Below, in pieces: positions 1 to 32,000 of a DNA stretch of 32,000 nucleotides (within the stretch, counting starts at the first letter, position 1; the number at the start of each line of letters is the position of its first letter). The stretch covers positions 107,049 through 139,048 of the forward strand of contig JACCFC020000005.1 of the NCBI GenBank assembly GCA_020830965.2. Direction: 5' to 3'. Made by a program: the position numbers and the translations under genes. This DNA is from Neisseriaceae bacterium TC5R-5. Its GTDB lineage: Bacteria; Pseudomonadota; Gammaproteobacteria; Burkholderiales; Chromobacteriaceae. The notes under the pieces are model-generated. The model was not told the DNA's origin, did not search any database, and saw only the letters and a program-made list of their open reading frames with translations.

Positions 1-1
1 C

Positions 2-613
2 GGCTTTGGCCCAAGTAATGAAGTCGGCACTTTATTGGTGAATATGATTTGGACGGTTTATAACATCCTGCTGCTGGGCGTGGCGCTGGGCGTAGCGCGT
101 GAAGTACGTCAGCTAAGAATTTCCCACCGCATCAGTGCGCATCTACCCGTTACCCTGCATCTACCAGACGGACGAGCCTATCCGTGCATGACGCTCGACT
201 ACTCCGAAGGCGGGATGGCACTGGAAGCACCGGTAGCAATCCCCACCAAGGCAGACAGCCCCTTAAGTGTCAGCCTGCAAGCCGCAGGTCAGCATTTTTC
301 GCTCCCCGGCCGTGTCGTGTTTGCCAAGGGTAAACGCGTGAGCCTGCGCTTTAACCATCTCAGCCTGGCGCAAGAAATGGCATTGGTGCAATGTACTTTT
401 GGCCGCGCCGATGCCTGGCTAGGCCCGCAGGAACGCCCCCCTGAACACACCCCCTTGCATGGCGCGCAGGATGTCGTGCGGCTGGGCTCGCGCGGTCTAT
501 TGCAAGCAGTGCAGTCCTTAGGGCCGCAATTTACCTGGCTGGCCAGCACCCTGCTATGGCTGGCCAGCCTGTTACCGCGTCAACCGCTACCGGTTCCGGA
601 ACAAAGCGCATGA
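2..613 (+). CDS. bcsA: Cellulose synthase catalytic subunit BcsA, C-terminal fragment (5' end lies outside the window) with PilZ c-di-GMP-binding domain
   Basis: The frame is open from the window edge to TGA at 611-613. PilZ signatures are RxxxR (RISHR, nt 116-130) and DxSxxG (DYSEGG, nt 197-214). It sits directly upstream of bcsB with an ATGA start/stop overlap. Confidence 0.85.
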   Translation, partial: GFGPSNEVGTLLVNMIWTVYNILLLGVALGVAREVRQLRISHRISAHLPVTLHLPDGRAYPCMTLDYSEGGMALEAPVAIPTKADSPLSVSLQAAGQHFSLPGRVVFAKGKRVSLRFNHLSLAQEMALVQCTFGRADAWLGPQERPPEHTPLHGAQDVVRLGSRGLLQAVQSLGPQFTWLASTLLWLASLLPRQPLPVPEQSA

Positions 614-2844
614 TCAAATATTGGCTCATTGGCTGCCTGTTGTTAGCCACTTGTTTATTGGCCACACCCGCTCCTGCTGTCGCTGTGATCAGCACCACCC
701 CGCTTAGTGTGCAACGGATATTGAGCTTCAAACAGTTAGGCAATGAAACAGCGCTGAGGCTCTCCGGAACCGGCAATTTGAAAGGCATCAATTTTGGCAG
801 CCGCCGGGATGAGTTGATCAATAGCGTGAAAGTACGGCTGCGCTATCTATATTCGCCGGCAATGCTGGCCGATTTGTCGCACCTGAAAGTATTGCTGAAT
901 GGCGAAGTGGTCGCGGTACTACCCTTGCCGAAAGAGAGCGCAGGCAAACCGCAGCAAAGTGAATTGACCTTGGATACACGCCTGCTGGCCGATTTTAACC
1001 GGCTGCAATTCCAGCTGATCGGACACTATACCAATCATTGTGAAGACCCGGCGCATAGCAGTTTATGGGCCGAGATCAGCCAGAGCAGCGAGTTGGAAAT
1101 CAATGCACAGGCGCTGCAACAGCAGGATGACTTAAGCCAGTTTCCAGAGCCGTTTTTTGATCATCGCGACTTTGCCCGCCTGCAATTGCCATTTGTCTTT
1201 GTCGGCCAGCCCTCCTTGGCAACCGTACAGGCTGCCGGGACGCTGGCCTCCTGGTTCGGCGGACTAGCCGCCTGGCGCGGCAGTCATTTCACGGCTTTGT
1301 TCAATCAATTACCCGCCAGCGAACACGCCATCGTCTTTGCCACCAACCAGCAGCGTCCAGATTTCTTGCGCGACTATCCGGCCGTCACCGCCCCCACCAT
1401 TGCCCTGCTACGCCATCCGCAGCAGGCCGAACGCAAACTACTGCTGATATTGGGACGCAATGAACAGGATTTACAGTTGGCGGTACAGGCACTGGTACTG
1501 GGCCAGGCGGCGATGTCCGGTGCGCAGGCCAAGGTAGAGCGCGTCAAGCTGGCGGCCCCACGACAGCCTTATGATGCGCCCAACTGGGTACACCCGGATC
1601 GACCAACCCGCCTGGGCGAGTTGGTGACGAATCAGCAAGAACTACAGGTCAGCGGGCAAACACCGGAGCAGATTCGGCTGTTCTTCCGGGTACCGGCCGA
1701 TATTTTTACCTGGGGCAGCCGTGGTATTCCCATTAATCTGCGTTTCCGTTATACCGGCCTGCAACAAGTCGATGGCTCGCGCTTATCGGTTGGTATTAAT
1801 GATTTATTCGTGCAAAGCCTGACCCTTAACCCTTCCGGCAGCGGCAGTGAACAAACCAAGCTGAGCCTGCCGGTGCTGGATAACGGCCTATTGGCCAGCA
1901 TTGACAAGATTCTGCTGCCGCCGTTTCGTGTTGGCAGCCGCAACCAGCTGCAATTTCAATATTCCTATGTGCTGGAAAAACAGGGTGAGTGCAATAGCGC
2001 CGGCAATGACAACTTCCGCTCGGCGCTAGACCCGGACAGCGAGATCGACTTTAGCCAGTATCCGCACTACACCAGCTTGCCGAATCTGGGCTTTTTCGCC
2101 AACTCCGGCTACCCCTTCACCCGCTTGGCCGATCTATCCGACACCGTCGTGGCCCTGCCCAAAGCCGCGCTGCCAGCGGAAGTTAGCGCCTTTTTAAATG
2201 TAATGGCGCGTTTAGGGCAATCTACCGGCTACCCGGCTTTACGTATGCGGCTGATGGCGGCTGAACAAACACCACCTGCCGATGCCGACCTGCTACTGAT
2301 TGGCATCGCCAACCGCCTGCCCTGGCTGCAACGCTGGCAATCGTCCCTGCCCACCCAGATCACCCGCAATCACCGGCAAGTCGGCAAAAACAGCTTTTTT
2401 AACTCGACTTCCTTCAACTGGCTGCACACCCCTACCGAACCCATGGCTGTCGCCAGCAACGGCCAAGTGTCTTTTCATGCGCAAAATCAGGTGGCGGCCA
2501 TGCTGGGTTTTGAATCGCCACTAACCCCGTTGCGTAGCGTGGTCGTTCTCACCGGTTCAGAACCCGCCGCGCTGAATACTTTGCTGGAAGCGCTGAACGA
2601 TGACGGCAAAGTGGCACAGATGAGCGGTAGCACGGTGCTGATCAAGGGGGACAATATTGATAGCCAGTTGCTGGTCAACAGCTATGAAGTGGGTAGCTTA
2701 CCGCTGTGGACCTGGGTATGGCTGTATCTGTCACAGCATCCACTCGTCTTAGCCTTACTGGCGGCACTGGCGGTCTGCATGCTGGCCTTTGCCATCCTGC
2801 GGGCCTTCAAACTGATCGCTTCCCGCCGCGCCAGAGAGGAATAA
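610..2844 (+). CDS. bcsB: Cellulose synthase periplasmic subunit BcsB
   Basis: The ORF track starts at 556. The Met at 610 (MIKYWLIGCLLLATCLLATPAPAVA, signal-peptide-like) overlaps the bcsA stop, so I prefer it. The product is ~745 aa with a single C-terminal TM anchor (LVLALLAALAVCMLAFAIL) and a basic tail, lying between bcsA and bcsZ as in canonical bcs operons. Confidence 0.85.
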   Translation: MIKYWLIGCLLLATCLLATPAPAVAVISTTPLSVQRILSFKQLGNETALRLSGTGNLKGINFGSRRDELINSVKVRLRYLYSPAMLADLSHLKVLLNGEVVAVLPLPKESAGKPQQSELTLDTRLLADFNRLQFQLIGHYTNHCEDPAHSSLWAEISQSSELEINAQALQQQDDLSQFPEPFFDHRDFARLQLPFVFVGQPSLATVQAAGTLASWFGGLAAWRGSHFTALFNQLPASEHAIVFATNQQRPDFLRDYPAVTAPTIALLRHPQQAERKLLLILGRNEQDLQLAVQALVLGQAAMSGAQAKVERVKLAAPRQPYDAPNWVHPDRPTRLGELVTNQQELQVSGQTPEQIRLFFRVPADIFTWGSRGIPINLRFRYTGLQQVDGSRLSVGINDLFVQSLTLNPSGSGSEQTKLSLPVLDNGLLASIDKILLPPFRVGSRNQLQFQYSYVLEKQGECNSAGNDNFRSALDPDSEIDFSQYPHYTSLPNLGFFANSGYPFTRLADLSDTVVALPKAALPAEVSAFLNVMARLGQSTGYPALRMRLMAAEQTPPADADLLLIGIANRLPWLQRWQSSLPTQITRNHRQVGKNSFFNSTSFNWLHTPTEPMAVASNGQVSFHAQNQVAAMLGFESPLTPLRSVVVLTGSEPAALNTLLEALNDDGKVAQMSGSTVLIKGDNIDSQLLVNSYEVGSLPLWTWVWLYLSQHPLVLALLAALAVCMLAFAILRAFKLIASRRAREE

Positions 2845-3960
2845 ATGCGCACACTGGTGATATTGCTGTGCTGCCTTATCCTACCGGTCAGCGCAGCCGA
2901 CTGCGATAACTGGCCACAATGGCAAGCCTATCGCCAACACTTTATTAGCAGCGATGGCCGTGTCATTGATCGCAGCAGCCACCACTCGCTGACCACGTCC
3001 GAAGGTCAAAGTTACGGCCTGTTTTTTGCGCTGGTGGCCAATGACCAGCCAGCTTTTGCGCAGCTATTGGCCTGGACGCAGAATAATCTGGCAGAAGGCG
3101 ATCTGAGCACCCATCTGCCAGCCTGGGCCTGGGGCCAGCAGCCCGACGGCCGCTGGGGCGTGCTGGACAAAAACAGTGCCGCCGATGCCGACCTGTGGAT
3201 CGCCTACAGCCTGCTGGAAGCTGGCCGCCTATGGCAGCAGCCGCGCTATCTGACCCAAGGCAAACAGCTGGCTGCCCGTATCTGGCAAGAAGAAACCGCC
3301 AGCTTGCCGGGCCTGGGCCGCATGCTCTTACCCGCCCCCTATGGTTTTCAGCCGGAAGCCGCACGCTGGCGACTCAACCCCAGCTATTTACCCTTACAAA
3401 TTCTGGCCCGCCTGGCACAACTGCTGCCGGAAAACGATTGGCACAGCCTGCACCACAATACCCAACGGCTGCTGCAAGAGAGCGCGCCACATGGCTTTGC
3501 CCCGGACTGGGTAGTCTATACCGCCAAGCAAGGTTTTACGCCCGATAGCCAAACCCAGGCCAGCGGCAGTTACGACGCCATCCGCGTCTACCTCTGGGCC
3601 GGCATGTTATCGGCACAAGCCGATGGCCAGGCCGCGCTGCTGCACACCCTGGCGCCGATGACACAATGGCTCAGCCAGCATGACGCCCCACCACGCCAGA
3701 TCGATACCCGCAGCGGCCAGATGGAGGGAGATGGGCCGGTAGGCTTCTCGGCCGCACTGCTCCCCTTGCTGCAAAGCAGTGGTGCGCAAGCAGCGCTGCA
3801 ACAACAATTAGCCCGCCTGAACGCCCTGCCACTCAGCCAGCGACCGGACAACTACTACGATCATGTCTTAACGCTGTTCGGGCTAGGCTGGCAGCAAGGC
3901 CGCTATCGCTTCGGCAGCCAAGGCCAATTACAAACCCGCTGGGACAGTGCATGTCGTTGA
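2845..3960 (+). CDS. bcsZ: Periplasmic endo-1,4-beta-glucanase BcsZ (glycoside hydrolase family 8)
   Basis: It has a signal peptide (MRTLVILLCCLILPVSAADC) and the GH8-type block TTSEGQSYGLFFALVAND. The start abuts the bcsB stop (TAAATG), and its position in the operon is canonical. Confidence 0.9.
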   Translation: MRTLVILLCCLILPVSAADCDNWPQWQAYRQHFISSDGRVIDRSSHHSLTTSEGQSYGLFFALVANDQPAFAQLLAWTQNNLAEGDLSTHLPAWAWGQQPDGRWGVLDKNSAADADLWIAYSLLEAGRLWQQPRYLTQGKQLAARIWQEETASLPGLGRMLLPAPYGFQPEAARWRLNPSYLPLQILARLAQLLPENDWHSLHHNTQRLLQESAPHGFAPDWVVYTAKQGFTPDSQTQASGSYDAIRVYLWAGMLSAQADGQAALLHTLAPMTQWLSQHDAPPRQIDTRSGQMEGDGPVGFSAALLPLLQSSGAQAALQQQLARLNALPLSQRPDNYYDHVLTLFGLGWQQGRYRFGSQGQLQTRWDSACR

Positions 3961-6900
3961 TACGCACCCTCCTGACCTTCATCCTGCTTTTTTTAGCGCT
4001 GGCGGCCGCCGCCACCGGTAGCACCAGCGACCCGGCGCAAGCCCTGCTGGCACAGGCCAGACTCTGGCAATCCTTAAACCACCGTGACGAAGCACAACAA
4101 GCACTCGCCAAACTACACCAACTGGCTGCGCTCAGCCCGGCAGTACAAGCCGAAGCCTTGGCCTTGCAAGCGATGCTGCAACTGCAAAACCAGCAGCTAC
4201 AGCCAGCCAGCCAGACACTCAAGCAACTCAAACAGCAATACCCGCACTCTGCTGTCATCCATAAGGTCGAACAGCTGCAACGCGTCCTCGGCAGCCAGCA
4301 TGCGCAACTGCTGCAAGCACGGGCCCTCGCCCGCAGCGGCAAAACCGATGCTGCCATCGCCGTACTGGACGCGCTGTATCAAGGCCCGCCACCAGATGGC
4401 GAATTAGCACTGGAATACTGGTCACTGGTCGTCCGCAGCCCCAATAAGGGCTGGCAACGCGCTCACGCCGGTTTGAGTAAACTGCAACAAGCCACACCGG
4501 ACAACCGTAGCTATCAACTGGCGCTGGCCGACCTCTATCTCTACCAACCGCCAGCCCCACCCACCATCTTTGCCACCCTCCAAACCCTGACCCTCTACCC
4601 GGACAGCCGTAAATCCGCACTGAAAACCTGGCGCCGCGCCCTGCTACAACTTGAACAGCACGCCCAGCCAAACTGGTTTAACGCCTATCTGCGCGAAGTA
4701 CCGGATGACAGCAGCGTCGCACAGCATCGCGATCGACTGGCCGCCCAAGCCGCCAGGCAACGCGCCCTATTGGCTGACCCCGGCTATCGCGCCCGGCTAG
4801 CAGCCAGCAAACAACTGGATAACAATCAGCTGGCTGCGGCCGAACGCAGCCTGGAACAGGCACAAGTCCACTATGGTCAAGAAGCCGATGTCCTGGGCAA
4901 CTGGGGACGACTGCGTGCAAAGCAGGGACAGTATCAACAAGCCATCGCCTTCTATCGTCAGGCACAGCGCCAAGACAAACAAAATAGGCAATGGTCACAA
5001 GCTCTGGTCGACAGCTATTTCGAGCAACAGCTGGCGCAAGCCGCACGCGCAATTGAGGCCAACAACTTTAAGCGAGCCGAACAGCATCTGCAGCAGGCAG
5101 CCAAACTGCGCCCCCACGCCATTGAGCTCACCCTCAGTCGTGCGCAACTGGCCGAGGCCCAGCAGCAACTCGCCCTCGCCTGGCGTGACTATCACGACGT
5201 GCTGACACGCGCCCCGGCTAATGCTCAGGCGCTAGCCGGGCTGATCCGCCTTTACCTGCAACAAGGAGAGGCCAGCCAAGCGAGCGCCTATCTGGACAAC
5301 CTGCCCAAGCAGCAACGCCATCTGCTAGGCAGCGCCTACCCTGCCGCCCAAGCCAGTATCGCCCGCCAGCAAGCGGAGCAATTACTAGCCAGCGGACAGC
5401 GCGCACTCGCCATCAAGGCACTGCAACAAGCCGTCGCCCTACAAGCTCAAGACCCATGGAACCGACTGGCCTTAGCCAAAGCCTGGCTAGCAGACGGGCA
5501 GGCGGCCAAAGGCGAAGCGGTATTGCAAGCCCTGCTAAACACCCCGCAAGCGGATAGCAACACCCGCTACGCCTACGCCTTATTCCAAAGCAGCCAAGAG
5601 CAAAACCAAGCCGCACTGCTGACGCTGGAACACATCCCCACTACCGAACGCAGCGATAGCATGGCGCAACTGCAGCGCCAACTCTGGCTGCGTGAAACCC
5701 TGCGTCTGGCCAGCGCCGAAAATGCCCATGGCCAGCCCCAAGCCGCGCAACAAAGATTGCAACACGCCAGCCAACGCTTTGCCGACGACCCGGCACAGCT
5801 CAGCGAACTGGCCAGCGGCTGGCTGCAACTGGGGCCACGCGAACCGGCACTGGCACTGATGCAAAAGGTTTATCAACAACACCCGGACAAGGAATACACG
5901 CTGCGCTACGCCAGATTGCTGCTGGACGCACAACAAAGCACGGCACTGCTTGCGCTGCTGGCTCAATGGGATCACCAGCAAGCCGCTCCCCTCACCCCCG
6001 CCCAACAAAGCGAACTCACCGCCATCTACAGCGGTCTCGCCCTGCTCAAGGCCAGCGCGGCACGCCAGCAAGGTCAGGACGAGCAAGCGCGCGAACTGCT
6101 CGACCAGGCGCTGATCGCCGATCCGCAACAAGCTGACTTGCTGCGCGAACGCGCCGAACTCGACATCAGCCAACAACAATGGCAGCGCGCCGAACAAAGA
6201 CTGCAACTGGCACTGCAATACAAGCCCCAGGATGACGAAGCCAAGCTGCTGTTACTAGATAGCTATCGCCAAACCGGTCAATGGGCCGCACGTCAGCAAC
6301 TGGCACAAACCCTGCTCAATGAACGGCCACTGCGCAGCCTGGATTATCGGCTACGGGTATTAAACCGGCTCAGCGAGCAGGACGACCCCCAACTCAGCAC
6401 ACAAGCCCTCGATACCATGCAGCAACAAGGAGAAAGCAGCCCTGCACTATTCGGCCTGCAAGCCGAACGCGCACTCAAGCAACAACAGGCCGATAGCGCG
6501 CTGAAGCATTATCGCCACAGCTTTAGCCCCACCAGCGGCCTCAGCCAACAACCGCTCGTCAGCAATAGCATGCTACCCGGCCAGGCCGCTCTCGCCAGCG
6601 AAGTACCGGCAATAGGCCAGCCCCCCAACAGTCAGACCGCCTTACAAACCGTCAGCAGCGAAAGCCAACAACTGGCTGATCTGCACGCAAGCTATGCCGC
6701 ACTGCTGGATAAACGCACCGGCACGGTGCAAGGTGGGCTGGATTGGAGTTTTCGCGGCGGCAGTACTGGCACACCGGGGCAATCACAGTTGGCGATGTGG
6801 CAAGCCCCGCTACTGCTGCAAATACCCGGCCCGGCCAATGGGCAATACTTCTTGCGCAGCGACTACACCAGCCTCGACGCCAAAAGCCTGCAAAGCAGCG

Positions 6901-7850
6901 ACAGTTACGCGATACAACGCTTTGGCGCCATCCTGGCTTGCCGCGACCAGGTCGCCTGTGCCAAACAGGCCGGACAGCAGCAAAGCCATGGTCAAAGCAT
7001 CGGTGCCGGTTTTGCTAACGATGACTGGCGCGTTGATCTTGGCCACACACCGCTGGCCTTTCCCGTCAGCTACTTCGTCGGGGGCCTCAAACACTTCGGC
7101 AAAATCAATCAACTCAACTACAGCATCGACATCGCCCAACGCCCGCTCACCAGCTCACTGCTCAGCTACGCCGGCACCCGCGACCCCTACACCGGCGAGA
7201 CCTGGGGCGGCGTCCGCAGTCGCAGCCTCAGCACAGGGCTAGGCTATGATCAGGGTGAAGCGCTAGGGGTGTGGAGTAATCTTGGCTATCAGCAGCTGAC
7301 AGGCGAAAACGTCGCCCGCAATCGTCGCCTGAGTATGATGGGAGGGGTGTACTGGCGCATACACAAAGACGACACCCACCGCCTGACCGTGGGTATCAAC
7401 AATATCAACTTCTGGTACCAGAAAAACCTCAGTGAATTTACGCTGGGGCAAGGCGGCTACTACAGCCCGCAAGCCTATCACTCGCTATCCGTCCCCATCA
7501 GCTACGCGCTGCGCAATGAACGCTGGAGCACGCTATTCCGCTTCGCCCCCTCGCTCTCCTACGCGCGGGAAAACAGCACCCCGTTCTACCCGACCCGGCC
7601 CGATCTGCAACAGCAAACCGGTAACCCGCAATTCAGCAGCAGTAGCGGCCCCGGCAAAGGCGTATCCGCCAGCACCGCTTTTGAATATCAGCTTAATCCC
7701 CGGCTGGTGCTGGGCGGCCAACTGGAATACCAATACTCCCCCCTCTACCAACCCGGCCATGCCCAGCTCTATCTACGCTACAGCCTGGCCCCGGCGGCAC
7801 AAACGCTACCTTTCCCGGTAGAACCCCTCGTGCCCTATACGAGTTTTTAG
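3951..7850 (+). CDS. bcsC: Cellulose synthase outer-membrane/TPR subunit BcsC
   Basis: The product is 1299 aa with an N-terminal signal peptide and a long Ala/Gln/Leu-rich TPR-like region. The C-terminal ~350 aa show alternating aromatic beta-strand patterning ending in ...YTSF, typical of an OM barrel terminus. It overlaps the bcsZ end by 10 nt. Confidence 0.9.
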   Translation: MSLIRTLLTFILLFLALAAAATGSTSDPAQALLAQARLWQSLNHRDEAQQALAKLHQLAALSPAVQAEALALQAMLQLQNQQLQPASQTLKQLKQQYPHSAVIHKVEQLQRVLGSQHAQLLQARALARSGKTDAAIAVLDALYQGPPPDGELALEYWSLVVRSPNKGWQRAHAGLSKLQQATPDNRSYQLALADLYLYQPPAPPTIFATLQTLTLYPDSRKSALKTWRRALLQLEQHAQPNWFNAYLREVPDDSSVAQHRDRLAAQAARQRALLADPGYRARLAASKQLDNNQLAAAERSLEQAQVHYGQEADVLGNWGRLRAKQGQYQQAIAFYRQAQRQDKQNRQWSQALVDSYFEQQLAQAARAIEANNFKRAEQHLQQAAKLRPHAIELTLSRAQLAEAQQQLALAWRDYHDVLTRAPANAQALAGLIRLYLQQGEASQASAYLDNLPKQQRHLLGSAYPAAQASIARQQAEQLLASGQRALAIKALQQAVALQAQDPWNRLALAKAWLADGQAAKGEAVLQALLNTPQADSNTRYAYALFQSSQEQNQAALLTLEHIPTTERSDSMAQLQRQLWLRETLRLASAENAHGQPQAAQQRLQHASQRFADDPAQLSELASGWLQLGPREPALALMQKVYQQHPDKEYTLRYARLLLDAQQSTALLALLAQWDHQQAAPLTPAQQSELTAIYSGLALLKASAARQQGQDEQARELLDQALIADPQQADLLRERAELDISQQQWQRAEQRLQLALQYKPQDDEAKLLLLDSYRQTGQWAARQQLAQTLLNERPLRSLDYRLRVLNRLSEQDDPQLSTQALDTMQQQGESSPALFGLQAERALKQQQADSALKHYRHSFSPTSGLSQQPLVSNSMLPGQAALASEVPAIGQPPNSQTALQTVSSESQQLADLHASYAALLDKRTGTVQGGLDWSFRGGSTGTPGQSQLAMWQAPLLLQIPGPANGQYFLRSDYTSLDAKSLQSSDSYAIQRFGAILACRDQVACAKQAGQQQSHGQSIGAGFANDDWRVDLGHTPLAFPVSYFVGGLKHFGKINQLNYSIDIAQRPLTSSLLSYAGTRDPYTGETWGGVRSRSLSTGLGYDQGEALGVWSNLGYQQLTGENVARNRRLSMMGGVYWRIHKDDTHRLTVGINNINFWYQKNLSEFTLGQGGYYSPQAYHSLSVPISYALRNERWSTLFRFAPSLSYARENSTPFYPTRPDLQQQTGNPQFSSSSGPGKGVSASTAFEYQLNPRLVLGGQLEYQYSPLYQPGHAQLYLRYSLAPAAQTLPFPVEPLVPYTSF

Positions 7851-7863
7851 GAAAGACCACATC

Positions 7864-8247
7864 ATGCTCAAGCCCTGCTGTCAGCTCCTTTTTACTCTAT
7901 TGCTGACCGCCTGCGCCCATCCCCCAGCCACCCCGGCACAACAAAGCCTGGCGCAAGCGCGGGCCGAATACTGGCGCTCCCCCTACCAACCGGCGGCCAT
8001 CAACCAACTAGCTCTACAACTGGTACAAGCTGGCGATAGCGATACCGCACGGCTGCTCTGGTACCGCGCCCTACGCATCGCCCCTGATCGCGACGATATC
8101 CGCGCCAATCTGCTGCTATTAGAAGCAGGCACTCGCCAACTAGACCAGAGTGCCACCGATCCGCTCAGCCCAGCCAGCAGCAAGTCAAGCAAGCCACCCC
8201 CACCGCTACCGGCCCCCTGGCAACGCCTGCCACAGCACAGCCCTTAA
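7864..8247 (+). CDS. Small putative lipoprotein with one TPR-like repeat and a proline-rich tail, co-oriented 13 nt after bcsC
   Basis: A good SD (AGGAAAG) lies 7-13 nt upstream of the ATG. The lipobox is LLLTAC at the end of a hydrophobic leader. A TPR-like stretch (AINQLALQLVQAGDSDTARLLWYRALRIAPD) and a tail PASSKSSKPPPPLPAPW follow. I recognise no family. Confidence 0.55.
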   Translation: MLKPCCQLLFTLLLTACAHPPATPAQQSLAQARAEYWRSPYQPAAINQLALQLVQAGDSDTARLLWYRALRIAPDRDDIRANLLLLEAGTRQLDQSATDPLSPASSKSSKPPPPLPAPWQRLPQHSP

Positions 8248-8318
8248 GAGCCTGATCCAGCGTTGCGCCTTGGCTCAGTTGCTCTTCGAGCTTTTGTTAG
8301 CCGCTCTTAGCGACACCA
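8238..8318 (+). repeat. Correia-like MITE, copy A (short variant: 39-bp internal deletion and missing AACAAAAC core of the left TIR)
   Basis: CCTGATCCAGCGTTGCGCC/TTGGCTCAGTTGCTCTTCGAGCTTTTGTTAGCCGCTCTTAGCGAC aligns with copy D (15741-15862), except that D positions 15781-15819 are absent. That missing segment is flanked by GCGCC direct repeats in D. Boundaries are approximate. Confidence 0.7.
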
Positions 8319-8362
8319 GCGAAGAACCTGTGCCAATATCAATTTGGCATTAATTTAAAGCA

Positions 8363-8706
8363 ATGATAGGATCACAAGCAAAATTCACAACCAAAGAAAA
8401 GCAATGCGATACTGGCGTCGAAAAAGCCTTATATGACTGGGTCGCCCCCAGCTTGTACTACGTTTTTTTACACCGGTTCCACCGGTTTGGACGGCATATG
8501 ACCCGGATGATATTTGGGCAGAAGTACAAGAGAAGCAGCGCAAAGAACGGGAAGCCGGCTGCTGCCGACAGTGCTTCATCCGTTTGCGCCGCTGGCGCAT
8601 CAAAAGAGTGCTGCGCTCGGAATGGGCCAAAATTAAAGAAGTATTGAAGAAAGCCCCGTTTGAGTACCAGGGCAAGCTCCCAGAAGATTATCCATTTGAT
8701 GACTAG
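8363..8706 (+). other. Candidate small gene split over two frames: ATG 8363 in frame 2, then a protein-like open frame 1 from 8437 to TAG 8704-8706. It may be a frameshifted pseudogene, a homopolymer error or a -1 frameshift gene
   Basis: Frame 1 is open for 89 codons with no ATG (…TPVPPVWTAYDPDDIWAEVQEKQRKEREAGCCRQCFIRLRRWRIKRVLRSEWAKIKEVLKKAPFEYQGKLPEDYPFDD*). The two frames meet at a T7 run, zero-frame codons GTT TTT TTA at 8462-8470. I recognise no family and there is no clear SD at 8363. Confidence 0.25.
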
Positions 8707-10367
8707 TGCTGACAGCCATTATTGGCGGCAACGATGCCGCCATTGGGCGAGGTATAACCCAAGCAACCGAGTATGGTATCGAATAGTTGTACATGCCGTA
8801 AGGTTTTACCAGCACGCTGCTGAGCCGCTAACTGTTCAAAACCATGGCGCTGCTGCGGGCTAGCTAGGTACTTATCGGAAGCCCATACCATGATGGGCAC
8901 GCGAAACTGTTCAGCAGGGGCCAACTGACGTGGTGTGCCATGCAGATGCTCATTTTCAGCAATCGATTCGCCATGGTCAGCCGCATAAAACACGATCGCC
9001 TTCTTATCCCGCAACTGATCAATCACCTTGCTGATAAACGCATCGGTATACAGCACGCTATTATCGTAAGCGTTAATCAATTGTGCCTTGCTACAGAAGC
9101 TATCCACGCTCAGACACTCCGGTTGATAACGAGCATAAGCTGGTGGATAGCGTTGTGAATATTGATAATGCGAACCTTTGGTATGCAGAATCACCAGATG
9201 TTTGCCTTGCGGGTAGCGTGCTAAGGAAGCCGCCACCTCCTCCAGCAATAGCATGTCATCAACCGGTTTGCCCTCATTACGCCCCTCCGCAGTAATCAAC
9301 TCGCGAAATGCATAATTATCTACCTCGGTTTTATTATAGAACCACACCTCGCTCTGCATCGCGAACAATTCCGAGCTAAAACCCATCTGCTTCAACACCG
9401 CAAAAACATTTTGCTCTTTCAAGGTGCGTTGCGGATTGTCTGCTGCTCCGCCTTCACGCACAAACATACAACGCAGCGATAATTTGGTAGAGGTGTCGCA
9501 AGACTCCCCGCGAAACACCAGTAGATTGCTCTCTCGTGACAACTTGGGGGTGGTATCCCGGGCATAGCCCAATAGGCCCAGATGATCCCAACGAGTGGTT
9601 TCACCGATGATAAAGACCATATAAGTGTCATTGATTCCCGCTGGTGAGACATAGCGAAAATGCTGCGCCGGGTCAAACAGCTTGCTCTGATTGTCGTATT
9701 CGTCGTAGCGGGTATAGGCAAACAAACCTAGTGCCGACAACCAATTAGCGGGCAGGTAAGCATGCACCACCCCACCACCATAGCTGGATAAATCGAGATT
9801 ACTACGTTGCGCCTGCTTACTATGCTCTTGATCCAACACCCGCAATGGTAGCCACACCAGCAACAAAGCCGCGAGCAAAAACAATAGCGACTTCAAACGC
9901 TGACCAGGCATTTTCAGCCGCTGCAGCAGTGTGTCACGCAACGGGCTTTGCCAAATACACAGCAAGGGCAACGCACTTAATAACACGGTCCACAGCACAA
10001 AATGCCATCCGATCACTTCGACAGACAAATCTATATCTGTCGTGATGACTGAAGCGATCACCCCGTAACCAATCACCACACCGAAAAAAGCGACGTAATA
10101 ACTGGCAGCAACGGAGGTCAGCAACAGCAGTGTGGCAGCAAAGCGATAAAACCACCGTCCGGCCAAAGAACACAGTTGCAGTAATAGGTAGGTAAACAGC
10201 ACAGCGGCCACGGCCTCCGCCAGCGTGGAGACAAGCTTGATCGCTAGCGGCTGCTGTAAAGATGTCAGCAAACGGCGATAAAAAACGGGAAGATTTAACA
10301 AAAGGCCAATATAGAGGCCCAACCATAAAGAGAGGTTTTTATGTAATAGTGATTTTATTTTATTCAT
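8703..10367 (-). CDS. eptB: Phosphoethanolamine transferase of the EptA/EptB family, closest by motif to EptB (Kdo-lipid A PEtN transferase)
   Basis: The product is 554 aa with an N-terminal multi-TM region (LYIGLLLNLPVFYRRL...) and a sulfatase-fold domain. Motifs are FIIGETTRWDHLGLLGYARDTTP, ESCDTSTKLSLRCMF, HTKGSHYQYSQRYP, YDNSVLYTD, YAADHGES and HLHGTP. These match my recollection of E. coli EptB better than EptA (GETSRAENF / SCGTATAVSVPCMF). Confidence 0.8.
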   Translation of the reverse strand: MNKIKSLLHKNLSLWLGLYIGLLLNLPVFYRRLLTSLQQPLAIKLVSTLAEAVAAVLFTYLLLQLCSLAGRWFYRFAATLLLLTSVAASYYVAFFGVVIGYGVIASVITTDIDLSVEVIGWHFVLWTVLLSALPLLCIWQSPLRDTLLQRLKMPGQRLKSLLFLLAALLLVWLPLRVLDQEHSKQAQRSNLDLSSYGGGVVHAYLPANWLSALGLFAYTRYDEYDNQSKLFDPAQHFRYVSPAGINDTYMVFIIGETTRWDHLGLLGYARDTTPKLSRESNLLVFRGESCDTSTKLSLRCMFVREGGAADNPQRTLKEQNVFAVLKQMGFSSELFAMQSEVWFYNKTEVDNYAFRELITAEGRNEGKPVDDMLLLEEVAASLARYPQGKHLVILHTKGSHYQYSQRYPPAYARYQPECLSVDSFCSKAQLINAYDNSVLYTDAFISKVIDQLRDKKAIVFYAADHGESIAENEHLHGTPRQLAPAEQFRVPIMVWASDKYLASPQQRHGFEQLAAQQRAGKTLRHVQLFDTILGCLGYTSPNGGIVAANNGCQH

Positions 10368-10413
10368 CTGATGTGATGGTTATGGCTGGCCTTGACAGAT
10401 AGAGAGCTTTAAC

Positions 10414-10435
10414 AAAATGCCGCTCCCGGCATTTT
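10414..10435 (-). promoter_or_regulatory. Terminator-like hairpin in the eptB 5' leader region
   Basis: AAAATGCCG-CTCC-CGGCATTTT forms a 9-bp stem with a 4-nt loop. On the - strand the stem runs into TTTTGTT, and it lies ~45 nt upstream of the eptB ATG (10367). Confidence 0.3.
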
Positions 10436-10599
10436 TGCAGCATTGCCCAAGTAGATTTCGGGCCGGCCCCTAAGTTAAGAAAAGCAGACCGCAGAGTCTT
10501 TCCACCCCCACCATACAATCCACTGGCGCCCGAGTTTAACGCAAAAAAACACAGGAAATACAATATTACCGTGCGCAAAACTGACAAATTTGCCCAACA

Positions 10600-10680
10600 G
10601 CTTAAAGCCGCTAACAAAACCTCGAACAGCCGCTAAGTCAAGGTGTACCGACACAGACAGTACCAGTGATACTGCGCGGC
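10600..10680 (-). repeat. Correia-like MITE, copy B (truncated: one TIR plus ~75 bp, other end missing)
   Basis: CTTAAAGCCGCTAACAAAACCTCGAACAGC...GACAGTACCAGTGATAC aligns with the left half of copy C. Similarity is lost after ~10680. Confidence 0.65.
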
Positions 10681-10767
10681 ATAAAACGAGTGTCAGCACT
10701 TATTTACTCCACAACTGCTTGACAGCAGCAAACGTACTGGACGAAGCTACTGACAGCTTTACCTTAC

Positions 10768-10898
10768 CTTTAAGTGCCGCTAACAAAACCTCGAAGAGCA
10801 CCTGCGCCAAGACGCGCCGACGCAGATCCTACCAGTGGCACGGCAAGAAGGTACGACGCTGGATCAGGGGGTTTGTTAGCGGCTCTCACTCATAAGGA
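10768..10898 (-). mobile_element. Correia-like MITE, copy C (full length, inverted relative to copy D)
   Basis: The TIRs GCCGCTAACAAAACC (10778-10792) and GGGGGTTTGTTAGCGGC (10867-10883) are reverse complements. The reverse complement of C aligns with copy D at roughly 80-85% identity by eye over ~113 bp. The element ends about 10 nt before the toxin ATG. Confidence 0.8.
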
Positions 10899-10906
10899 AA
10901 ACAGAC

Positions 10907-11704
10907 ATGAGTCAAGCCAGTCAGGACGAAGGCATTAGTATTGTTATGAGCGCGCCGCAACTGGCCGCAGCATTGGCCCGGAAAACCCTTAGCCAAGGCG
11001 ATATCCTGAGTAATCGCTTTTGGGGAAGTTTAGAACTAGCTGGCGGCATTCTGGAGATGGTAGGCGCTGGCGCGTTATGTATCGCACCCGAACCCACTGG
11101 CGCAACTAAAGTAGGATGCGTCGCGATTGGTGCGCATGGCGCCGATACCATCGCCACTGGCGCACGTAAAGTCTGGACCGGCGAAGATAGCAGAAGCCTG
11201 ACACAGCAAGGCGTCATCAAGCTGGCCGAAACAATGAAGGCAAACCCTAGCCAAGCTGGGAATATCGCCATAGCCGTAGACATGTCTGTACCAATCGGAC
11301 TCGCCAGCATGGTAAACGCCGCACGTGTCAGCAGCATAACTTTGGGACGGTTTAGAATTTCAGAACACGAGGCAAAAAGCCTTGGCGGAAGAGGTGGGCA
11401 TACCCTTGCCAAGCATGTCGGACAAACCAAAGAAGAGATGTTAGCAAGACTTGAAAAAGAAAAAGACCTATTTAAAGTCTCATCATTTTATAGTAGAAAA
11501 TTAGCAGAATGGGGAGTATCTGAAGTCCTTCTAAAAAGATCATCAGAAATTAGCTCATGGGCTAAATCATCCTCTACTCGCCCTTTAGAGATAGAAGAGG
11601 CGGTTGGAAAAGTAGTAGGACATGGAATAAACAGAGGCAAAGATAATTTTAAGGAAATATACAATGGCATGCCTTATTTTGTCTTAACGGCATACCCGAA
11701 GTAA
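10907..11704 (+). CDS. Stand-alone polymorphic-toxin-like protein: unassigned glycine-rich hydrophobic N-terminal region plus C-terminal bacterial RNase-A-like (CdiA-CT type) nuclease domain
   Basis: SD AAGGAAA lies 7-13 nt upstream of the ATG. The C-terminal signature GGHTLAKHVGQTKEEMLARL (nt 11393-11452) and terminal LTAYPK (T-x-Y) match my recollection of the CdiA-CT RNase A-like family (H-T-[IL]-x-[KR]-H-V-G-K/Q-T; catalytic His and C-terminal Thr/Tyr). I see no signal peptide, PAAR, Rhs/YD, FHA, LXG or MIX features. It is followed 8 nt later by a CdiI-like ORF. Confidence 0.7.
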   Translation: MSQASQDEGISIVMSAPQLAAALARKTLSQGDILSNRFWGSLELAGGILEMVGAGALCIAPEPTGATKVGCVAIGAHGADTIATGARKVWTGEDSRSLTQQGVIKLAETMKANPSQAGNIAIAVDMSVPIGLASMVNAARVSSITLGRFRISEHEAKSLGGRGGHTLAKHVGQTKEEMLARLEKEKDLFKVSSFYSRKLAEWGVSEVLLKRSSEISSWAKSSSTRPLEIEEAVGKVVGHGINRGKDNFKEIYNGMPYFVLTAYPK

Positions 11705-11712
11705 GGAAAAGT

Positions 11713-12009
11713 ATGGAAGATACTCGAAAGCTATACCCGAATTTACACCTTCTTTTTGGCGCTTACCTAATGCAAGACTGGACTCTATGGGGAAGCACAA
11801 TAGAAGATGTAATACTTCGCTACAAAAAGGACATGAATCAAGAAGAGTGCCAAGCAGCCATTCATGAAATAGATGAATTCATTAACAGGCACCCTAATGA
11901 TTTAAATGAATACTATGAAGAGCTATTTGGAGAGGAAATTTCAATAGAAGCATTTGGTTATTCGCCATCTTCTTTTCTTGAATATTTAAAATATACTATC
12001 TCAACATAA
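11713..12009 (+). CDS. CdiI-like immunity protein (contact-dependent growth inhibition immunity family)
   Basis: This is a 98-aa acidic protein. The N-terminal block YPNLHLLFGAYLMQDW resembles the Y-P-x-L-x-x-F-x-G-x-Y-F-H-Q-D-W hallmark of a CdiI family. It has SD GGAAAAG upstream, starts 8 nt after the toxin stop, shares the toxin 3' half's AT-rich composition, and is followed by a terminator. Confidence 0.65.
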   Translation: MEDTRKLYPNLHLLFGAYLMQDWTLWGSTIEDVILRYKKDMNQEECQAAIHEIDEFINRHPNDLNEYYEELFGEEISIEAFGYSPSSFLEYLKYTIST

Positions 12010-12016
12010 ATTTCAG

Positions 12017-12052
12017 AAGGCCAAGACCTAAAAACCTTGGCCTTTATTTGTT
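12017..12052 (+). terminator. Rho-independent terminator after the toxin/immunity pair
   Basis: AAGGCCAAG (12017-12025) pairs with CTTGGCCTT (12036-12044) around a 10-nt loop, followed by TATTTGTTAGTTTATTTATT. Confidence 0.75.
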
Positions 12053-12166
12053 AGTTTATTTATTATTCTGCTAGTTAGTTTGCTTGAATCGCCAACCCTC
12101 ACTTCTGCCCTATTTTCGGAAAAAAATTCTCACAGCCACCGCTAAACCCGCACAGTAAAGCCGCCC

Positions 12167-13777
12167 TTATTGCAGCCCCTCATAGCCTGCCCATTCACCC
12201 CCACTTTGCCGCCATAAATACTGCTTGCCGCGCTGCATAACAATATTATCTGCATCCTCGGCCACAAACGGCGTATTTGGCAGTTTCTGGCTATAGCTAG
12301 TGGGCTGATAATCCGCGCCAAACGGGCTGCGATTAAGCATTTGCGCCAGAATGTCGCTGATGGCCAGATAGCTTACTGGCTGGTCTAAGCGCACTGGCAG
12401 CGGCTTGCCCTGGCCACCAATCACCTTAATAGCCGCCGGCACAATGGTAATCGCCGGGGTGGGAATATCACGCAAGCCGGCAAACTGCTGCTTGTCACCA
12501 TGCAAAGCCGCGCCATGCTCCGGTACCAGTAATAGAATCACCTTGCGCTGACTGCGTTCTAAATCATCAATGAATAGTCCTAAATCGCTAAACAACTTAT
12601 GCGCCCGCGCTTTATAGCTGTCCAGGCTGTTGAGATTGGGTTGATCAAGCAGGCGATTACCATCGTGCAGGCTGATGGTATTGTAGTAAGCGGCAATATG
12701 ACTGCTTTGATCCTGCTGCCGCTGCTCCAGCCAATGCTTGAGCATGCCGTAATCGTCGTAAATGGGACTATCGTCAAAGCCGCGCTGGGCTACAGTTTGA
12801 CCCTGTTGACTCAAGAGCGGTAAAGACAGCCGCCCTTCCTTGCGCAACAGCGACAGAAAATCATCAAAGTGACCATCGTGGTTGAGTAATAGCTCATTTT
12901 TAAAACCGAGCCGTGCCAGGTTTTCAAACAAGAAGCACTGGCTATTGCCGGGTTCATAAAGCCCTTTATGGCTAGTTTGCCCGCAACTGGCCCGCAATAC
13001 CCGTAGTGCCGCAGGGCCACTATAAGGAGTGGCGGTATTAAAGTGAGTAAAGACAAAATCAAAACGACTCAATAAAGGCGAGTTATCCAGACCCACCTCG
13101 CGCAAATCGTCCCAGGCCAGCGAGCAGACATGAATCAGCAATACATCAAAAGCGCTGTCAGCCGCAGGCGGTAGAAACTGCACTTTGCGTTGGCTTTCGC
13201 TGCGGTAAAAAGCTTGCAGTTCGGCATCCGGAGTTTGCTGGATAGCTGGTACCCGCTCAGGCTGAGGCGCCGCAGCCACGATAAGCGGTTTGCTTTCCGA
13301 TTGTAGCCATTGCTGTCCAGCAGTCACTAATAGCGCGATGATAACCAGGCTGCTGACCCGCAGGTAGCGATTGAGCAACACATAGCCCAGTACTAGTAAA
13401 GCGCCTGCCAGTAGCGACCGGGCTGACAGCAGACGGCCAAGCAACTCCAGCCAATAAGCGAAACTAAAATCGCGCAGGCTAGCCAGTTGGCTAAGCATGG
13501 GCAGCAAAGACGGCAGCCAGGAATCGTAATACAACAGAACTAATGCCAACAGGCTGGCGACAAGAGTGCGCAGGCGCATTTTGCGCGGCCCATACACCGG
13601 TATCAGCAGTAATAGTGCAAAAGCCAGGTTGAGCCCAATATGCAGACCCAGACTACCCTGCCAGTACAACACCAGCTTGGCGCAGAAATAGAGACTCCAC
13701 CAAGCTAAGCCCTGACTATGCGGGCGTGAGTCAGTTGGCACCCAATGTAAAGCGGGATCAGTGTTTGATTTTGGCAT
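12167..13777 (-). CDS. bcsG: Cellulose phosphoethanolamine transferase BcsG
   Basis: The product is 536 aa with an N-terminal TM region (GLAWWSLYFCAKLVLYWQG...LNLAFALLLLIP) like E. coli BcsG and an alkaline-phosphatase-fold domain. The block DVLLIHVCSLAWDDL has its candidate catalytic Ser codon at 13121-13123. It follows bcsE-bcsF. Confidence 0.85.
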   Translation of the reverse strand: MPKSNTDPALHWVPTDSRPHSQGLAWWSLYFCAKLVLYWQGSLGLHIGLNLAFALLLLIPVYGPRKMRLRTLVASLLALVLLYYDSWLPSLLPMLSQLASLRDFSFAYWLELLGRLLSARSLLAGALLVLGYVLLNRYLRVSSLVIIALLVTAGQQWLQSESKPLIVAAAPQPERVPAIQQTPDAELQAFYRSESQRKVQFLPPAADSAFDVLLIHVCSLAWDDLREVGLDNSPLLSRFDFVFTHFNTATPYSGPAALRVLRASCGQTSHKGLYEPGNSQCFLFENLARLGFKNELLLNHDGHFDDFLSLLRKEGRLSLPLLSQQGQTVAQRGFDDSPIYDDYGMLKHWLEQRQQDQSSHIAAYYNTISLHDGNRLLDQPNLNSLDSYKARAHKLFSDLGLFIDDLERSQRKVILLLVPEHGAALHGDKQQFAGLRDIPTPAITIVPAAIKVIGGQGKPLPVRLDQPVSYLAISDILAQMLNRSPFGADYQPTSYSQKLPNTPFVAEDADNIVMQRGKQYLWRQSGGEWAGYEGLQ

Positions 13778-13985
13778 CTTCAGTTTTATCAGGACTGACC
13801 ATCATCCGCTGTGCCAGCCGCTGTTGGTAAGGGTGCTGCTGAAAATAACGCAGACGGCGGCGACGTTGCAGATAACGTCGCCAGCCCGGCAGAATAAGCG
13901 CATGGATGGCATAGCCTATTAATAGCGCAAACAAGCTGTAACTGAGCAGCAGAAAGTCGGCATGGCTGAGTTGAGGATTAGGCAT
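13758..13985 (-). CDS. bcsF: Small membrane protein BcsF
   Basis: This is a 75-aa protein with a single TM helix (FLLLSYSLFALLIGYAIHALIL) followed by an Arg-rich tail. SD GAGG lies ~9 nt upstream. It sits between bcsE and bcsG and overlaps the bcsG start by 20 nt. Confidence 0.7.
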   Translation of the reverse strand: MPNPQLSHADFLLLSYSLFALLIGYAIHALILPGWRRYLQRRRRLRYFQQHPYQQRLAQRMMVSPDKTEDAKIKH

Positions 13986-14008
13986 ACACTGGCGCCTCTA
14001 CAAAAAGT

Positions 14009-15610
14009 TCAACGACGCTGCAAGCGAGCACTGACCGGAACCCCTGGCCAGTTGGCTGAGAAATGAGCGGGCTGTGGACTGTCGACAACTGAGGTCGTCT
14101 CACTCAGCAAGACCGCGCCCAGATCAGGCAATTCGGCAAAACCGGCCTGCTCCGCCAAACGCTCCAGGCTGAGCTGGATACCATCGCTATCTGGGGTACG
14201 TACTTCAAACGAGATAATTTCATTGATCGGTAAGCGAAACAGATGCGGCAAGGCGGCATCGACATCGCTTTCCCGGCAGGCAAACAGAAACAGGTAAATA
14301 TCGTTCTGATCCGCGGTGCACAGATCACCAGCACGTTTGAAACGACTCAGGCGCAATAAATCCAGTGGCGAGGCACCTGGTGCCGGCCGCAGACGCAACA
14401 TCACATTATGGATATCAAGATGCCGGCTGCGTTTAACCGCCTGCCTGACCACCTCAACAAAACGAGCGGGGGGTAAATAGCCACGGTCATGCTCTGGTTC
14501 GCTCGCCTGCTGTAACTCCTGTTCGGGGCTACTACGATGTGTTTGGTAAACCGCCTGCTGTAATCCCTGCAAAACATTCAGCACACTGGTAAAGCGCAAC
14601 TCGGCAGGAAGCACCGCATTGGCCCCCAAACGCAATAATAACTGCTCCTCATTATGGCGCAGGCGGCTGTTGCCCACTTCCCGTACCAGAATTTTCAATT
14701 GCGCCCCACAATGCTGCCGCAGACGTTGTATCAGTGGGGCTAGCTTGCCGGTTTTGCTGGTGGAGTCCAGCAGGATGCTGGCAGAAATCGCGGAACTGGC
14801 CATATTGAACAGGTCTTCGAGATCATCAAATACCTGCCAGAACGAGGAAGGGGTAGCATTGTCAGCCAGGCTGACACGCGTAGCAAACACTTGTTGCCAA
14901 TCCGCCGCCTGCTGTGACGCTTGTGCTGACAAGCTGGCTGCCTGCCCGGCAGAAAATAATCGTAGCTGACCAGGTTTATTCAGTTCCAGAGAATAGATAG
15001 TCGGTTTAAGAACCGAACCCTCACCCTCCCAGTACAATACCTGCCAGTTATACAGTTCATTACCTGCATACTGGGCATGCACTAAGCCGGCACAGCACTT
15101 GGCCTGTTCCGTCAGTAACTGATTTTGTGTCAGGCTAAGCCGCTGTGCCTCCACCAGCAAGAGCACGATATGCCCATGCTGCTCGGCCCAGCGCTGGCAG
15201 AGCGCCAGACGACGGCGGCACGCCAGCGCATCCGCCAAAGGCAGGTAATCTTCGGCATTATCCAATACCAGCAGCAAGCAATCACTCGCAGCCGGTAACT
15301 GATGCTGGCAGCGAGCCAACTCGTCAAGACAGGCGAGCAAATGACGCGCCCCACCCCGGCCTCGTGCCGAGAACAACAATATTGAGCGATGGTGTAAACG
15401 CTGATCCAGACAATCAGTATCACAAGCGCTAGCGGGTTCTTTCGCACTGGCGATAATGAGCGAAATCTGGCTGTCCAGCGGCAAATTGGCAAATAGCAAT
15501 GCCTGAGTCAGCTCTACGGTATGGCTCATCACCAGGTATATTGCACCTGGATGCATTCCCCCGGCCGCCGGGCTCAAGCCAGTAATTCCCAACGTCGACA
15601 CCGTCTGCAT
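14009..15610 (-). CDS. bcsE: c-di-GMP-binding cellulose regulator BcsE (GIL domain)
   Basis: The product is 533 aa, comparable to E. coli BcsE. The RxGD motif in LSRFKRAGDLCTADQNDIYLFLFACRESD (RAGD at nt 14324-14335) resembles the E. coli RTGD region. It is the first gene of the bcsEFG unit. Confidence 0.8.
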   Translation of the reverse strand: MQTVSTLGITGLSPAAGGMHPGAIYLVMSHTVELTQALLFANLPLDSQISLIIASAKEPASACDTDCLDQRLHHRSILLFSARGRGGARHLLACLDELARCQHQLPAASDCLLLVLDNAEDYLPLADALACRRRLALCQRWAEQHGHIVLLLVEAQRLSLTQNQLLTEQAKCCAGLVHAQYAGNELYNWQVLYWEGEGSVLKPTIYSLELNKPGQLRLFSAGQAASLSAQASQQAADWQQVFATRVSLADNATPSSFWQVFDDLEDLFNMASSAISASILLDSTSKTGKLAPLIQRLRQHCGAQLKILVREVGNSRLRHNEEQLLLRLGANAVLPAELRFTSVLNVLQGLQQAVYQTHRSSPEQELQQASEPEHDRGYLPPARFVEVVRQAVKRSRHLDIHNVMLRLRPAPGASPLDLLRLSRFKRAGDLCTADQNDIYLFLFACRESDVDAALPHLFRLPINEIISFEVRTPDSDGIQLSLERLAEQAGFAELPDLGAVLLSETTSVVDSPQPAHFSANWPGVPVSARLQRR

Positions 15611-15736
15611 AATACATGCGCCCTGCTGCTGAGAAGTTTGCCACCATGGTTTCTACAACTTATCTATTCGTTGTAAACCATTTCGTCAGGCTTGCCAGGG
15701 CTTATCCACGTCTCAAGCCGTACGATGTCTGTCGGC

Positions 15737-15862
15737 ACACCTTAGCGCCGCGAACAAAACCCCTGATCCAGCGTTGCGCCTCCTTGCCGTACGACTGGTA
15801 CTGTCTGCGTCGGCGCGCCTTGGCTCAAGGCTCTTCGCGGTGTTGTTAGCGACTCTTAGCAC
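15737..15862 (+). mobile_element. Correia-like MITE, copy D (full length)
   Basis: The TIRs are CTTAGCGCCGCGAACAAAAC (15741-15760) and GTGTTGTTAGCGACTCTTAG (15840-15859). The interior CCTGATCCAGCGTTGCGCCTCCTTGCCGTACGACTGGTACTGTCTGCGTCGGCGCGCCTTGG is shared with copies A, B and C. It lies 30 bp downstream of the zapE stop and ~130 bp upstream of the bcsE start. Confidence 0.8.
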
Positions 15863-15891
15863 TGACGCCGTACCAGATTTGCTGGGTGAAA

Positions 15892-17055
15892 TTAAATAAT
15901 CACCCCTGCTGGCGGCTGATCATGACTCTGCCCCGCAGAATGATGCGGTAAAGCCAGGTAACTGCTGGATTGCATTTCGGTAAGCCGACTGGCCGTACGG
16001 AAGAACTCGCTTGCCTGCTGGCCGACCAGATAAAGCTGCTCCGCTTCCACTGCAGCAGTCGCAATCAGATTGACCCGGTTGTCGTACAGCACATCCACCA
16101 GCCACGTAAAACGCCGGGCAATAGCCGCCTGGCTGGCACTGAGCTGCGGAATAGCCGACAGAAAGACTGTATGGTATTCCCGCGCGATTTCCAGATAATC
16201 GGTTTGTGCACGCGGGCCATCACACAGGTCGAGAAAATCAAACCAAATCACCCCGGGAGCGATTTTTTTCAGCGGGATGCTGCGCCCAAGCACGGTAAGG
16301 TTTTTTTGTGACAGCGTGACACCGCCACTGAGGCGTGCAAACATCGCCGCCATTTTGGCTTCGTTCTCGGCGTTGACTGGCACCATGAACAAGGGTTCCC
16401 GCGTTAATTCGCGCAAACGGTAATCATGGCCACCATCAACATTCAATACGGTCAGTTCACGTTTGATCAGCTCAATAGTGGGTAGGAAGTTCTGCCGTTG
16501 CAGGCCATTAGGATAAAGGCCATCTGGCGGATAGTTCGAAGTCGTCACCACCACCACGCCACGCTCCAGCAAGGCAATCAACAGACGGCCCAGCATCATC
16601 GCATCGGCAATATCGCTGACGTGAAACTCATCAAAACATAAGAGCCGGGTATGCCGGGCGATTTTATCGGCATAGGCAAGTAAAGGATCGTTGCTACCGG
16701 CCAAGGCCCGTAACTCCTGATGCACTTCGGCCATAAAATGATGAAAATGAATACGCCGCTTACGTCGATACGGCACGCAGGCATAAAACGCATCCATCAG
16801 AAAACTTTTACCGCGCCCTACTCCACCCCACAGATATAAACCTTTAGGCACATCTGGGCTGCGCAGACTGCGTCCCAGGAAGCGGTTACGCTTATCTTTA
16901 AAATCGATCAACTGCTGCCACAGCTTGTCCAGCTCAGCAATAGCGGCAGCCTGTGCTGCATCATGAATAAAGCCGGGCTGCTGGCTGGCAGCCTGATACC
17001 AGGCCTGGGGGCGGCTATGGGCACGCTGGTCGGGAGAAAAAGTGTGTTGGGACAT
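15892..17055 (-). CDS. zapE: Cell division protein ZapE (AFG1-family ATPase)
   Basis: The product is 387 aa with Walker A GGVGRGKSFLMD and Walker B LLCFDEFHVSD, typical length and layout of YhcM/ZapE. Confidence 0.85.
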   Translation of the reverse strand: MSQHTFSPDQRAHSRPQAWYQAASQQPGFIHDAAQAAAIAELDKLWQQLIDFKDKRNRFLGRSLRSPDVPKGLYLWGGVGRGKSFLMDAFYACVPYRRKRRIHFHHFMAEVHQELRALAGSNDPLLAYADKIARHTRLLCFDEFHVSDIADAMMLGRLLIALLERGVVVVTTSNYPPDGLYPNGLQRQNFLPTIELIKRELTVLNVDGGHDYRLRELTREPLFMVPVNAENEAKMAAMFARLSGGVTLSQKNLTVLGRSIPLKKIAPGVIWFDFLDLCDGPRAQTDYLEIAREYHTVFLSAIPQLSASQAAIARRFTWLVDVLYDNRVNLIATAAVEAEQLYLVGQQASEFFRTASRLTEMQSSSYLALPHHSAGQSHDQPPAGVII

Positions 17056-17145
17056 GAAAACTTAGCTCGTCAGACAAAAAACAGCGCAATAAAGGCTTTT
17101 TAGCGGCTCTTAATCAATATTTACGACAACGATAGCCGTTGGCAC

Positions 17146-17424
17146 CTAGTGATGAATATCTAAAGTTAAATCACCACGCTCCTGGGCCACCGTTTCGAGA
17201 ATTTCCAGCACCGTGGCATAAATATCAGTGCCCATGGCCGCACGCGACTCAGCCGTTTCGCGCCAGACAATTTCAAACGGCCCCATCACCTCATTGCTTA
17301 AGCAATCATACAAAGCATCCAGATTACGACCAAAATGAGCAGGAAAACTCAACTGGCGACTGAGCTCATCGAACAACTGCTCCAGGCTTTTGATGTGATG
17401 CAATTCACAAACCATTACTGACAT
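17146..17424 (-). CDS. Barstar-family ribonuclease inhibitor
   Basis: This is a 92-aa protein with the barstar-like block LSFPAHFGRNLDALYDCLS (compare FGRNLDALWDCL). It overlaps the stop of the upstream RNase gene by 10 nt. Confidence 0.8.
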   Translation of the reverse strand: MSVMVCELHHIKSLEQLFDELSRQLSFPAHFGRNLDALYDCLSNEVMGPFEIVWRETAESRAAMGTDIYATVLEILETVAQERGDLTLDIHH

Positions 17425-17870
17425 GCTGGTACCTTGATAAAGTTCTGATAATGATCAACGGTCAGATACACCTGCTTACTCGGGCTATAGATCAGGCGGT
17501 AAGCGCCACGTTTTTTTCCGTTATAGCTCAAGTCCGCTTCCTGCCACTGCCCATATGGTAAGCGCCGCTCATAGTTGCCAAACCTATCTCCACCGATAGA
17601 CTTGCCTTTTAATGCCGGAATCACCCACAAACTACGCCCGGGCTGCCAGCCTGCCACCTTGGCCTGCTGCTTAGTGACAAACTGCCCCGGCAATTTGCCG
17701 CTACGTTGCAGGCTCAGCAACACACCAGCCAGCTCTGTCTGATCAAGCGAAGCGGCCGTCTCCTGTTTGAGCTGAGTAGCCACCACAGCACAAGCTGGCA
17801 AGTTAGCGGCATGGATATAACCCAGGCTGAAATAGCTACCTAGGGCAAGCAATACAGTAAGAAGTTTCAT
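17415..17870 (-). CDS. Secreted barnase-family (N1/T1/microbial) guanyl-specific ribonuclease
   Basis: It has a signal peptide (MKLLTVLLALGSYFSLGYIHA). Barnase-like blocks are LPGQFVTKQQAKVAGW, GKSIGGDRFGNYERRLP, WQEADLSY, RLIYS and YLTVDHYQNFIKV, with positions equivalent to the catalytic Glu and His retained. Confidence 0.8.
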   Translation of the reverse strand: MKLLTVLLALGSYFSLGYIHAANLPACAVVATQLKQETAASLDQTELAGVLLSLQRSGKLPGQFVTKQQAKVAGWQPGRSLWVIPALKGKSIGGDRFGNYERRLPYGQWQEADLSYNGKKRGAYRLIYSPSKQVYLTVDHYQNFIKVPACQ

Positions 17871-17875
17871 TGGTA

Positions 17876-18649
17876 TTAATGGAGAACAAGGGTTTCAACT
17901 ACGGCAGCCTGACCGATCAACACCGGCAACAATCTAGCCATATTATCGGCCTGACTGGCGGTGGTCATAAAACGATGTAACTGACTCTCGCTAGGCTGTC
18001 TATTCGCGAGCAATGAACAGATACGGCGCGCCACCGCTTCGGCAGGATCATACAAACGAATAGCTGGGCCGGTTAATTGCTGAATCAATGGCACCAGAAA
18101 AGGATAATGGGTGCAGCCCAACACAATATGATCGACATTTTCACCCAACAATGGCGCCAACACAGCAGCCACCCGTTGCCGGGCAAGAGCACTCTGCAAA
18201 TCACCGGCCTCTACTTGCTCCACCCAACCATGGCCAATGCCGCGCAACACCGAGACTTGCCCGGCATGGCTGGCTAACAATGCCTGCATGCGCGAACTGC
18301 GCAAGGTTGCCTCCGTTGCCAGCACCGCGATACGACCGGTAGTGCTGGCCGCAGCGGCAGGCTTGATCGCCGGCTCAATACCCACAACCGGTATGCTCAA
18401 TTGCTGGCGTAGCGCACTAATTGCCGCCGTGGTGGCGGTATTACACGCCACCAGCAAGAGTTGAGCACCCTGCAACTGCAGGTATTGACCAATTTTTAGG
18501 CTACGGGCGGCAATCTCGTCGTCACTACGACAACCGTAAGGGCAATAAGCCTGATCAGCCAGATAAGTAATCGGCCACGATGGCAAGGCAGCCGCTACTG
18601 CCTGCCATACCGACAACCCGCCCAGGCCGGAATCAAACATGGCAATCAC
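17876..18649 (-). CDS. murI: Glutamate racemase
   Basis: The product is 257 aa with FDSGLGGLSV, LLLVACNTATTAA and IVLGCTHYPFL, the two catalytic Cys motifs of MurI. Confidence 0.9.
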   Translation of the reverse strand: MIAMFDSGLGGLSVWQAVAAALPSWPITYLADQAYCPYGCRSDDEIAARSLKIGQYLQLQGAQLLLVACNTATTAAISALRQQLSIPVVGIEPAIKPAAAASTTGRIAVLATEATLRSSRMQALLASHAGQVSVLRGIGHGWVEQVEAGDLQSALARQRVAAVLAPLLGENVDHIVLGCTHYPFLVPLIQQLTGPAIRLYDPAEAVARRICSLLANRQPSESQLHRFMTTASQADNMARLLPVLIGQAAVVETLVLH

Positions 18650-18658
18650 AATACTTGC

Positions 18659-19750
18659 CTAATTATTTTGAATCACAATCTTGGGGAATTTGCCGGAAAA
18701 ATCCTGTGCTTTTTCGCCGACTTTCACCGCTACCCGACGAGCAATGGCCTTGTACAACTCGGCCACCTGACCATCCGGATCCGCCACCACCGTCGGTTTC
18801 CCTTCATCCACATTCAAGCGGATATTGATATCCAACGGTAAAGAGCCCAATACCTCTACACCAAAATCAGCAGCCATTTTCGCCGCACCACCGGCGCCAA
18901 AAATATGCTCGGCATGTCCACACTGTGAGCAGACATGAATCGCCATATTTTCAACCATGCCCAAAATCGGTACGCCCACCTTCTGGAACATCGTCACCCC
19001 CTTGCGCGCATCCAGCAAGGCGATGTCTTGTGGTGTCGTCACAATCACCGCACCGGTCACCGGTACTTTTTGCGATAGCGTAAGCTGGATATCCCCGGTA
19101 CCCGGAGGCATATCAATCACCAGATAATCGAGATTGTCCCACTGGGTATCCGTCAGCAACTGCTGCAAAGCCTGGCTGACCATCGGGCCGCGCCACACCA
19201 TGGCCTGATCGGCATCAACCAGATAACCAATCGACATGGTCTGCACACCATAGTTTTCAATCGGCTGTAGGCTTTTATTATCTGGTGTTTGTGGGCGTTG
19301 CCCTTGTAAACCCATCATCAACGGCTGCGACGGGCCATAAATATCGGCATCTAAAATCCCCACCCGCGCACCTTCAGCGGACAGCGCCAAAGCCAAGTTG
19401 ACCGCCGTTGTCGACTTGCCAACACCGCCTTTACCAGAAGCCACGGCGATAATATTTTTCACCCCTTTCATCAAGGGTACCCCGCGCTGCGCGGCATGAC
19501 TGCTGATCTGGCTGGAAACATTGACGCTTAACTGCCGCTGTTCAGCCAGAGGCAACAAAGCTGTTTTGATACGTTCTGCAATCGCCGCAAACTGACTTTG
19601 CGCCGGATAAGCCAATATCACTTCTAAAGACAGCTCTGTCGCGTTGATGCGAATATTTTTAATCGCTTTGGCGGCAACGAACGGCTTACCGGTGTTGTCA
19701 TCCACTAAGGACGACAACGCTTCCAATACTTGTGTTTCGGTAACAGACAT
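18659..19750 (-). CDS. apbC: Iron-sulfur cluster carrier ATPase ApbC/Mrp
   Basis: The motifs are deviant Walker A SGKGGVGKSTT, the CxxC pair in HVCSQCGH, and an N-terminal MIP18-like domain. The ORF track starts at 19867. I prefer ATG at 19750 (MSVTETQVLEAL, 363 aa), which has GGAGGG 9-14 nt upstream. Confidence 0.85.
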   Translation of the reverse strand: MSVTETQVLEALSSLVDDNTGKPFVAAKAIKNIRINATELSLEVILAYPAQSQFAAIAERIKTALLPLAEQRQLSVNVSSQISSHAAQRGVPLMKGVKNIIAVASGKGGVGKSTTAVNLALALSAEGARVGILDADIYGPSQPLMMGLQGQRPQTPDNKSLQPIENYGVQTMSIGYLVDADQAMVWRGPMVSQALQQLLTDTQWDNLDYLVIDMPPGTGDIQLTLSQKVPVTGAVIVTTPQDIALLDARKGVTMFQKVGVPILGMVENMAIHVCSQCGHAEHIFGAGGAAKMAADFGVEVLGSLPLDINIRLNVDEGKPTVVADPDGQVAELYKAIARRVAVKVGEKAQDFSGKFPKIVIQNN

Positions 19751-20111
19751 ACTGTTTTCACCCTCCGTGTTGGATTGGAAAAAACGAGTGATTTTGGAGA
19801 ACATGAACAGGGATCCATTAAAGACTTTTTGCTGCGCGAGTGTACTCCAAGTTCCCACACACCGCATACTGATCTGAAAAAGATGCAGGAAAAATCACTA
19901 TATCGGATAAAAATTCGCTGCTGACCTACAGCGATGCGATGCTGGCCGGGTTCTCTGAGGGGCAGGCATGTCAACTCGTCACAGCCAATTGCGGCGTGCC
20001 GATCGACTATCCGCCTTGACGCCTACGATGCATTGCTATTTAACGATTTGTCCCTGAAAATCACGGCTGATATCCATCCCCCTACCCCGCCATTAAAGGT
20101 TTTTAAGCGCA

Positions 20112-22484
20112 ATGATCGAGCAGAAAGGGCTGGGGTTTGTTCTGACGCGGCACTGGCGTGACACCTCGGCAGGTACCGAAGTGGAATTCTGGTTAGCCAC
20201 CGATCATGGCCCCAGATGCGTACGGCTCCCCATGCAAACCTCTGTTGCTTTCATCCCTGCTGAGCAGCGTTCCCGCTGTATGGATTTGCTGCGTGCTGAG
20301 CGTGGTGTGGAGTGGCGATCGCTGGATTTATGTGACTTTCGGCATCGCCCTGTTTTCGGTCTGTACTGTCAAAGCTATCGTCAACTGCTGCGTCTGGAAA
20401 AACGACTGCGCCAAGCCGGTGTGGATGTTTTTGAAGCCGATATCCGCCCGCCGGAGCGCTATCTGATGGAGCGCTTCATCACCGCACCGGTGGCCTTTTC
20501 GGGTGCGTCCACCGACAATGGCCAGCTACTTGATGCCCATCTGAAACCCGCGCCAGATTACCGTCCCAGCTTGAAACTGGTTTCACTGGATATTGAAACC
20601 AATGCCCATGGTGAACTGTATTCGATCGCACTGGAAGGTTGTGGTGAACGCCAGGTCTATATGTTAGGCCCCCCCAATGGTCAGGCTGAATCTCTGGATT
20701 TTCGGCTGGACTATTGCGACAGCCGCGCTGAGCTACTGCAGCGTTTAAACCAATGGCTGGTGCAGCATGATCCAGATGCCATTATCGGCTGGAATCTGGT
20801 GCAGTTTGACCTGCGTATCCTGCAAGAGCACGCGCAGCGGCTGCAACTGCCTTTGCGGATTGGCCGAGGCGGCGAAGCGATGGATCTGCGCCAGCATGGT
20901 CGCCGACAAAACTATTATTTTGCCGAAGCTGCCGGGCGTTTGCTGATTGATGGTATTGAGTCCTTACGCTTAGCAACTTGGAGCTTTGCTTCATTCAGTC
21001 TCGAATATGTCGCCCAGGCGCTACTGGGAGAAGGCAAAGCCATCGACAACCCATACCAGCGCATGGATGAGATTGATCGTCTATTTGCCGAAGACAAACC
21101 AGCCTTGGCACGCTACAACCTCAAGGACTGCGAGTTAGTGACCCGTATCTTTGCCAAGACTGAACTACTGAGTTTTTTGCTGGAGCGCGCCAACGTTACC
21201 GGTTTGCCGGTAGATCGTAACGGCGGCTCAGTAGCCGCTTTTAGCCATCTCTATATGCCACAGATGCACCGACTGGGCTTTGTTGCGCCCAACCTAGGTG
21301 AACAGCCACCCGAGGCCAGTCCTGGCGGATTTGTGATGGAGTCGCAGCCCGGCTTGTATGACTCGGTATTGGTGCTGGACTATAAGAGTCTCTACCCTTC
21401 TATCATCCGCAGTTTTCTGATTGATCCGGTAGGGCTGGTGGCAGGTCTGCGGCAATCCGATGAAGAAGAGACATCGGTAGCCGGTTTCCGCGGGGCGCGC
21501 TTCTCCCGAACCCGGCATTGCCTGCCGGCCATCGTGGCAAAAATCGCCCAAGGCCGGGAGGTAGCCAAACAAGGACATAACCAGCCGCTGTCGCAAGCCT
21601 TAAAAATCATCATGAATGCTTTTTACGGCGTTCTTGGCTCAACCGGTTGCCGTTTTTTTGATTCGCGCCTGGCTTCCTCAATCACGCTGCGTGGTCACGA
21701 AATTATGCACAAGACCCGTGAGTTGATTGAGGCACAAGGCTATGCCGTCATCTATGGCGATACCGACTCTACTTTTGTTTCACTCGGCCGGGCACATGGA
21801 CAGCAGGAGGCGGCACAGATAGGACAGCAACTGGTGGAGCTTATCAATCAGTGGTGGCAGCACTATCTGCATGCAGAACTTGGCTTGGAAAGCGCGCTCG
21901 AATTGCAGTTCGAAACCCATTTCAGCCGCTTTCTGATGCCTACCATCCGGGGCGCAGAGGAAGGTAGCAAAAAACGCTACGCCGGCTTGGTCATCCAGGC
22001 AGATGGCAGTGAAAAGATGATTTATAAAGGCTTGGAGACGGTGCGTAGTGACTGGTCGCCACTGGCCCAGCAGTTCCAACAGCAATTATATCGGCGTATT
22101 TTTAAGCAAGAGGATTATCAGGACTTTGTGCGTGATTATGTGCAGCGCACACTCGCTGGCGAGCATGATGAACTACTGGTTTACCGCAAACGGTTACGCC
22201 GACGACTGGACGACTACCAACGTAATGTCCCGCCTCATGTGCGTGCGGCACGCCTAGCAGATAACTATAACGACCAGCAAGGACGACCAAGGCAGTACCA
22301 GAACCAGGGCTGGATCAGTTATGTGATGACGCTGAATGGGCCAGAACCGCTGGAAATACGGCAGGCTGCCATTGATTACGATCACTACCTCAAGCGCCAG
22401 TTGCAGCCAGTGGCTGATGCTATCCTGCCTTTCGTCGGGGACCACTTTGATACCTTGATCAGCAGGCAACTGGCCTTGTTTTGA
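20112..22484 (+). CDS. polB: DNA polymerase II (family B)
   Basis: The product is 790 aa. The N-terminus GFVLTRHWRDT...EVEFWLATD parallels E. coli Pol II. The exonuclease motif is LVSLDIET, and the polymerase motifs are LDYKSLYPSI, KIIMNAFYGVLG and YGDTDS. Confidence 0.9.
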   Translation: MIEQKGLGFVLTRHWRDTSAGTEVEFWLATDHGPRCVRLPMQTSVAFIPAEQRSRCMDLLRAERGVEWRSLDLCDFRHRPVFGLYCQSYRQLLRLEKRLRQAGVDVFEADIRPPERYLMERFITAPVAFSGASTDNGQLLDAHLKPAPDYRPSLKLVSLDIETNAHGELYSIALEGCGERQVYMLGPPNGQAESLDFRLDYCDSRAELLQRLNQWLVQHDPDAIIGWNLVQFDLRILQEHAQRLQLPLRIGRGGEAMDLRQHGRRQNYYFAEAAGRLLIDGIESLRLATWSFASFSLEYVAQALLGEGKAIDNPYQRMDEIDRLFAEDKPALARYNLKDCELVTRIFAKTELLSFLLERANVTGLPVDRNGGSVAAFSHLYMPQMHRLGFVAPNLGEQPPEASPGGFVMESQPGLYDSVLVLDYKSLYPSIIRSFLIDPVGLVAGLRQSDEEETSVAGFRGARFSRTRHCLPAIVAKIAQGREVAKQGHNQPLSQALKIIMNAFYGVLGSTGCRFFDSRLASSITLRGHEIMHKTRELIEAQGYAVIYGDTDSTFVSLGRAHGQQEAAQIGQQLVELINQWWQHYLHAELGLESALELQFETHFSRFLMPTIRGAEEGSKKRYAGLVIQADGSEKMIYKGLETVRSDWSPLAQQFQQQLYRRIFKQEDYQDFVRDYVQRTLAGEHDELLVYRKRLRRRLDDYQRNVPPHVRAARLADNYNDQQGRPRQYQNQGWISYVMTLNGPEPLEIRQAAIDYDHYLKRQLQPVADAILPFVGDHFDTLISRQLALF

Positions 22485-22624
22485 TGGCAAACCCATGCTT
22501 CGCGGTGAATCCATGTCGAATGTTGCGCCGATTTTGATGTTGTCCCATGCAGAGCGCTCACCACATCAAGTGTTATCACCTAGGTGCTATAAGCGCAGCC
22601 GCCACGCTGCGCCGGGGTAGCATC

Positions 22625-23755
22625 TTATTGCGGAATAGCCTGCAGTAGCGCTGCCGCCTCGCTAATCACCGCTTGCTGGTGCGCTTGTAAGGCCTGACCA
22701 GGCTGAGCTTGCCAGGCCGATAGATAGGGGTCTGCTATCGTGGTGCGCACACCGGACAGTTGTTCCAGCACAGCCAAACCGCAATACGGCGCATAGGCCT
22801 CAGAATATCCGCCCTCATGAAACATGGCCAGCTTACCCTGGCAGACTTTATCTGCCACCTGCATCAGCTTGGCGGTCATTTGCCGATAGCTATCACTATG
22901 CAGTTGCATGCGGCCCAGTGGATCCATAATGCAGGCATCAAAACCGGAACACACAACAATCATTTCGGGCTTGAAGTGCTCAATAGCAGGAATCACCACT
23001 TGGTCAAACGCTGTCAGGTAGGCCTGATGCCCAGAACCGGCAGGCAGAGGGATATTCAAACAACAGCCCTGCCCAGCACCCTGGCCATTCTCAGTGAGAT
23101 CGCCAGAATCAATCGGATAGTTGCGTTCTTGATGCAGCGAAATGGTCAGCACAGAAGGATCATCATAAAAAGCCGCTTGGGTACCGTTGCCATGATGCAC
23201 ATCCCAATCGACCACGGCGACTTTTCCGACACCATACACGGCTTGCAAATGTTTAATAGCAATGACGGCATTGGCAAAAATACAGAAACCACGGCCACGA
23301 TCCGCCTCGGCATGGTGACCAGGAGGACGCGTTAGCGCATAGCCGTTTTTTACTTCTCCCTGCCAAACCGCGCGCATCAGTTCAACACAGCCCCCGGCAG
23401 ATAAAGCGGCAATCGCAAAACCACCAGTGCCAAACGGAGTCGAGTCGTCGCTATTCGGCCTACCCGCATCGCCCCCGGTGTTTTCACTCAGCAGACGAAT
23501 CTTGTCGATATAAGCTTGCGTATGAAATCGCAGCAAATCGCTGTCGTTAACCGCCTTGGCTTCAATGTTTAGCAGCTGCGTTTTGAGGCCGGACACCGCA
23601 ATTAATTCAGCGATACGACGCTTGCTGTCCGGACTCTCTATATGTTGATGTGGTTGGATCTGGTCTGAGGACGAGATAAAACCGGCTGCGGTACCGGTAT
23701 TATGCCAGGCATACAACTCATGCCAGACAAAGCCCGTTTTCAAGATAGACATCAC
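22625..23755 (-). CDS. Histone-deacetylase-like amidohydrolase (class II HDAC/acetylpolyamine amidohydrolase family)
   Basis: The product is 376 aa with RPPGHHAE, VDWDVHHGNGTQ, SGFDA and EGGY zinc/active-site blocks. Overall it is collinear with the bacterial HDAH type. Confidence 0.85.
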   Translation of the reverse strand: MMSILKTGFVWHELYAWHNTGTAAGFISSSDQIQPHQHIESPDSKRRIAELIAVSGLKTQLLNIEAKAVNDSDLLRFHTQAYIDKIRLLSENTGGDAGRPNSDDSTPFGTGGFAIAALSAGGCVELMRAVWQGEVKNGYALTRPPGHHAEADRGRGFCIFANAVIAIKHLQAVYGVGKVAVVDWDVHHGNGTQAAFYDDPSVLTISLHQERNYPIDSGDLTENGQGAGQGCCLNIPLPAGSGHQAYLTAFDQVVIPAIEHFKPEMIVVCSGFDACIMDPLGRMQLHSDSYRQMTAKLMQVADKVCQGKLAMFHEGGYSEAYAPYCGLAVLEQLSGVRTTIADPYLSAWQAQPGQALQAHQQAVISEAAALLQAIPQ

Positions 23756-23870
23756 ACACTCCTTTTATCTTCATTAAGGTGACAAGGTAAGGACTGCCGC
23801 ACCGGATCATTCCATGAAAAACGACAGATGTCATCCAGTTGAACCAGTGGGCTGGCACAGCGGCAAAAAG

Positions 23871-24596
23871 CTAAATTTGCGCTTGTGCCAGCGCTTGCTG
23901 TTGCTTATCGAGTAATTGCTCAATACCCTGGCGTGCCAGCACAAGCATGGCCTGTAATTCTTCTTGGCTAAATGGCGCACCTTCTGCGGTACCCTGTACT
24001 TCGATAAAGCGCCCACTGCTGGTCATCACCACATTCATATCGGTTTCACAATCGGAGTCCTCGGCATAGTCCAGATCCAGCACCGGCTGGCTTTGAAATA
24101 TGCCAACCGATACTGCCGCCACTTGCTCACGTAATGGGTTCTCGCTCAACTTGCCACTACGCAGCAGCCCGGCAATCGCATCGGCTAGGGCAACATATGC
24201 TCCGGTAATACTGGCAGTACGGGTGCCACCATCAGCCTGTATCACATCACAATCAATCTGAATTTGCCGTTCGCCCAATTTCTGCATATCGACGACTGCG
24301 CGCAAAGAACGACCTATTAGCCGCTGAATTTCCTGGGTGCGCCCAGACTGTTTACCCACCGCCGCTTCACGACGCATCCTGCTACCTGTCGAGCGTGGCA
24401 GCATGCCATATTCAGCGGTTACCCAACCTTGGCCCTTGCCTTTCAGAAAACTGGGCACCGTTTCTTCAACAGTAGCGGTACAAATCACCTTGGTATCACC
24501 GAACTCGACGAGCACCGAGCCTTCGGCATGTTTCAAATAGCCGCGGCTGATACGGACAAAACGTAAAGCATCGGCAGGACGTTGGGAAGGTCGCAT
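23871..24596 (-). CDS. rph: Ribonuclease PH
   Basis: [12 protein letters not shown]...[22 protein letters not shown] parallels the E. coli RNase PH N-terminus, so I place the start at 24596 (241 aa) rather than the track start at 24626. The motif [14 protein letters not shown] is present. Confidence 0.9.
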
Positions 24597-24624
24597 GGTC
24601 AGATCCATTAAGTTAAGGTGGCGC

Positions 24625-24630
24625 ATTATA
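24625..24630 (-). promoter_or_regulatory. Candidate -10 box (TATAAT) for rph
   Basis: A perfect TATAAT on the - strand lies 28 nt upstream of the preferred rph ATG (24596). It overlaps the upstream in-frame ATG at 24626, which argues against that start. There is no convincing -35. Confidence 0.3.
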
Positions 24631-24725
24631 AGAGTGGCGCAAGCTCAACGGCCAGTTGAATGCACATGACAATGCGCAGCGTGACGTGATCACGCCGCCT
24701 AATTTAGGCATGACTCAAGAAAGTG

Positions 24726-25610
24726 CTAATTATTTTTAGTATTGCTATGACTAGCCAAAATTTCCTGATGCATGGTTTCCAGATTAGGGTCCAGAATCAC
24801 CCTGCCTAATGGCTTAGAGACCATCAGGATAGTGTCCAGCACTTGCTCTCGTCCCTGCAAGTTGGCCGCTTCATCCAATAAAGTCACCCCCAAGCTGGTT
24901 AAATTATCTCCCCCGGCACCAGCGCGACGCTCCGCCACGGTCATAAGACCCGGCAAAGCCTGACTTACTTCACGGGTAGTAAATATTTTGGCCAGTTCAG
25001 CTTCGCTCAGTTGCGACCAGAAGCCGTCAGTACATAACAGTATGGAATCACCGGTTGCTAATGGCTGCTGCTTGCCAATATCAATATCCGGGTCAAAACT
25101 GGAGCCTAGGCAATTATAAATTTTATTGCGTTCCGGATGCGTTTTGGCCCCCTCTTCAGTCAGTTGCCCCTGCTCAATCAAACGCTGCACATGAGAATGA
25201 TCACGTGAACGCAGGCGCACGCCTTCAGTCGCACTTAGTAGATACAGGCGGGAGTCTCCTACATGACACCAGTACAAAGTGTGATTTTGAATGATGGCAG
25301 CGACAACCGTCGTGCTGGGTACCTCGGGCAAACGATGATCGGTTGCATAATCCAGAATCAACTGGTGAGCTGAGCTAATTGCACTGACCAAAAAACGGTT
25401 TGGGTGGCTCAACACCGCAACAGCCTGCTGATAAAATAACTCTCCCAAGACATCAATCGTGATCTGTGCAGCTACCTCTCCGCAAAGATGGCCACCCATC
25501 CCATCGGCTACCACCAACAAAACGGCTTCGCTGGTATGAGCGAGCAGTAAGCGATCCTGATTATAAGAGCGTCCCCCAGTACGACTTTCCTGAAAAACAG
25601 ATAATTTCAT
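24726..25610 (-). CDS. PP2C-family Ser/Thr protein phosphatase
   Basis: The product is 294 aa with NQDR, LLVVADGMGGH, HVGDSRLY and LLCTDGFW metal-binding blocks. It starts 13 nt after the kinase gene stop. Confidence 0.85.
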   Translation of the reverse strand: MKLSVFQESRTGGRSYNQDRLLLAHTSEAVLLVVADGMGGHLCGEVAAQITIDVLGELFYQQAVAVLSHPNRFLVSAISSAHQLILDYATDHRLPEVPSTTVVAAIIQNHTLYWCHVGDSRLYLLSATEGVRLRSRDHSHVQRLIEQGQLTEEGAKTHPERNKIYNCLGSSFDPDIDIGKQQPLATGDSILLCTDGFWSQLSEAELAKIFTTREVSQALPGLMTVAERRAGAGGDNLTSLGVTLLDEAANLQGREQVLDTILMVSKPLGRVILDPNLETMHQEILASHSNTKNN

Positions 25611-25623
25611 ACCTTGGCCCCCA

Positions 25624-26622
25624 TCATGACCGCCTACTCATTAAATTTTTGAACCAAGCAAAGCATTTATTCCCAACCCCCGCAGCAAGAACCGGCTCGG
25701 TCGGCACACTATAGTTAGCCTCCAGCAAACGCTTCTGTACCTCCAGCACCGTCGCCGGGCGCTCATCCGGCAGGATCGCCAGACATTGATCTGTCAAGGC
25801 CAACAGCTCTGGCGAATATAGATGGTTAAATAGCTTGCTTGCTGGTGTCAGCTCATCATGCACTTTGCGCTGTTTGGATGCCTGCGGCGTTGCCCCGCCC
25901 ATACAGACATACAAACAGGCACCAATCGCATAGATATCAGTCCACGGCCCCAAAGCACCTTCTTTTTCATATTGCTCGGGTGCAGCAAACCCTGGTGTGT
26001 ACATGGCAGCAAAATGCTGATTTTCTCGTGACAGCGTTTGTCTAGCTGCGCCGAAATCCAGTAATAGAGGAACGCCATTACGTCGCAGATAAATATTGGC
26101 GGGCTTAATATCAAGATGTAACAAGCGGTGGAGATGTACCTCACGCAGACCGGCTAACAGAGTAGCAAACCACTTACGAATCAGCTTTTCCTGCATGCGC
26201 CCACCCAAATTCCCCAGCTCGCGCACCAGCGAGCGACCAGCCGCATATTCCATCACCATATAAACAGTTTGATTGGCACGAAAAAAATTACTGACCCGCA
26301 CGACAGAAGGATGTGCAATACCAGACAATACGCGCCCCTCCTCAAAGAAACATTTCAATCCTAAATTAAATGCTTCCATATCTATTTCGTTACTCACCAT
26401 TACTTGGCCATCTTGTGTTCTGGAAGCTAAATTGCGTGGCAAATACTCTTTAATTGCAAATTTTTGCCCCTGCTCATTGACAGCTAAATACACGATACTG
26501 AAGCCGCCAAGCGATAGTTGGCGTACGATAGTGTACTCAGCCAAATGGTAATCGGTAGGCAAAGCAGTCTGATCGCTGGATTGAGTCATGGGGTCGCTAT
26601 TGTTATAGTGTTCGTCGGACAT
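25624..26622 (-). CDS. Soluble Hanks-type Ser/Thr protein kinase (non-RD variant)
   Basis: The product is 332 aa. Motifs are the glycine loop LGGFSIVY, FAIKEY (VAIK Lys), catalytic loop HLDIKPANIYL (Leu in place of the RD Arg), DFGAA and FAAPEQ. I see no TM or sensor domain. Confidence 0.85.
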   Translation of the reverse strand: MSDEHYNNSDPMTQSSDQTALPTDYHLAEYTIVRQLSLGGFSIVYLAVNEQGQKFAIKEYLPRNLASRTQDGQVMVSNEIDMEAFNLGLKCFFEEGRVLSGIAHPSVVRVSNFFRANQTVYMVMEYAAGRSLVRELGNLGGRMQEKLIRKWFATLLAGLREVHLHRLLHLDIKPANIYLRRNGVPLLLDFGAARQTLSRENQHFAAMYTPGFAAPEQYEKEGALGPWTDIYAIGACLYVCMGGATPQASKQRKVHDELTPASKLFNHLYSPELLALTDQCLAILPDERPATVLEVQKRLLEANYSVPTEPVLAAGVGNKCFAWFKNLMSRRS

Positions 26623-26698
26623 AAATTGAGCTTAGCAAAGCTATTTAGGCCTAGCCCTACAGAAACAATAAAATCGAATCATTTTAAAGGGGTTCCTT

Positions 26699-27565
26699 AT
26701 GATTTTTAGTATGACAGGCTTTGCAGTCAGCAGCAGAGAATTTCCCGGTGGGATACTTAGTTTAGAAATACGAGCAGTTAACCACCGCTATCTTGATGTG
26801 CAAATACGCGTACCTGATGAATTGCGTGCTATTGAGCCGCAGCTGCGTGAGCACATTTCAGGCAAAGTGACACGGGGCAAACTGGAATGTCGTGTCAGCC
26901 TCAACCAAGTGGATAGTTCATCCCCCACTCTAGAACTCAACACCCAATTTCTGCAACGCCTTATTGAAGTCTCCCGTGAAGCACAAAATCTAAGCGGAGA
27001 AAAAAGTGGCTTGTCAGTAAATGACTTGATGCGCTGGCCTGGGATAATGAAGAGCAATGAGTTAGTACCAGAAGTCCTGCAGGAGCTGTGTCAAGAAACT
27101 ATGCGTGCGGTGCTGACGGACTTCAATGCTTCGCGTAATCGAGAAGGAGAAAAACTAAAAGCCGTGCTCTTGGAGCGTGTAGCCTCTATCGAAGCCATCA
27201 TTAACGCGATTAAGCCGAAGCTGCCGCATATTTTGGACGCGCACATGGCCAAACTAGGGGCCCGCCTCCTAGAAGCAATCGGTAATATTGATGCAGACCG
27301 ACTTAAGCAGGAATTTGCACTGTTTGCACAGAAAACCGATATTGATGAGGAGTTGTCACGTCTTACGACTCATCTGAGTGAAATAAAGCGCATTCTTAAA
27401 GTTGGTGGCCAAGTAGGTAAGCGGCTGGATTTTCTGATGCAGGAACTCAACCGTGAAGCAAATACCTTAGGTTCCAAGTCAGTTTCCACCGAAACGACTC
27501 AAGCGTCCGTAGAATTGAAAGTGCTTATTGAGCAAATGAGGGAACAGATTCAGAATATTGAGTAA
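26699..27565 (+). CDS. yicC: YicC-family stress-induced protein (endoribonuclease family)
   Basis: The product is 288 aa. MIFSMTGFA...LEIRAVNHRYLDVQIRVPDELRAIEP parallels E. coli YicC, and a C-terminal DUF1732-like block (LMQELNREANTLGSK) is present. SD AAGGGG lies upstream. Confidence 0.85.
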   Translation: MIFSMTGFAVSSREFPGGILSLEIRAVNHRYLDVQIRVPDELRAIEPQLREHISGKVTRGKLECRVSLNQVDSSSPTLELNTQFLQRLIEVSREAQNLSGEKSGLSVNDLMRWPGIMKSNELVPEVLQELCQETMRAVLTDFNASRNREGEKLKAVLLERVASIEAIINAIKPKLPHILDAHMAKLGARLLEAIGNIDADRLKQEFALFAQKTDIDEELSRLTTHLSEIKRILKVGGQVGKRLDFLMQELNREANTLGSKSVSTETTQASVELKVLIEQMREQIQNIE

Positions 27566-27583
27566 GCTTGAATACCAGTAAAG

Positions 27584-27624
27584 GAGGCTTCCCCGCCAAG
27601 GCGCACAGGGAAGCCTCTTCTTTT
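27584..27624. terminator. Bidirectional rho-independent terminator between the convergent yicC and carbonic anhydrase genes
   Basis: GAGGCTTCCC (27584-27593) pairs with GGGAAGCCTC (27608-27617) around a 14-nt loop. It is followed by TTCTTTTAT on the + strand and flanked by an A-rich tract upstream, giving a U-tract for the - strand. Confidence 0.75.
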
Positions 27625-28378
27625 ATAGAAACTCGACCACGCCACCTTGCAAATGGTACATCGCTCCTACAATTTTGATACTGCCCTTTTTCTCAAGATT
27701 TGCCAGAATTTCGCTACGCCGGCGAATATGTTCAATAGTATTCAATACATTGCTGCGAGCAACTGCATCAACAAATTCGTCGTTTGTACTGGTGCGCTCC
27801 CCTTGATATTTGGTCTGCCCGATAGCAGGCTTGATTCTAGCCAGTAAACCTGTCAAATTGCCCATCACAACATTATCAATCGCTCCTCTGATCGCACCAC
27901 AAGACGTATGCCCCATCACCAGCACCACCTTTGCACCTGCTACGGCACAGGCAAACTCCATACTACCCATAATGTCATCATTAGCAACATTCCCGGCAAC
28001 TCTCGAATTAAAGGTATCACCAATACCTGCATCCAAAATAATTTCGGCGGGTGCTCGCGAATCAATGCAACTCAGAATCACTGCTGCTGGAAATTGCCCA
28101 CTCGCACTAGAACGCTTTTGAGCAAGGAAGTCATGTTCTGTTGTTTTACCTGCACGGAAACGAGCATTCCCCTGTTGCATAGCAGCAATCACCTGTTCAG
28201 GAGTCATCGCATCGCGCTGCTCTTTGCTTAATGAGCTTGCATAGGCGACTCCACTAACCGTGCTACAAGCTCCTATTGATAGCATCGCAGTAGCTCCCAA
28301 TGCTGTTTTCAATATTGACCTACGCCCGATTTCTAAACAATCATCATGATTGCACGCTGCGGTTTTCGCTTTTTCCAT
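27623..28378 (-). CDS. Beta-class carbonic anhydrase with Tat-type signal peptide
   Basis: The twin-arginine motif is GRRSILKTALGATAMLSIGA. The beta-CA zinc-ligand blocks are SCIDSR and GHTSCGAI. I prefer the start at 28378 (MEKAKT..., GGGGAA 7 nt upstream); the track start is 28393. Confidence 0.8.
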   Translation of the reverse strand: MEKAKTAACNHDDCLEIGRRSILKTALGATAMLSIGACSTVSGVAYASSLSKEQRDAMTPEQVIAAMQQGNARFRAGKTTEHDFLAQKRSSASGQFPAAVILSCIDSRAPAEIILDAGIGDTFNSRVAGNVANDDIMGSMEFACAVAGAKVVLVMGHTSCGAIRGAIDNVVMGNLTGLLARIKPAIGQTKYQGERTSTNDEFVDAVARSNVLNTIEHIRRRSEILANLEKKGSIKIVGAMYHLQGGVVEFL

Positions 28379-28582
28379 GTAAATTCCCCACAATATTTTA
28401 CGCTCTCGAATAAGTCATGTGACTTAACTCCACCTCAATCACACCAAGGCACGACTTATTTATAATGTATAAAAAATATATTTACATAGCTTTAACGCTA
28501 GCAGTCCAATTAAATATCAGTTAAAAAATATCGGGCAAAATAGTTGATTAATCATGACAATAAGCTAGATATATTTGTTCGC

Positions 28583-29578
28583 TTAATTTCTGCTGTGCAA
28601 GCTTCTGCGATAAGGCAAGCGAATAAGAATGGTGTAAAAACCAGCTTTCTCGATCGTTTCCAAACTAGCTTCCGCATCAAAAAATAGCTCTAATCTCTCC
28701 GCTAGATTGGCCAATGCCATCTGATGCCCTGTAACCAATGGTGGCTTCTCTTGATTAACAGAATTACTCAATGTCAGTTCCAACTGTTGGCGTTTCAACT
28801 TCGCCATAATTGTAATGATGCTCGGCTCACTCAGACGCTCAACGCCATGAAACACAGCATTTTCTACAAGAGGTTGTAAAAATAACGATGGCAAGATCGC
28901 ATCCAGGGGGGCATCTATTTGCCAATGAACATTTAGGCGCTCTCCTAAGCGCTCACTTTCAATAGCCAAATACATATTGGCTAATTCAATTTCACGTAGC
29001 AAAGAAGAGTTCCCCCCAGGGTCTGCAAGTTGGGCTCGAAACAATTCCGCCAGATTTTCCAACACCATCTCTGCCTTCACTGGCTGTAGGCGAATAAGCG
29101 CAATAGCCGCATTCAAACTATTAAATAAAAAATGAGGATGAATTCTAGCCTGTAAAGCTGCCAACCTAGCCTCTGCCAAAGCCGGTGATAAAGCCCTTTC
29201 ACGCAAGCTGAAATAGTGCAATAACAAGCATGCCGATAAGCCAGCCAAGCCAATAGCATGCCAAGAAATAGGGCTTGATGGACTAATGAGTTGATCGAAT
29301 AACAGAAAAGACAGCATTGTGATCACGACTACCAATAATCGAGCAGTTGGTAGGCGTTGCAAGCGTGGCCCTAACAGCGCCAATATCGCTAGGCTAAGTA
29401 GGCTCCCTGGAACTAAATGCCCGGCCAGTCTCAGCAAATGCGATAAGAACACCTCAGAATCTACGCTGAATAAAGCATAGGCCAACAACACAGCAGTCAG
29501 CGCTAATAAGATACGTAGCATTACGCCTAGATTGCGAAAATCAGGCACATTATTCAAACGAGTGTGGGTAAAAATCAT
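28583..29578 (-). CDS. LytS/AlgZ(FimS)-type sensor histidine kinase (His_kinase family, degenerate ATP-lid G boxes)
   Basis: The N-terminal half has about four predicted TM helices. The H-box region is RIHPHFLFNSLNA and the N-box is LFLQPLVENAVFHGVE. The expected DxGxG position reads LSNSVNQ. I prefer the start at 29578 (MIFTHTRLNN...); the track start is 29629. Confidence 0.75.
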   Translation of the reverse strand: MIFTHTRLNNVPDFRNLGVMLRILLALTAVLLAYALFSVDSEVFLSHLLRLAGHLVPGSLLSLAILALLGPRLQRLPTARLLVVVITMLSFLLFDQLISPSSPISWHAIGLAGLSACLLLHYFSLRERALSPALAEARLAALQARIHPHFLFNSLNAAIALIRLQPVKAEMVLENLAELFRAQLADPGGNSSLLREIELANMYLAIESERLGERLNVHWQIDAPLDAILPSLFLQPLVENAVFHGVERLSEPSIITIMAKLKRQQLELTLSNSVNQEKPPLVTGHQMALANLAERLELFFDAEASLETIEKAGFYTILIRLPYRRSLHSRN

Positions 29579-29729
29579 GAAAGTAAAAGTGCCGCCCAAG
29601 CAACAAATGACCATATCATAGCAAAACAATGCAAAAAGCTGTGAAACAAGTCCAATCTAAGGCTAGTCGCCAGCCCCAGTGACTGGCATAGTAGCGGTTT
29701 TTATTTCAGCCCTCGCAGGAACCTTTCTT

Positions 29730-31112
29730 ATGCAAGATCAGCACGCGTGGTCCGGTCGCTTTTCCGAGCCGGTATCCGAACTTGTTAAAAAATACACCGC
29801 TTCCGTCAATTTTGATCAACGCTTGGCTGAATTTGATATCCAAGGCTCGCTAGCACACGCCAACATGCTGAATAAGACAGGAGTGCTATCAACAGATGAC
29901 CTGAACGCTATTCAACGTGGTATGGCTGAAATACAGGCAGAGATTCGCTCAGGACAGTTTAACTGGAGTGTGGATCTGGAAGATGTGCATATGAATATAG
30001 AGCAGCGGCTGACCAGCAAAATCGGAGATGCTGGTAAACGCTTGCACACCGGACGTAGCCGTAACGATCAAGTAGCCACCGATATACGACTCTGGTTACG
30101 GGCACAAATAGACAGCATTGTCTTATTGCTTGCGCAATTACAAAACAGTTTGCTGAATTTAGCCAGCAAACATGCTGACACCGTCATGCCGGGCTTTACT
30201 CACTTACAGGTAGCACAACCCGTCACCTTTGGCCACCATTTGCTCGCTTATGTAGAAATGCTGGCAAGGGATAGTGAACGCATGCAAGACTGCCGCAAAC
30301 GCGTTAACCGGCTTCCACTAGGATCTGCTGCACTAGCAGGCACTACCTTCCCAATAGATCGCCATTACACAGCACAACTGCTTGGCTTCGACGATATTTG
30401 TCATAACTCGCTGGACGCCGTCTCTGATCGAGATTTCGCGATAGAGTTCAGCGCTGCCGGAAGCTTAGTCATGGTGCATCTGTCGCGCTTATCTGAAGAA
30501 CTTATTCTGTGGATGAGCCCTCGCATCGGCTTCATTGATATTGCTGACCGTTTCTGCACCGGTAGCTCCATCATGCCGCAAAAGAAAAATCCGGACGTCC
30601 CAGAATTAGTACGCGGCAAATCCGGACGAGTAATAGGTCATCTGGTATCTTTAATCACCTTGATGAAAGCTCAGCCGTTGGCCTACAACAAAGACAATCA
30701 AGAAGATAAAGAACCACTCTTTGATACAGTCGATACTTTAATTGACACACTACGCATCTATAGCGAGATGATCCAGGGTATTACAGTCAAACCAGCCGCA
30801 ATGCGAGCTGCCGTGCTGCAAGGATTTGCTACAGCCACAGACCTTGCGGACTACTTAGTAAAAAAAGGAGTGCCATTCCGAGACAGCCATGAAATAGTGG
30901 CAAGAGCCGTACGCTATGCCGAACAGCAGAGCATCGATATTGCTGATTTACCGTTGACAAAGCTCAGTGAGTTTTCCTCTTTGATAGAAGAAGATGTCTT
31001 CGCCGTTCTTACCCCCGAAGGTAGCTTATCGCAACGAGATCACGCAGGAGGCACGGCGCCCAATCAAGTCCGGCTACAAATTGCAAAGCACCTTACACGA
31101 TTAAAAGGATAA
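29730..31112 (+). CDS. argH: Argininosuccinate lyase
   Basis: WSGRFSEP...[20 protein letters not shown] parallels the E. coli ArgH N-terminus. The fumarate-lyase signature is [12 protein letters not shown]. The track uses GTG at 29679; I prefer ATG at 29730, which has AGGAA upstream (460 aa). Confidence 0.9.
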
Positions 31113-31226
31113 GGTGTGTCAGGGGGTAAACTCGATTTACCTTCCTGATTGCTTCATCACTCATACATTTGCCGATAGCATACAAACTATGTTGATAAAC
31201 CACGTTATTCTGCACTCCAAATAATA

Positions 31227-32000
31227 ATGACTCGCCCACTTCGTCACGACAAAATTCTGCAACTGGTTCGCGAAAGCGGTTTTATGCCAATCGAGGAGCT
31301 AGCCCGCCTCCTTGAGGTTACACCTCAAACAATACGCCGTGACATAAATCAGTTATGCGAAGCCAATCTATTGCGCCGTTACCACGGTGGAGCAGCACTT
31401 GGTAATAGTGTGGAAAATGAGGATTATTTTTCTCGCAAGGGAAAACTGCAAAATGAAAAAGCCGATATTGCTGACATGATTGCAAGCAGTATTCCGGATC
31501 ATGCCTCGCTGTTTATGAGCATCGGAACCACGATGGAAGCTATTGCCCAGGCCTTAACTAATAGTCACCAGGGTCTGCGCGTCATTACCAACAACATTCA
31601 CGTGGCTTCAATTATGTCGAGCAAACCCGATTTCACTGTCATGATCACCTCCGGTACAGTACGGGCGTCTGATGGCGGTATTACCGGAGTAGCAACCTTG
31701 GACTTTATTAATCAATTCAAAGTAGATTATGGAATCATCGGTGTTTCAGGTATTGAGCCAGATGGCTCACTCCTAGATTTTGACTATCGAGAAGTCCGGG
31801 TAGCACAAGCAATGATCAATAATGCACGTCATTGCTATCTAGCAGCGGATCACAGTAAGTTCGGCCGTAACGCCTTAGTACGGATGGGACATATTAGTGA
31901 ATTTCACACCGTTTTTACGGATACCCAGCCACCTGCACCACTAGTTAAGCTACTTGAAGAACGCGGAGTACGCTTGGTGCTCTCAGAACGCCTCATCTAG
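31227..32000 (+). CDS. DeoR-family transcriptional repressor (GlpR-like)
   Basis: The product is 257 aa with an N-terminal wHTH (ILQLVRESGFMPIEELARLLEVTPQTIRRDINQL) and a DeoR C-terminal sugar-phosphate sensor domain. The stop codon is at the window end. Confidence 0.8.
   Translation: MTRPLRHDKILQLVRESGFMPIEELARLLEVTPQTIRRDINQLCEANLLRRYHGGAALGNSVENEDYFSRKGKLQNEKADIADMIASSIPDHASLFMSIGTTMEAIAQALTNSHQGLRVITNNIHVASIMSSKPDFTVMITSGTVRASDGGITGVATLDFINQFKVDYGIIGVSGIEPDGSLLDFDYREVRVAQAMINNARHCYLAADHSKFGRNALVRMGHISEFHTVFTDTQPPAPLVKLLEERGVRLVLSERLI

Follow-up and report, generated by a model that had tools for sequence, protein, structure and literature searches.

The four related repeats in the cellulose (bcs) locus of the source genome (G000) are copies of a MITE family with 200-203 loci in 3.5 Mb (blastn and nhmmer). 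They are probably fossil MITEs, with ends taken from an IS5-family IS acting in trans and a core homologous to that of the Correia elements of Neisseria. According to this explanation, an IS5-family DDE transposase from an 864-bp IS (NF033580) would be supplied in trans, bind the ~17-bp terminal inverted repeats GAGCCGCTAACAAAACC common to MITE and IS and insert the element at T(T/A)A sites with duplication of 3 bp. Selection would then leave copies almost solely between genes, preferentially just past stop codons. The element would be a chimera, its ends derived from the IS and its ~50-nt centre a conserved non-IS stem-loop module homologous to the Correia core.

Analysis of the window (the whole 32,000-nt stretch of DNA examined) found all four copies that the sequence-only reading had described, and their coordinates were refined (Table 1). 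Copy A is a double internal-deletion derivative that has lost 14 nt from the left terminus and 39 nt from the core; the TAA of its left flank is the stop codon of the ORF at 7864-8247, and its core deletion, between GCGCCT repeats, is that of a recurrent 73-nt class. Copy B lacks ~45 nt at its far end and keeps one terminus and most of the core; it sits in the gap from which eptB (start 10367, minus strand) and a toxin gene (start 10907) diverge. The ATG of that toxin gene stands 21 nt past the end of copy C, and its AAGGAA ribosome-binding site 8 nt past. Copy D, matched by both models R1 and R2 (C94:122818-122871), lies between two genes of the minus strand. In their direction it comes 33 nt after the zapE stop (15892) and 131 nt before the bcsE start (15610). 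The reverse complement of copy C is 82.9% identical to copy D over 111 nt, within the 80-85% estimated earlier, and terminal inverted repeats with GCTAACAAAAC/GTTTTGTTAGC occur as described. No window copy has its own ORF.

Table 1. Copies of the MITE family in the window (positions counted from its first nucleotide).
Copy	Span with flanks	Element	Length	Strand	Flanking triplets	Identity to family consensus	Basis
A	8245..8309	8248-8306	59 nt	+	left TAA 8245-8247, right TTA 8307-8309	84%	read from sequence
B	10602..10675	10605-~10675	~71 nt, truncated	-	TTA 10602-10604	83% over 71 nt	sequence and repeat pairs
C	10771..10888	10774-10885	112 nt, full-length	-	TAA 10771-10773, TCA 10886-10888 (one mismatch)	87.5%	sequence and repeat pairs
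D	15742..15858	15745-15855	111 nt, full-length	+	TTA 15742-15744, TTA 15856-15858 (perfect duplication)	93.7%	sequence

Across the genome, both ends are present in 146-147 of the family loci, the main element length is 112 bp, and conservation falls off abruptly where the element ends. The triplets on its two sides covary (TTA/TTA at 56 loci, TAA/TAA at 41, discordant at 5), and the target-site duplication is 3 bp, TTA or TAA (TWA). The 17-bp termini read GAGCCGCTAACAAAACC and the terminal inverted repeats measure ~19 nt. Like MITEs in general, the elements are shorter than ~300 bp, non-coding and dispersed in many copies with terminal inverted repeats and a target duplication. The suggestion of a mobile MITE family is thus borne out by ~200 copies and the 3-bp duplication, while a local duplication, named earlier as the alternative if the genome held no further copies, fails. 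Besides the 112-nt main class, a 73-nt class of 10-11 copies was observed, which may be a transposing subfamily or the product of recurrent slippage between GCGCCT(C) repeats. The longest spacing between terminus motifs in this genome is <=120 nt, and no long (155-bp) form bearing an IHF site was found. No Rfam family was matched at gathering or relaxed thresholds. The GC content of the genome is 51%, a poor fit to its assigned genus.

Analysis of placement revealed 191 of 203 copies (94%) in intergenic DNA, against 15% non-coding DNA in the genome. Median distances are 28 nt from the preceding stop and 120 nt to the following start, and copies are commoner than expected between convergent genes, with no bias in orientation relative to genes (63 vs 47). 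Stop codons were considered as preferred targets and set aside: the duplication is a stop codon in 15 of 146 cases vs ~7% expected, a weak effect. The element had also been placed at "every module junction" of the bcs locus. This is overstated: between 7800 and 16300 there are five intergenic gaps of more than 100 nt, and the copies occupy three of them. Genome-wide, MITEs survive almost solely in intergenic DNA. Clusters like the one in the bcs locus number six in the genome vs 2.4 expected.

The Correia-type sequence blocks noticed in the copies are real, and the homology is confined to the ~50-nt core. Local alignment to a real short Correia copy gave a score of 59 vs 15.2 +/- 2.4 in dinucleotide shuffles (z = 18.5; 44/53 identical), a significant alignment, and none of 2000 shuffles reached the Correia score. 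Model R1, made from the copies of this genome alone, matches 110, 77 and 9 sites in three genomes with the Correia termini known from the literature; the matched sites are Correia elements of the short form (110 and 77 in two Neisseria-type genomes). Positions 32-81 of R1 align to the Correia copies with 83-84% identity, and identity at the outer termini is only 29-43%. In a single-sequence nhmmer search of this genome with Correia, individual matches were not significant (E about 1); nine of the top 14 matches fall inside MITE copies, all in one orientation. Profile, covariance-model and shuffle tests took the place of this search. A search of this genome for TATAGTGGATTAACAAAAAYC returned 0 matches.

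The ends of the MITE are those of an IS. At C80:4298-5168 lies an IS with the termini of the MITE and about 25-28 nt of subterminal similarity, whose domains are DUF4096 and DDE_Tnp_1 and which matches NCBIfam NF033580 (transpos_IS5_3). The IS is 864 bp long, with two overlapping ORFs joined by a -1 frameshift. The copies in this genome are defective, with a TAG in OrfA (C80 copy) or an N-terminal frameshift (C78 copy). G006 (at least eight copies), G010, G011, G331 and G322 contain intact copies of 863-864 bp that have these termini and TTA/TAA duplications, and relatives ~70% identical, with identical termini and duplications, are found on a Ralstonia megaplasmid and on Edwardsiella pEI1; the clade is frequently plasmid-borne. 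In all these genomes and both plasmids, as in the source genome, GAGCCGCTAACAAAACC stands at both IS ends, and IS copies are flanked by TTA/TTA or TAA/TAA, the same duplication as that of the MITE. NF033580 elements correspond to the IS427/IS1031 groups of ISfinder, which have GAG ends and duplicate 3 bp (TNA). Inside the IS the core model has no match, and derivation of the MITE core from the IS interior was rejected.

These matches suggest that this IS clade mobilised the MITE. A different enzyme may have done so, in which case the termini identical to those of the IS would be captured ends or a product of common descent, with no current mobilisation in trans; we consider this unlikely, although the distribution of the IS speaks for it. 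The complete one-contig genome G014 underwent a very recent burst and has neither a cognate IS nor an IS5_3 transposase: no NF033580 match there is better than 4.5e-7, and every terminus match pairs at MITE spacing. G006 is rich in intact IS copies and has only 22 MITEs, all diverged and old, and G050 has many MITEs and no NF033580 match. G014 and G006 contradict the expectation of finding the youngest MITEs in IS-rich genomes. Against another enzyme, the MITE and IS have in common the 17-bp terminus, the subterminal similarity and the unusual 3-bp TWA duplication, and a transient source of transposase is plausible because the IS clade is often plasmid-borne. Furthermore, no other element with these termini was found in G014. 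Mobilisation by the IS5-family clade is retained as the probable explanation for these ends. A matched IS partner is established only for termini of the GAGCCGC type: the ends of the IS5_3 elements found in lineages with other termini (G029, G088, G077, G135) and in the Neisseria-type genome G212 are unrelated.

All 18 genomes sampled from the genus, and several other families of the order, have the MITE family itself in abundance. Comparison between lineages further revealed the core with different ends in at least eight of the order's families, the carriers including Chromobacterium, Vogesella, Aquitalea, Rhodocyclaceae, Herbaspirillum and Ralstonia-type genomes. Of 25 Neisseriaceae genera sampled, 11 have such elements. 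Core identity across lineages is 68-96%, and that of the adjacent arms falls to 7-44%. Two end types recur: TWA|GAG... in Chromobacteriaceae and at least five other families, matching the IS5-family clade, and TA|TAG... throughout Neisseriaceae. In single representative copies of related sequences, 93.2% of the cells of the between-lineage stem are paired vs 82.4% in shuffles, and 11 pairs are changed on both sides vs 5.1 expected; none of 500 shuffles reached either value. Correia thus appears to represent a single branch of a far wider betaproteobacterial family. A broader reading, which we advance tentatively and rate somewhat short of probable, is that the ~50-nt core is what has endured in an ancient superfamily of hairpin MITEs that repeatedly swapped arms and termini and exploited different transposases, Correia being one branch; the core would then be kept for the propagation of the element and not for the sake of the host.

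The conserved hairpin, the covariation between lineages and persistence in genomes without the IS would also fit a REP/REPIN-type element moved by a hairpin-recognising RAYT (Y1) transposase. The probability of this is negligible. REPINs have neither clear terminal inverted repeats nor a 3-bp duplication such as those seen here; the duplication already contradicts this reading, as does the absence of a RAYT gene: Y1_Tnp (PF01797) has no match in the source genome and does match in control genomes.

The consensus is predicted to fold end to end into a single hairpin of -58.9 kcal/mol (z = -6.2). In the source genome the copies have a median identity of 89% to the consensus, with a maximum nearest-neighbour identity of 92.9%. 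Covariation of stem pairs within this genome does not exceed chance, and core and remainder of the element decay alike (90.2% vs 89.7%, p = 0.86). The copies here decay neutrally and the burst that produced them is old. The evidence of recent movement comes from the relative G014, in which 20 sampled copies have a median pairwise identity of 98.2%; this sample contains 37 identical pairs, the flanks are unrelated, and 18 of the 20 copies have perfect TTA or TAA duplications.

The host may have kept the bcs-locus copies as domesticated regulatory hairpins (RNase III sites, terminators/stabilisers or promoters), as suggested by the strength of the predicted fold, the position of copies close behind stops and their enrichment between convergent genes, the adjacency of copy C to the ribosome-binding site of the toxin gene, and the action of Correia in this manner in Neisseria (PMC2649163, PMC10969869). 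This is improbable here, given that pairing within the genome is not kept beyond chance, core and termini decay equally, gene-relative orientation is unbiased, and copies A and B are broken. A scan for sigma-70-like promoters likewise found no consensus match inside any window copy. With the burst long past and the IS copies of this genome defective, the bcs-locus copies, old and in part broken, are probably inert relics, as the fossil-MITE explanation proposes; at most they would add a strong hairpin to transcripts crossing them. The sequence-only reading had also suggested that the element helped to shuffle the locus. The genes bcsG and zapE are unlinked in relatives, which indicates rearrangement and does not give its cause, and a part of the element in shuffling is not supported. 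Coding DNA of other species in the genus is only 65-75% identical to that of this genome, and intergenic regions fail to align. As regards the cellulose locus, this outcome is deflating.

The wider interest of the family lies in its relation to Correia, the founding example of bacterial MITEs, which shapes gene expression in pathogenic Neisseria. Nearly 40 years on, reviews still call Correia elements Neisseria-specific (PMC3184786, PMC2649163, PMC10969869). Our search of the literature found nothing on Correia-like elements, Chromobacterium MITEs or these terminus sequences. This study reports that the Correia core is common to abundant elements across Betaproteobacteria, and that in one branch both the ends and the target duplication are those of an IS5-family IS that can be identified and is sometimes intact. 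With this wider family, an identifiable IS and a recent burst, the mover of the elements and the role of the core, which may be needed for propagation, become testable in harmless laboratory systems. If the superfamily reading is true, the Chromobacterium element and its IS would be the first tractable model for Correia-type movement.

The MITE has the 17-bp termini, the TWA duplication and ~25 nt of subterminal sequence of the NF033580 IS; it differs from that IS in being non-coding and in its interior, and since the interior is unrelated, the MITE is not a simple internal-deletion derivative of the IS. MITEPsy1 of Pseudomonas syringae, with ISPsy2 (PMC3189936), is likewise non-autonomous and shares its ends and target duplication with a resident IS of the IS5 family. 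Unlike in such IS5-derived MITEs, the part conserved here across bacterial families, with compensatory base changes, is the interior and not the ends.

Correia elements (CREE/NEMIS) come in three sizes, 153-157, 104-108 and 69-73 bp, and the largest class has an IHF site (PMC2649163). Like the 104-108-bp class, the present family is a small non-coding hairpin MITE with hundreds of copies, mostly intergenic. Its core aligns to that of Correia without indels across the short-form junction CCTTGCCGTAC, its sub-class of ~70 nt resembles the 69-73-bp class (PMC2649163), the terminal motif TAACAAAAC is common to both, and in both the mobiliser is missing from some genomes. The view of the element as a diverged Correia relative therefore stands for the core and the shared motif, and does not extend to a strict Correia element. 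Correia has at both ends a 26-bp repeat, TATAGTGGATTAA(CAAAAA/ATTTAAA)... (PMC5039591, PMC9778887), which is absent here apart from TAACAAAAC; the outer termini are GAGCCGC... here and TATAGTGGAT... in Correia. The duplication is a 3-bp TWA and not the 2-bp TA of Correia, for which a filled site of 107 bp and an empty site of 105 bp are described (PMC2229807). The 155-bp form with the IHF-site insert was not found, nor were promoter-like matches in the window copies; promoters, RNase III sites and terminators/stabilisers are reported for Correia in Neisseria (PMC2649163, PMC10969869). In view of the core identity and the TAACAAAAC motif, a true Correia element acquired from Neisseria might be envisaged; it is very improbable and already contradicted by the termini and the length of the duplication. 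The abundance of the family in 18/18 genomes of the genus and beyond also argues against it, as do the ends: elements end in TATAG in every Neisseriaceae genus examined, and those of the present MITE family never do. Because termini and duplication length differ, the family is a sister of Correia and no Correia element. A cognate IS is identifiable for this sister family, whereas the mobilising mechanism of Correia "has not been determined" (PMC2649163).

All four repeats that the sequence-only reading had placed in the cellulose (bcs) locus were found, and their limits were refined from the sequence. The identity of copies C and D, estimated earlier at 80-85%, was 82.9% over 111 nt when the reverse complement of C was compared with D, and terminal inverted repeats were seen in both full copies, as described. 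The window sits on contig C94 of a genome (G000) of 3.53 Mb in 148 contigs with 51.4% G+C. Analysis of this genome confirmed a mobile family rather than a local duplication: blastn with the four copies gave 200 distinct loci, and an nhmmer profile gave 203, with both ends kept in 146-147.

MITE copies (limits refined from sequence) and genes of the cellulose locus, in order along the window
Feature	Window position	Strand or orientation
bcsB, bcsZ, bcsC		
Small ORF	7864-8247	
Copy A	8248-8306	
eptB	8703-10367	minus
Copy B	10605 to ~10675	
Copy C	10774-10885	opposite orientation
RNase-A-like toxin gene and small ORF downstream		
bcsG, bcsE	12167-13777 (bcsG)	minus
Copy D	15745-15855	
zapE		minus

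Alignment of 103 copies revealed an abrupt drop in conservation at the element ends; the modal length is 112 nt, from GAGCC... to ...GGCTC. The triplets on the two sides vary together: 56 copies have TTA/TTA, 41 have TAA/TAA and only five are discordant (TTA/TAA). The target-site duplication is thus 3 bp, at T(T/A)A, and the site is often preceded by C and followed by G. The consensus folds into a single long hairpin (-58.9 kcal/mol, z = -6.2). On a simple greedy ORF map (85% coding), on which the placement figures rest, 191 of the 203 copies are intergenic, and copies occur between convergent genes at about twice the expected frequency. Between tandem genes they lie a median of 28 nt past the upstream stop and 120 nt ahead of the next start, with no orientation bias relative to genes (63 vs 47). 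The duplication is an exact stop codon in 15/146 copies, against about 7% expected. In copy A, the TAA duplication at 8245-8247 is also the codon that ends the small ORF following bcsC; either this stop served as the insertion target or the insertion reshaped the end of the ORF.

Following up two orphan terminus pairs revealed an element of about 870 bp at C80:4298-5168, which shares its termini with the MITE and has about 25-28 nt of MITE-like subterminal sequence. Its ORFs match DUF4096, DDE_Tnp_1 and NCBIfam NF033580 (IS5-family transposases). The G000 copies of this insertion sequence (IS) are damaged, by a TAG within OrfA (C80) or an N-terminal frameshift (C78), and two further copies on C94 are degenerate, one with a nested MITE. 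Intact copies of 863-864 bp occur in the related genomes G006 (at least eight), G010, G011, G331 and G322; their termini are unchanged, and TTA/TTA or TAA/TAA flanks them. In every intact copy the -1 frame overlap of OrfA with OrfB falls at an identical position, as a programmed frameshift would lead one to expect. Burkholderia, Ralstonia and Edwardsiella ictaluri carry IS5-family elements of about 70% identity on plasmids and megaplasmids; those of Ralstonia and pEI1 end in the identical termini and are flanked by the same duplication. Trans-mobilisation is usually argued from termini held in common and from an unusual duplication that both elements make; from these sequence features the IS is the probable mobiliser of the MITE.

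Outside the window, some 55 kb upstream, C94:49805-52168 is a composite of two degenerate cognate IS copies, with a MITE nested beside one and an unrelated gene between the two, a small graveyard in which IS and MITE lie together. Fragments of other NF033580-type IS5-family transposase genes lie at many G000 contig ends (for example C97:3-404, C30, C43, C79, C63, C73 and C57). At the nucleotide level these fragments do not resemble the cognate IS, and thus point to other multicopy insertion sequences breaking the assembly.

Transposition has been very recent in G014, a complete, one-contig genome assigned to the same genus as G000. The direct evidence is that its MITE copies are near-identical (median 98.2%, 37 identical pairs); perfect duplications flank 18 of 20 copies. 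However, neither the cognate IS nor an NF033580-type transposase was found in complete G014, nor were any of the termini outside a MITE, and G006 has eight intact IS copies yet only 22, diverged MITEs. This pattern contradicts, and so limits, the claim that the IS is the mobiliser. An IS that was carried on a plasmid, or lost not long ago, would account for it, and plasmid carriage is documented for the IS clade. At G014:C1:3407764-3407996 and 4121206-4121438 young MITE pairs adjoin head to tail with one TTA between, which suggests that one copy inserted in the duplicated target site of another.

The specific claims for the cellulose locus lack support overall. MITEs, said to mark every module junction, occur in three of the five intergenic gaps >100 nt. 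The genome holds six clusters as dense as this one (four copies in 7.6 kb), where a null limited to intergenic positions gave a mean of 2.4 and a maximum of 8. A promoter scan revealed no promoter-like match inside the window copies; a match at 10536-10564 would put B and C in the toxin gene leader. The arrangement is derived, because bcsG and zapE are not linked in relatives; nothing ties the MITE to the rearrangement. Phosphoethanolamine transferases of two types lie in this locus, the Kdo-lipid A type (EptB) and the cellulose type (BcsG), with the toxin cassette between them. DNA of the N-terminal two thirds of the toxin gene (10891-11634) has paralogous stretches at C88:2337-3073 (75% identity) and C67:18601-19035 (72%), which suggests a toxin family with a common N-terminal module.

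For comparison, real Correia elements were taken from IMG/VR contigs and three genomes that belong to the GTDB order of G000 and bear the published termini (PMC5039591, PMC9778887). The G000 consensus aligned with a real short Correia element at a local score of 59 (44/53 identical), against 15.2 +/- 2.4 in 2000 dinucleotide shuffles (z = 18.5). A model built from 56 G000 copies alone (R1), essentially a sequence model with just 10 base pairs, matched the three Correia-type genomes in 110, 77 and 9 places; the aligned matches are short-form Correia elements, at model positions 32-81 without indels. Homology of the MITE core, its central ~50 nt, with the Correia core is well supported by these alignments. 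In the literature searched, there is no report of Correia relatives outside Neisseria, and none of the MITE terminus.

R1 also detected full-length elements (about 118 nt) when 150 genomes sampled from the order were searched: 18 of them carry such elements, and these 18 represent at least eight families. Among the matches listed, the exact core motif occurs in records named Aquitalea, Vogesella, Chromobacterium, Rhodocyclaceae, Aromatoleum, Herbaspirillum, Noviherbaspirillum, Duganella, Ralstonia and Candidatus Glomeribacter. Core identity to the G000 consensus is 68-96% in every lineage (Correia 84%); for the arms next to it, identity drops to 7-44% once Chromobacteriaceae are left, and termini vary by lineage. 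Core-bearing elements occur in 11 of 25 sampled genera of the Neisseria family, all with TATAG...CTATA ends and very different arms. A core-only model found a related basal-stem motif, with a different apical part, in three more families of the class. G513, which belongs to a further family of the class, has a repeat unit of >170 nt (L264, L267, L271), identical at at least 10 loci; in it the basal part of a Correia-type core (GGCGTTGCGC...CTTG...CTGCG...GCGCGCCTTG) is combined with long palindromic arms and an apical loop that differs. No core-like segment was found inside the IS.

Between lineages, compensatory change keeps the stem: 93.2% of cells are paired vs 82.4% in shuffles, with 11 both-side pair changes vs 5.1 expected; none of 500 shuffles reached either value, and slid controls were 18-48% paired. 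Within G000, pairing equals the shuffled expectation (87.6% vs 87.5%), and the core decays like the rest of the element (90.2% vs 89.7%, p = 0.86). Compensation between lineages and none within G000 place the constraint on propagating master sequences rather than single resident copies. Most copies are therefore unlikely to serve the host, and the core may instead have a role in propagation, with which these results are compatible.

G000 (51.4% G+C, 3.5 Mb) is a G+C outlier beside the 'same genus' genomes (61-66% G+C, 4-5.7 Mb), which share only 65-75% identity with it in coding DNA; either the genus assignment looks questionable or this lineage has diverged a long way, and the genus name calls for caution. 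The MITE family is real, well defined and, as a kind of element, ordinary; its interest lies in the implications for the origin and breadth of Correia-type elements. The Correia-like nature proposed earlier stands as a relationship through the core, not as membership: whereas Correia elements have their defining repeat and a 2-bp duplication, this family lacks the repeat and has a 3-bp duplication, and is therefore a sister family of Correia.

Follow-up and report, generated by a model that had tools for sequence, protein, structure and literature searches.

The window analysed here is a 32,000-nt (32-kb) stretch of DNA from Neisseriaceae bacterium TC5R-5, in which two forward-strand genes lie between eptB (NF008593, 943.6 bits) and bcsG (TIGR03368, 628 bits). 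The first, the toxin gene (10907–11704, + strand, from the list of open reading frames), starts with ATG and encodes a protein of 265 aa (calculated mass 28.1 kDa; pI 9.2) that is 100% identical to database entry P0001, hypothetical protein HZU77_004895 of Neisseriaceae bacterium TC5R-5; a Shine-Dalgarno sequence, AAGGA (10894–10898, + strand), was read from the sequence 8 nt 5' of its ATG. An 8-nt spacer separates the toxin stop codon from the ATG of the second, the immunity gene (11713–12009, + strand), which encodes an acidic 98-aa protein of the CdiI_2 family (pI 4.4; 19 Asp + Glu vs. 7 Lys + Arg). RNA folding placed a terminator-like hairpin with a U-rich tail 3' of the immunity stop codon (12016–12055, + strand), with arms at 12016–12025 and 12036–12045 that pair perfectly into a 10-bp stem around a 10-nt loop and are followed by UUUAUUUGUU (ΔG = −14.9 kcal/mol, z = −3.6; 0 of 200 shuffles equally stable). 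A simple terminator scan missed this hairpin, apparently because the loop limit of that scan was 8 nt. A leader upstream of the toxin gene that would sequester the Shine-Dalgarno sequence was statistically unsupported (z = −1.9 and −1.35), and Rfam gave no match across 10300–12250. The arrangement that a sequence-only reading of this DNA had described, namely the placement between eptB and bcsG, the 265-aa open reading frame with its Shine-Dalgarno sequence, the 8-nt gap, the acidic 98-aa open reading frame and the terminator, was verified in the sequence throughout, and the motifs that it had quoted (GGHTLAKHVGQTKEEML, LTAYPK and YPNLHLLFGAYLMQDW) were found in the two proteins.

By inspection and hydropathy the toxin protein has no Sec/Tat signal peptide, its N-terminus being acidic (MSQASQDEG...) with no n-region, and no signal peptide was seen in the immunity protein by the same means. 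A Pfam scan of the 32-kb window, covering open reading frames of 150 aa or more and a handful of shorter ones, found no cdiA/cdiB, Rhs, VgrG, PAAR, Hcp, T7SS or adaptor gene, and neither an FHA-type exoprotein nor an Omp85 transporter was found in the window. The statement in the sequence-only reading that no cdiB/cdiA, Rhs, VgrG/PAAR, T7SS or chaperone gene lies nearby agrees with this result among the larger open reading frames. It had also mentioned a small toxin locus, ldrD, adjoining bcsG in E. coli, which is correct, yet ldrD is an unrelated type I toxin. Searches of PADLOC-DB with either protein returned 0 families at E ≤ 1.

The RNase-A-like domain and its CdiI_2 partner

As judged from profile searches and a structural model, the C-terminus of the toxin protein (residues 164–264; 11396–11698, + strand) is a bacterial RNase-A-like domain and a predicted nuclease. 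The match to PF18431 (RNAse_A_bac) scored 72.7 bits against a gathering cut-off of 27 (E = 5.7e-20) and spanned the whole profile (1–113 of 113), while comparison with 5e3e_B, the CdiA-CT of Yersinia kristensenii, gave E = 2.3e-6. In a Foldseek search with the AF2 model, in which pLDDT was ~72–82 for residues 170–240 and lower for the C-terminal strand of the domain, 5e3e_B and 5e3e_D were the sole confident matches (probability 1.00; TM 0.74 and 0.69, respectively, on the target). These three results bear out the original assignment of the C-terminus to the CdiA-CT-type RNase-A-like family. The predicted catalytic residues H170, R181, T261 and Y263 align with His175, Arg186, Thr276 and Tyr278 of CdiA-CT(Ykris); R181 and T261 show no variation among 38 homologues, in which H170 is at least 90% conserved. 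Position 263 is Y, F or H among homologues, and variation at the position equivalent to Tyr278 has been noted for the reference family too (PMC5435912). The histidine originally proposed for mutation, H165 of the GGH motif, is invariant in the family, but the experimentally defined His175 aligns instead with H170 (LAKH-VGQT).

The identification of the downstream gene as a CdiI-type immunity gene was likewise upheld, with a match of its product to PF18593 (CdiI_2) at 63.4 bits against a cut-off of 26.7 (E = 3.6e-17). A profile built from 22 family immunity proteins matched 5e3e_A (CdiI of Y. kristensenii) at E = 2.9e-7; the single immunity sequence alone gave no match reaching 5e3e_A. Toxin and immunity protein are thus each homologous to one of the two chains of a single crystal complex, 5e3e.

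The composition profile revealed a GC/GC3 break at the domain boundary (11400–11410), with GC 54% and GC3 51% upstream of the junction and GC 38% and GC3 29% downstream of it; the immunity gene continues the low composition (GC 35%, GC3 29%). A GC3 break that coincides with the domain boundary suggests that a toxin/immunity module was swapped in, and the junction is likely the recombination point of the displaced CT/immunity module.

The N-terminal module and the spread of the family

The remainder of the toxin protein consists of two parts. A conserved N-terminal segment, EGISIVMSAPQLAAAL (residues 8–23; 10928–10975, + strand), is a candidate secretion or loading signal; its consensus is ..(I/V)V(L/M)S..QLAA.L, in which Q18 and A21 are invariant and L19, A20 and L23 are at least 90% conserved. 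This segment is confined to stand-alone forms of the protein, as relatives embedded in Rhs or eCIS proteins align only from about query residue 32–36 on. The core of the N-module (residues ~33–146; 11003–11344, + strand) is helical and Gly/Ala-rich, has 430 representatives at E ≤ 1e-3 and carries the motif L..PEPT..TK.G....HG.D in near-invariant columns. Hydropathy analysis marked two borderline-hydrophobic segments in it (~42–60 and ~120–138), and the AF2 model placed helices at residues 30–58, 65–91, 98–109 and 114–145 with a low-confidence pLDDT of ~60. Foldseek comparison of the N-module model with the PDB gave no significant neighbour (LTC4 synthase and tetraspanins were non-significant), nor did the N-module profile match anything significantly among PDB sequences.

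Among 47 core-module sequences, 26 match PF13988 (DUF4225) at E ≤ 1, the best at E = 8.9e-8, and one, P0158, exceeds the cut-off of that family (26.9 vs. 25.9 bits) exactly in the stretch by which it matches the window protein at E = 2.4e-13. Since neither the window toxin nor 9 of 10 stand-alone relatives match PF13988 at E ≤ 1, the relationship between the N-module and DUF4225 is transitive, and at the level of sequence the N-module would be a remote relative of DUF4225 whose membership is not demonstrable. Three N-module members weakly match a holin family. Besides its place in stand-alone proteins, the N-module also follows Rhs cores and an eCIS_core domain (P0192), always before another variable toxin domain; in a small sample these domains were RNase A, TreTu_C, Ntox50, a ParB_N-like domain and ~30 unclassified tails, ten representative non-RNase examples of which gave nothing significant against Pfam. 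A Pfam scan of the window toxin found no match to Pyocin_S, the pyocin-type inner-membrane translocation domain (PMC9040868). From these features we infer that the N-module mediates loading and/or membrane translocation.

Reference genomes of Burkholderiales, Enterobacterales and other taxa contain full-length homologues of ~270 aa at 215 places. These are co-linear with the window toxin (97–100% coverage), occur in many genera and have the same conserved N-terminal start motif in common, consistent with the earlier view of the toxin as a short protein with its own start. The best match in the reference-genome collection is 60% identical to the window toxin. For the analysis of gene neighbourhoods, the genome scan used a 10-sequence alignment as query and returned 80 loci, which, owing to this query, are biased toward close, RNase-bearing relatives. 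The RNase domain was present in 71 of 78 reference-genome loci, and of the 76 loci with an open reading frame after the toxin gene, 58 had an immunity homologue of ~97 aa directly downstream, at a toxin–immunity spacing between −29 and +197 nt that in most cases did not exceed ~20 nt. Long N-terminal heads of up to 829 aa were rejected as fusions, being in-frame upstream artefacts of high-GC DNA. The family is often multi-copy within a genome. Three copies occur in the TC5R-5 genome, with 69% identity in the N-domain vs. 47% in the CT, and the third copy, P0055, found by a profile search with the core-module alignment, is truncated; in all, the strain has at least three cassettes of this kind. 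Clustering of the neighbours of family loci revealed no conserved partner gene; by eye, the commonest neighbour clusters were ABC transporter, LysR, SDR, aldehyde dehydrogenase, MFS, RND and P4 primase genes, and one family cassette is located on a P4-like element. Because homologues occupy unrelated housekeeping contexts, the position in the cellulose locus appears incidental.

T6SS genes near family members and comparison with known systems

The sequence-only reading had proposed a survey of homologues for conserved neighbours such as T6SS genes. No constant partner gene emerged from it, whereas T6SS genes did lie within 10 kb of 5 of 79 family loci, the remaining 74 being orphans, in a screen that used few query types, adaptors and classical PAAR not among them. 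In a Neorhizobium locus (L081) the gene order is VipB...ClpV-Hcp-toxin-immunity-VgrG-DUF2169-PAAR-like/Ntox15-Tdi1, and in two Photorhabdus loci (L076 and L082) hcp overlaps the toxin start and arrays of 4–6 immunity paralogues are present. VipA or an Hcp fragment was found near two further loci (L070 and L052); the ClpV-like match at L027 was discounted as a T6SS gene and is probably housekeeping ClpB. T6SS genes were the only secretion-system genes adjoining stand-alone members. The window pair itself has no T6SS gene within the 32-kb window, and T6SS cargo effectors are ordinarily encoded at orphan sites (Carobbi et al., 10.1101/2023.07.16.549128). The delivery route, which had been called unknown, is narrowed by the family members that immediately follow hcp or, inside a T6SS cluster, are flanked by hcp and vgrG.

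The closest structural counterpart is CdiA-CT/CdiI of Y. kristensenii ATCC 33638 (5e3e, PMC5435912), which has a homologous nuclease, the same His/Arg/Thr/Tyr site and a CdiI_2 gene directly downstream. Unlike the window toxin, CdiA-CT(Ykris) is the tip of a >3000-aa, CdiB-exported CdiA that carries a VENN motif and a cytoplasm-entry domain of its own, whereas the window nuclease stands behind an unrelated 160-aa N-module in a 265-aa protein, with cdiB/cdiA absent. Although its toxin domain has a relative among CDI toxins, the window pair does not constitute a CDI system. We also found that the cassette, earlier taken as undescribed, had a precedent, as Batot et al. 2017 (PMC5435912) had already termed an RNase group putative T6SS effectors. 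That group (Burkholderiales and Enterobacteriaceae; e.g., Photorhabdus temperata WP_051477485.1) has the same spread, short format and adjacent immunity gene, and it was presumably the adjacency of hcp in Photorhabdus loci that prompted the label. Most simply, the window cassette is a member of this group from a Neisseriales host, WP_051477485.1 being matched by description. In the searchable literature the group is mentioned, and experimental characterisation of it was not found.

Three sets of T6SS effectors resemble the family in part. The DUF4225 effectors (DUF4225-18764, PMC9765294; Pse9a-d of P. agglomerans, 10.64898/2026.08.01.741415) are T6SS-delivered and act on the membrane or in the periplasm; like the window family they recur right after hcp, and both are mostly orphan, multi-copy cassettes. 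The DUF4225 domain of those effectors forms the C-terminal warhead, works from the periplasm and has a small multi-TM protein as its immunity partner, while in the window family the DUF4225-related module is N-terminal, a nuclease follows it and a soluble nuclease inhibitor is the sole partner. The second is Tde1/Tdi1 of Agrobacterium tumefaciens (Ali et al. 2023, PMC10240207), in which an effector of similar size (Tde1, ~278 aa) also has a C-terminal nuclease. The N-terminal, Gly-rich, membrane-permeabilising region of Tde1 is needed for loading and for crossing of the target inner membrane, whereby it translocates the nuclease, and the immunity protein Tdi1 neutralises the nuclease only (PMC10240207). 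Sequence searches detected no homology between the window toxin and Tde1, and the two differ in detail: Tde1 carries GxxxG zipper repeats and an Ntox15 DNase and goes with the DUF4123 adaptor Tap1 and VgrG1, whereas members of the window family carry a PEPT-centred helical hairpin and an RNase, lack an adaptor gene and, where linked to T6SS genes, follow hcp. The third, the PIX effectors Pse3 and Pse4 of Pantoea agglomerans (10.1101/2023.07.16.549128), are orphan polymorphic cargo in which an N-terminal delivery domain of ~140 aa precedes a variable C-terminal toxin ('CdiA-CT-like' ones among them), with an immunity gene within 25 bp. PIX has been reported only in Enterobacterales, never beside T6SS genes and with other toxin partners; by description the N-module is set apart from it by its abundance in Burkholderiales and its occasional place after hcp. 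Ribocin (RbcN) of Pseudomonas aeruginosa (PMC13189344) is a stand-alone bacterial RNase-A fold with an analogous H/K/T/Y site; it was rejected as a relative, having a Sec signal peptide, no immunity gene and a eukaryotic target, rRNA helix 69, and it is only 15% identical to CdiA-CT(Ykris) (PMC13189344).

Proposed mode of action and rival explanations

Our preferred reading, to which we give a probability of roughly 0.6, is that the pair is an intact orphan polymorphic antibacterial effector–immunity cassette and that the toxin is T6SS cargo, probably Hcp-associated, with T6SS delivery inferred for this strain. A protein of 28 kDa is a bulky cargo for transport in the Hcp lumen. Under the preferred reading, residues ~8–23, which are confined to stand-alone forms, would load the toxin onto the secretion apparatus, and residues ~33–146 would insert into the inner membrane of the target and help the CT from the periplasm to the cytoplasm, as the N-terminus of Tde1 does. 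The RNase-A-like nuclease (residues 164–264; H170, R181, T261 and Y263) would then degrade RNA in the target cell, RNA being its presumed substrate. The acidic, cytoplasmic CdiI_2 protein, encoded on the same transcript, would cover the active site and protect the producer and its kin, and the low-GC RNase/immunity half would have been gained by recombination at the domain boundary.

An alternative that we consider unlikely is that the toxin is a double-toxin effector, in which the N-module is a lytic toxin of the periplasm or membrane and the RNase an independent second warhead, with no translocation involved. It draws on the relationship of the N-module to DUF4225, a V. parahaemolyticus member of which lyses E. 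coli from the periplasm on its own (PMC9765294), and on the borderline-hydrophobic helices and the three weak holin matches; moreover, PMC12135965 describes T6SS effectors with two toxic domains. However, the DUF4225 effectors pair with small multi-TM immunity proteins (PMC9765294), while the window pair and the family loci examined show only the soluble CdiI_2-type gene after the toxin, so that kin would be unprotected from an independent N-terminal toxin, and the RNase would still need some way into the cytoplasm.

Retaining a toxin meant for other cells, one may also consider a route other than the T6SS in this strain, such as an eCIS or tailocin, outer-membrane vesicles or bacteriocin-like release by lysis. 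The absence of T6SS genes from the window, the 74 orphan loci among 79 and the eCIS_core cargo marker of the N-module relative P0192 would fit such a route, which we nevertheless regard as rather improbable: the stand-alone protein lacks an eCIS_core domain, a receptor-binding domain and a signal peptide and is not accompanied by a lysis gene, the only secretion genes adjoining stand-alone members are those of the T6SS, and orphan placement is normal for T6SS cargo.

The sequence-only reading had also suggested that a CDI nuclease might have been turned into an intracellular TA or abortive-infection module. This explanation is very unlikely: a two-gene operon of toxin and neutraliser with secretion genes absent nearby, and the one family cassette on a P4-like element, would be expected of it, but there were 0 PADLOC matches and a conserved 160-aa N-module, common to Rhs- and eCIS-linked toxins, would be superfluous in a TA toxin. 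Extra immunity arrays, together with multiple copies that diversify and swap their CT, typify interbacterial conflict, and some members stand in hcp/vgrG contexts. Finally, that the toxin gene is a degraded, non-functional leftover from the 3' end of a cdiA or rhs gene is scarcely credible in spite of the foreign composition of its CT/immunity half, the truncated copy P0055 in the same genome and the N-module relatives inside Rhs proteins, as the open reading frame is intact with its own Shine-Dalgarno sequence, ATG and terminator, the catalytic residues are intact, the protein has neither a VENN nor a DPxG motif, no rhs/cdiA sequence lies upstream, and full-length co-linear homologues with the same N-terminal motif in many genera (97–100% coverage) contradict the earlier proviso that homologues might always be 3' fragments of cdiA or rhs.

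The preferred reading, that of a T6SS cargo effector with its immunity protein, leads to a wider and more tentative idea. By analogy, the DUF4225-related core (~115 aa) may possibly be a portable, self-contained inner-membrane translocation device that is common to T6SS cargo, Rhs C-termini and eCIS cargo and that would take a wide range of cytoplasm-acting toxins across this membrane of the target. If the N-module translocates, the lytic activity of DUF4225 would be the identical membrane insertion minus the passenger; if true, this would be a general answer to how T6SS nucleases pass from the periplasm to the cytoplasm, with a compact 265-aa model protein at hand.

For TC5R-5, two 'hypothetical' genes are identified as an interbacterial weapon and its antidote; the pair is real and belongs to a widespread, previously noted family that is most likely T6SS-fired. 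This family is large (215 reference-genome places; 430 N-module clusters), multi-copy, fast-diversifying and apparently uncharacterised experimentally. Since the N-module is invariably followed by a variable toxin and has a remote relative in a toxin domain that acts on the membrane or in the periplasm, the 265-aa protein is suited to studies of loading and inner-membrane crossing, and searches for new toxin domains could use the N-module as a marker, as the ~30 unclassified tail types in a small sample suggest.

RNase-A-like toxin and its immunity protein

The cassette encodes a polymorphic effector-immunity pair of T6SS type, orphan in its location and armed with an RNase-A-like nuclease, and belongs to a group already noted in 2017 rather than to the undescribed toxin format that the sequence-only reading had offered as one option. 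It consists of two plus-strand ORFs, a toxin of 265 aa (10907-11704) and an immunity protein of 98 aa (11713-12009), separated by 8 nt, with a Shine-Dalgarno (SD) sequence (AAGGA) 8 nt 5' of the toxin ATG. The immunity stop codon is followed by a terminator-like hairpin (12016-12045; 10-bp stem, then a U-rich tail; RNA fold: dG -14.9 kcal/mol, z -3.6), which a simple terminator scan did not pick up, apparently because of its loop limit of 8 nt. Toxin residues 164-264 aligned over the full length of the Pfam RNAse_A_bac profile (E 5.7e-20; 72.7 bits, cut-off 27), and the immunity protein matched CdiI_2 (E 3.6e-17; 63.4 bits, cut-off 26.7). With pI values of 9.2 and 4.4, the toxin is basic and its partner acidic, and inspection showed no evident signal peptide in either. 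Thus the ORF positions, the terminator, the CdiA-CT-type C-terminus and the acidic CdiI-type partner all stand as the sequence-only reading had described them.

In a sequence search, the toxin C-terminus matched chain B of 5e3e (E 2.3e-6), the complex of Yersinia kristensenii CdiA-CT with CdiI; the same 5e3e chains were the sole confident structural neighbours of the AlphaFold model of the toxin (probability 1.00; TM 0.74 on target), and a profile of 22 family immunity proteins matched chain A (E 2.9e-7). Both genes are therefore homologous to one co-crystallised toxin-immunity pair. The key residues of Y. kristensenii CdiA-CT defined by mutagenesis, His175, Arg186, Thr276 and Tyr278 (PMC5435912), align with H170, R181, T261 and Y263 of the window toxin; H165, previously proposed for mutation, is the histidine of the invariant GGH motif and does not correspond to the mutagenised catalytic one.

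The gene order in the window is bcsA-3'/bcsB/bcsZ/bcsC (+), eptB (8703-10367, -), toxin-immunity (+), bcsG (12167-13777, -)/bcsF/bcsE (-), then housekeeping genes. The cassette does lie between eptB and bcsG, as first reported, and the ORFs scanned across the whole 32 kb included no secretion-system gene. The layout of the bcs locus is unusual: whereas bcsABZC and bcsEFG are divergent neighbours in E. coli, their 3' ends face each other here (3951-13777), with eptB and the cassette between them; eptB encodes a phosphoethanolamine transferase, as does bcsG. The statement that ldrD adjoins bcsG in E. coli was correct: in E. coli A30 (L083, 5193-7066) bcsG and this type I toxin gene are convergent, with ldrD directly downstream. 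The presence of unrelated small toxin loci at the bcsEFG 3' end in both E. coli and TC5R-5 is probably a coincidence.

Upstream of the toxin (10570-10905) we found a 96-nt direct repeat (10580-10675 and 10749-10844; 71% identical) and two copies of AGCCGCTAACAAAACC (10606-10621 and 10775-10790), the complement of which lies just 5' of the SD (10869-10884). In the MFE fold of this region, CCUUA (10762-10766) pairs with the SD. The region, which had no Rfam match, could act as a leader that sequesters the SD and has alternative pairing partners, at z-scores of only -1.9 and -1.35.

A second ribonuclease pair, unrelated to the cassette, occupies 17146-17870 (minus strand). It comprises a 151-aa barnase/T1-family RNase (PF00545, E 2.5e-12), which bears a Sec-type signal peptide, and a 92-aa ORF that overlaps it and has a barstar-like motif, FGRNLDALYDCLS, read by eye only as encoding the putative inhibitor.

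N-terminal module

An exhaustive search with toxin residues 1-163 returned 430 cluster representatives at E<=1e-3. In stand-alone proteins the module sits at the extreme N-terminus; larger proteins carry the core alone (query residues ~33-146). It is preceded there either by the DPxG end of an Rhs core (in proteins P0158 and P0190 and in numerous fragments from metagenomes) or, in P0192, by an eCIS_core cargo domain, and a further tail of 85-200 aa comes after it. The tails after the module are highly polymorphic: 38 proteins carried about 30 types. Recognisable domains were RNase A, TreTu_C, Ntox50 and a ParB_N-like domain, and no family assignment was found for most tails. One of the uncharacterised types, shared by five proteins (P0157, P0170, P0185, P0189 and P0190), is a C-terminal domain of ~170-195 aa with conserved GH(T/N)AVG ... 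NCS(T) motifs and no Pfam family, possibly a Cys/His hydrolase.

The core carries a near-invariant L..PEPT..TK.G....HG.D, has a Gly+Ala content of 28% and two borderline-hydrophobic stretches, and was modelled, at low confidence, as long helical hairpins. Of the 47 core sequences, 26 touch PF13988 at E<=1 (lowest E 8.9e-8), the only family to recur; P0158 scored above the Pfam cut-off for DUF4225 over precisely the stretch that aligns with the window protein (E 2.4e-13). These profile matches point to the core as a remote relative of DUF4225. Since DUF4225 was not detected directly in the window protein or in most stand-alone members, we call the module DUF4225-related rather than a member. 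This kinship underlies the main rival interpretation, in which the module would, like DUF4225, be toxic by itself and so act as a second toxin beside the RNase; against this, DUF4225 comes with a small multi-TM immunity gene, which is absent here.

Family loci and T6SS linkage

A genome scan (one genome per species) yielded 215 encoded relatives, the best 79 loci of which provide the locus statistics. Three loci are decisive for the T6SS linkage of the family. In Neorhizobium huautlense (L081) the Pfam-confirmed order is VipB ... ClpV - Hcp - family toxin - immunity - VgrG - DUF2169 - PAAR-like/Ntox15 - Tdi1-like, and in two Photorhabdus species (L076 and L082) an hcp gene overlaps the toxin start. 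The hcp-toxin pairs of the latter are followed by arrays of four to six tandem CdiI_2-like paralogues (L076, 10810-12395; L082, 10856-12918), which amount to stockpiles of orphan immunity genes. About 1.7 kb further downstream there is a 965-aa TcC/Rhs-like gene. A VipA gene and an Hcp fragment were found near two further family loci. The survey for T6SS neighbours suggested by the sequence-only reading thus found hcp/vgrG at some loci, with T6SS linkage in only 5/79 in a screen with few query types, and no recurrent neighbour gene: most loci are orphans amid unrelated housekeeping genes.

The literature agrees with T6SS delivery (Batot et al. 2017, and studies of DUF4225 and PIX effectors). 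Batot et al. (PMC5435912) had already named this RNase group putative T6SS effectors. DUF4225 effectors are delivered by T6SS and act from the periplasm, and their genes typically come straight after hcp (PMC9765294); in Pantoea agglomerans the T6SS1 secretome includes the DUF4225 proteins Pse9a/b, and Pse9d is encoded beside hcp (10.64898/2026.08.01.741415). An orphan location is normal for T6SS cargo effectors, e.g., PIX effectors (Carobbi et al., 10.1101/2023.07.16.549128).

On an Enterobacteriaceae contig (L084, 93-10281; protein P0041) the cassette is carried by a P4-like element (AlpA, Phage_ASH, D5 primase) (P4-like here by its gene content); directly after it comes DUF3289/DUF943, a second pair of toxin/immunity type, which suggests a mobile hotspot for effectors. 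In the window itself, genes for a PP2C phosphatase (294 aa) and a Ser/Thr protein kinase (332 aa) are neighbours (24726-26622, minus strand); such pairs regulate T6SS firing in some bacteria, and no link of this pair to a T6SS was found.

The alternative offered by the sequence-only reading, a toxin-antitoxin or abortive-infection module, is unlikely, given that PADLOC returned no match, that the N-terminal module is common to Rhs/eCIS toxins, that immunity genes occur in arrays and that some members are linked to hcp/vgrG. That the cassette is a remnant of a larger gene, its homologues always being 3' fragments of cdiA or rhs, is contradicted by a conserved family whose full-length members (~270 aa) are found in Cupriavidus, Paraburkholderia, Achromobacter, Pantoea and others, at 97-100% coverage and 40-57% identity.

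Across the best 79 loci, 71 of 78 proteins have the RNase domain, and a ~97-aa immunity homologue is recognisable downstream in 58 of the 76 loci having a downstream ORF. True family starts all lie just 5' of a conserved ...(I/V)V(L/M)S..QLAA.L segment; long N-terminal extensions were rejected as ORF-calling artefacts. Many copies per genome are frequent (at least six each in Paraburkholderia ferrariae and P. sejongensis; three in Pantoea sp. BAV 3049). TC5R-5 has three: the window copy, identical to a hypothetical protein of this bacterium; a full paralogue (P0002, HZU77_013340), 69% identical to it in the N-domain and 47% in the RNase domain; and a 136-aa fragment (P0055, HZU77_015790) from which ~59 N-terminal residues and the greater part of the RNase domain are missing. 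Within the window toxin gene, a sharp break in composition at ~11400-11410 coincides exactly with the domain boundary: GC3 falls from 51% N-terminally to 29% in both the RNase domain and the immunity gene, compared to 55-56% in eptB/bcsG. The break appears to mark a toxin/immunity module that recombination has joined to a resident N-terminal module, as happens in polymorphic toxin systems. In Erwinia tracheiphila (L052, 9998-11158) toxin and immunity are fused in one 386-aa ORF, in which the RNase C-terminus is lost and reading runs on into immunity sequence; an Hcp fragment is found 1.5 kb upstream, and the cassette is probably decaying.

Proposed mechanism

We propose that the cassette would be transcribed from the eptB-toxin intergenic region to the hairpin, and that the immunity protein would hold the toxin inactive until, loaded onto a T6SS through the stand-alone-specific N-terminal segment, probably with Hcp, it is fired into a neighbour's periplasm. 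There the DUF4225-related module may engage the inner membrane and help the RNase into the cytoplasm, where it would degrade RNA; the CdiI_2 protein would shield kin. We infer this translocation role because a variable toxin always follows the module, because the module persists in Rhs C-terminal regions, where a docking signal is impossible, because of its membrane-like character, and because of the precedent of Tde1, whose nuclease cannot enter without the Gly-rich N-terminal region that permeabilises the inner membrane, and whose immunity protein neutralises the nuclease only (PMC10240207). The remaining interest of the cassette, which is modest, lies in this uncharacterised N-terminal module.

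What the first reader, a model, noticed from the sequence alone, without database searches (positions are those of the whole stretch)
10907..11398. Unassigned glycine-zipper-like hydrophobic N-terminal module on the toxin, with no recognisable secretion tag
Residues ~38-86 (FWGSLELAGGILEMVGAGALCIAPEPTGATKVGCVAIGAHGADTIATGA, nt 11018-11164) and ~117-139 (AGNIAIAVDMSVPIGLASMVNAA) are small-residue-rich (Gly/Ala), moderately hydrophobic segments with GxxxG/A spacing. There is no cleavable signal peptide, and I recognise no PAAR, MIX, LXG, VENN, PT-TG or DUF1020-type trafficking motif. This N-terminal part has host-like GC, unlike the toxin tip. That is the pattern expected of a conserved delivery/carrier domain onto which variable tips are swapped. 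It could be a new trafficking or membrane-entry domain.
Basis: inference. Interest (0 to 1): 0.6.

Follow-up and report, generated by a model that had tools for sequence, protein, structure and literature searches.

The report
Reusable helical-hairpin carrier on RNase toxin
The front 163 residues of this small RNase toxin are a conserved glycine/alanine-rich helical module, distantly related to the little-studied DUF4225 domain, that many bacterial competition toxins reuse in front of different killing tips and that probably helps the tip cross the victim's inner membrane.

Summary
Window 10907-11704 (+) encodes a 265-aa protein. Residues 164-265 are a CdiA-CT-type RNase A domain (PF18431), and a CdiI_2 immunity gene follows at 11713-12009. 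Residues 1-163 match no Pfam or NCBIfam model. They are Gly/Ala-rich, borderline hydrophobic and have host-like GC (0.55 against 0.37 and 0.35).

The module is real and modular, with two layers. A 35-aa leader occurs only in stand-alone proteins, and every intact stand-alone relative seen carries an RNase A tip. A roughly 110-aa core (aa 36-145) also sits directly after the Rhs DPxG cleavage motif and after an eCIS DUF4157 domain. That core is joined to 27 unrelated C-terminal tips, including RNase A, Ntox50, TreTu and ParB-like.

The core is a remote relative of DUF4225 (PF13988), published as a periplasm-acting lytic T6SS toxin domain. So it is not wholly new, but its position ahead of a toxin tip did not turn up in the papers I found.

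AlphaFold2 predicts a long helical hairpin with an invariant P-E-P-T tip.

The genome holds four mosaic copies. One lies in a Mu-like prophage. All five carrier genomes tested have a T6SS.

Best reading (about 0.5): a self-translocation, membrane-breaching carrier like the Tde1 N-terminus, with the leader acting as the loading tag.

Earlier scan notes describe similar hydrophobic segments ahead of Rhs toxin tips on other DNA.

The parts
10676..10773 (+). Upstream block carried with the cassette. It includes TTGACA at 10719-10724 and may be the cassette's own promoter or leader.
   Evidence: The block around TTGACA aligns in all four paralogous cassettes of the genome; the longer stretch from 10676 is shared only with the C88 copy. 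It was not flagged by the sigma-70 consensus scan, so promoter function is inferred only.
10770..10886 (+). Copy of a ~115-nt dispersed intergenic repeat, inserted between the conserved upstream block and the ribosome-binding site of the toxin gene.
   Evidence: It is absent at this position in the other three cassettes. At least 40 copies at 81-86% identity occur across the genome. Its 20-mer GCCGCTAACAAAACCTCGAA occurs 4 times in the window against 0 expected.
10907..11704 (+). Toxin gene, 265 aa: N-terminal carrier module plus C-terminal RNase A-like domain. AAGGAA ribosome-binding site at 10894-10899.
10919..11011 (+). Leader, aa 5-35 (GISIVMSAPQLAAALARKTLSQGDILS). Predicted as a short strand plus helix. 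Found only in stand-alone relatives and proposed as the loading tag.
   Evidence: HMM coordinates show that relatives starting at the protein N-terminus cover model positions 1-35, while Rhs- and eCIS-embedded copies start at about position 36. Q18, A20, A21 and L23 are >=90% conserved. AF2 predicts strand 10-14 and helix 16-24.
11012..11341 (+). Core, aa 36-145: a DUF4225-like Gly/Ala-rich helical module. Hairpin helix 1 is aa 30-59, the P-E-P-T tip is aa 61-64 (nt 11087-11098), and helix 2 is aa 65-91. Less confident helices follow at 98-109, 114-124 and 131-145.
   Evidence: AF2 with 59 sequences gives pLDDT 75-83 over aa 31-90. P61 and D80 are invariant, and G47, P63, T64, T67, K68, G92 and T99 are >=90% conserved across 55 diverse cores. 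Relatives hit PF13988 at profile positions ~28-141.
11326..11395 (+). Junction and linker, aa ~141-163 (RVSSITLGRFRISEHEAKSLGGRG). This is where identity between paralogues and GC content both drop.
   Evidence: Sliding DNA identity between window and C88 falls from 87-92% (mostly) in the first 300 nt to 48-65% after CDS nt ~420-480. Window against C67 falls from ~75% to ~50%. GC profile.
11396..11701 (+). RNase A-like toxin tip, aa 164-265. It carries an 11-residue deletion relative to all close homologues.
   Evidence: PF18431 at E 5.7e-20. Foldseek finds 5E3E, the CdiA-CT of Y. kristensenii, at probability 1.00. The deletion is visible in the alignment.
11713..12009 (+). Cognate immunity gene, 98 aa, CdiI_2 family. 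It is the only immunity-like gene of the cassette.
   Evidence: PF18593 at E 3.6e-17. The same two-gene layout occurs in the named genomes and plasmids examined; the downstream gene of the Acetobacter copy has no Pfam assignment.

Best explanation
**What it is.** Residues 1-163 are a two-part carrier of a polymorphic antibacterial toxin.

- **Core (aa 36-145).** This is a conserved Gly/Ala-rich helical module built around a long hairpin with an invariant P-E-P-T tip. It is a remote relative of DUF4225.
- **Where the core travels.** It is part of the delivered fragment. In Rhs proteins it starts a few to a few dozen residues after the DPxG self-cleavage motif, so it sits with the toxin tip in the piece that cleavage there is expected to release.
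- **Proposed action of the core.** After delivery into a rival's periplasm, the hairpin inserts into or permeabilises the inner membrane. That lets the attached tip reach its cytoplasmic target, here an RNase A-type nuclease. The comparison is the N-terminal glycine-zipper region of Agrobacterium Tde1.
- **Leader (aa 5-35).** It is present only in stand-alone proteins. It most likely replaces the Rhs/PAAR part as the element that loads the protein onto a secretion machine, most probably the T6SS this genome encodes.
- **Self-protection.** The producer is protected only by the CdiI_2 protein, which neutralises the RNase.

**Shown here:**
- conservation of the module
- its two-layer architecture
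- tip polymorphism
- the remote DUF4225 relationship
- the predicted hairpin
- one immunity gene per cassette
- presence of T6SS in carrier genomes

**Inferred:**
- membrane insertion or translocation
- the loading role of the leader
- T6SS as the export route
For: - **Position of the core.** About half of the N-terminally extended relatives have it a few to a few dozen residues after an Rhs core-end motif (YYGARYY...DPxG[L/R/K]). One has it after an eCIS DUF4157 domain, and P0149 has it after RHS repeats. A domain delivered together with the tip is more likely to act in the target than in export.
- **Tip diversity.** There are 27 unrelated tail clusters. The tips with a clear assignment (RNase A, and TreTu, published as an EF-Tu ADP-ribosyltransferase) act on cytoplasmic targets; Ntox50, ParB_N-like and PF15605 were also recognised but their targets are unknown to me.
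- **One immunity gene.** Only one immunity gene follows each toxin where I looked. It is CdiI_2 in most stand-alone cassettes examined (unassigned in Acetobacter) and MafI2 after an Apibacter core-Ntox50 protein. This argues that the core is not an independently lethal toxin in these proteins.
- **Link to a membrane or envelope activity.** The core is related to DUF4225. One DUF4225 member lyses cells only from the periplasmic side and has a 3-TMH immunity protein (PMC9765294). That ties the fold to the periplasmic face of the envelope.
- **Predicted structure.** AF2 gives a 30+27-residue helical hairpin at pLDDT 75-83. Helix 1 is borderline membrane-competent (Kyte-Doolittle 1.65, Eisenberg <H> 0.62).
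- **Experimental precedent for the mechanism.** The Tde1 N-terminus is necessary and sufficient for adaptor binding and secretion. Its G39xxxG43 motif is needed for inner-membrane permeabilisation and entry of the DNase into prey (PMC10240207).
- **T6SS co-occurrence.** TssC was found in 5 of 5 carrier genomes tested: own, G643, G799 (Achromobacter), G800 (Acetobacter aceti) and G801. A family-spread class sample gave 37 of 199. The own genome also has 3 hcp genes.
Against: - No experiment on this family exists. Membrane insertion is inferred from composition, a medium-confidence model and analogy.
- The hairpin carries conserved charged and polar residues (E50, K68, H77, D80). It has no canonical GxxxG and is only borderline hydrophobic. 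It could equally be a soluble helical domain, or even a catalytic one.
- The second half of the core (aa 118-145) is poorly modelled (pLDDT <50).
- The only characterised DUF4225 protein is a toxin in its own right, not a carrier.
- No adaptor (DUF4123, DUF1795 or DUF2169), hcp, vgrG or PAAR gene lies beside any stand-alone cassette examined.
- One paralogue sits in a prophage tail module, another next to an inovirus, and others lie on plasmids and islands next to TA genes. An intracellular role is therefore not excluded.
- The T6SS co-occurrence rests on five non-independent genomes from T6SS-rich lineages.
- One tail family (GHxAVGI...LLGNNCSTT, 5 representatives) is unassigned and could be periplasm-acting.
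Confidence: 0.5

Rival explanations
1. The module is itself a second toxin. It would be a DUF4225-type periplasm-acting, lytic or membrane-damaging domain fused in front of the RNase, making this a two-warhead effector.
For: - Relatives score above Pfam's DUF4225 threshold, and the match always covers the same profile region.
- DUF4225 from Vibrio parahaemolyticus lyses E. coli from the periplasm and is a T6SS effector (PMC9765294).
- Nearly invariant K68 and D80, plus conserved E50 and H77, could form an active site.
Against: - No second, membrane-type immunity gene accompanies any cassette or Rhs tip examined. There is only a single downstream gene (CdiI_2 in most cases, MafI2 in one).
- The published DUF4225 effector needs a 3-TMH immunity protein encoded directly downstream.
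- The window protein does not reach any reportable score against PF13988.
- Bona fide DUF4225 is C-terminal and terminal. Here the domain always precedes another toxin.
Confidence: 0.2
2. The whole module is only an export or loading domain. It would bind Hcp, VgrG, PAAR or an adaptor in the producer and play no part in crossing the target's membrane.
For: - The module sits at the N-terminus of small orphan effectors, like MIX, FIX and RIX markers and the Tap1-binding region of Tde1.
- DUF4225 effectors are typically encoded next to orphan hcp genes.
- All five carrier genomes tested have TssC.
Against: - In Rhs proteins the core lies behind the self-cleavage site, inside the delivered cargo. 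There the Rhs, PAAR or VgrG parts already provide loading.
- The same core follows an eCIS DUF4157 marker.
- A pure loading tag would not be expected in that position or across different machines.
Confidence: 0.15
3. The pair is an intracellular toxin-antitoxin, addiction or abortive-infection module of mobile elements. The hydrophobic N-terminus would serve as a membrane anchor or sensor, and nothing is exported.
For: - Cassettes are orphan two-gene units on plasmids, in a Mu-like prophage, beside an inovirus, and in islands next to PIN/MazE and Phd antitoxin genes and resolvases.
- No secretion gene is adjacent.
- The cassette is rare and patchy: 3 of 401 genomes of the order, and 0 of 9 in the family apart from this genome.
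Against: - The core is shared with Rhs and eCIS polymorphic toxins.
- The tip and immunity are CdiA-CT/CdiI families.
- There is no PADLOC match.
- Tip and immunity diversification on a conserved N-terminus is the signature of interbacterial toxins.
Confidence: 0.08
4. The toxin is released by lysis or carried by phage-tail particles. It would then act like a bacteriocin, or like tail-tube cargo, with the module serving import.
For: - One intact paralogue lies between the tail tube (FII) and tail-chaperone genes of a Mu-like prophage. This echoes DUF4225 genes lying downstream of hcp, the tube homologue.
- A Paraburkholderia copy sits divergently next to a Phage_lysozyme gene flanked by two small unassigned genes, which could be a lysis cassette.
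Against: - tblastn found no copy in 50,697 phage records.
- Most cassettes are not in phage contexts.
- There is no receptor-binding domain.
- The prophage copy has the same upstream block as the chromosomal copies, as expected for a moron.
Confidence: 0.05

Closest known systems
DUF4225 (PF13988) T6SS effectors, e.g. the DUF4225 protein of Vibrio parahaemolyticus CFSAN018764 and Pse9 of Pantoea agglomerans (PMC9765294; bioRxiv 10.64898/2026.08.01.741415)
   Same: - There is remote sequence homology over profile positions ~28-141. Two relatives of the window's core pass Pfam's threshold.
- Both are found after Rhs and in small orphan proteins.
- Both are linked to T6SS-bearing bacteria.
- The activity is tied to the periplasmic face of the envelope.
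   Different: - The window protein itself does not score against PF13988.
- Here the domain is N-terminal or internal and is always followed by another toxin tip.
- There is no multi-TMH immunity gene.
- Published DUF4225 is described as the terminal toxin domain, not as a carrier.
Tde1 of Agrobacterium tumefaciens: N-terminal glycine-zipper region plus Ntox15 DNase (PMC10240207)
   Same: - Both are a nuclease effector with an unannotated Gly-rich helical-hairpin N-terminus and a C-terminal nuclease neutralised by one cytoplasmic immunity protein.
- This is the only experimentally supported model in which such an N-terminus both loads the effector and permeabilises the prey inner membrane.
   Different: - Tde1 has consecutive GxxxG motifs. 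This module has none.
- Tde1 is encoded with its adaptor Tap1 (DUF4123) and VgrG1. These cassettes are orphans.
- No Ntox15 tip was found among the 149 best relatives.
- Homology to Tde1 was not tested.
CdiA-CT/CdiI of Yersinia kristensenii (PDB 5E3E) and the modular cytoplasm-entry domains of CdiA-CT regions
   Same: - The tip and immunity belong to the same families (PF18431, PF18593; Foldseek probability 1.00).
- The logic is the same: an N-terminal sub-domain of the delivered fragment, interchangeable between tips, is thought to mediate inner-membrane crossing.
   Different: - There is no CdiA filament, no VENN motif and no CdiB.
- The entry module here is a different, unrelated sequence family.
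Pyocin_S-type inner-membrane translocation domain shared by pyocin G, colicin-like nucleases and some T6SS effectors (PMC9040868)
   Same: It is a conserved pre-toxin domain placed directly before nuclease tips and shared between different delivery systems.
   Different: - There is no Pfam Pyocin_S match.
- Composition differs: here a hydrophobic Gly/Ala-rich helical hairpin.
- Dependence on FtsH or TonB is unknown.
prePAAR/TMD effectors such as Tse6 and class II Rhs effectors with Eag chaperones
   Same: Hydrophobic Gly-rich helices on nuclease-type T6SS effectors are proposed to insert into the prey inner membrane.
   Different: - There is no prePAAR motif and no PAAR domain, and no gene of any kind lies adjacent apart from the immunity gene.
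- In Rhs relatives the module lies after the Rhs core, not at the N-terminus.

Membership tests
DUF4225 (PF13988) | Scores above Pfam's gathering threshold (25.9 bits) against the family HMM | tested here: not met
   The window protein gives no PF13988 hit even at E<=1. The own-genome scan found only an unrelated 15.7-bit hit. Relatives P0175 (31.2 bits) and P0149 (26.9 bits) do pass, and about a dozen more match the same profile region below threshold. The relationship is therefore transitive and remote, at superfamily level.
DUF4225 (PF13988) | The domain is the C-terminal, terminal toxin of the protein | tested here: not met
   Here it occupies aa 36-145 and is followed by a ~100-aa RNase A domain. 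In intact relatives it is followed by tails of ~90-200 aa; relatives with shorter tails are mostly short or partial sequences.
DUF4225 (PF13988) | A small multi-TMH immunity gene lies directly downstream (Imm4225 type) | tested here: not met
   Only one downstream gene was found in all cassettes examined: a soluble CdiI_2 (one unassigned case in Acetobacter), or MafI2 in one Rhs-type case.
DUF4225 (PF13988) | Toxic and lytic when targeted to the periplasm | not testable with these tools
   This needs expression of aa 1-163, with and without a PelB leader, in E. coli K-12.
Tde1-type N-terminal glycine-zipper translocation region | Consecutive GxxxG motifs in the N-terminal helices | tested here: not met
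   There is no G...G anywhere in aa 1-159. Only small-xxx-small runs occur, such as G75-A79-A83.
Tde1-type N-terminal glycine-zipper translocation region | Small nuclease effector with an unannotated Gly-rich helical-hairpin N-terminus and one immunity protein for the nuclease | tested here: met
Tde1-type N-terminal glycine-zipper translocation region | Encoded with a DUF4123 adaptor and a VgrG | tested here: not met
   Neighbours in the window are eptB-like and bcsG genes. No adaptor, vgrG or hcp gene lies beside any of nine other cassettes.
Tde1-type N-terminal glycine-zipper translocation region | Sequence homology to the Tde1 N-terminus | not tested
Indirectly, no Ntox15 tip occurs among the 149 best relatives.
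CdiA-CT/CdiI polymorphic toxin (RNase A type) | RNase A-like toxin domain with a CdiI_2 immunity gene | tested here: met
   PF18431 at 5.7e-20 and PF18593 at 3.6e-17. Foldseek finds 5E3E at probability 1.00.
CdiA-CT/CdiI polymorphic toxin (RNase A type) | The toxin is the C-terminus of a CdiA filament, demarcated by VENN, with CdiB | tested here: not met
   The ORF is 265 aa with a stop just upstream. There is no VENN motif and no haemagglutinin-repeat hit.
Known pre-toxin and trafficking domains (PT-TG, PT-VENN, PT-HINT, LXG, PAAR, Pyocin_S, DUF1020) | Match to the Pfam model | tested here: not met
   No Pfam family matches aa 1-163 at E<=1. None of these families appears among 149 relatives.
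prePAAR, MIX and RIX T6SS markers | AARxxDxxxH motif; hRxGhhYhh and companion MIX motifs; Arg-rich N-terminus | tested here: not met
   Regular-expression searches were all negative, and there is 1 Arg in the first 35 residues. These were motif checks only, because no HMMs for MIX or RIX were available.
Polymorphic-toxin carrier / pre-toxin module (generic) | The same module is fused to unrelated C-terminal toxin tips, each with its own immunity gene | tested here: met
   27 unrelated tail clusters occur among 82 representatives. Tips include RNase A, Ntox50, TreTu_C, ParB_N and PF15605. Immunity genes seen include CdiI_2 and MafI2.

The most novel reading that the evidence does not exclude
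The DUF4225-like hairpin may be a general, self-sufficient inner-membrane translocation module. T6SS Rhs toxins, eCIS cargo and orphan effectors would all share it to carry cytoplasm-acting tips across the prey inner membrane. In that case the published 'DUF4225 toxin' would be the same membrane-breaching device without cargo. The 35-residue leader of the stand-alone proteins would be a new cargo-loading tag for T6SS, or for a phage-tail-like machine, given the paralogue encoded directly after a tail-tube gene.
Probability: 0.33. Interest if true: 0.65.

Novelty: new variant of a known kind. Interest (0 to 1): 0.45.

Why it matters
How nuclease effectors delivered by T6SS and related machines cross the target's inner membrane is still largely open. 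Only a few entry devices have experimental support:
- CdiA-CT entry domains
- the Pyocin_S domain
- Tse6 transmembrane domains
- the Tde1 glycine zipper

This module has several useful properties for that question:
- It is compact (~110 aa) and widespread (431 clusters at 50% identity).
- It sits in the delivered fragment of Rhs, eCIS and orphan toxins.
- It occurs in front of at least 27 different tips.
- It is linked by remote homology to a domain known only as a periplasm-acting lytic toxin.

If it is a translocator, three things follow. It would give a tractable minimal system: a 265-aa protein with one immunity gene. It would re-interpret DUF4225. It would also improve annotation of the many 'RNase A-like domain-containing proteins' and Rhs tips.

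If it is a second toxin, or only a loading tag, the finding is ordinary.

Tried and rejected
- **Independent DUF4225 seed set.** I tried to collect one for a profile-profile test. PF13988 scans found nothing in 151 genomes of the order or in 401 of the class. The DUF4225 link therefore rests on Pfam hits to relatives only.
- **Phage records.** tblastn of the module against 50,697 phage records found no match.
- **Other libraries.** PADLOC gave no match. PHROGs matched only the RNase part.
- **Solved structures.** A profile search of PDB sequences gave only noise (E>0.6). Foldseek of the model matched only the RNase domain.
- **First AlphaFold2 run.** With 37 close homologues the module did not fold (pLDDT 25-45). 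The second run, with 59 more diverse sequences, gave the hairpin.
- **Profile search in the 110-350 aa range.** Nearly all hits carry RNase A tips, and none is annotated PF13988.
- **Apparent non-RNase tips on the full leader form.** P0052, P0085 and P0177 looked like leader-bearing forms with other tips. I rejected them because their tails look like out-of-frame, Arg-rich translations.
- **Pantoea agglomerans T6SS secretome preprint.** It does not mention an RNase A-type effector.
- **Promoter and terminator.** The consensus scan found no terminator and did not flag the conserved TTGACA block as a promoter.
- **Co-occurrence via a large genome sample.** This was not feasible because the module is too rare (3 of 401). 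I tested five known carrier genomes instead.
Full report
**1. What is at the coordinates**

Window 10907-11704 (+) is a 265-aa ORF. It starts at the first start codon after an in-frame stop and has an AAGGAA ribosome-binding site 8 nt upstream.

Pfam assigns only aa 164-264, to RNAse_A_bac (PF18431, E 5.7e-20). The next gene, 11713-12009, is a CdiI_2 immunity protein (PF18593, E 3.6e-17). Residues 1-163 match nothing in Pfam at E<=1; NCBIfam gives only a far-sub-threshold YadA hit at aa 65-147 (13.2 bits, cut-off 750).

The flanking genes are an eptB-like transferase and bcsG. No secretion gene lies nearby in the window.

- The module is rich in small residues: 43% G+A+S+T, against 28% in the RNase part.
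- The two named segments are the two hydrophobicity maxima, with Kyte-Doolittle scores of 1.65 and 1.59. Both are borderline for a membrane span.
- There is no signal peptide and no prePAAR, PAAR, VENN or MIX motif.
- GC is 0.547 in the module, 0.373 in the RNase tip and 0.350 in the immunity gene.

One correction is needed. There is no canonical GxxxG anywhere in aa 1-159, only small-xxx-small runs.

**2. The module is a real, conserved family with two layers**

The 164-aa piece alone finds 431 cluster representatives at E<=1e-3 among 1.84 billion proteins. I built an HMM from close homologues and mapped it onto the 188 proteins retrieved by then. This showed two classes:
- Proteins that start with the module cover model positions 1-163.
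- Proteins with N-terminal extensions of 40-770 residues mostly cover only positions ~36-145; a few with 55-97-residue extensions (e.g. P0069, P0074) still include the leader.

So the module is a leader (aa 5-35, G-x-x-V-V-L-S-x-x-Q-L-A-A-x-L) plus a core (aa 36-145).

In about half of the extended proteins the core begins within a few to a few dozen residues of an Rhs core-end motif (YYGARYY...DPxG[L/R/K]). P0149 has RHS repeats by Pfam. P0186 has an eCIS DUF4157 (eCIS_core) domain in front of the core.

Across 55 diverse cores, P61 and D80 are invariant. G47, P63, T64, T67, K68, G92 and T99 are at least 90% conserved.

**3. Tip polymorphism**

Among 82 representatives with at least 85 residues after the core, all-against-all BLAST gives 27 unrelated tail clusters. 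The RNase A type accounts for 49. The rest are 3 small clusters and 23 singletons.

Recognisable tips are RNAse_A_bac, Ntox50, TreTu_C, ParB_N-like and PF15605. Most others are unannotated.

However, every intact protein that carries the leader has an RNase A tip. This was true in two independent searches limited to similar lengths. Three apparent exceptions have tails that look like frameshift products.

**4. Polymorphism inside this genome**

The assembly (3.5 Mb, 148 contigs) has four copies:
- the window copy
- an intact copy on contig C67
- a frameshifted copy on C88
- an internally deleted copy on C1

All four have RNase A tips and CdiI_2-like immunity genes.

Between the window and C67 copies, identity is 71% in the N-module, 46% in the tip and 52% in immunity. 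The first 61 residues of the C88 copy are 95% identical to the window copy.

Sliding DNA identity drops from roughly 75-92% to about 50-65% at CDS nt 420-480, which is window ~11326-11386. This is where GC falls. It is the mosaic pattern expected when foreign tip-plus-immunity units recombine onto a resident carrier.

All four copies share an upstream block containing TTGACA.

**5. Relationship to a known family**

Pfam's DUF4225 (PF13988) matches the core region of many Rhs-type relatives, always at profile positions ~28-141 of 165. P0175 scores 31.2 bits and P0149 26.9 bits, both above the 25.9-bit threshold. P0158 scores 25.5 bits, and about a dozen others have E between 1e-4 and 3e-2.

These same proteins match the window's module at whole-database E-values of 1e-11 to 1e-13. 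A profile built from Rhs-type cores retrieves the stand-alone RNase proteins at 1e-39 to 1e-30.

The module is therefore a remote member of the DUF4225 superfamily, although the window protein itself does not score.

The only functional study shows that a Vibrio parahaemolyticus DUF4225 protein has these properties:
- It is a T6SS1 effector encoded after an orphan hcp.
- It lyses E. coli only when sent to the periplasm.
- It is neutralised by a downstream 3-TMH protein.

That paper describes DUF4225 as a C-terminal toxin domain found behind PAAR, VgrG, Hcp, Rhs and CdiA parts (PMC9765294). The six papers that mention DUF4225 turned up no description, in those I consulted, of it standing in front of another toxin domain.

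**6. Structure**

With 37 close homologues AlphaFold2 could not model the module. With 59 more diverse sequences it predicts the following:
- strand 10-14 and helix 16-24, which form the leader
- a long hairpin of helices 30-59 and 65-91, at pLDDT 75-83, joined by the P-E-P-T tip
- three weaker helices

The RNase part matches 5E3E. Nothing in the PDB matches the module by sequence or by fold.

**7. Context and export route**

Elsewhere the stand-alone form is an orphan two-gene cassette in variable regions. The examples are:
- Cupriavidus, with a tandem pair of cassettes
- Achromobacter
- Paraburkholderia, beside a Phage_lysozyme gene flanked by two small unassigned genes, possibly a lysis cassette
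- Brenneria
- Acetobacter aceti, in an island with resolvases and a PIN/MazE pair
- a Contendobacter MAG
- Pantoea, Ralstonia and Rhizobium plasmids

In this genome the C67 copy lies between the tail-tube and tail-chaperone genes of a Mu-like prophage. The C88 copy lies between a Tlde1-type effector gene and an inovirus.

No adaptor, hcp, vgrG or PAAR gene is adjacent anywhere.

The module is rare. It was found in 3 of 401 genomes of the order, and in none of the 9 other genomes of the family.

The own genome has one T6SS sheath gene and three hcp genes. All five carrier genomes I could test have TssC, against 37 of 199 in a family-spread sample of the class. This is suggestive only, because the carriers are few and not independent.

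**8. Mechanism**

The strongest argument is positional. In Rhs proteins the core lies behind the self-cleavage site, so it travels with the tip into the target. A domain there is unlikely to serve export.

Further points support a membrane role:
- Only one immunity gene accompanies each toxin, and where it could be assigned it is a CdiI_2 or MafI2 family member.
- The tips with a clear assignment act in the cytoplasm.
- The nearest characterised relative acts from the periplasmic side of the envelope.

Together these make a membrane-breaching or translocation role the best reading.

Agrobacterium Tde1 provides an experimental precedent for a Gly-rich N-terminal hairpin that both binds the loading adaptor and permeabilises the prey inner membrane to admit a nuclease (PMC10240207). 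The leader, which is absent from Rhs-embedded copies, is the natural candidate for the loading element.

I put this reading at about 0.5. The rivals are:
- a second lytic toxin (0.2)
- a pure loading domain (0.15)
- an intracellular TA or defence module (0.08)
- lysis- or tail-mediated release (0.05)

**9. Novelty and verdict**

The toxin tip and immunity are known families. The idea of a self-translocating N-terminal region is known, and the core is a remote DUF4225 relative.

What appears undescribed is a DUF4225-like module used as a reusable pre-toxin carrier in front of many tips, with an extra leader in a widespread stand-alone RNase family. I class this as a new variant of a known kind, of moderate interest.

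Earlier notes of this scan describe comparable hydrophobic segments ahead of Rhs RNase tips on other DNA and read them the same way. They share no sequence words with this core, and I did not test them.

Noticed in passing
window 10770-10886 (also 15744-15858 on the minus strand; partial matches at 10607-10626 and 8285-8304): A ~115-nt dispersed intergenic repeat has at least 40 copies at 81-86% identity across the genome. One copy is inserted between the cassette's conserved upstream block and the toxin's ribosome-binding site, so it could affect expression of this copy. The element type (MITE or REP-like) was not determined.
   Followed up: partly
window ~11636-11650 (aa 244-248 of the toxin): The window's RNase domain lacks 11 residues, a predicted beta-strand of the type 'xVxVVLKxxx', that all close homologues have. 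AF2 confidence is low at aa 244-257. The conserved His165, His170, Arg181, Thr261 and Tyr263 positions are retained. Whether this copy is still active is unknown.
   Followed up: partly
L017 (G000:C67:9000-28900), toxin at 9202-10092 (-), immunity at 8845-9192 (-): An intact paralogous toxin-immunity pair is inserted between the tail-tube (Phage_tube FII) and tail-assembly-chaperone genes of a Mu-like prophage (Portal_Mu, sheath, tape measure). The position parallels DUF4225 effector genes lying directly downstream of hcp.
   Followed up: partly
L018 (G000:C88:1-9000): A frameshifted third copy of the cassette lies between a Tlde1-domain (L,D-transpeptidase-like T6SS effector) gene with a small hydrophobic downstream gene and an inovirus-like prophage (Zot-type assembly protein). 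This looks like a small effector island.
   Followed up: partly
L005 (G000:C1:139700-142942): A fourth copy is internally deleted. Residues 1-81 of the module are joined out of frame to the last ~70 residues of an RNase tip, and a truncated immunity gene 79% identical to the C67 one follows.
   Followed up: no
L011 (Cupriavidus campinensis CP097330.1), 6702-9126: Two toxin-immunity cassettes of this family sit in tandem, as in the orphan arrays of polymorphic toxin loci.
   Followed up: no
L015 (Paraburkholderia, JBNDKV010000004.1), 6266-7792: A Phage_lysozyme gene flanked by two small unassigned genes (132 aa and 149 aa), possibly a holin-endolysin-spanin lysis cassette, lies divergently next to the toxin gene. 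It could hint at lysis-dependent release in that strain.
   Followed up: no
L024 (G131:C1:1234644-1237883): A weak match to the core profile (E 5e-7, positions 9-101) lies inside a 7107-aa open frame of another genome of the order. This may be the same module inside a giant exported protein.
   Followed up: no
relatives P0146, P0159, P0173, P0179, P0180: A recurrent unannotated tail family follows the core. It carries the motifs GHxAVGI...WFDL...LLGNNCSTT and a hydrophobic C-terminus. It may be a Cys-dependent enzyme whose site of action is unknown.
   Followed up: no
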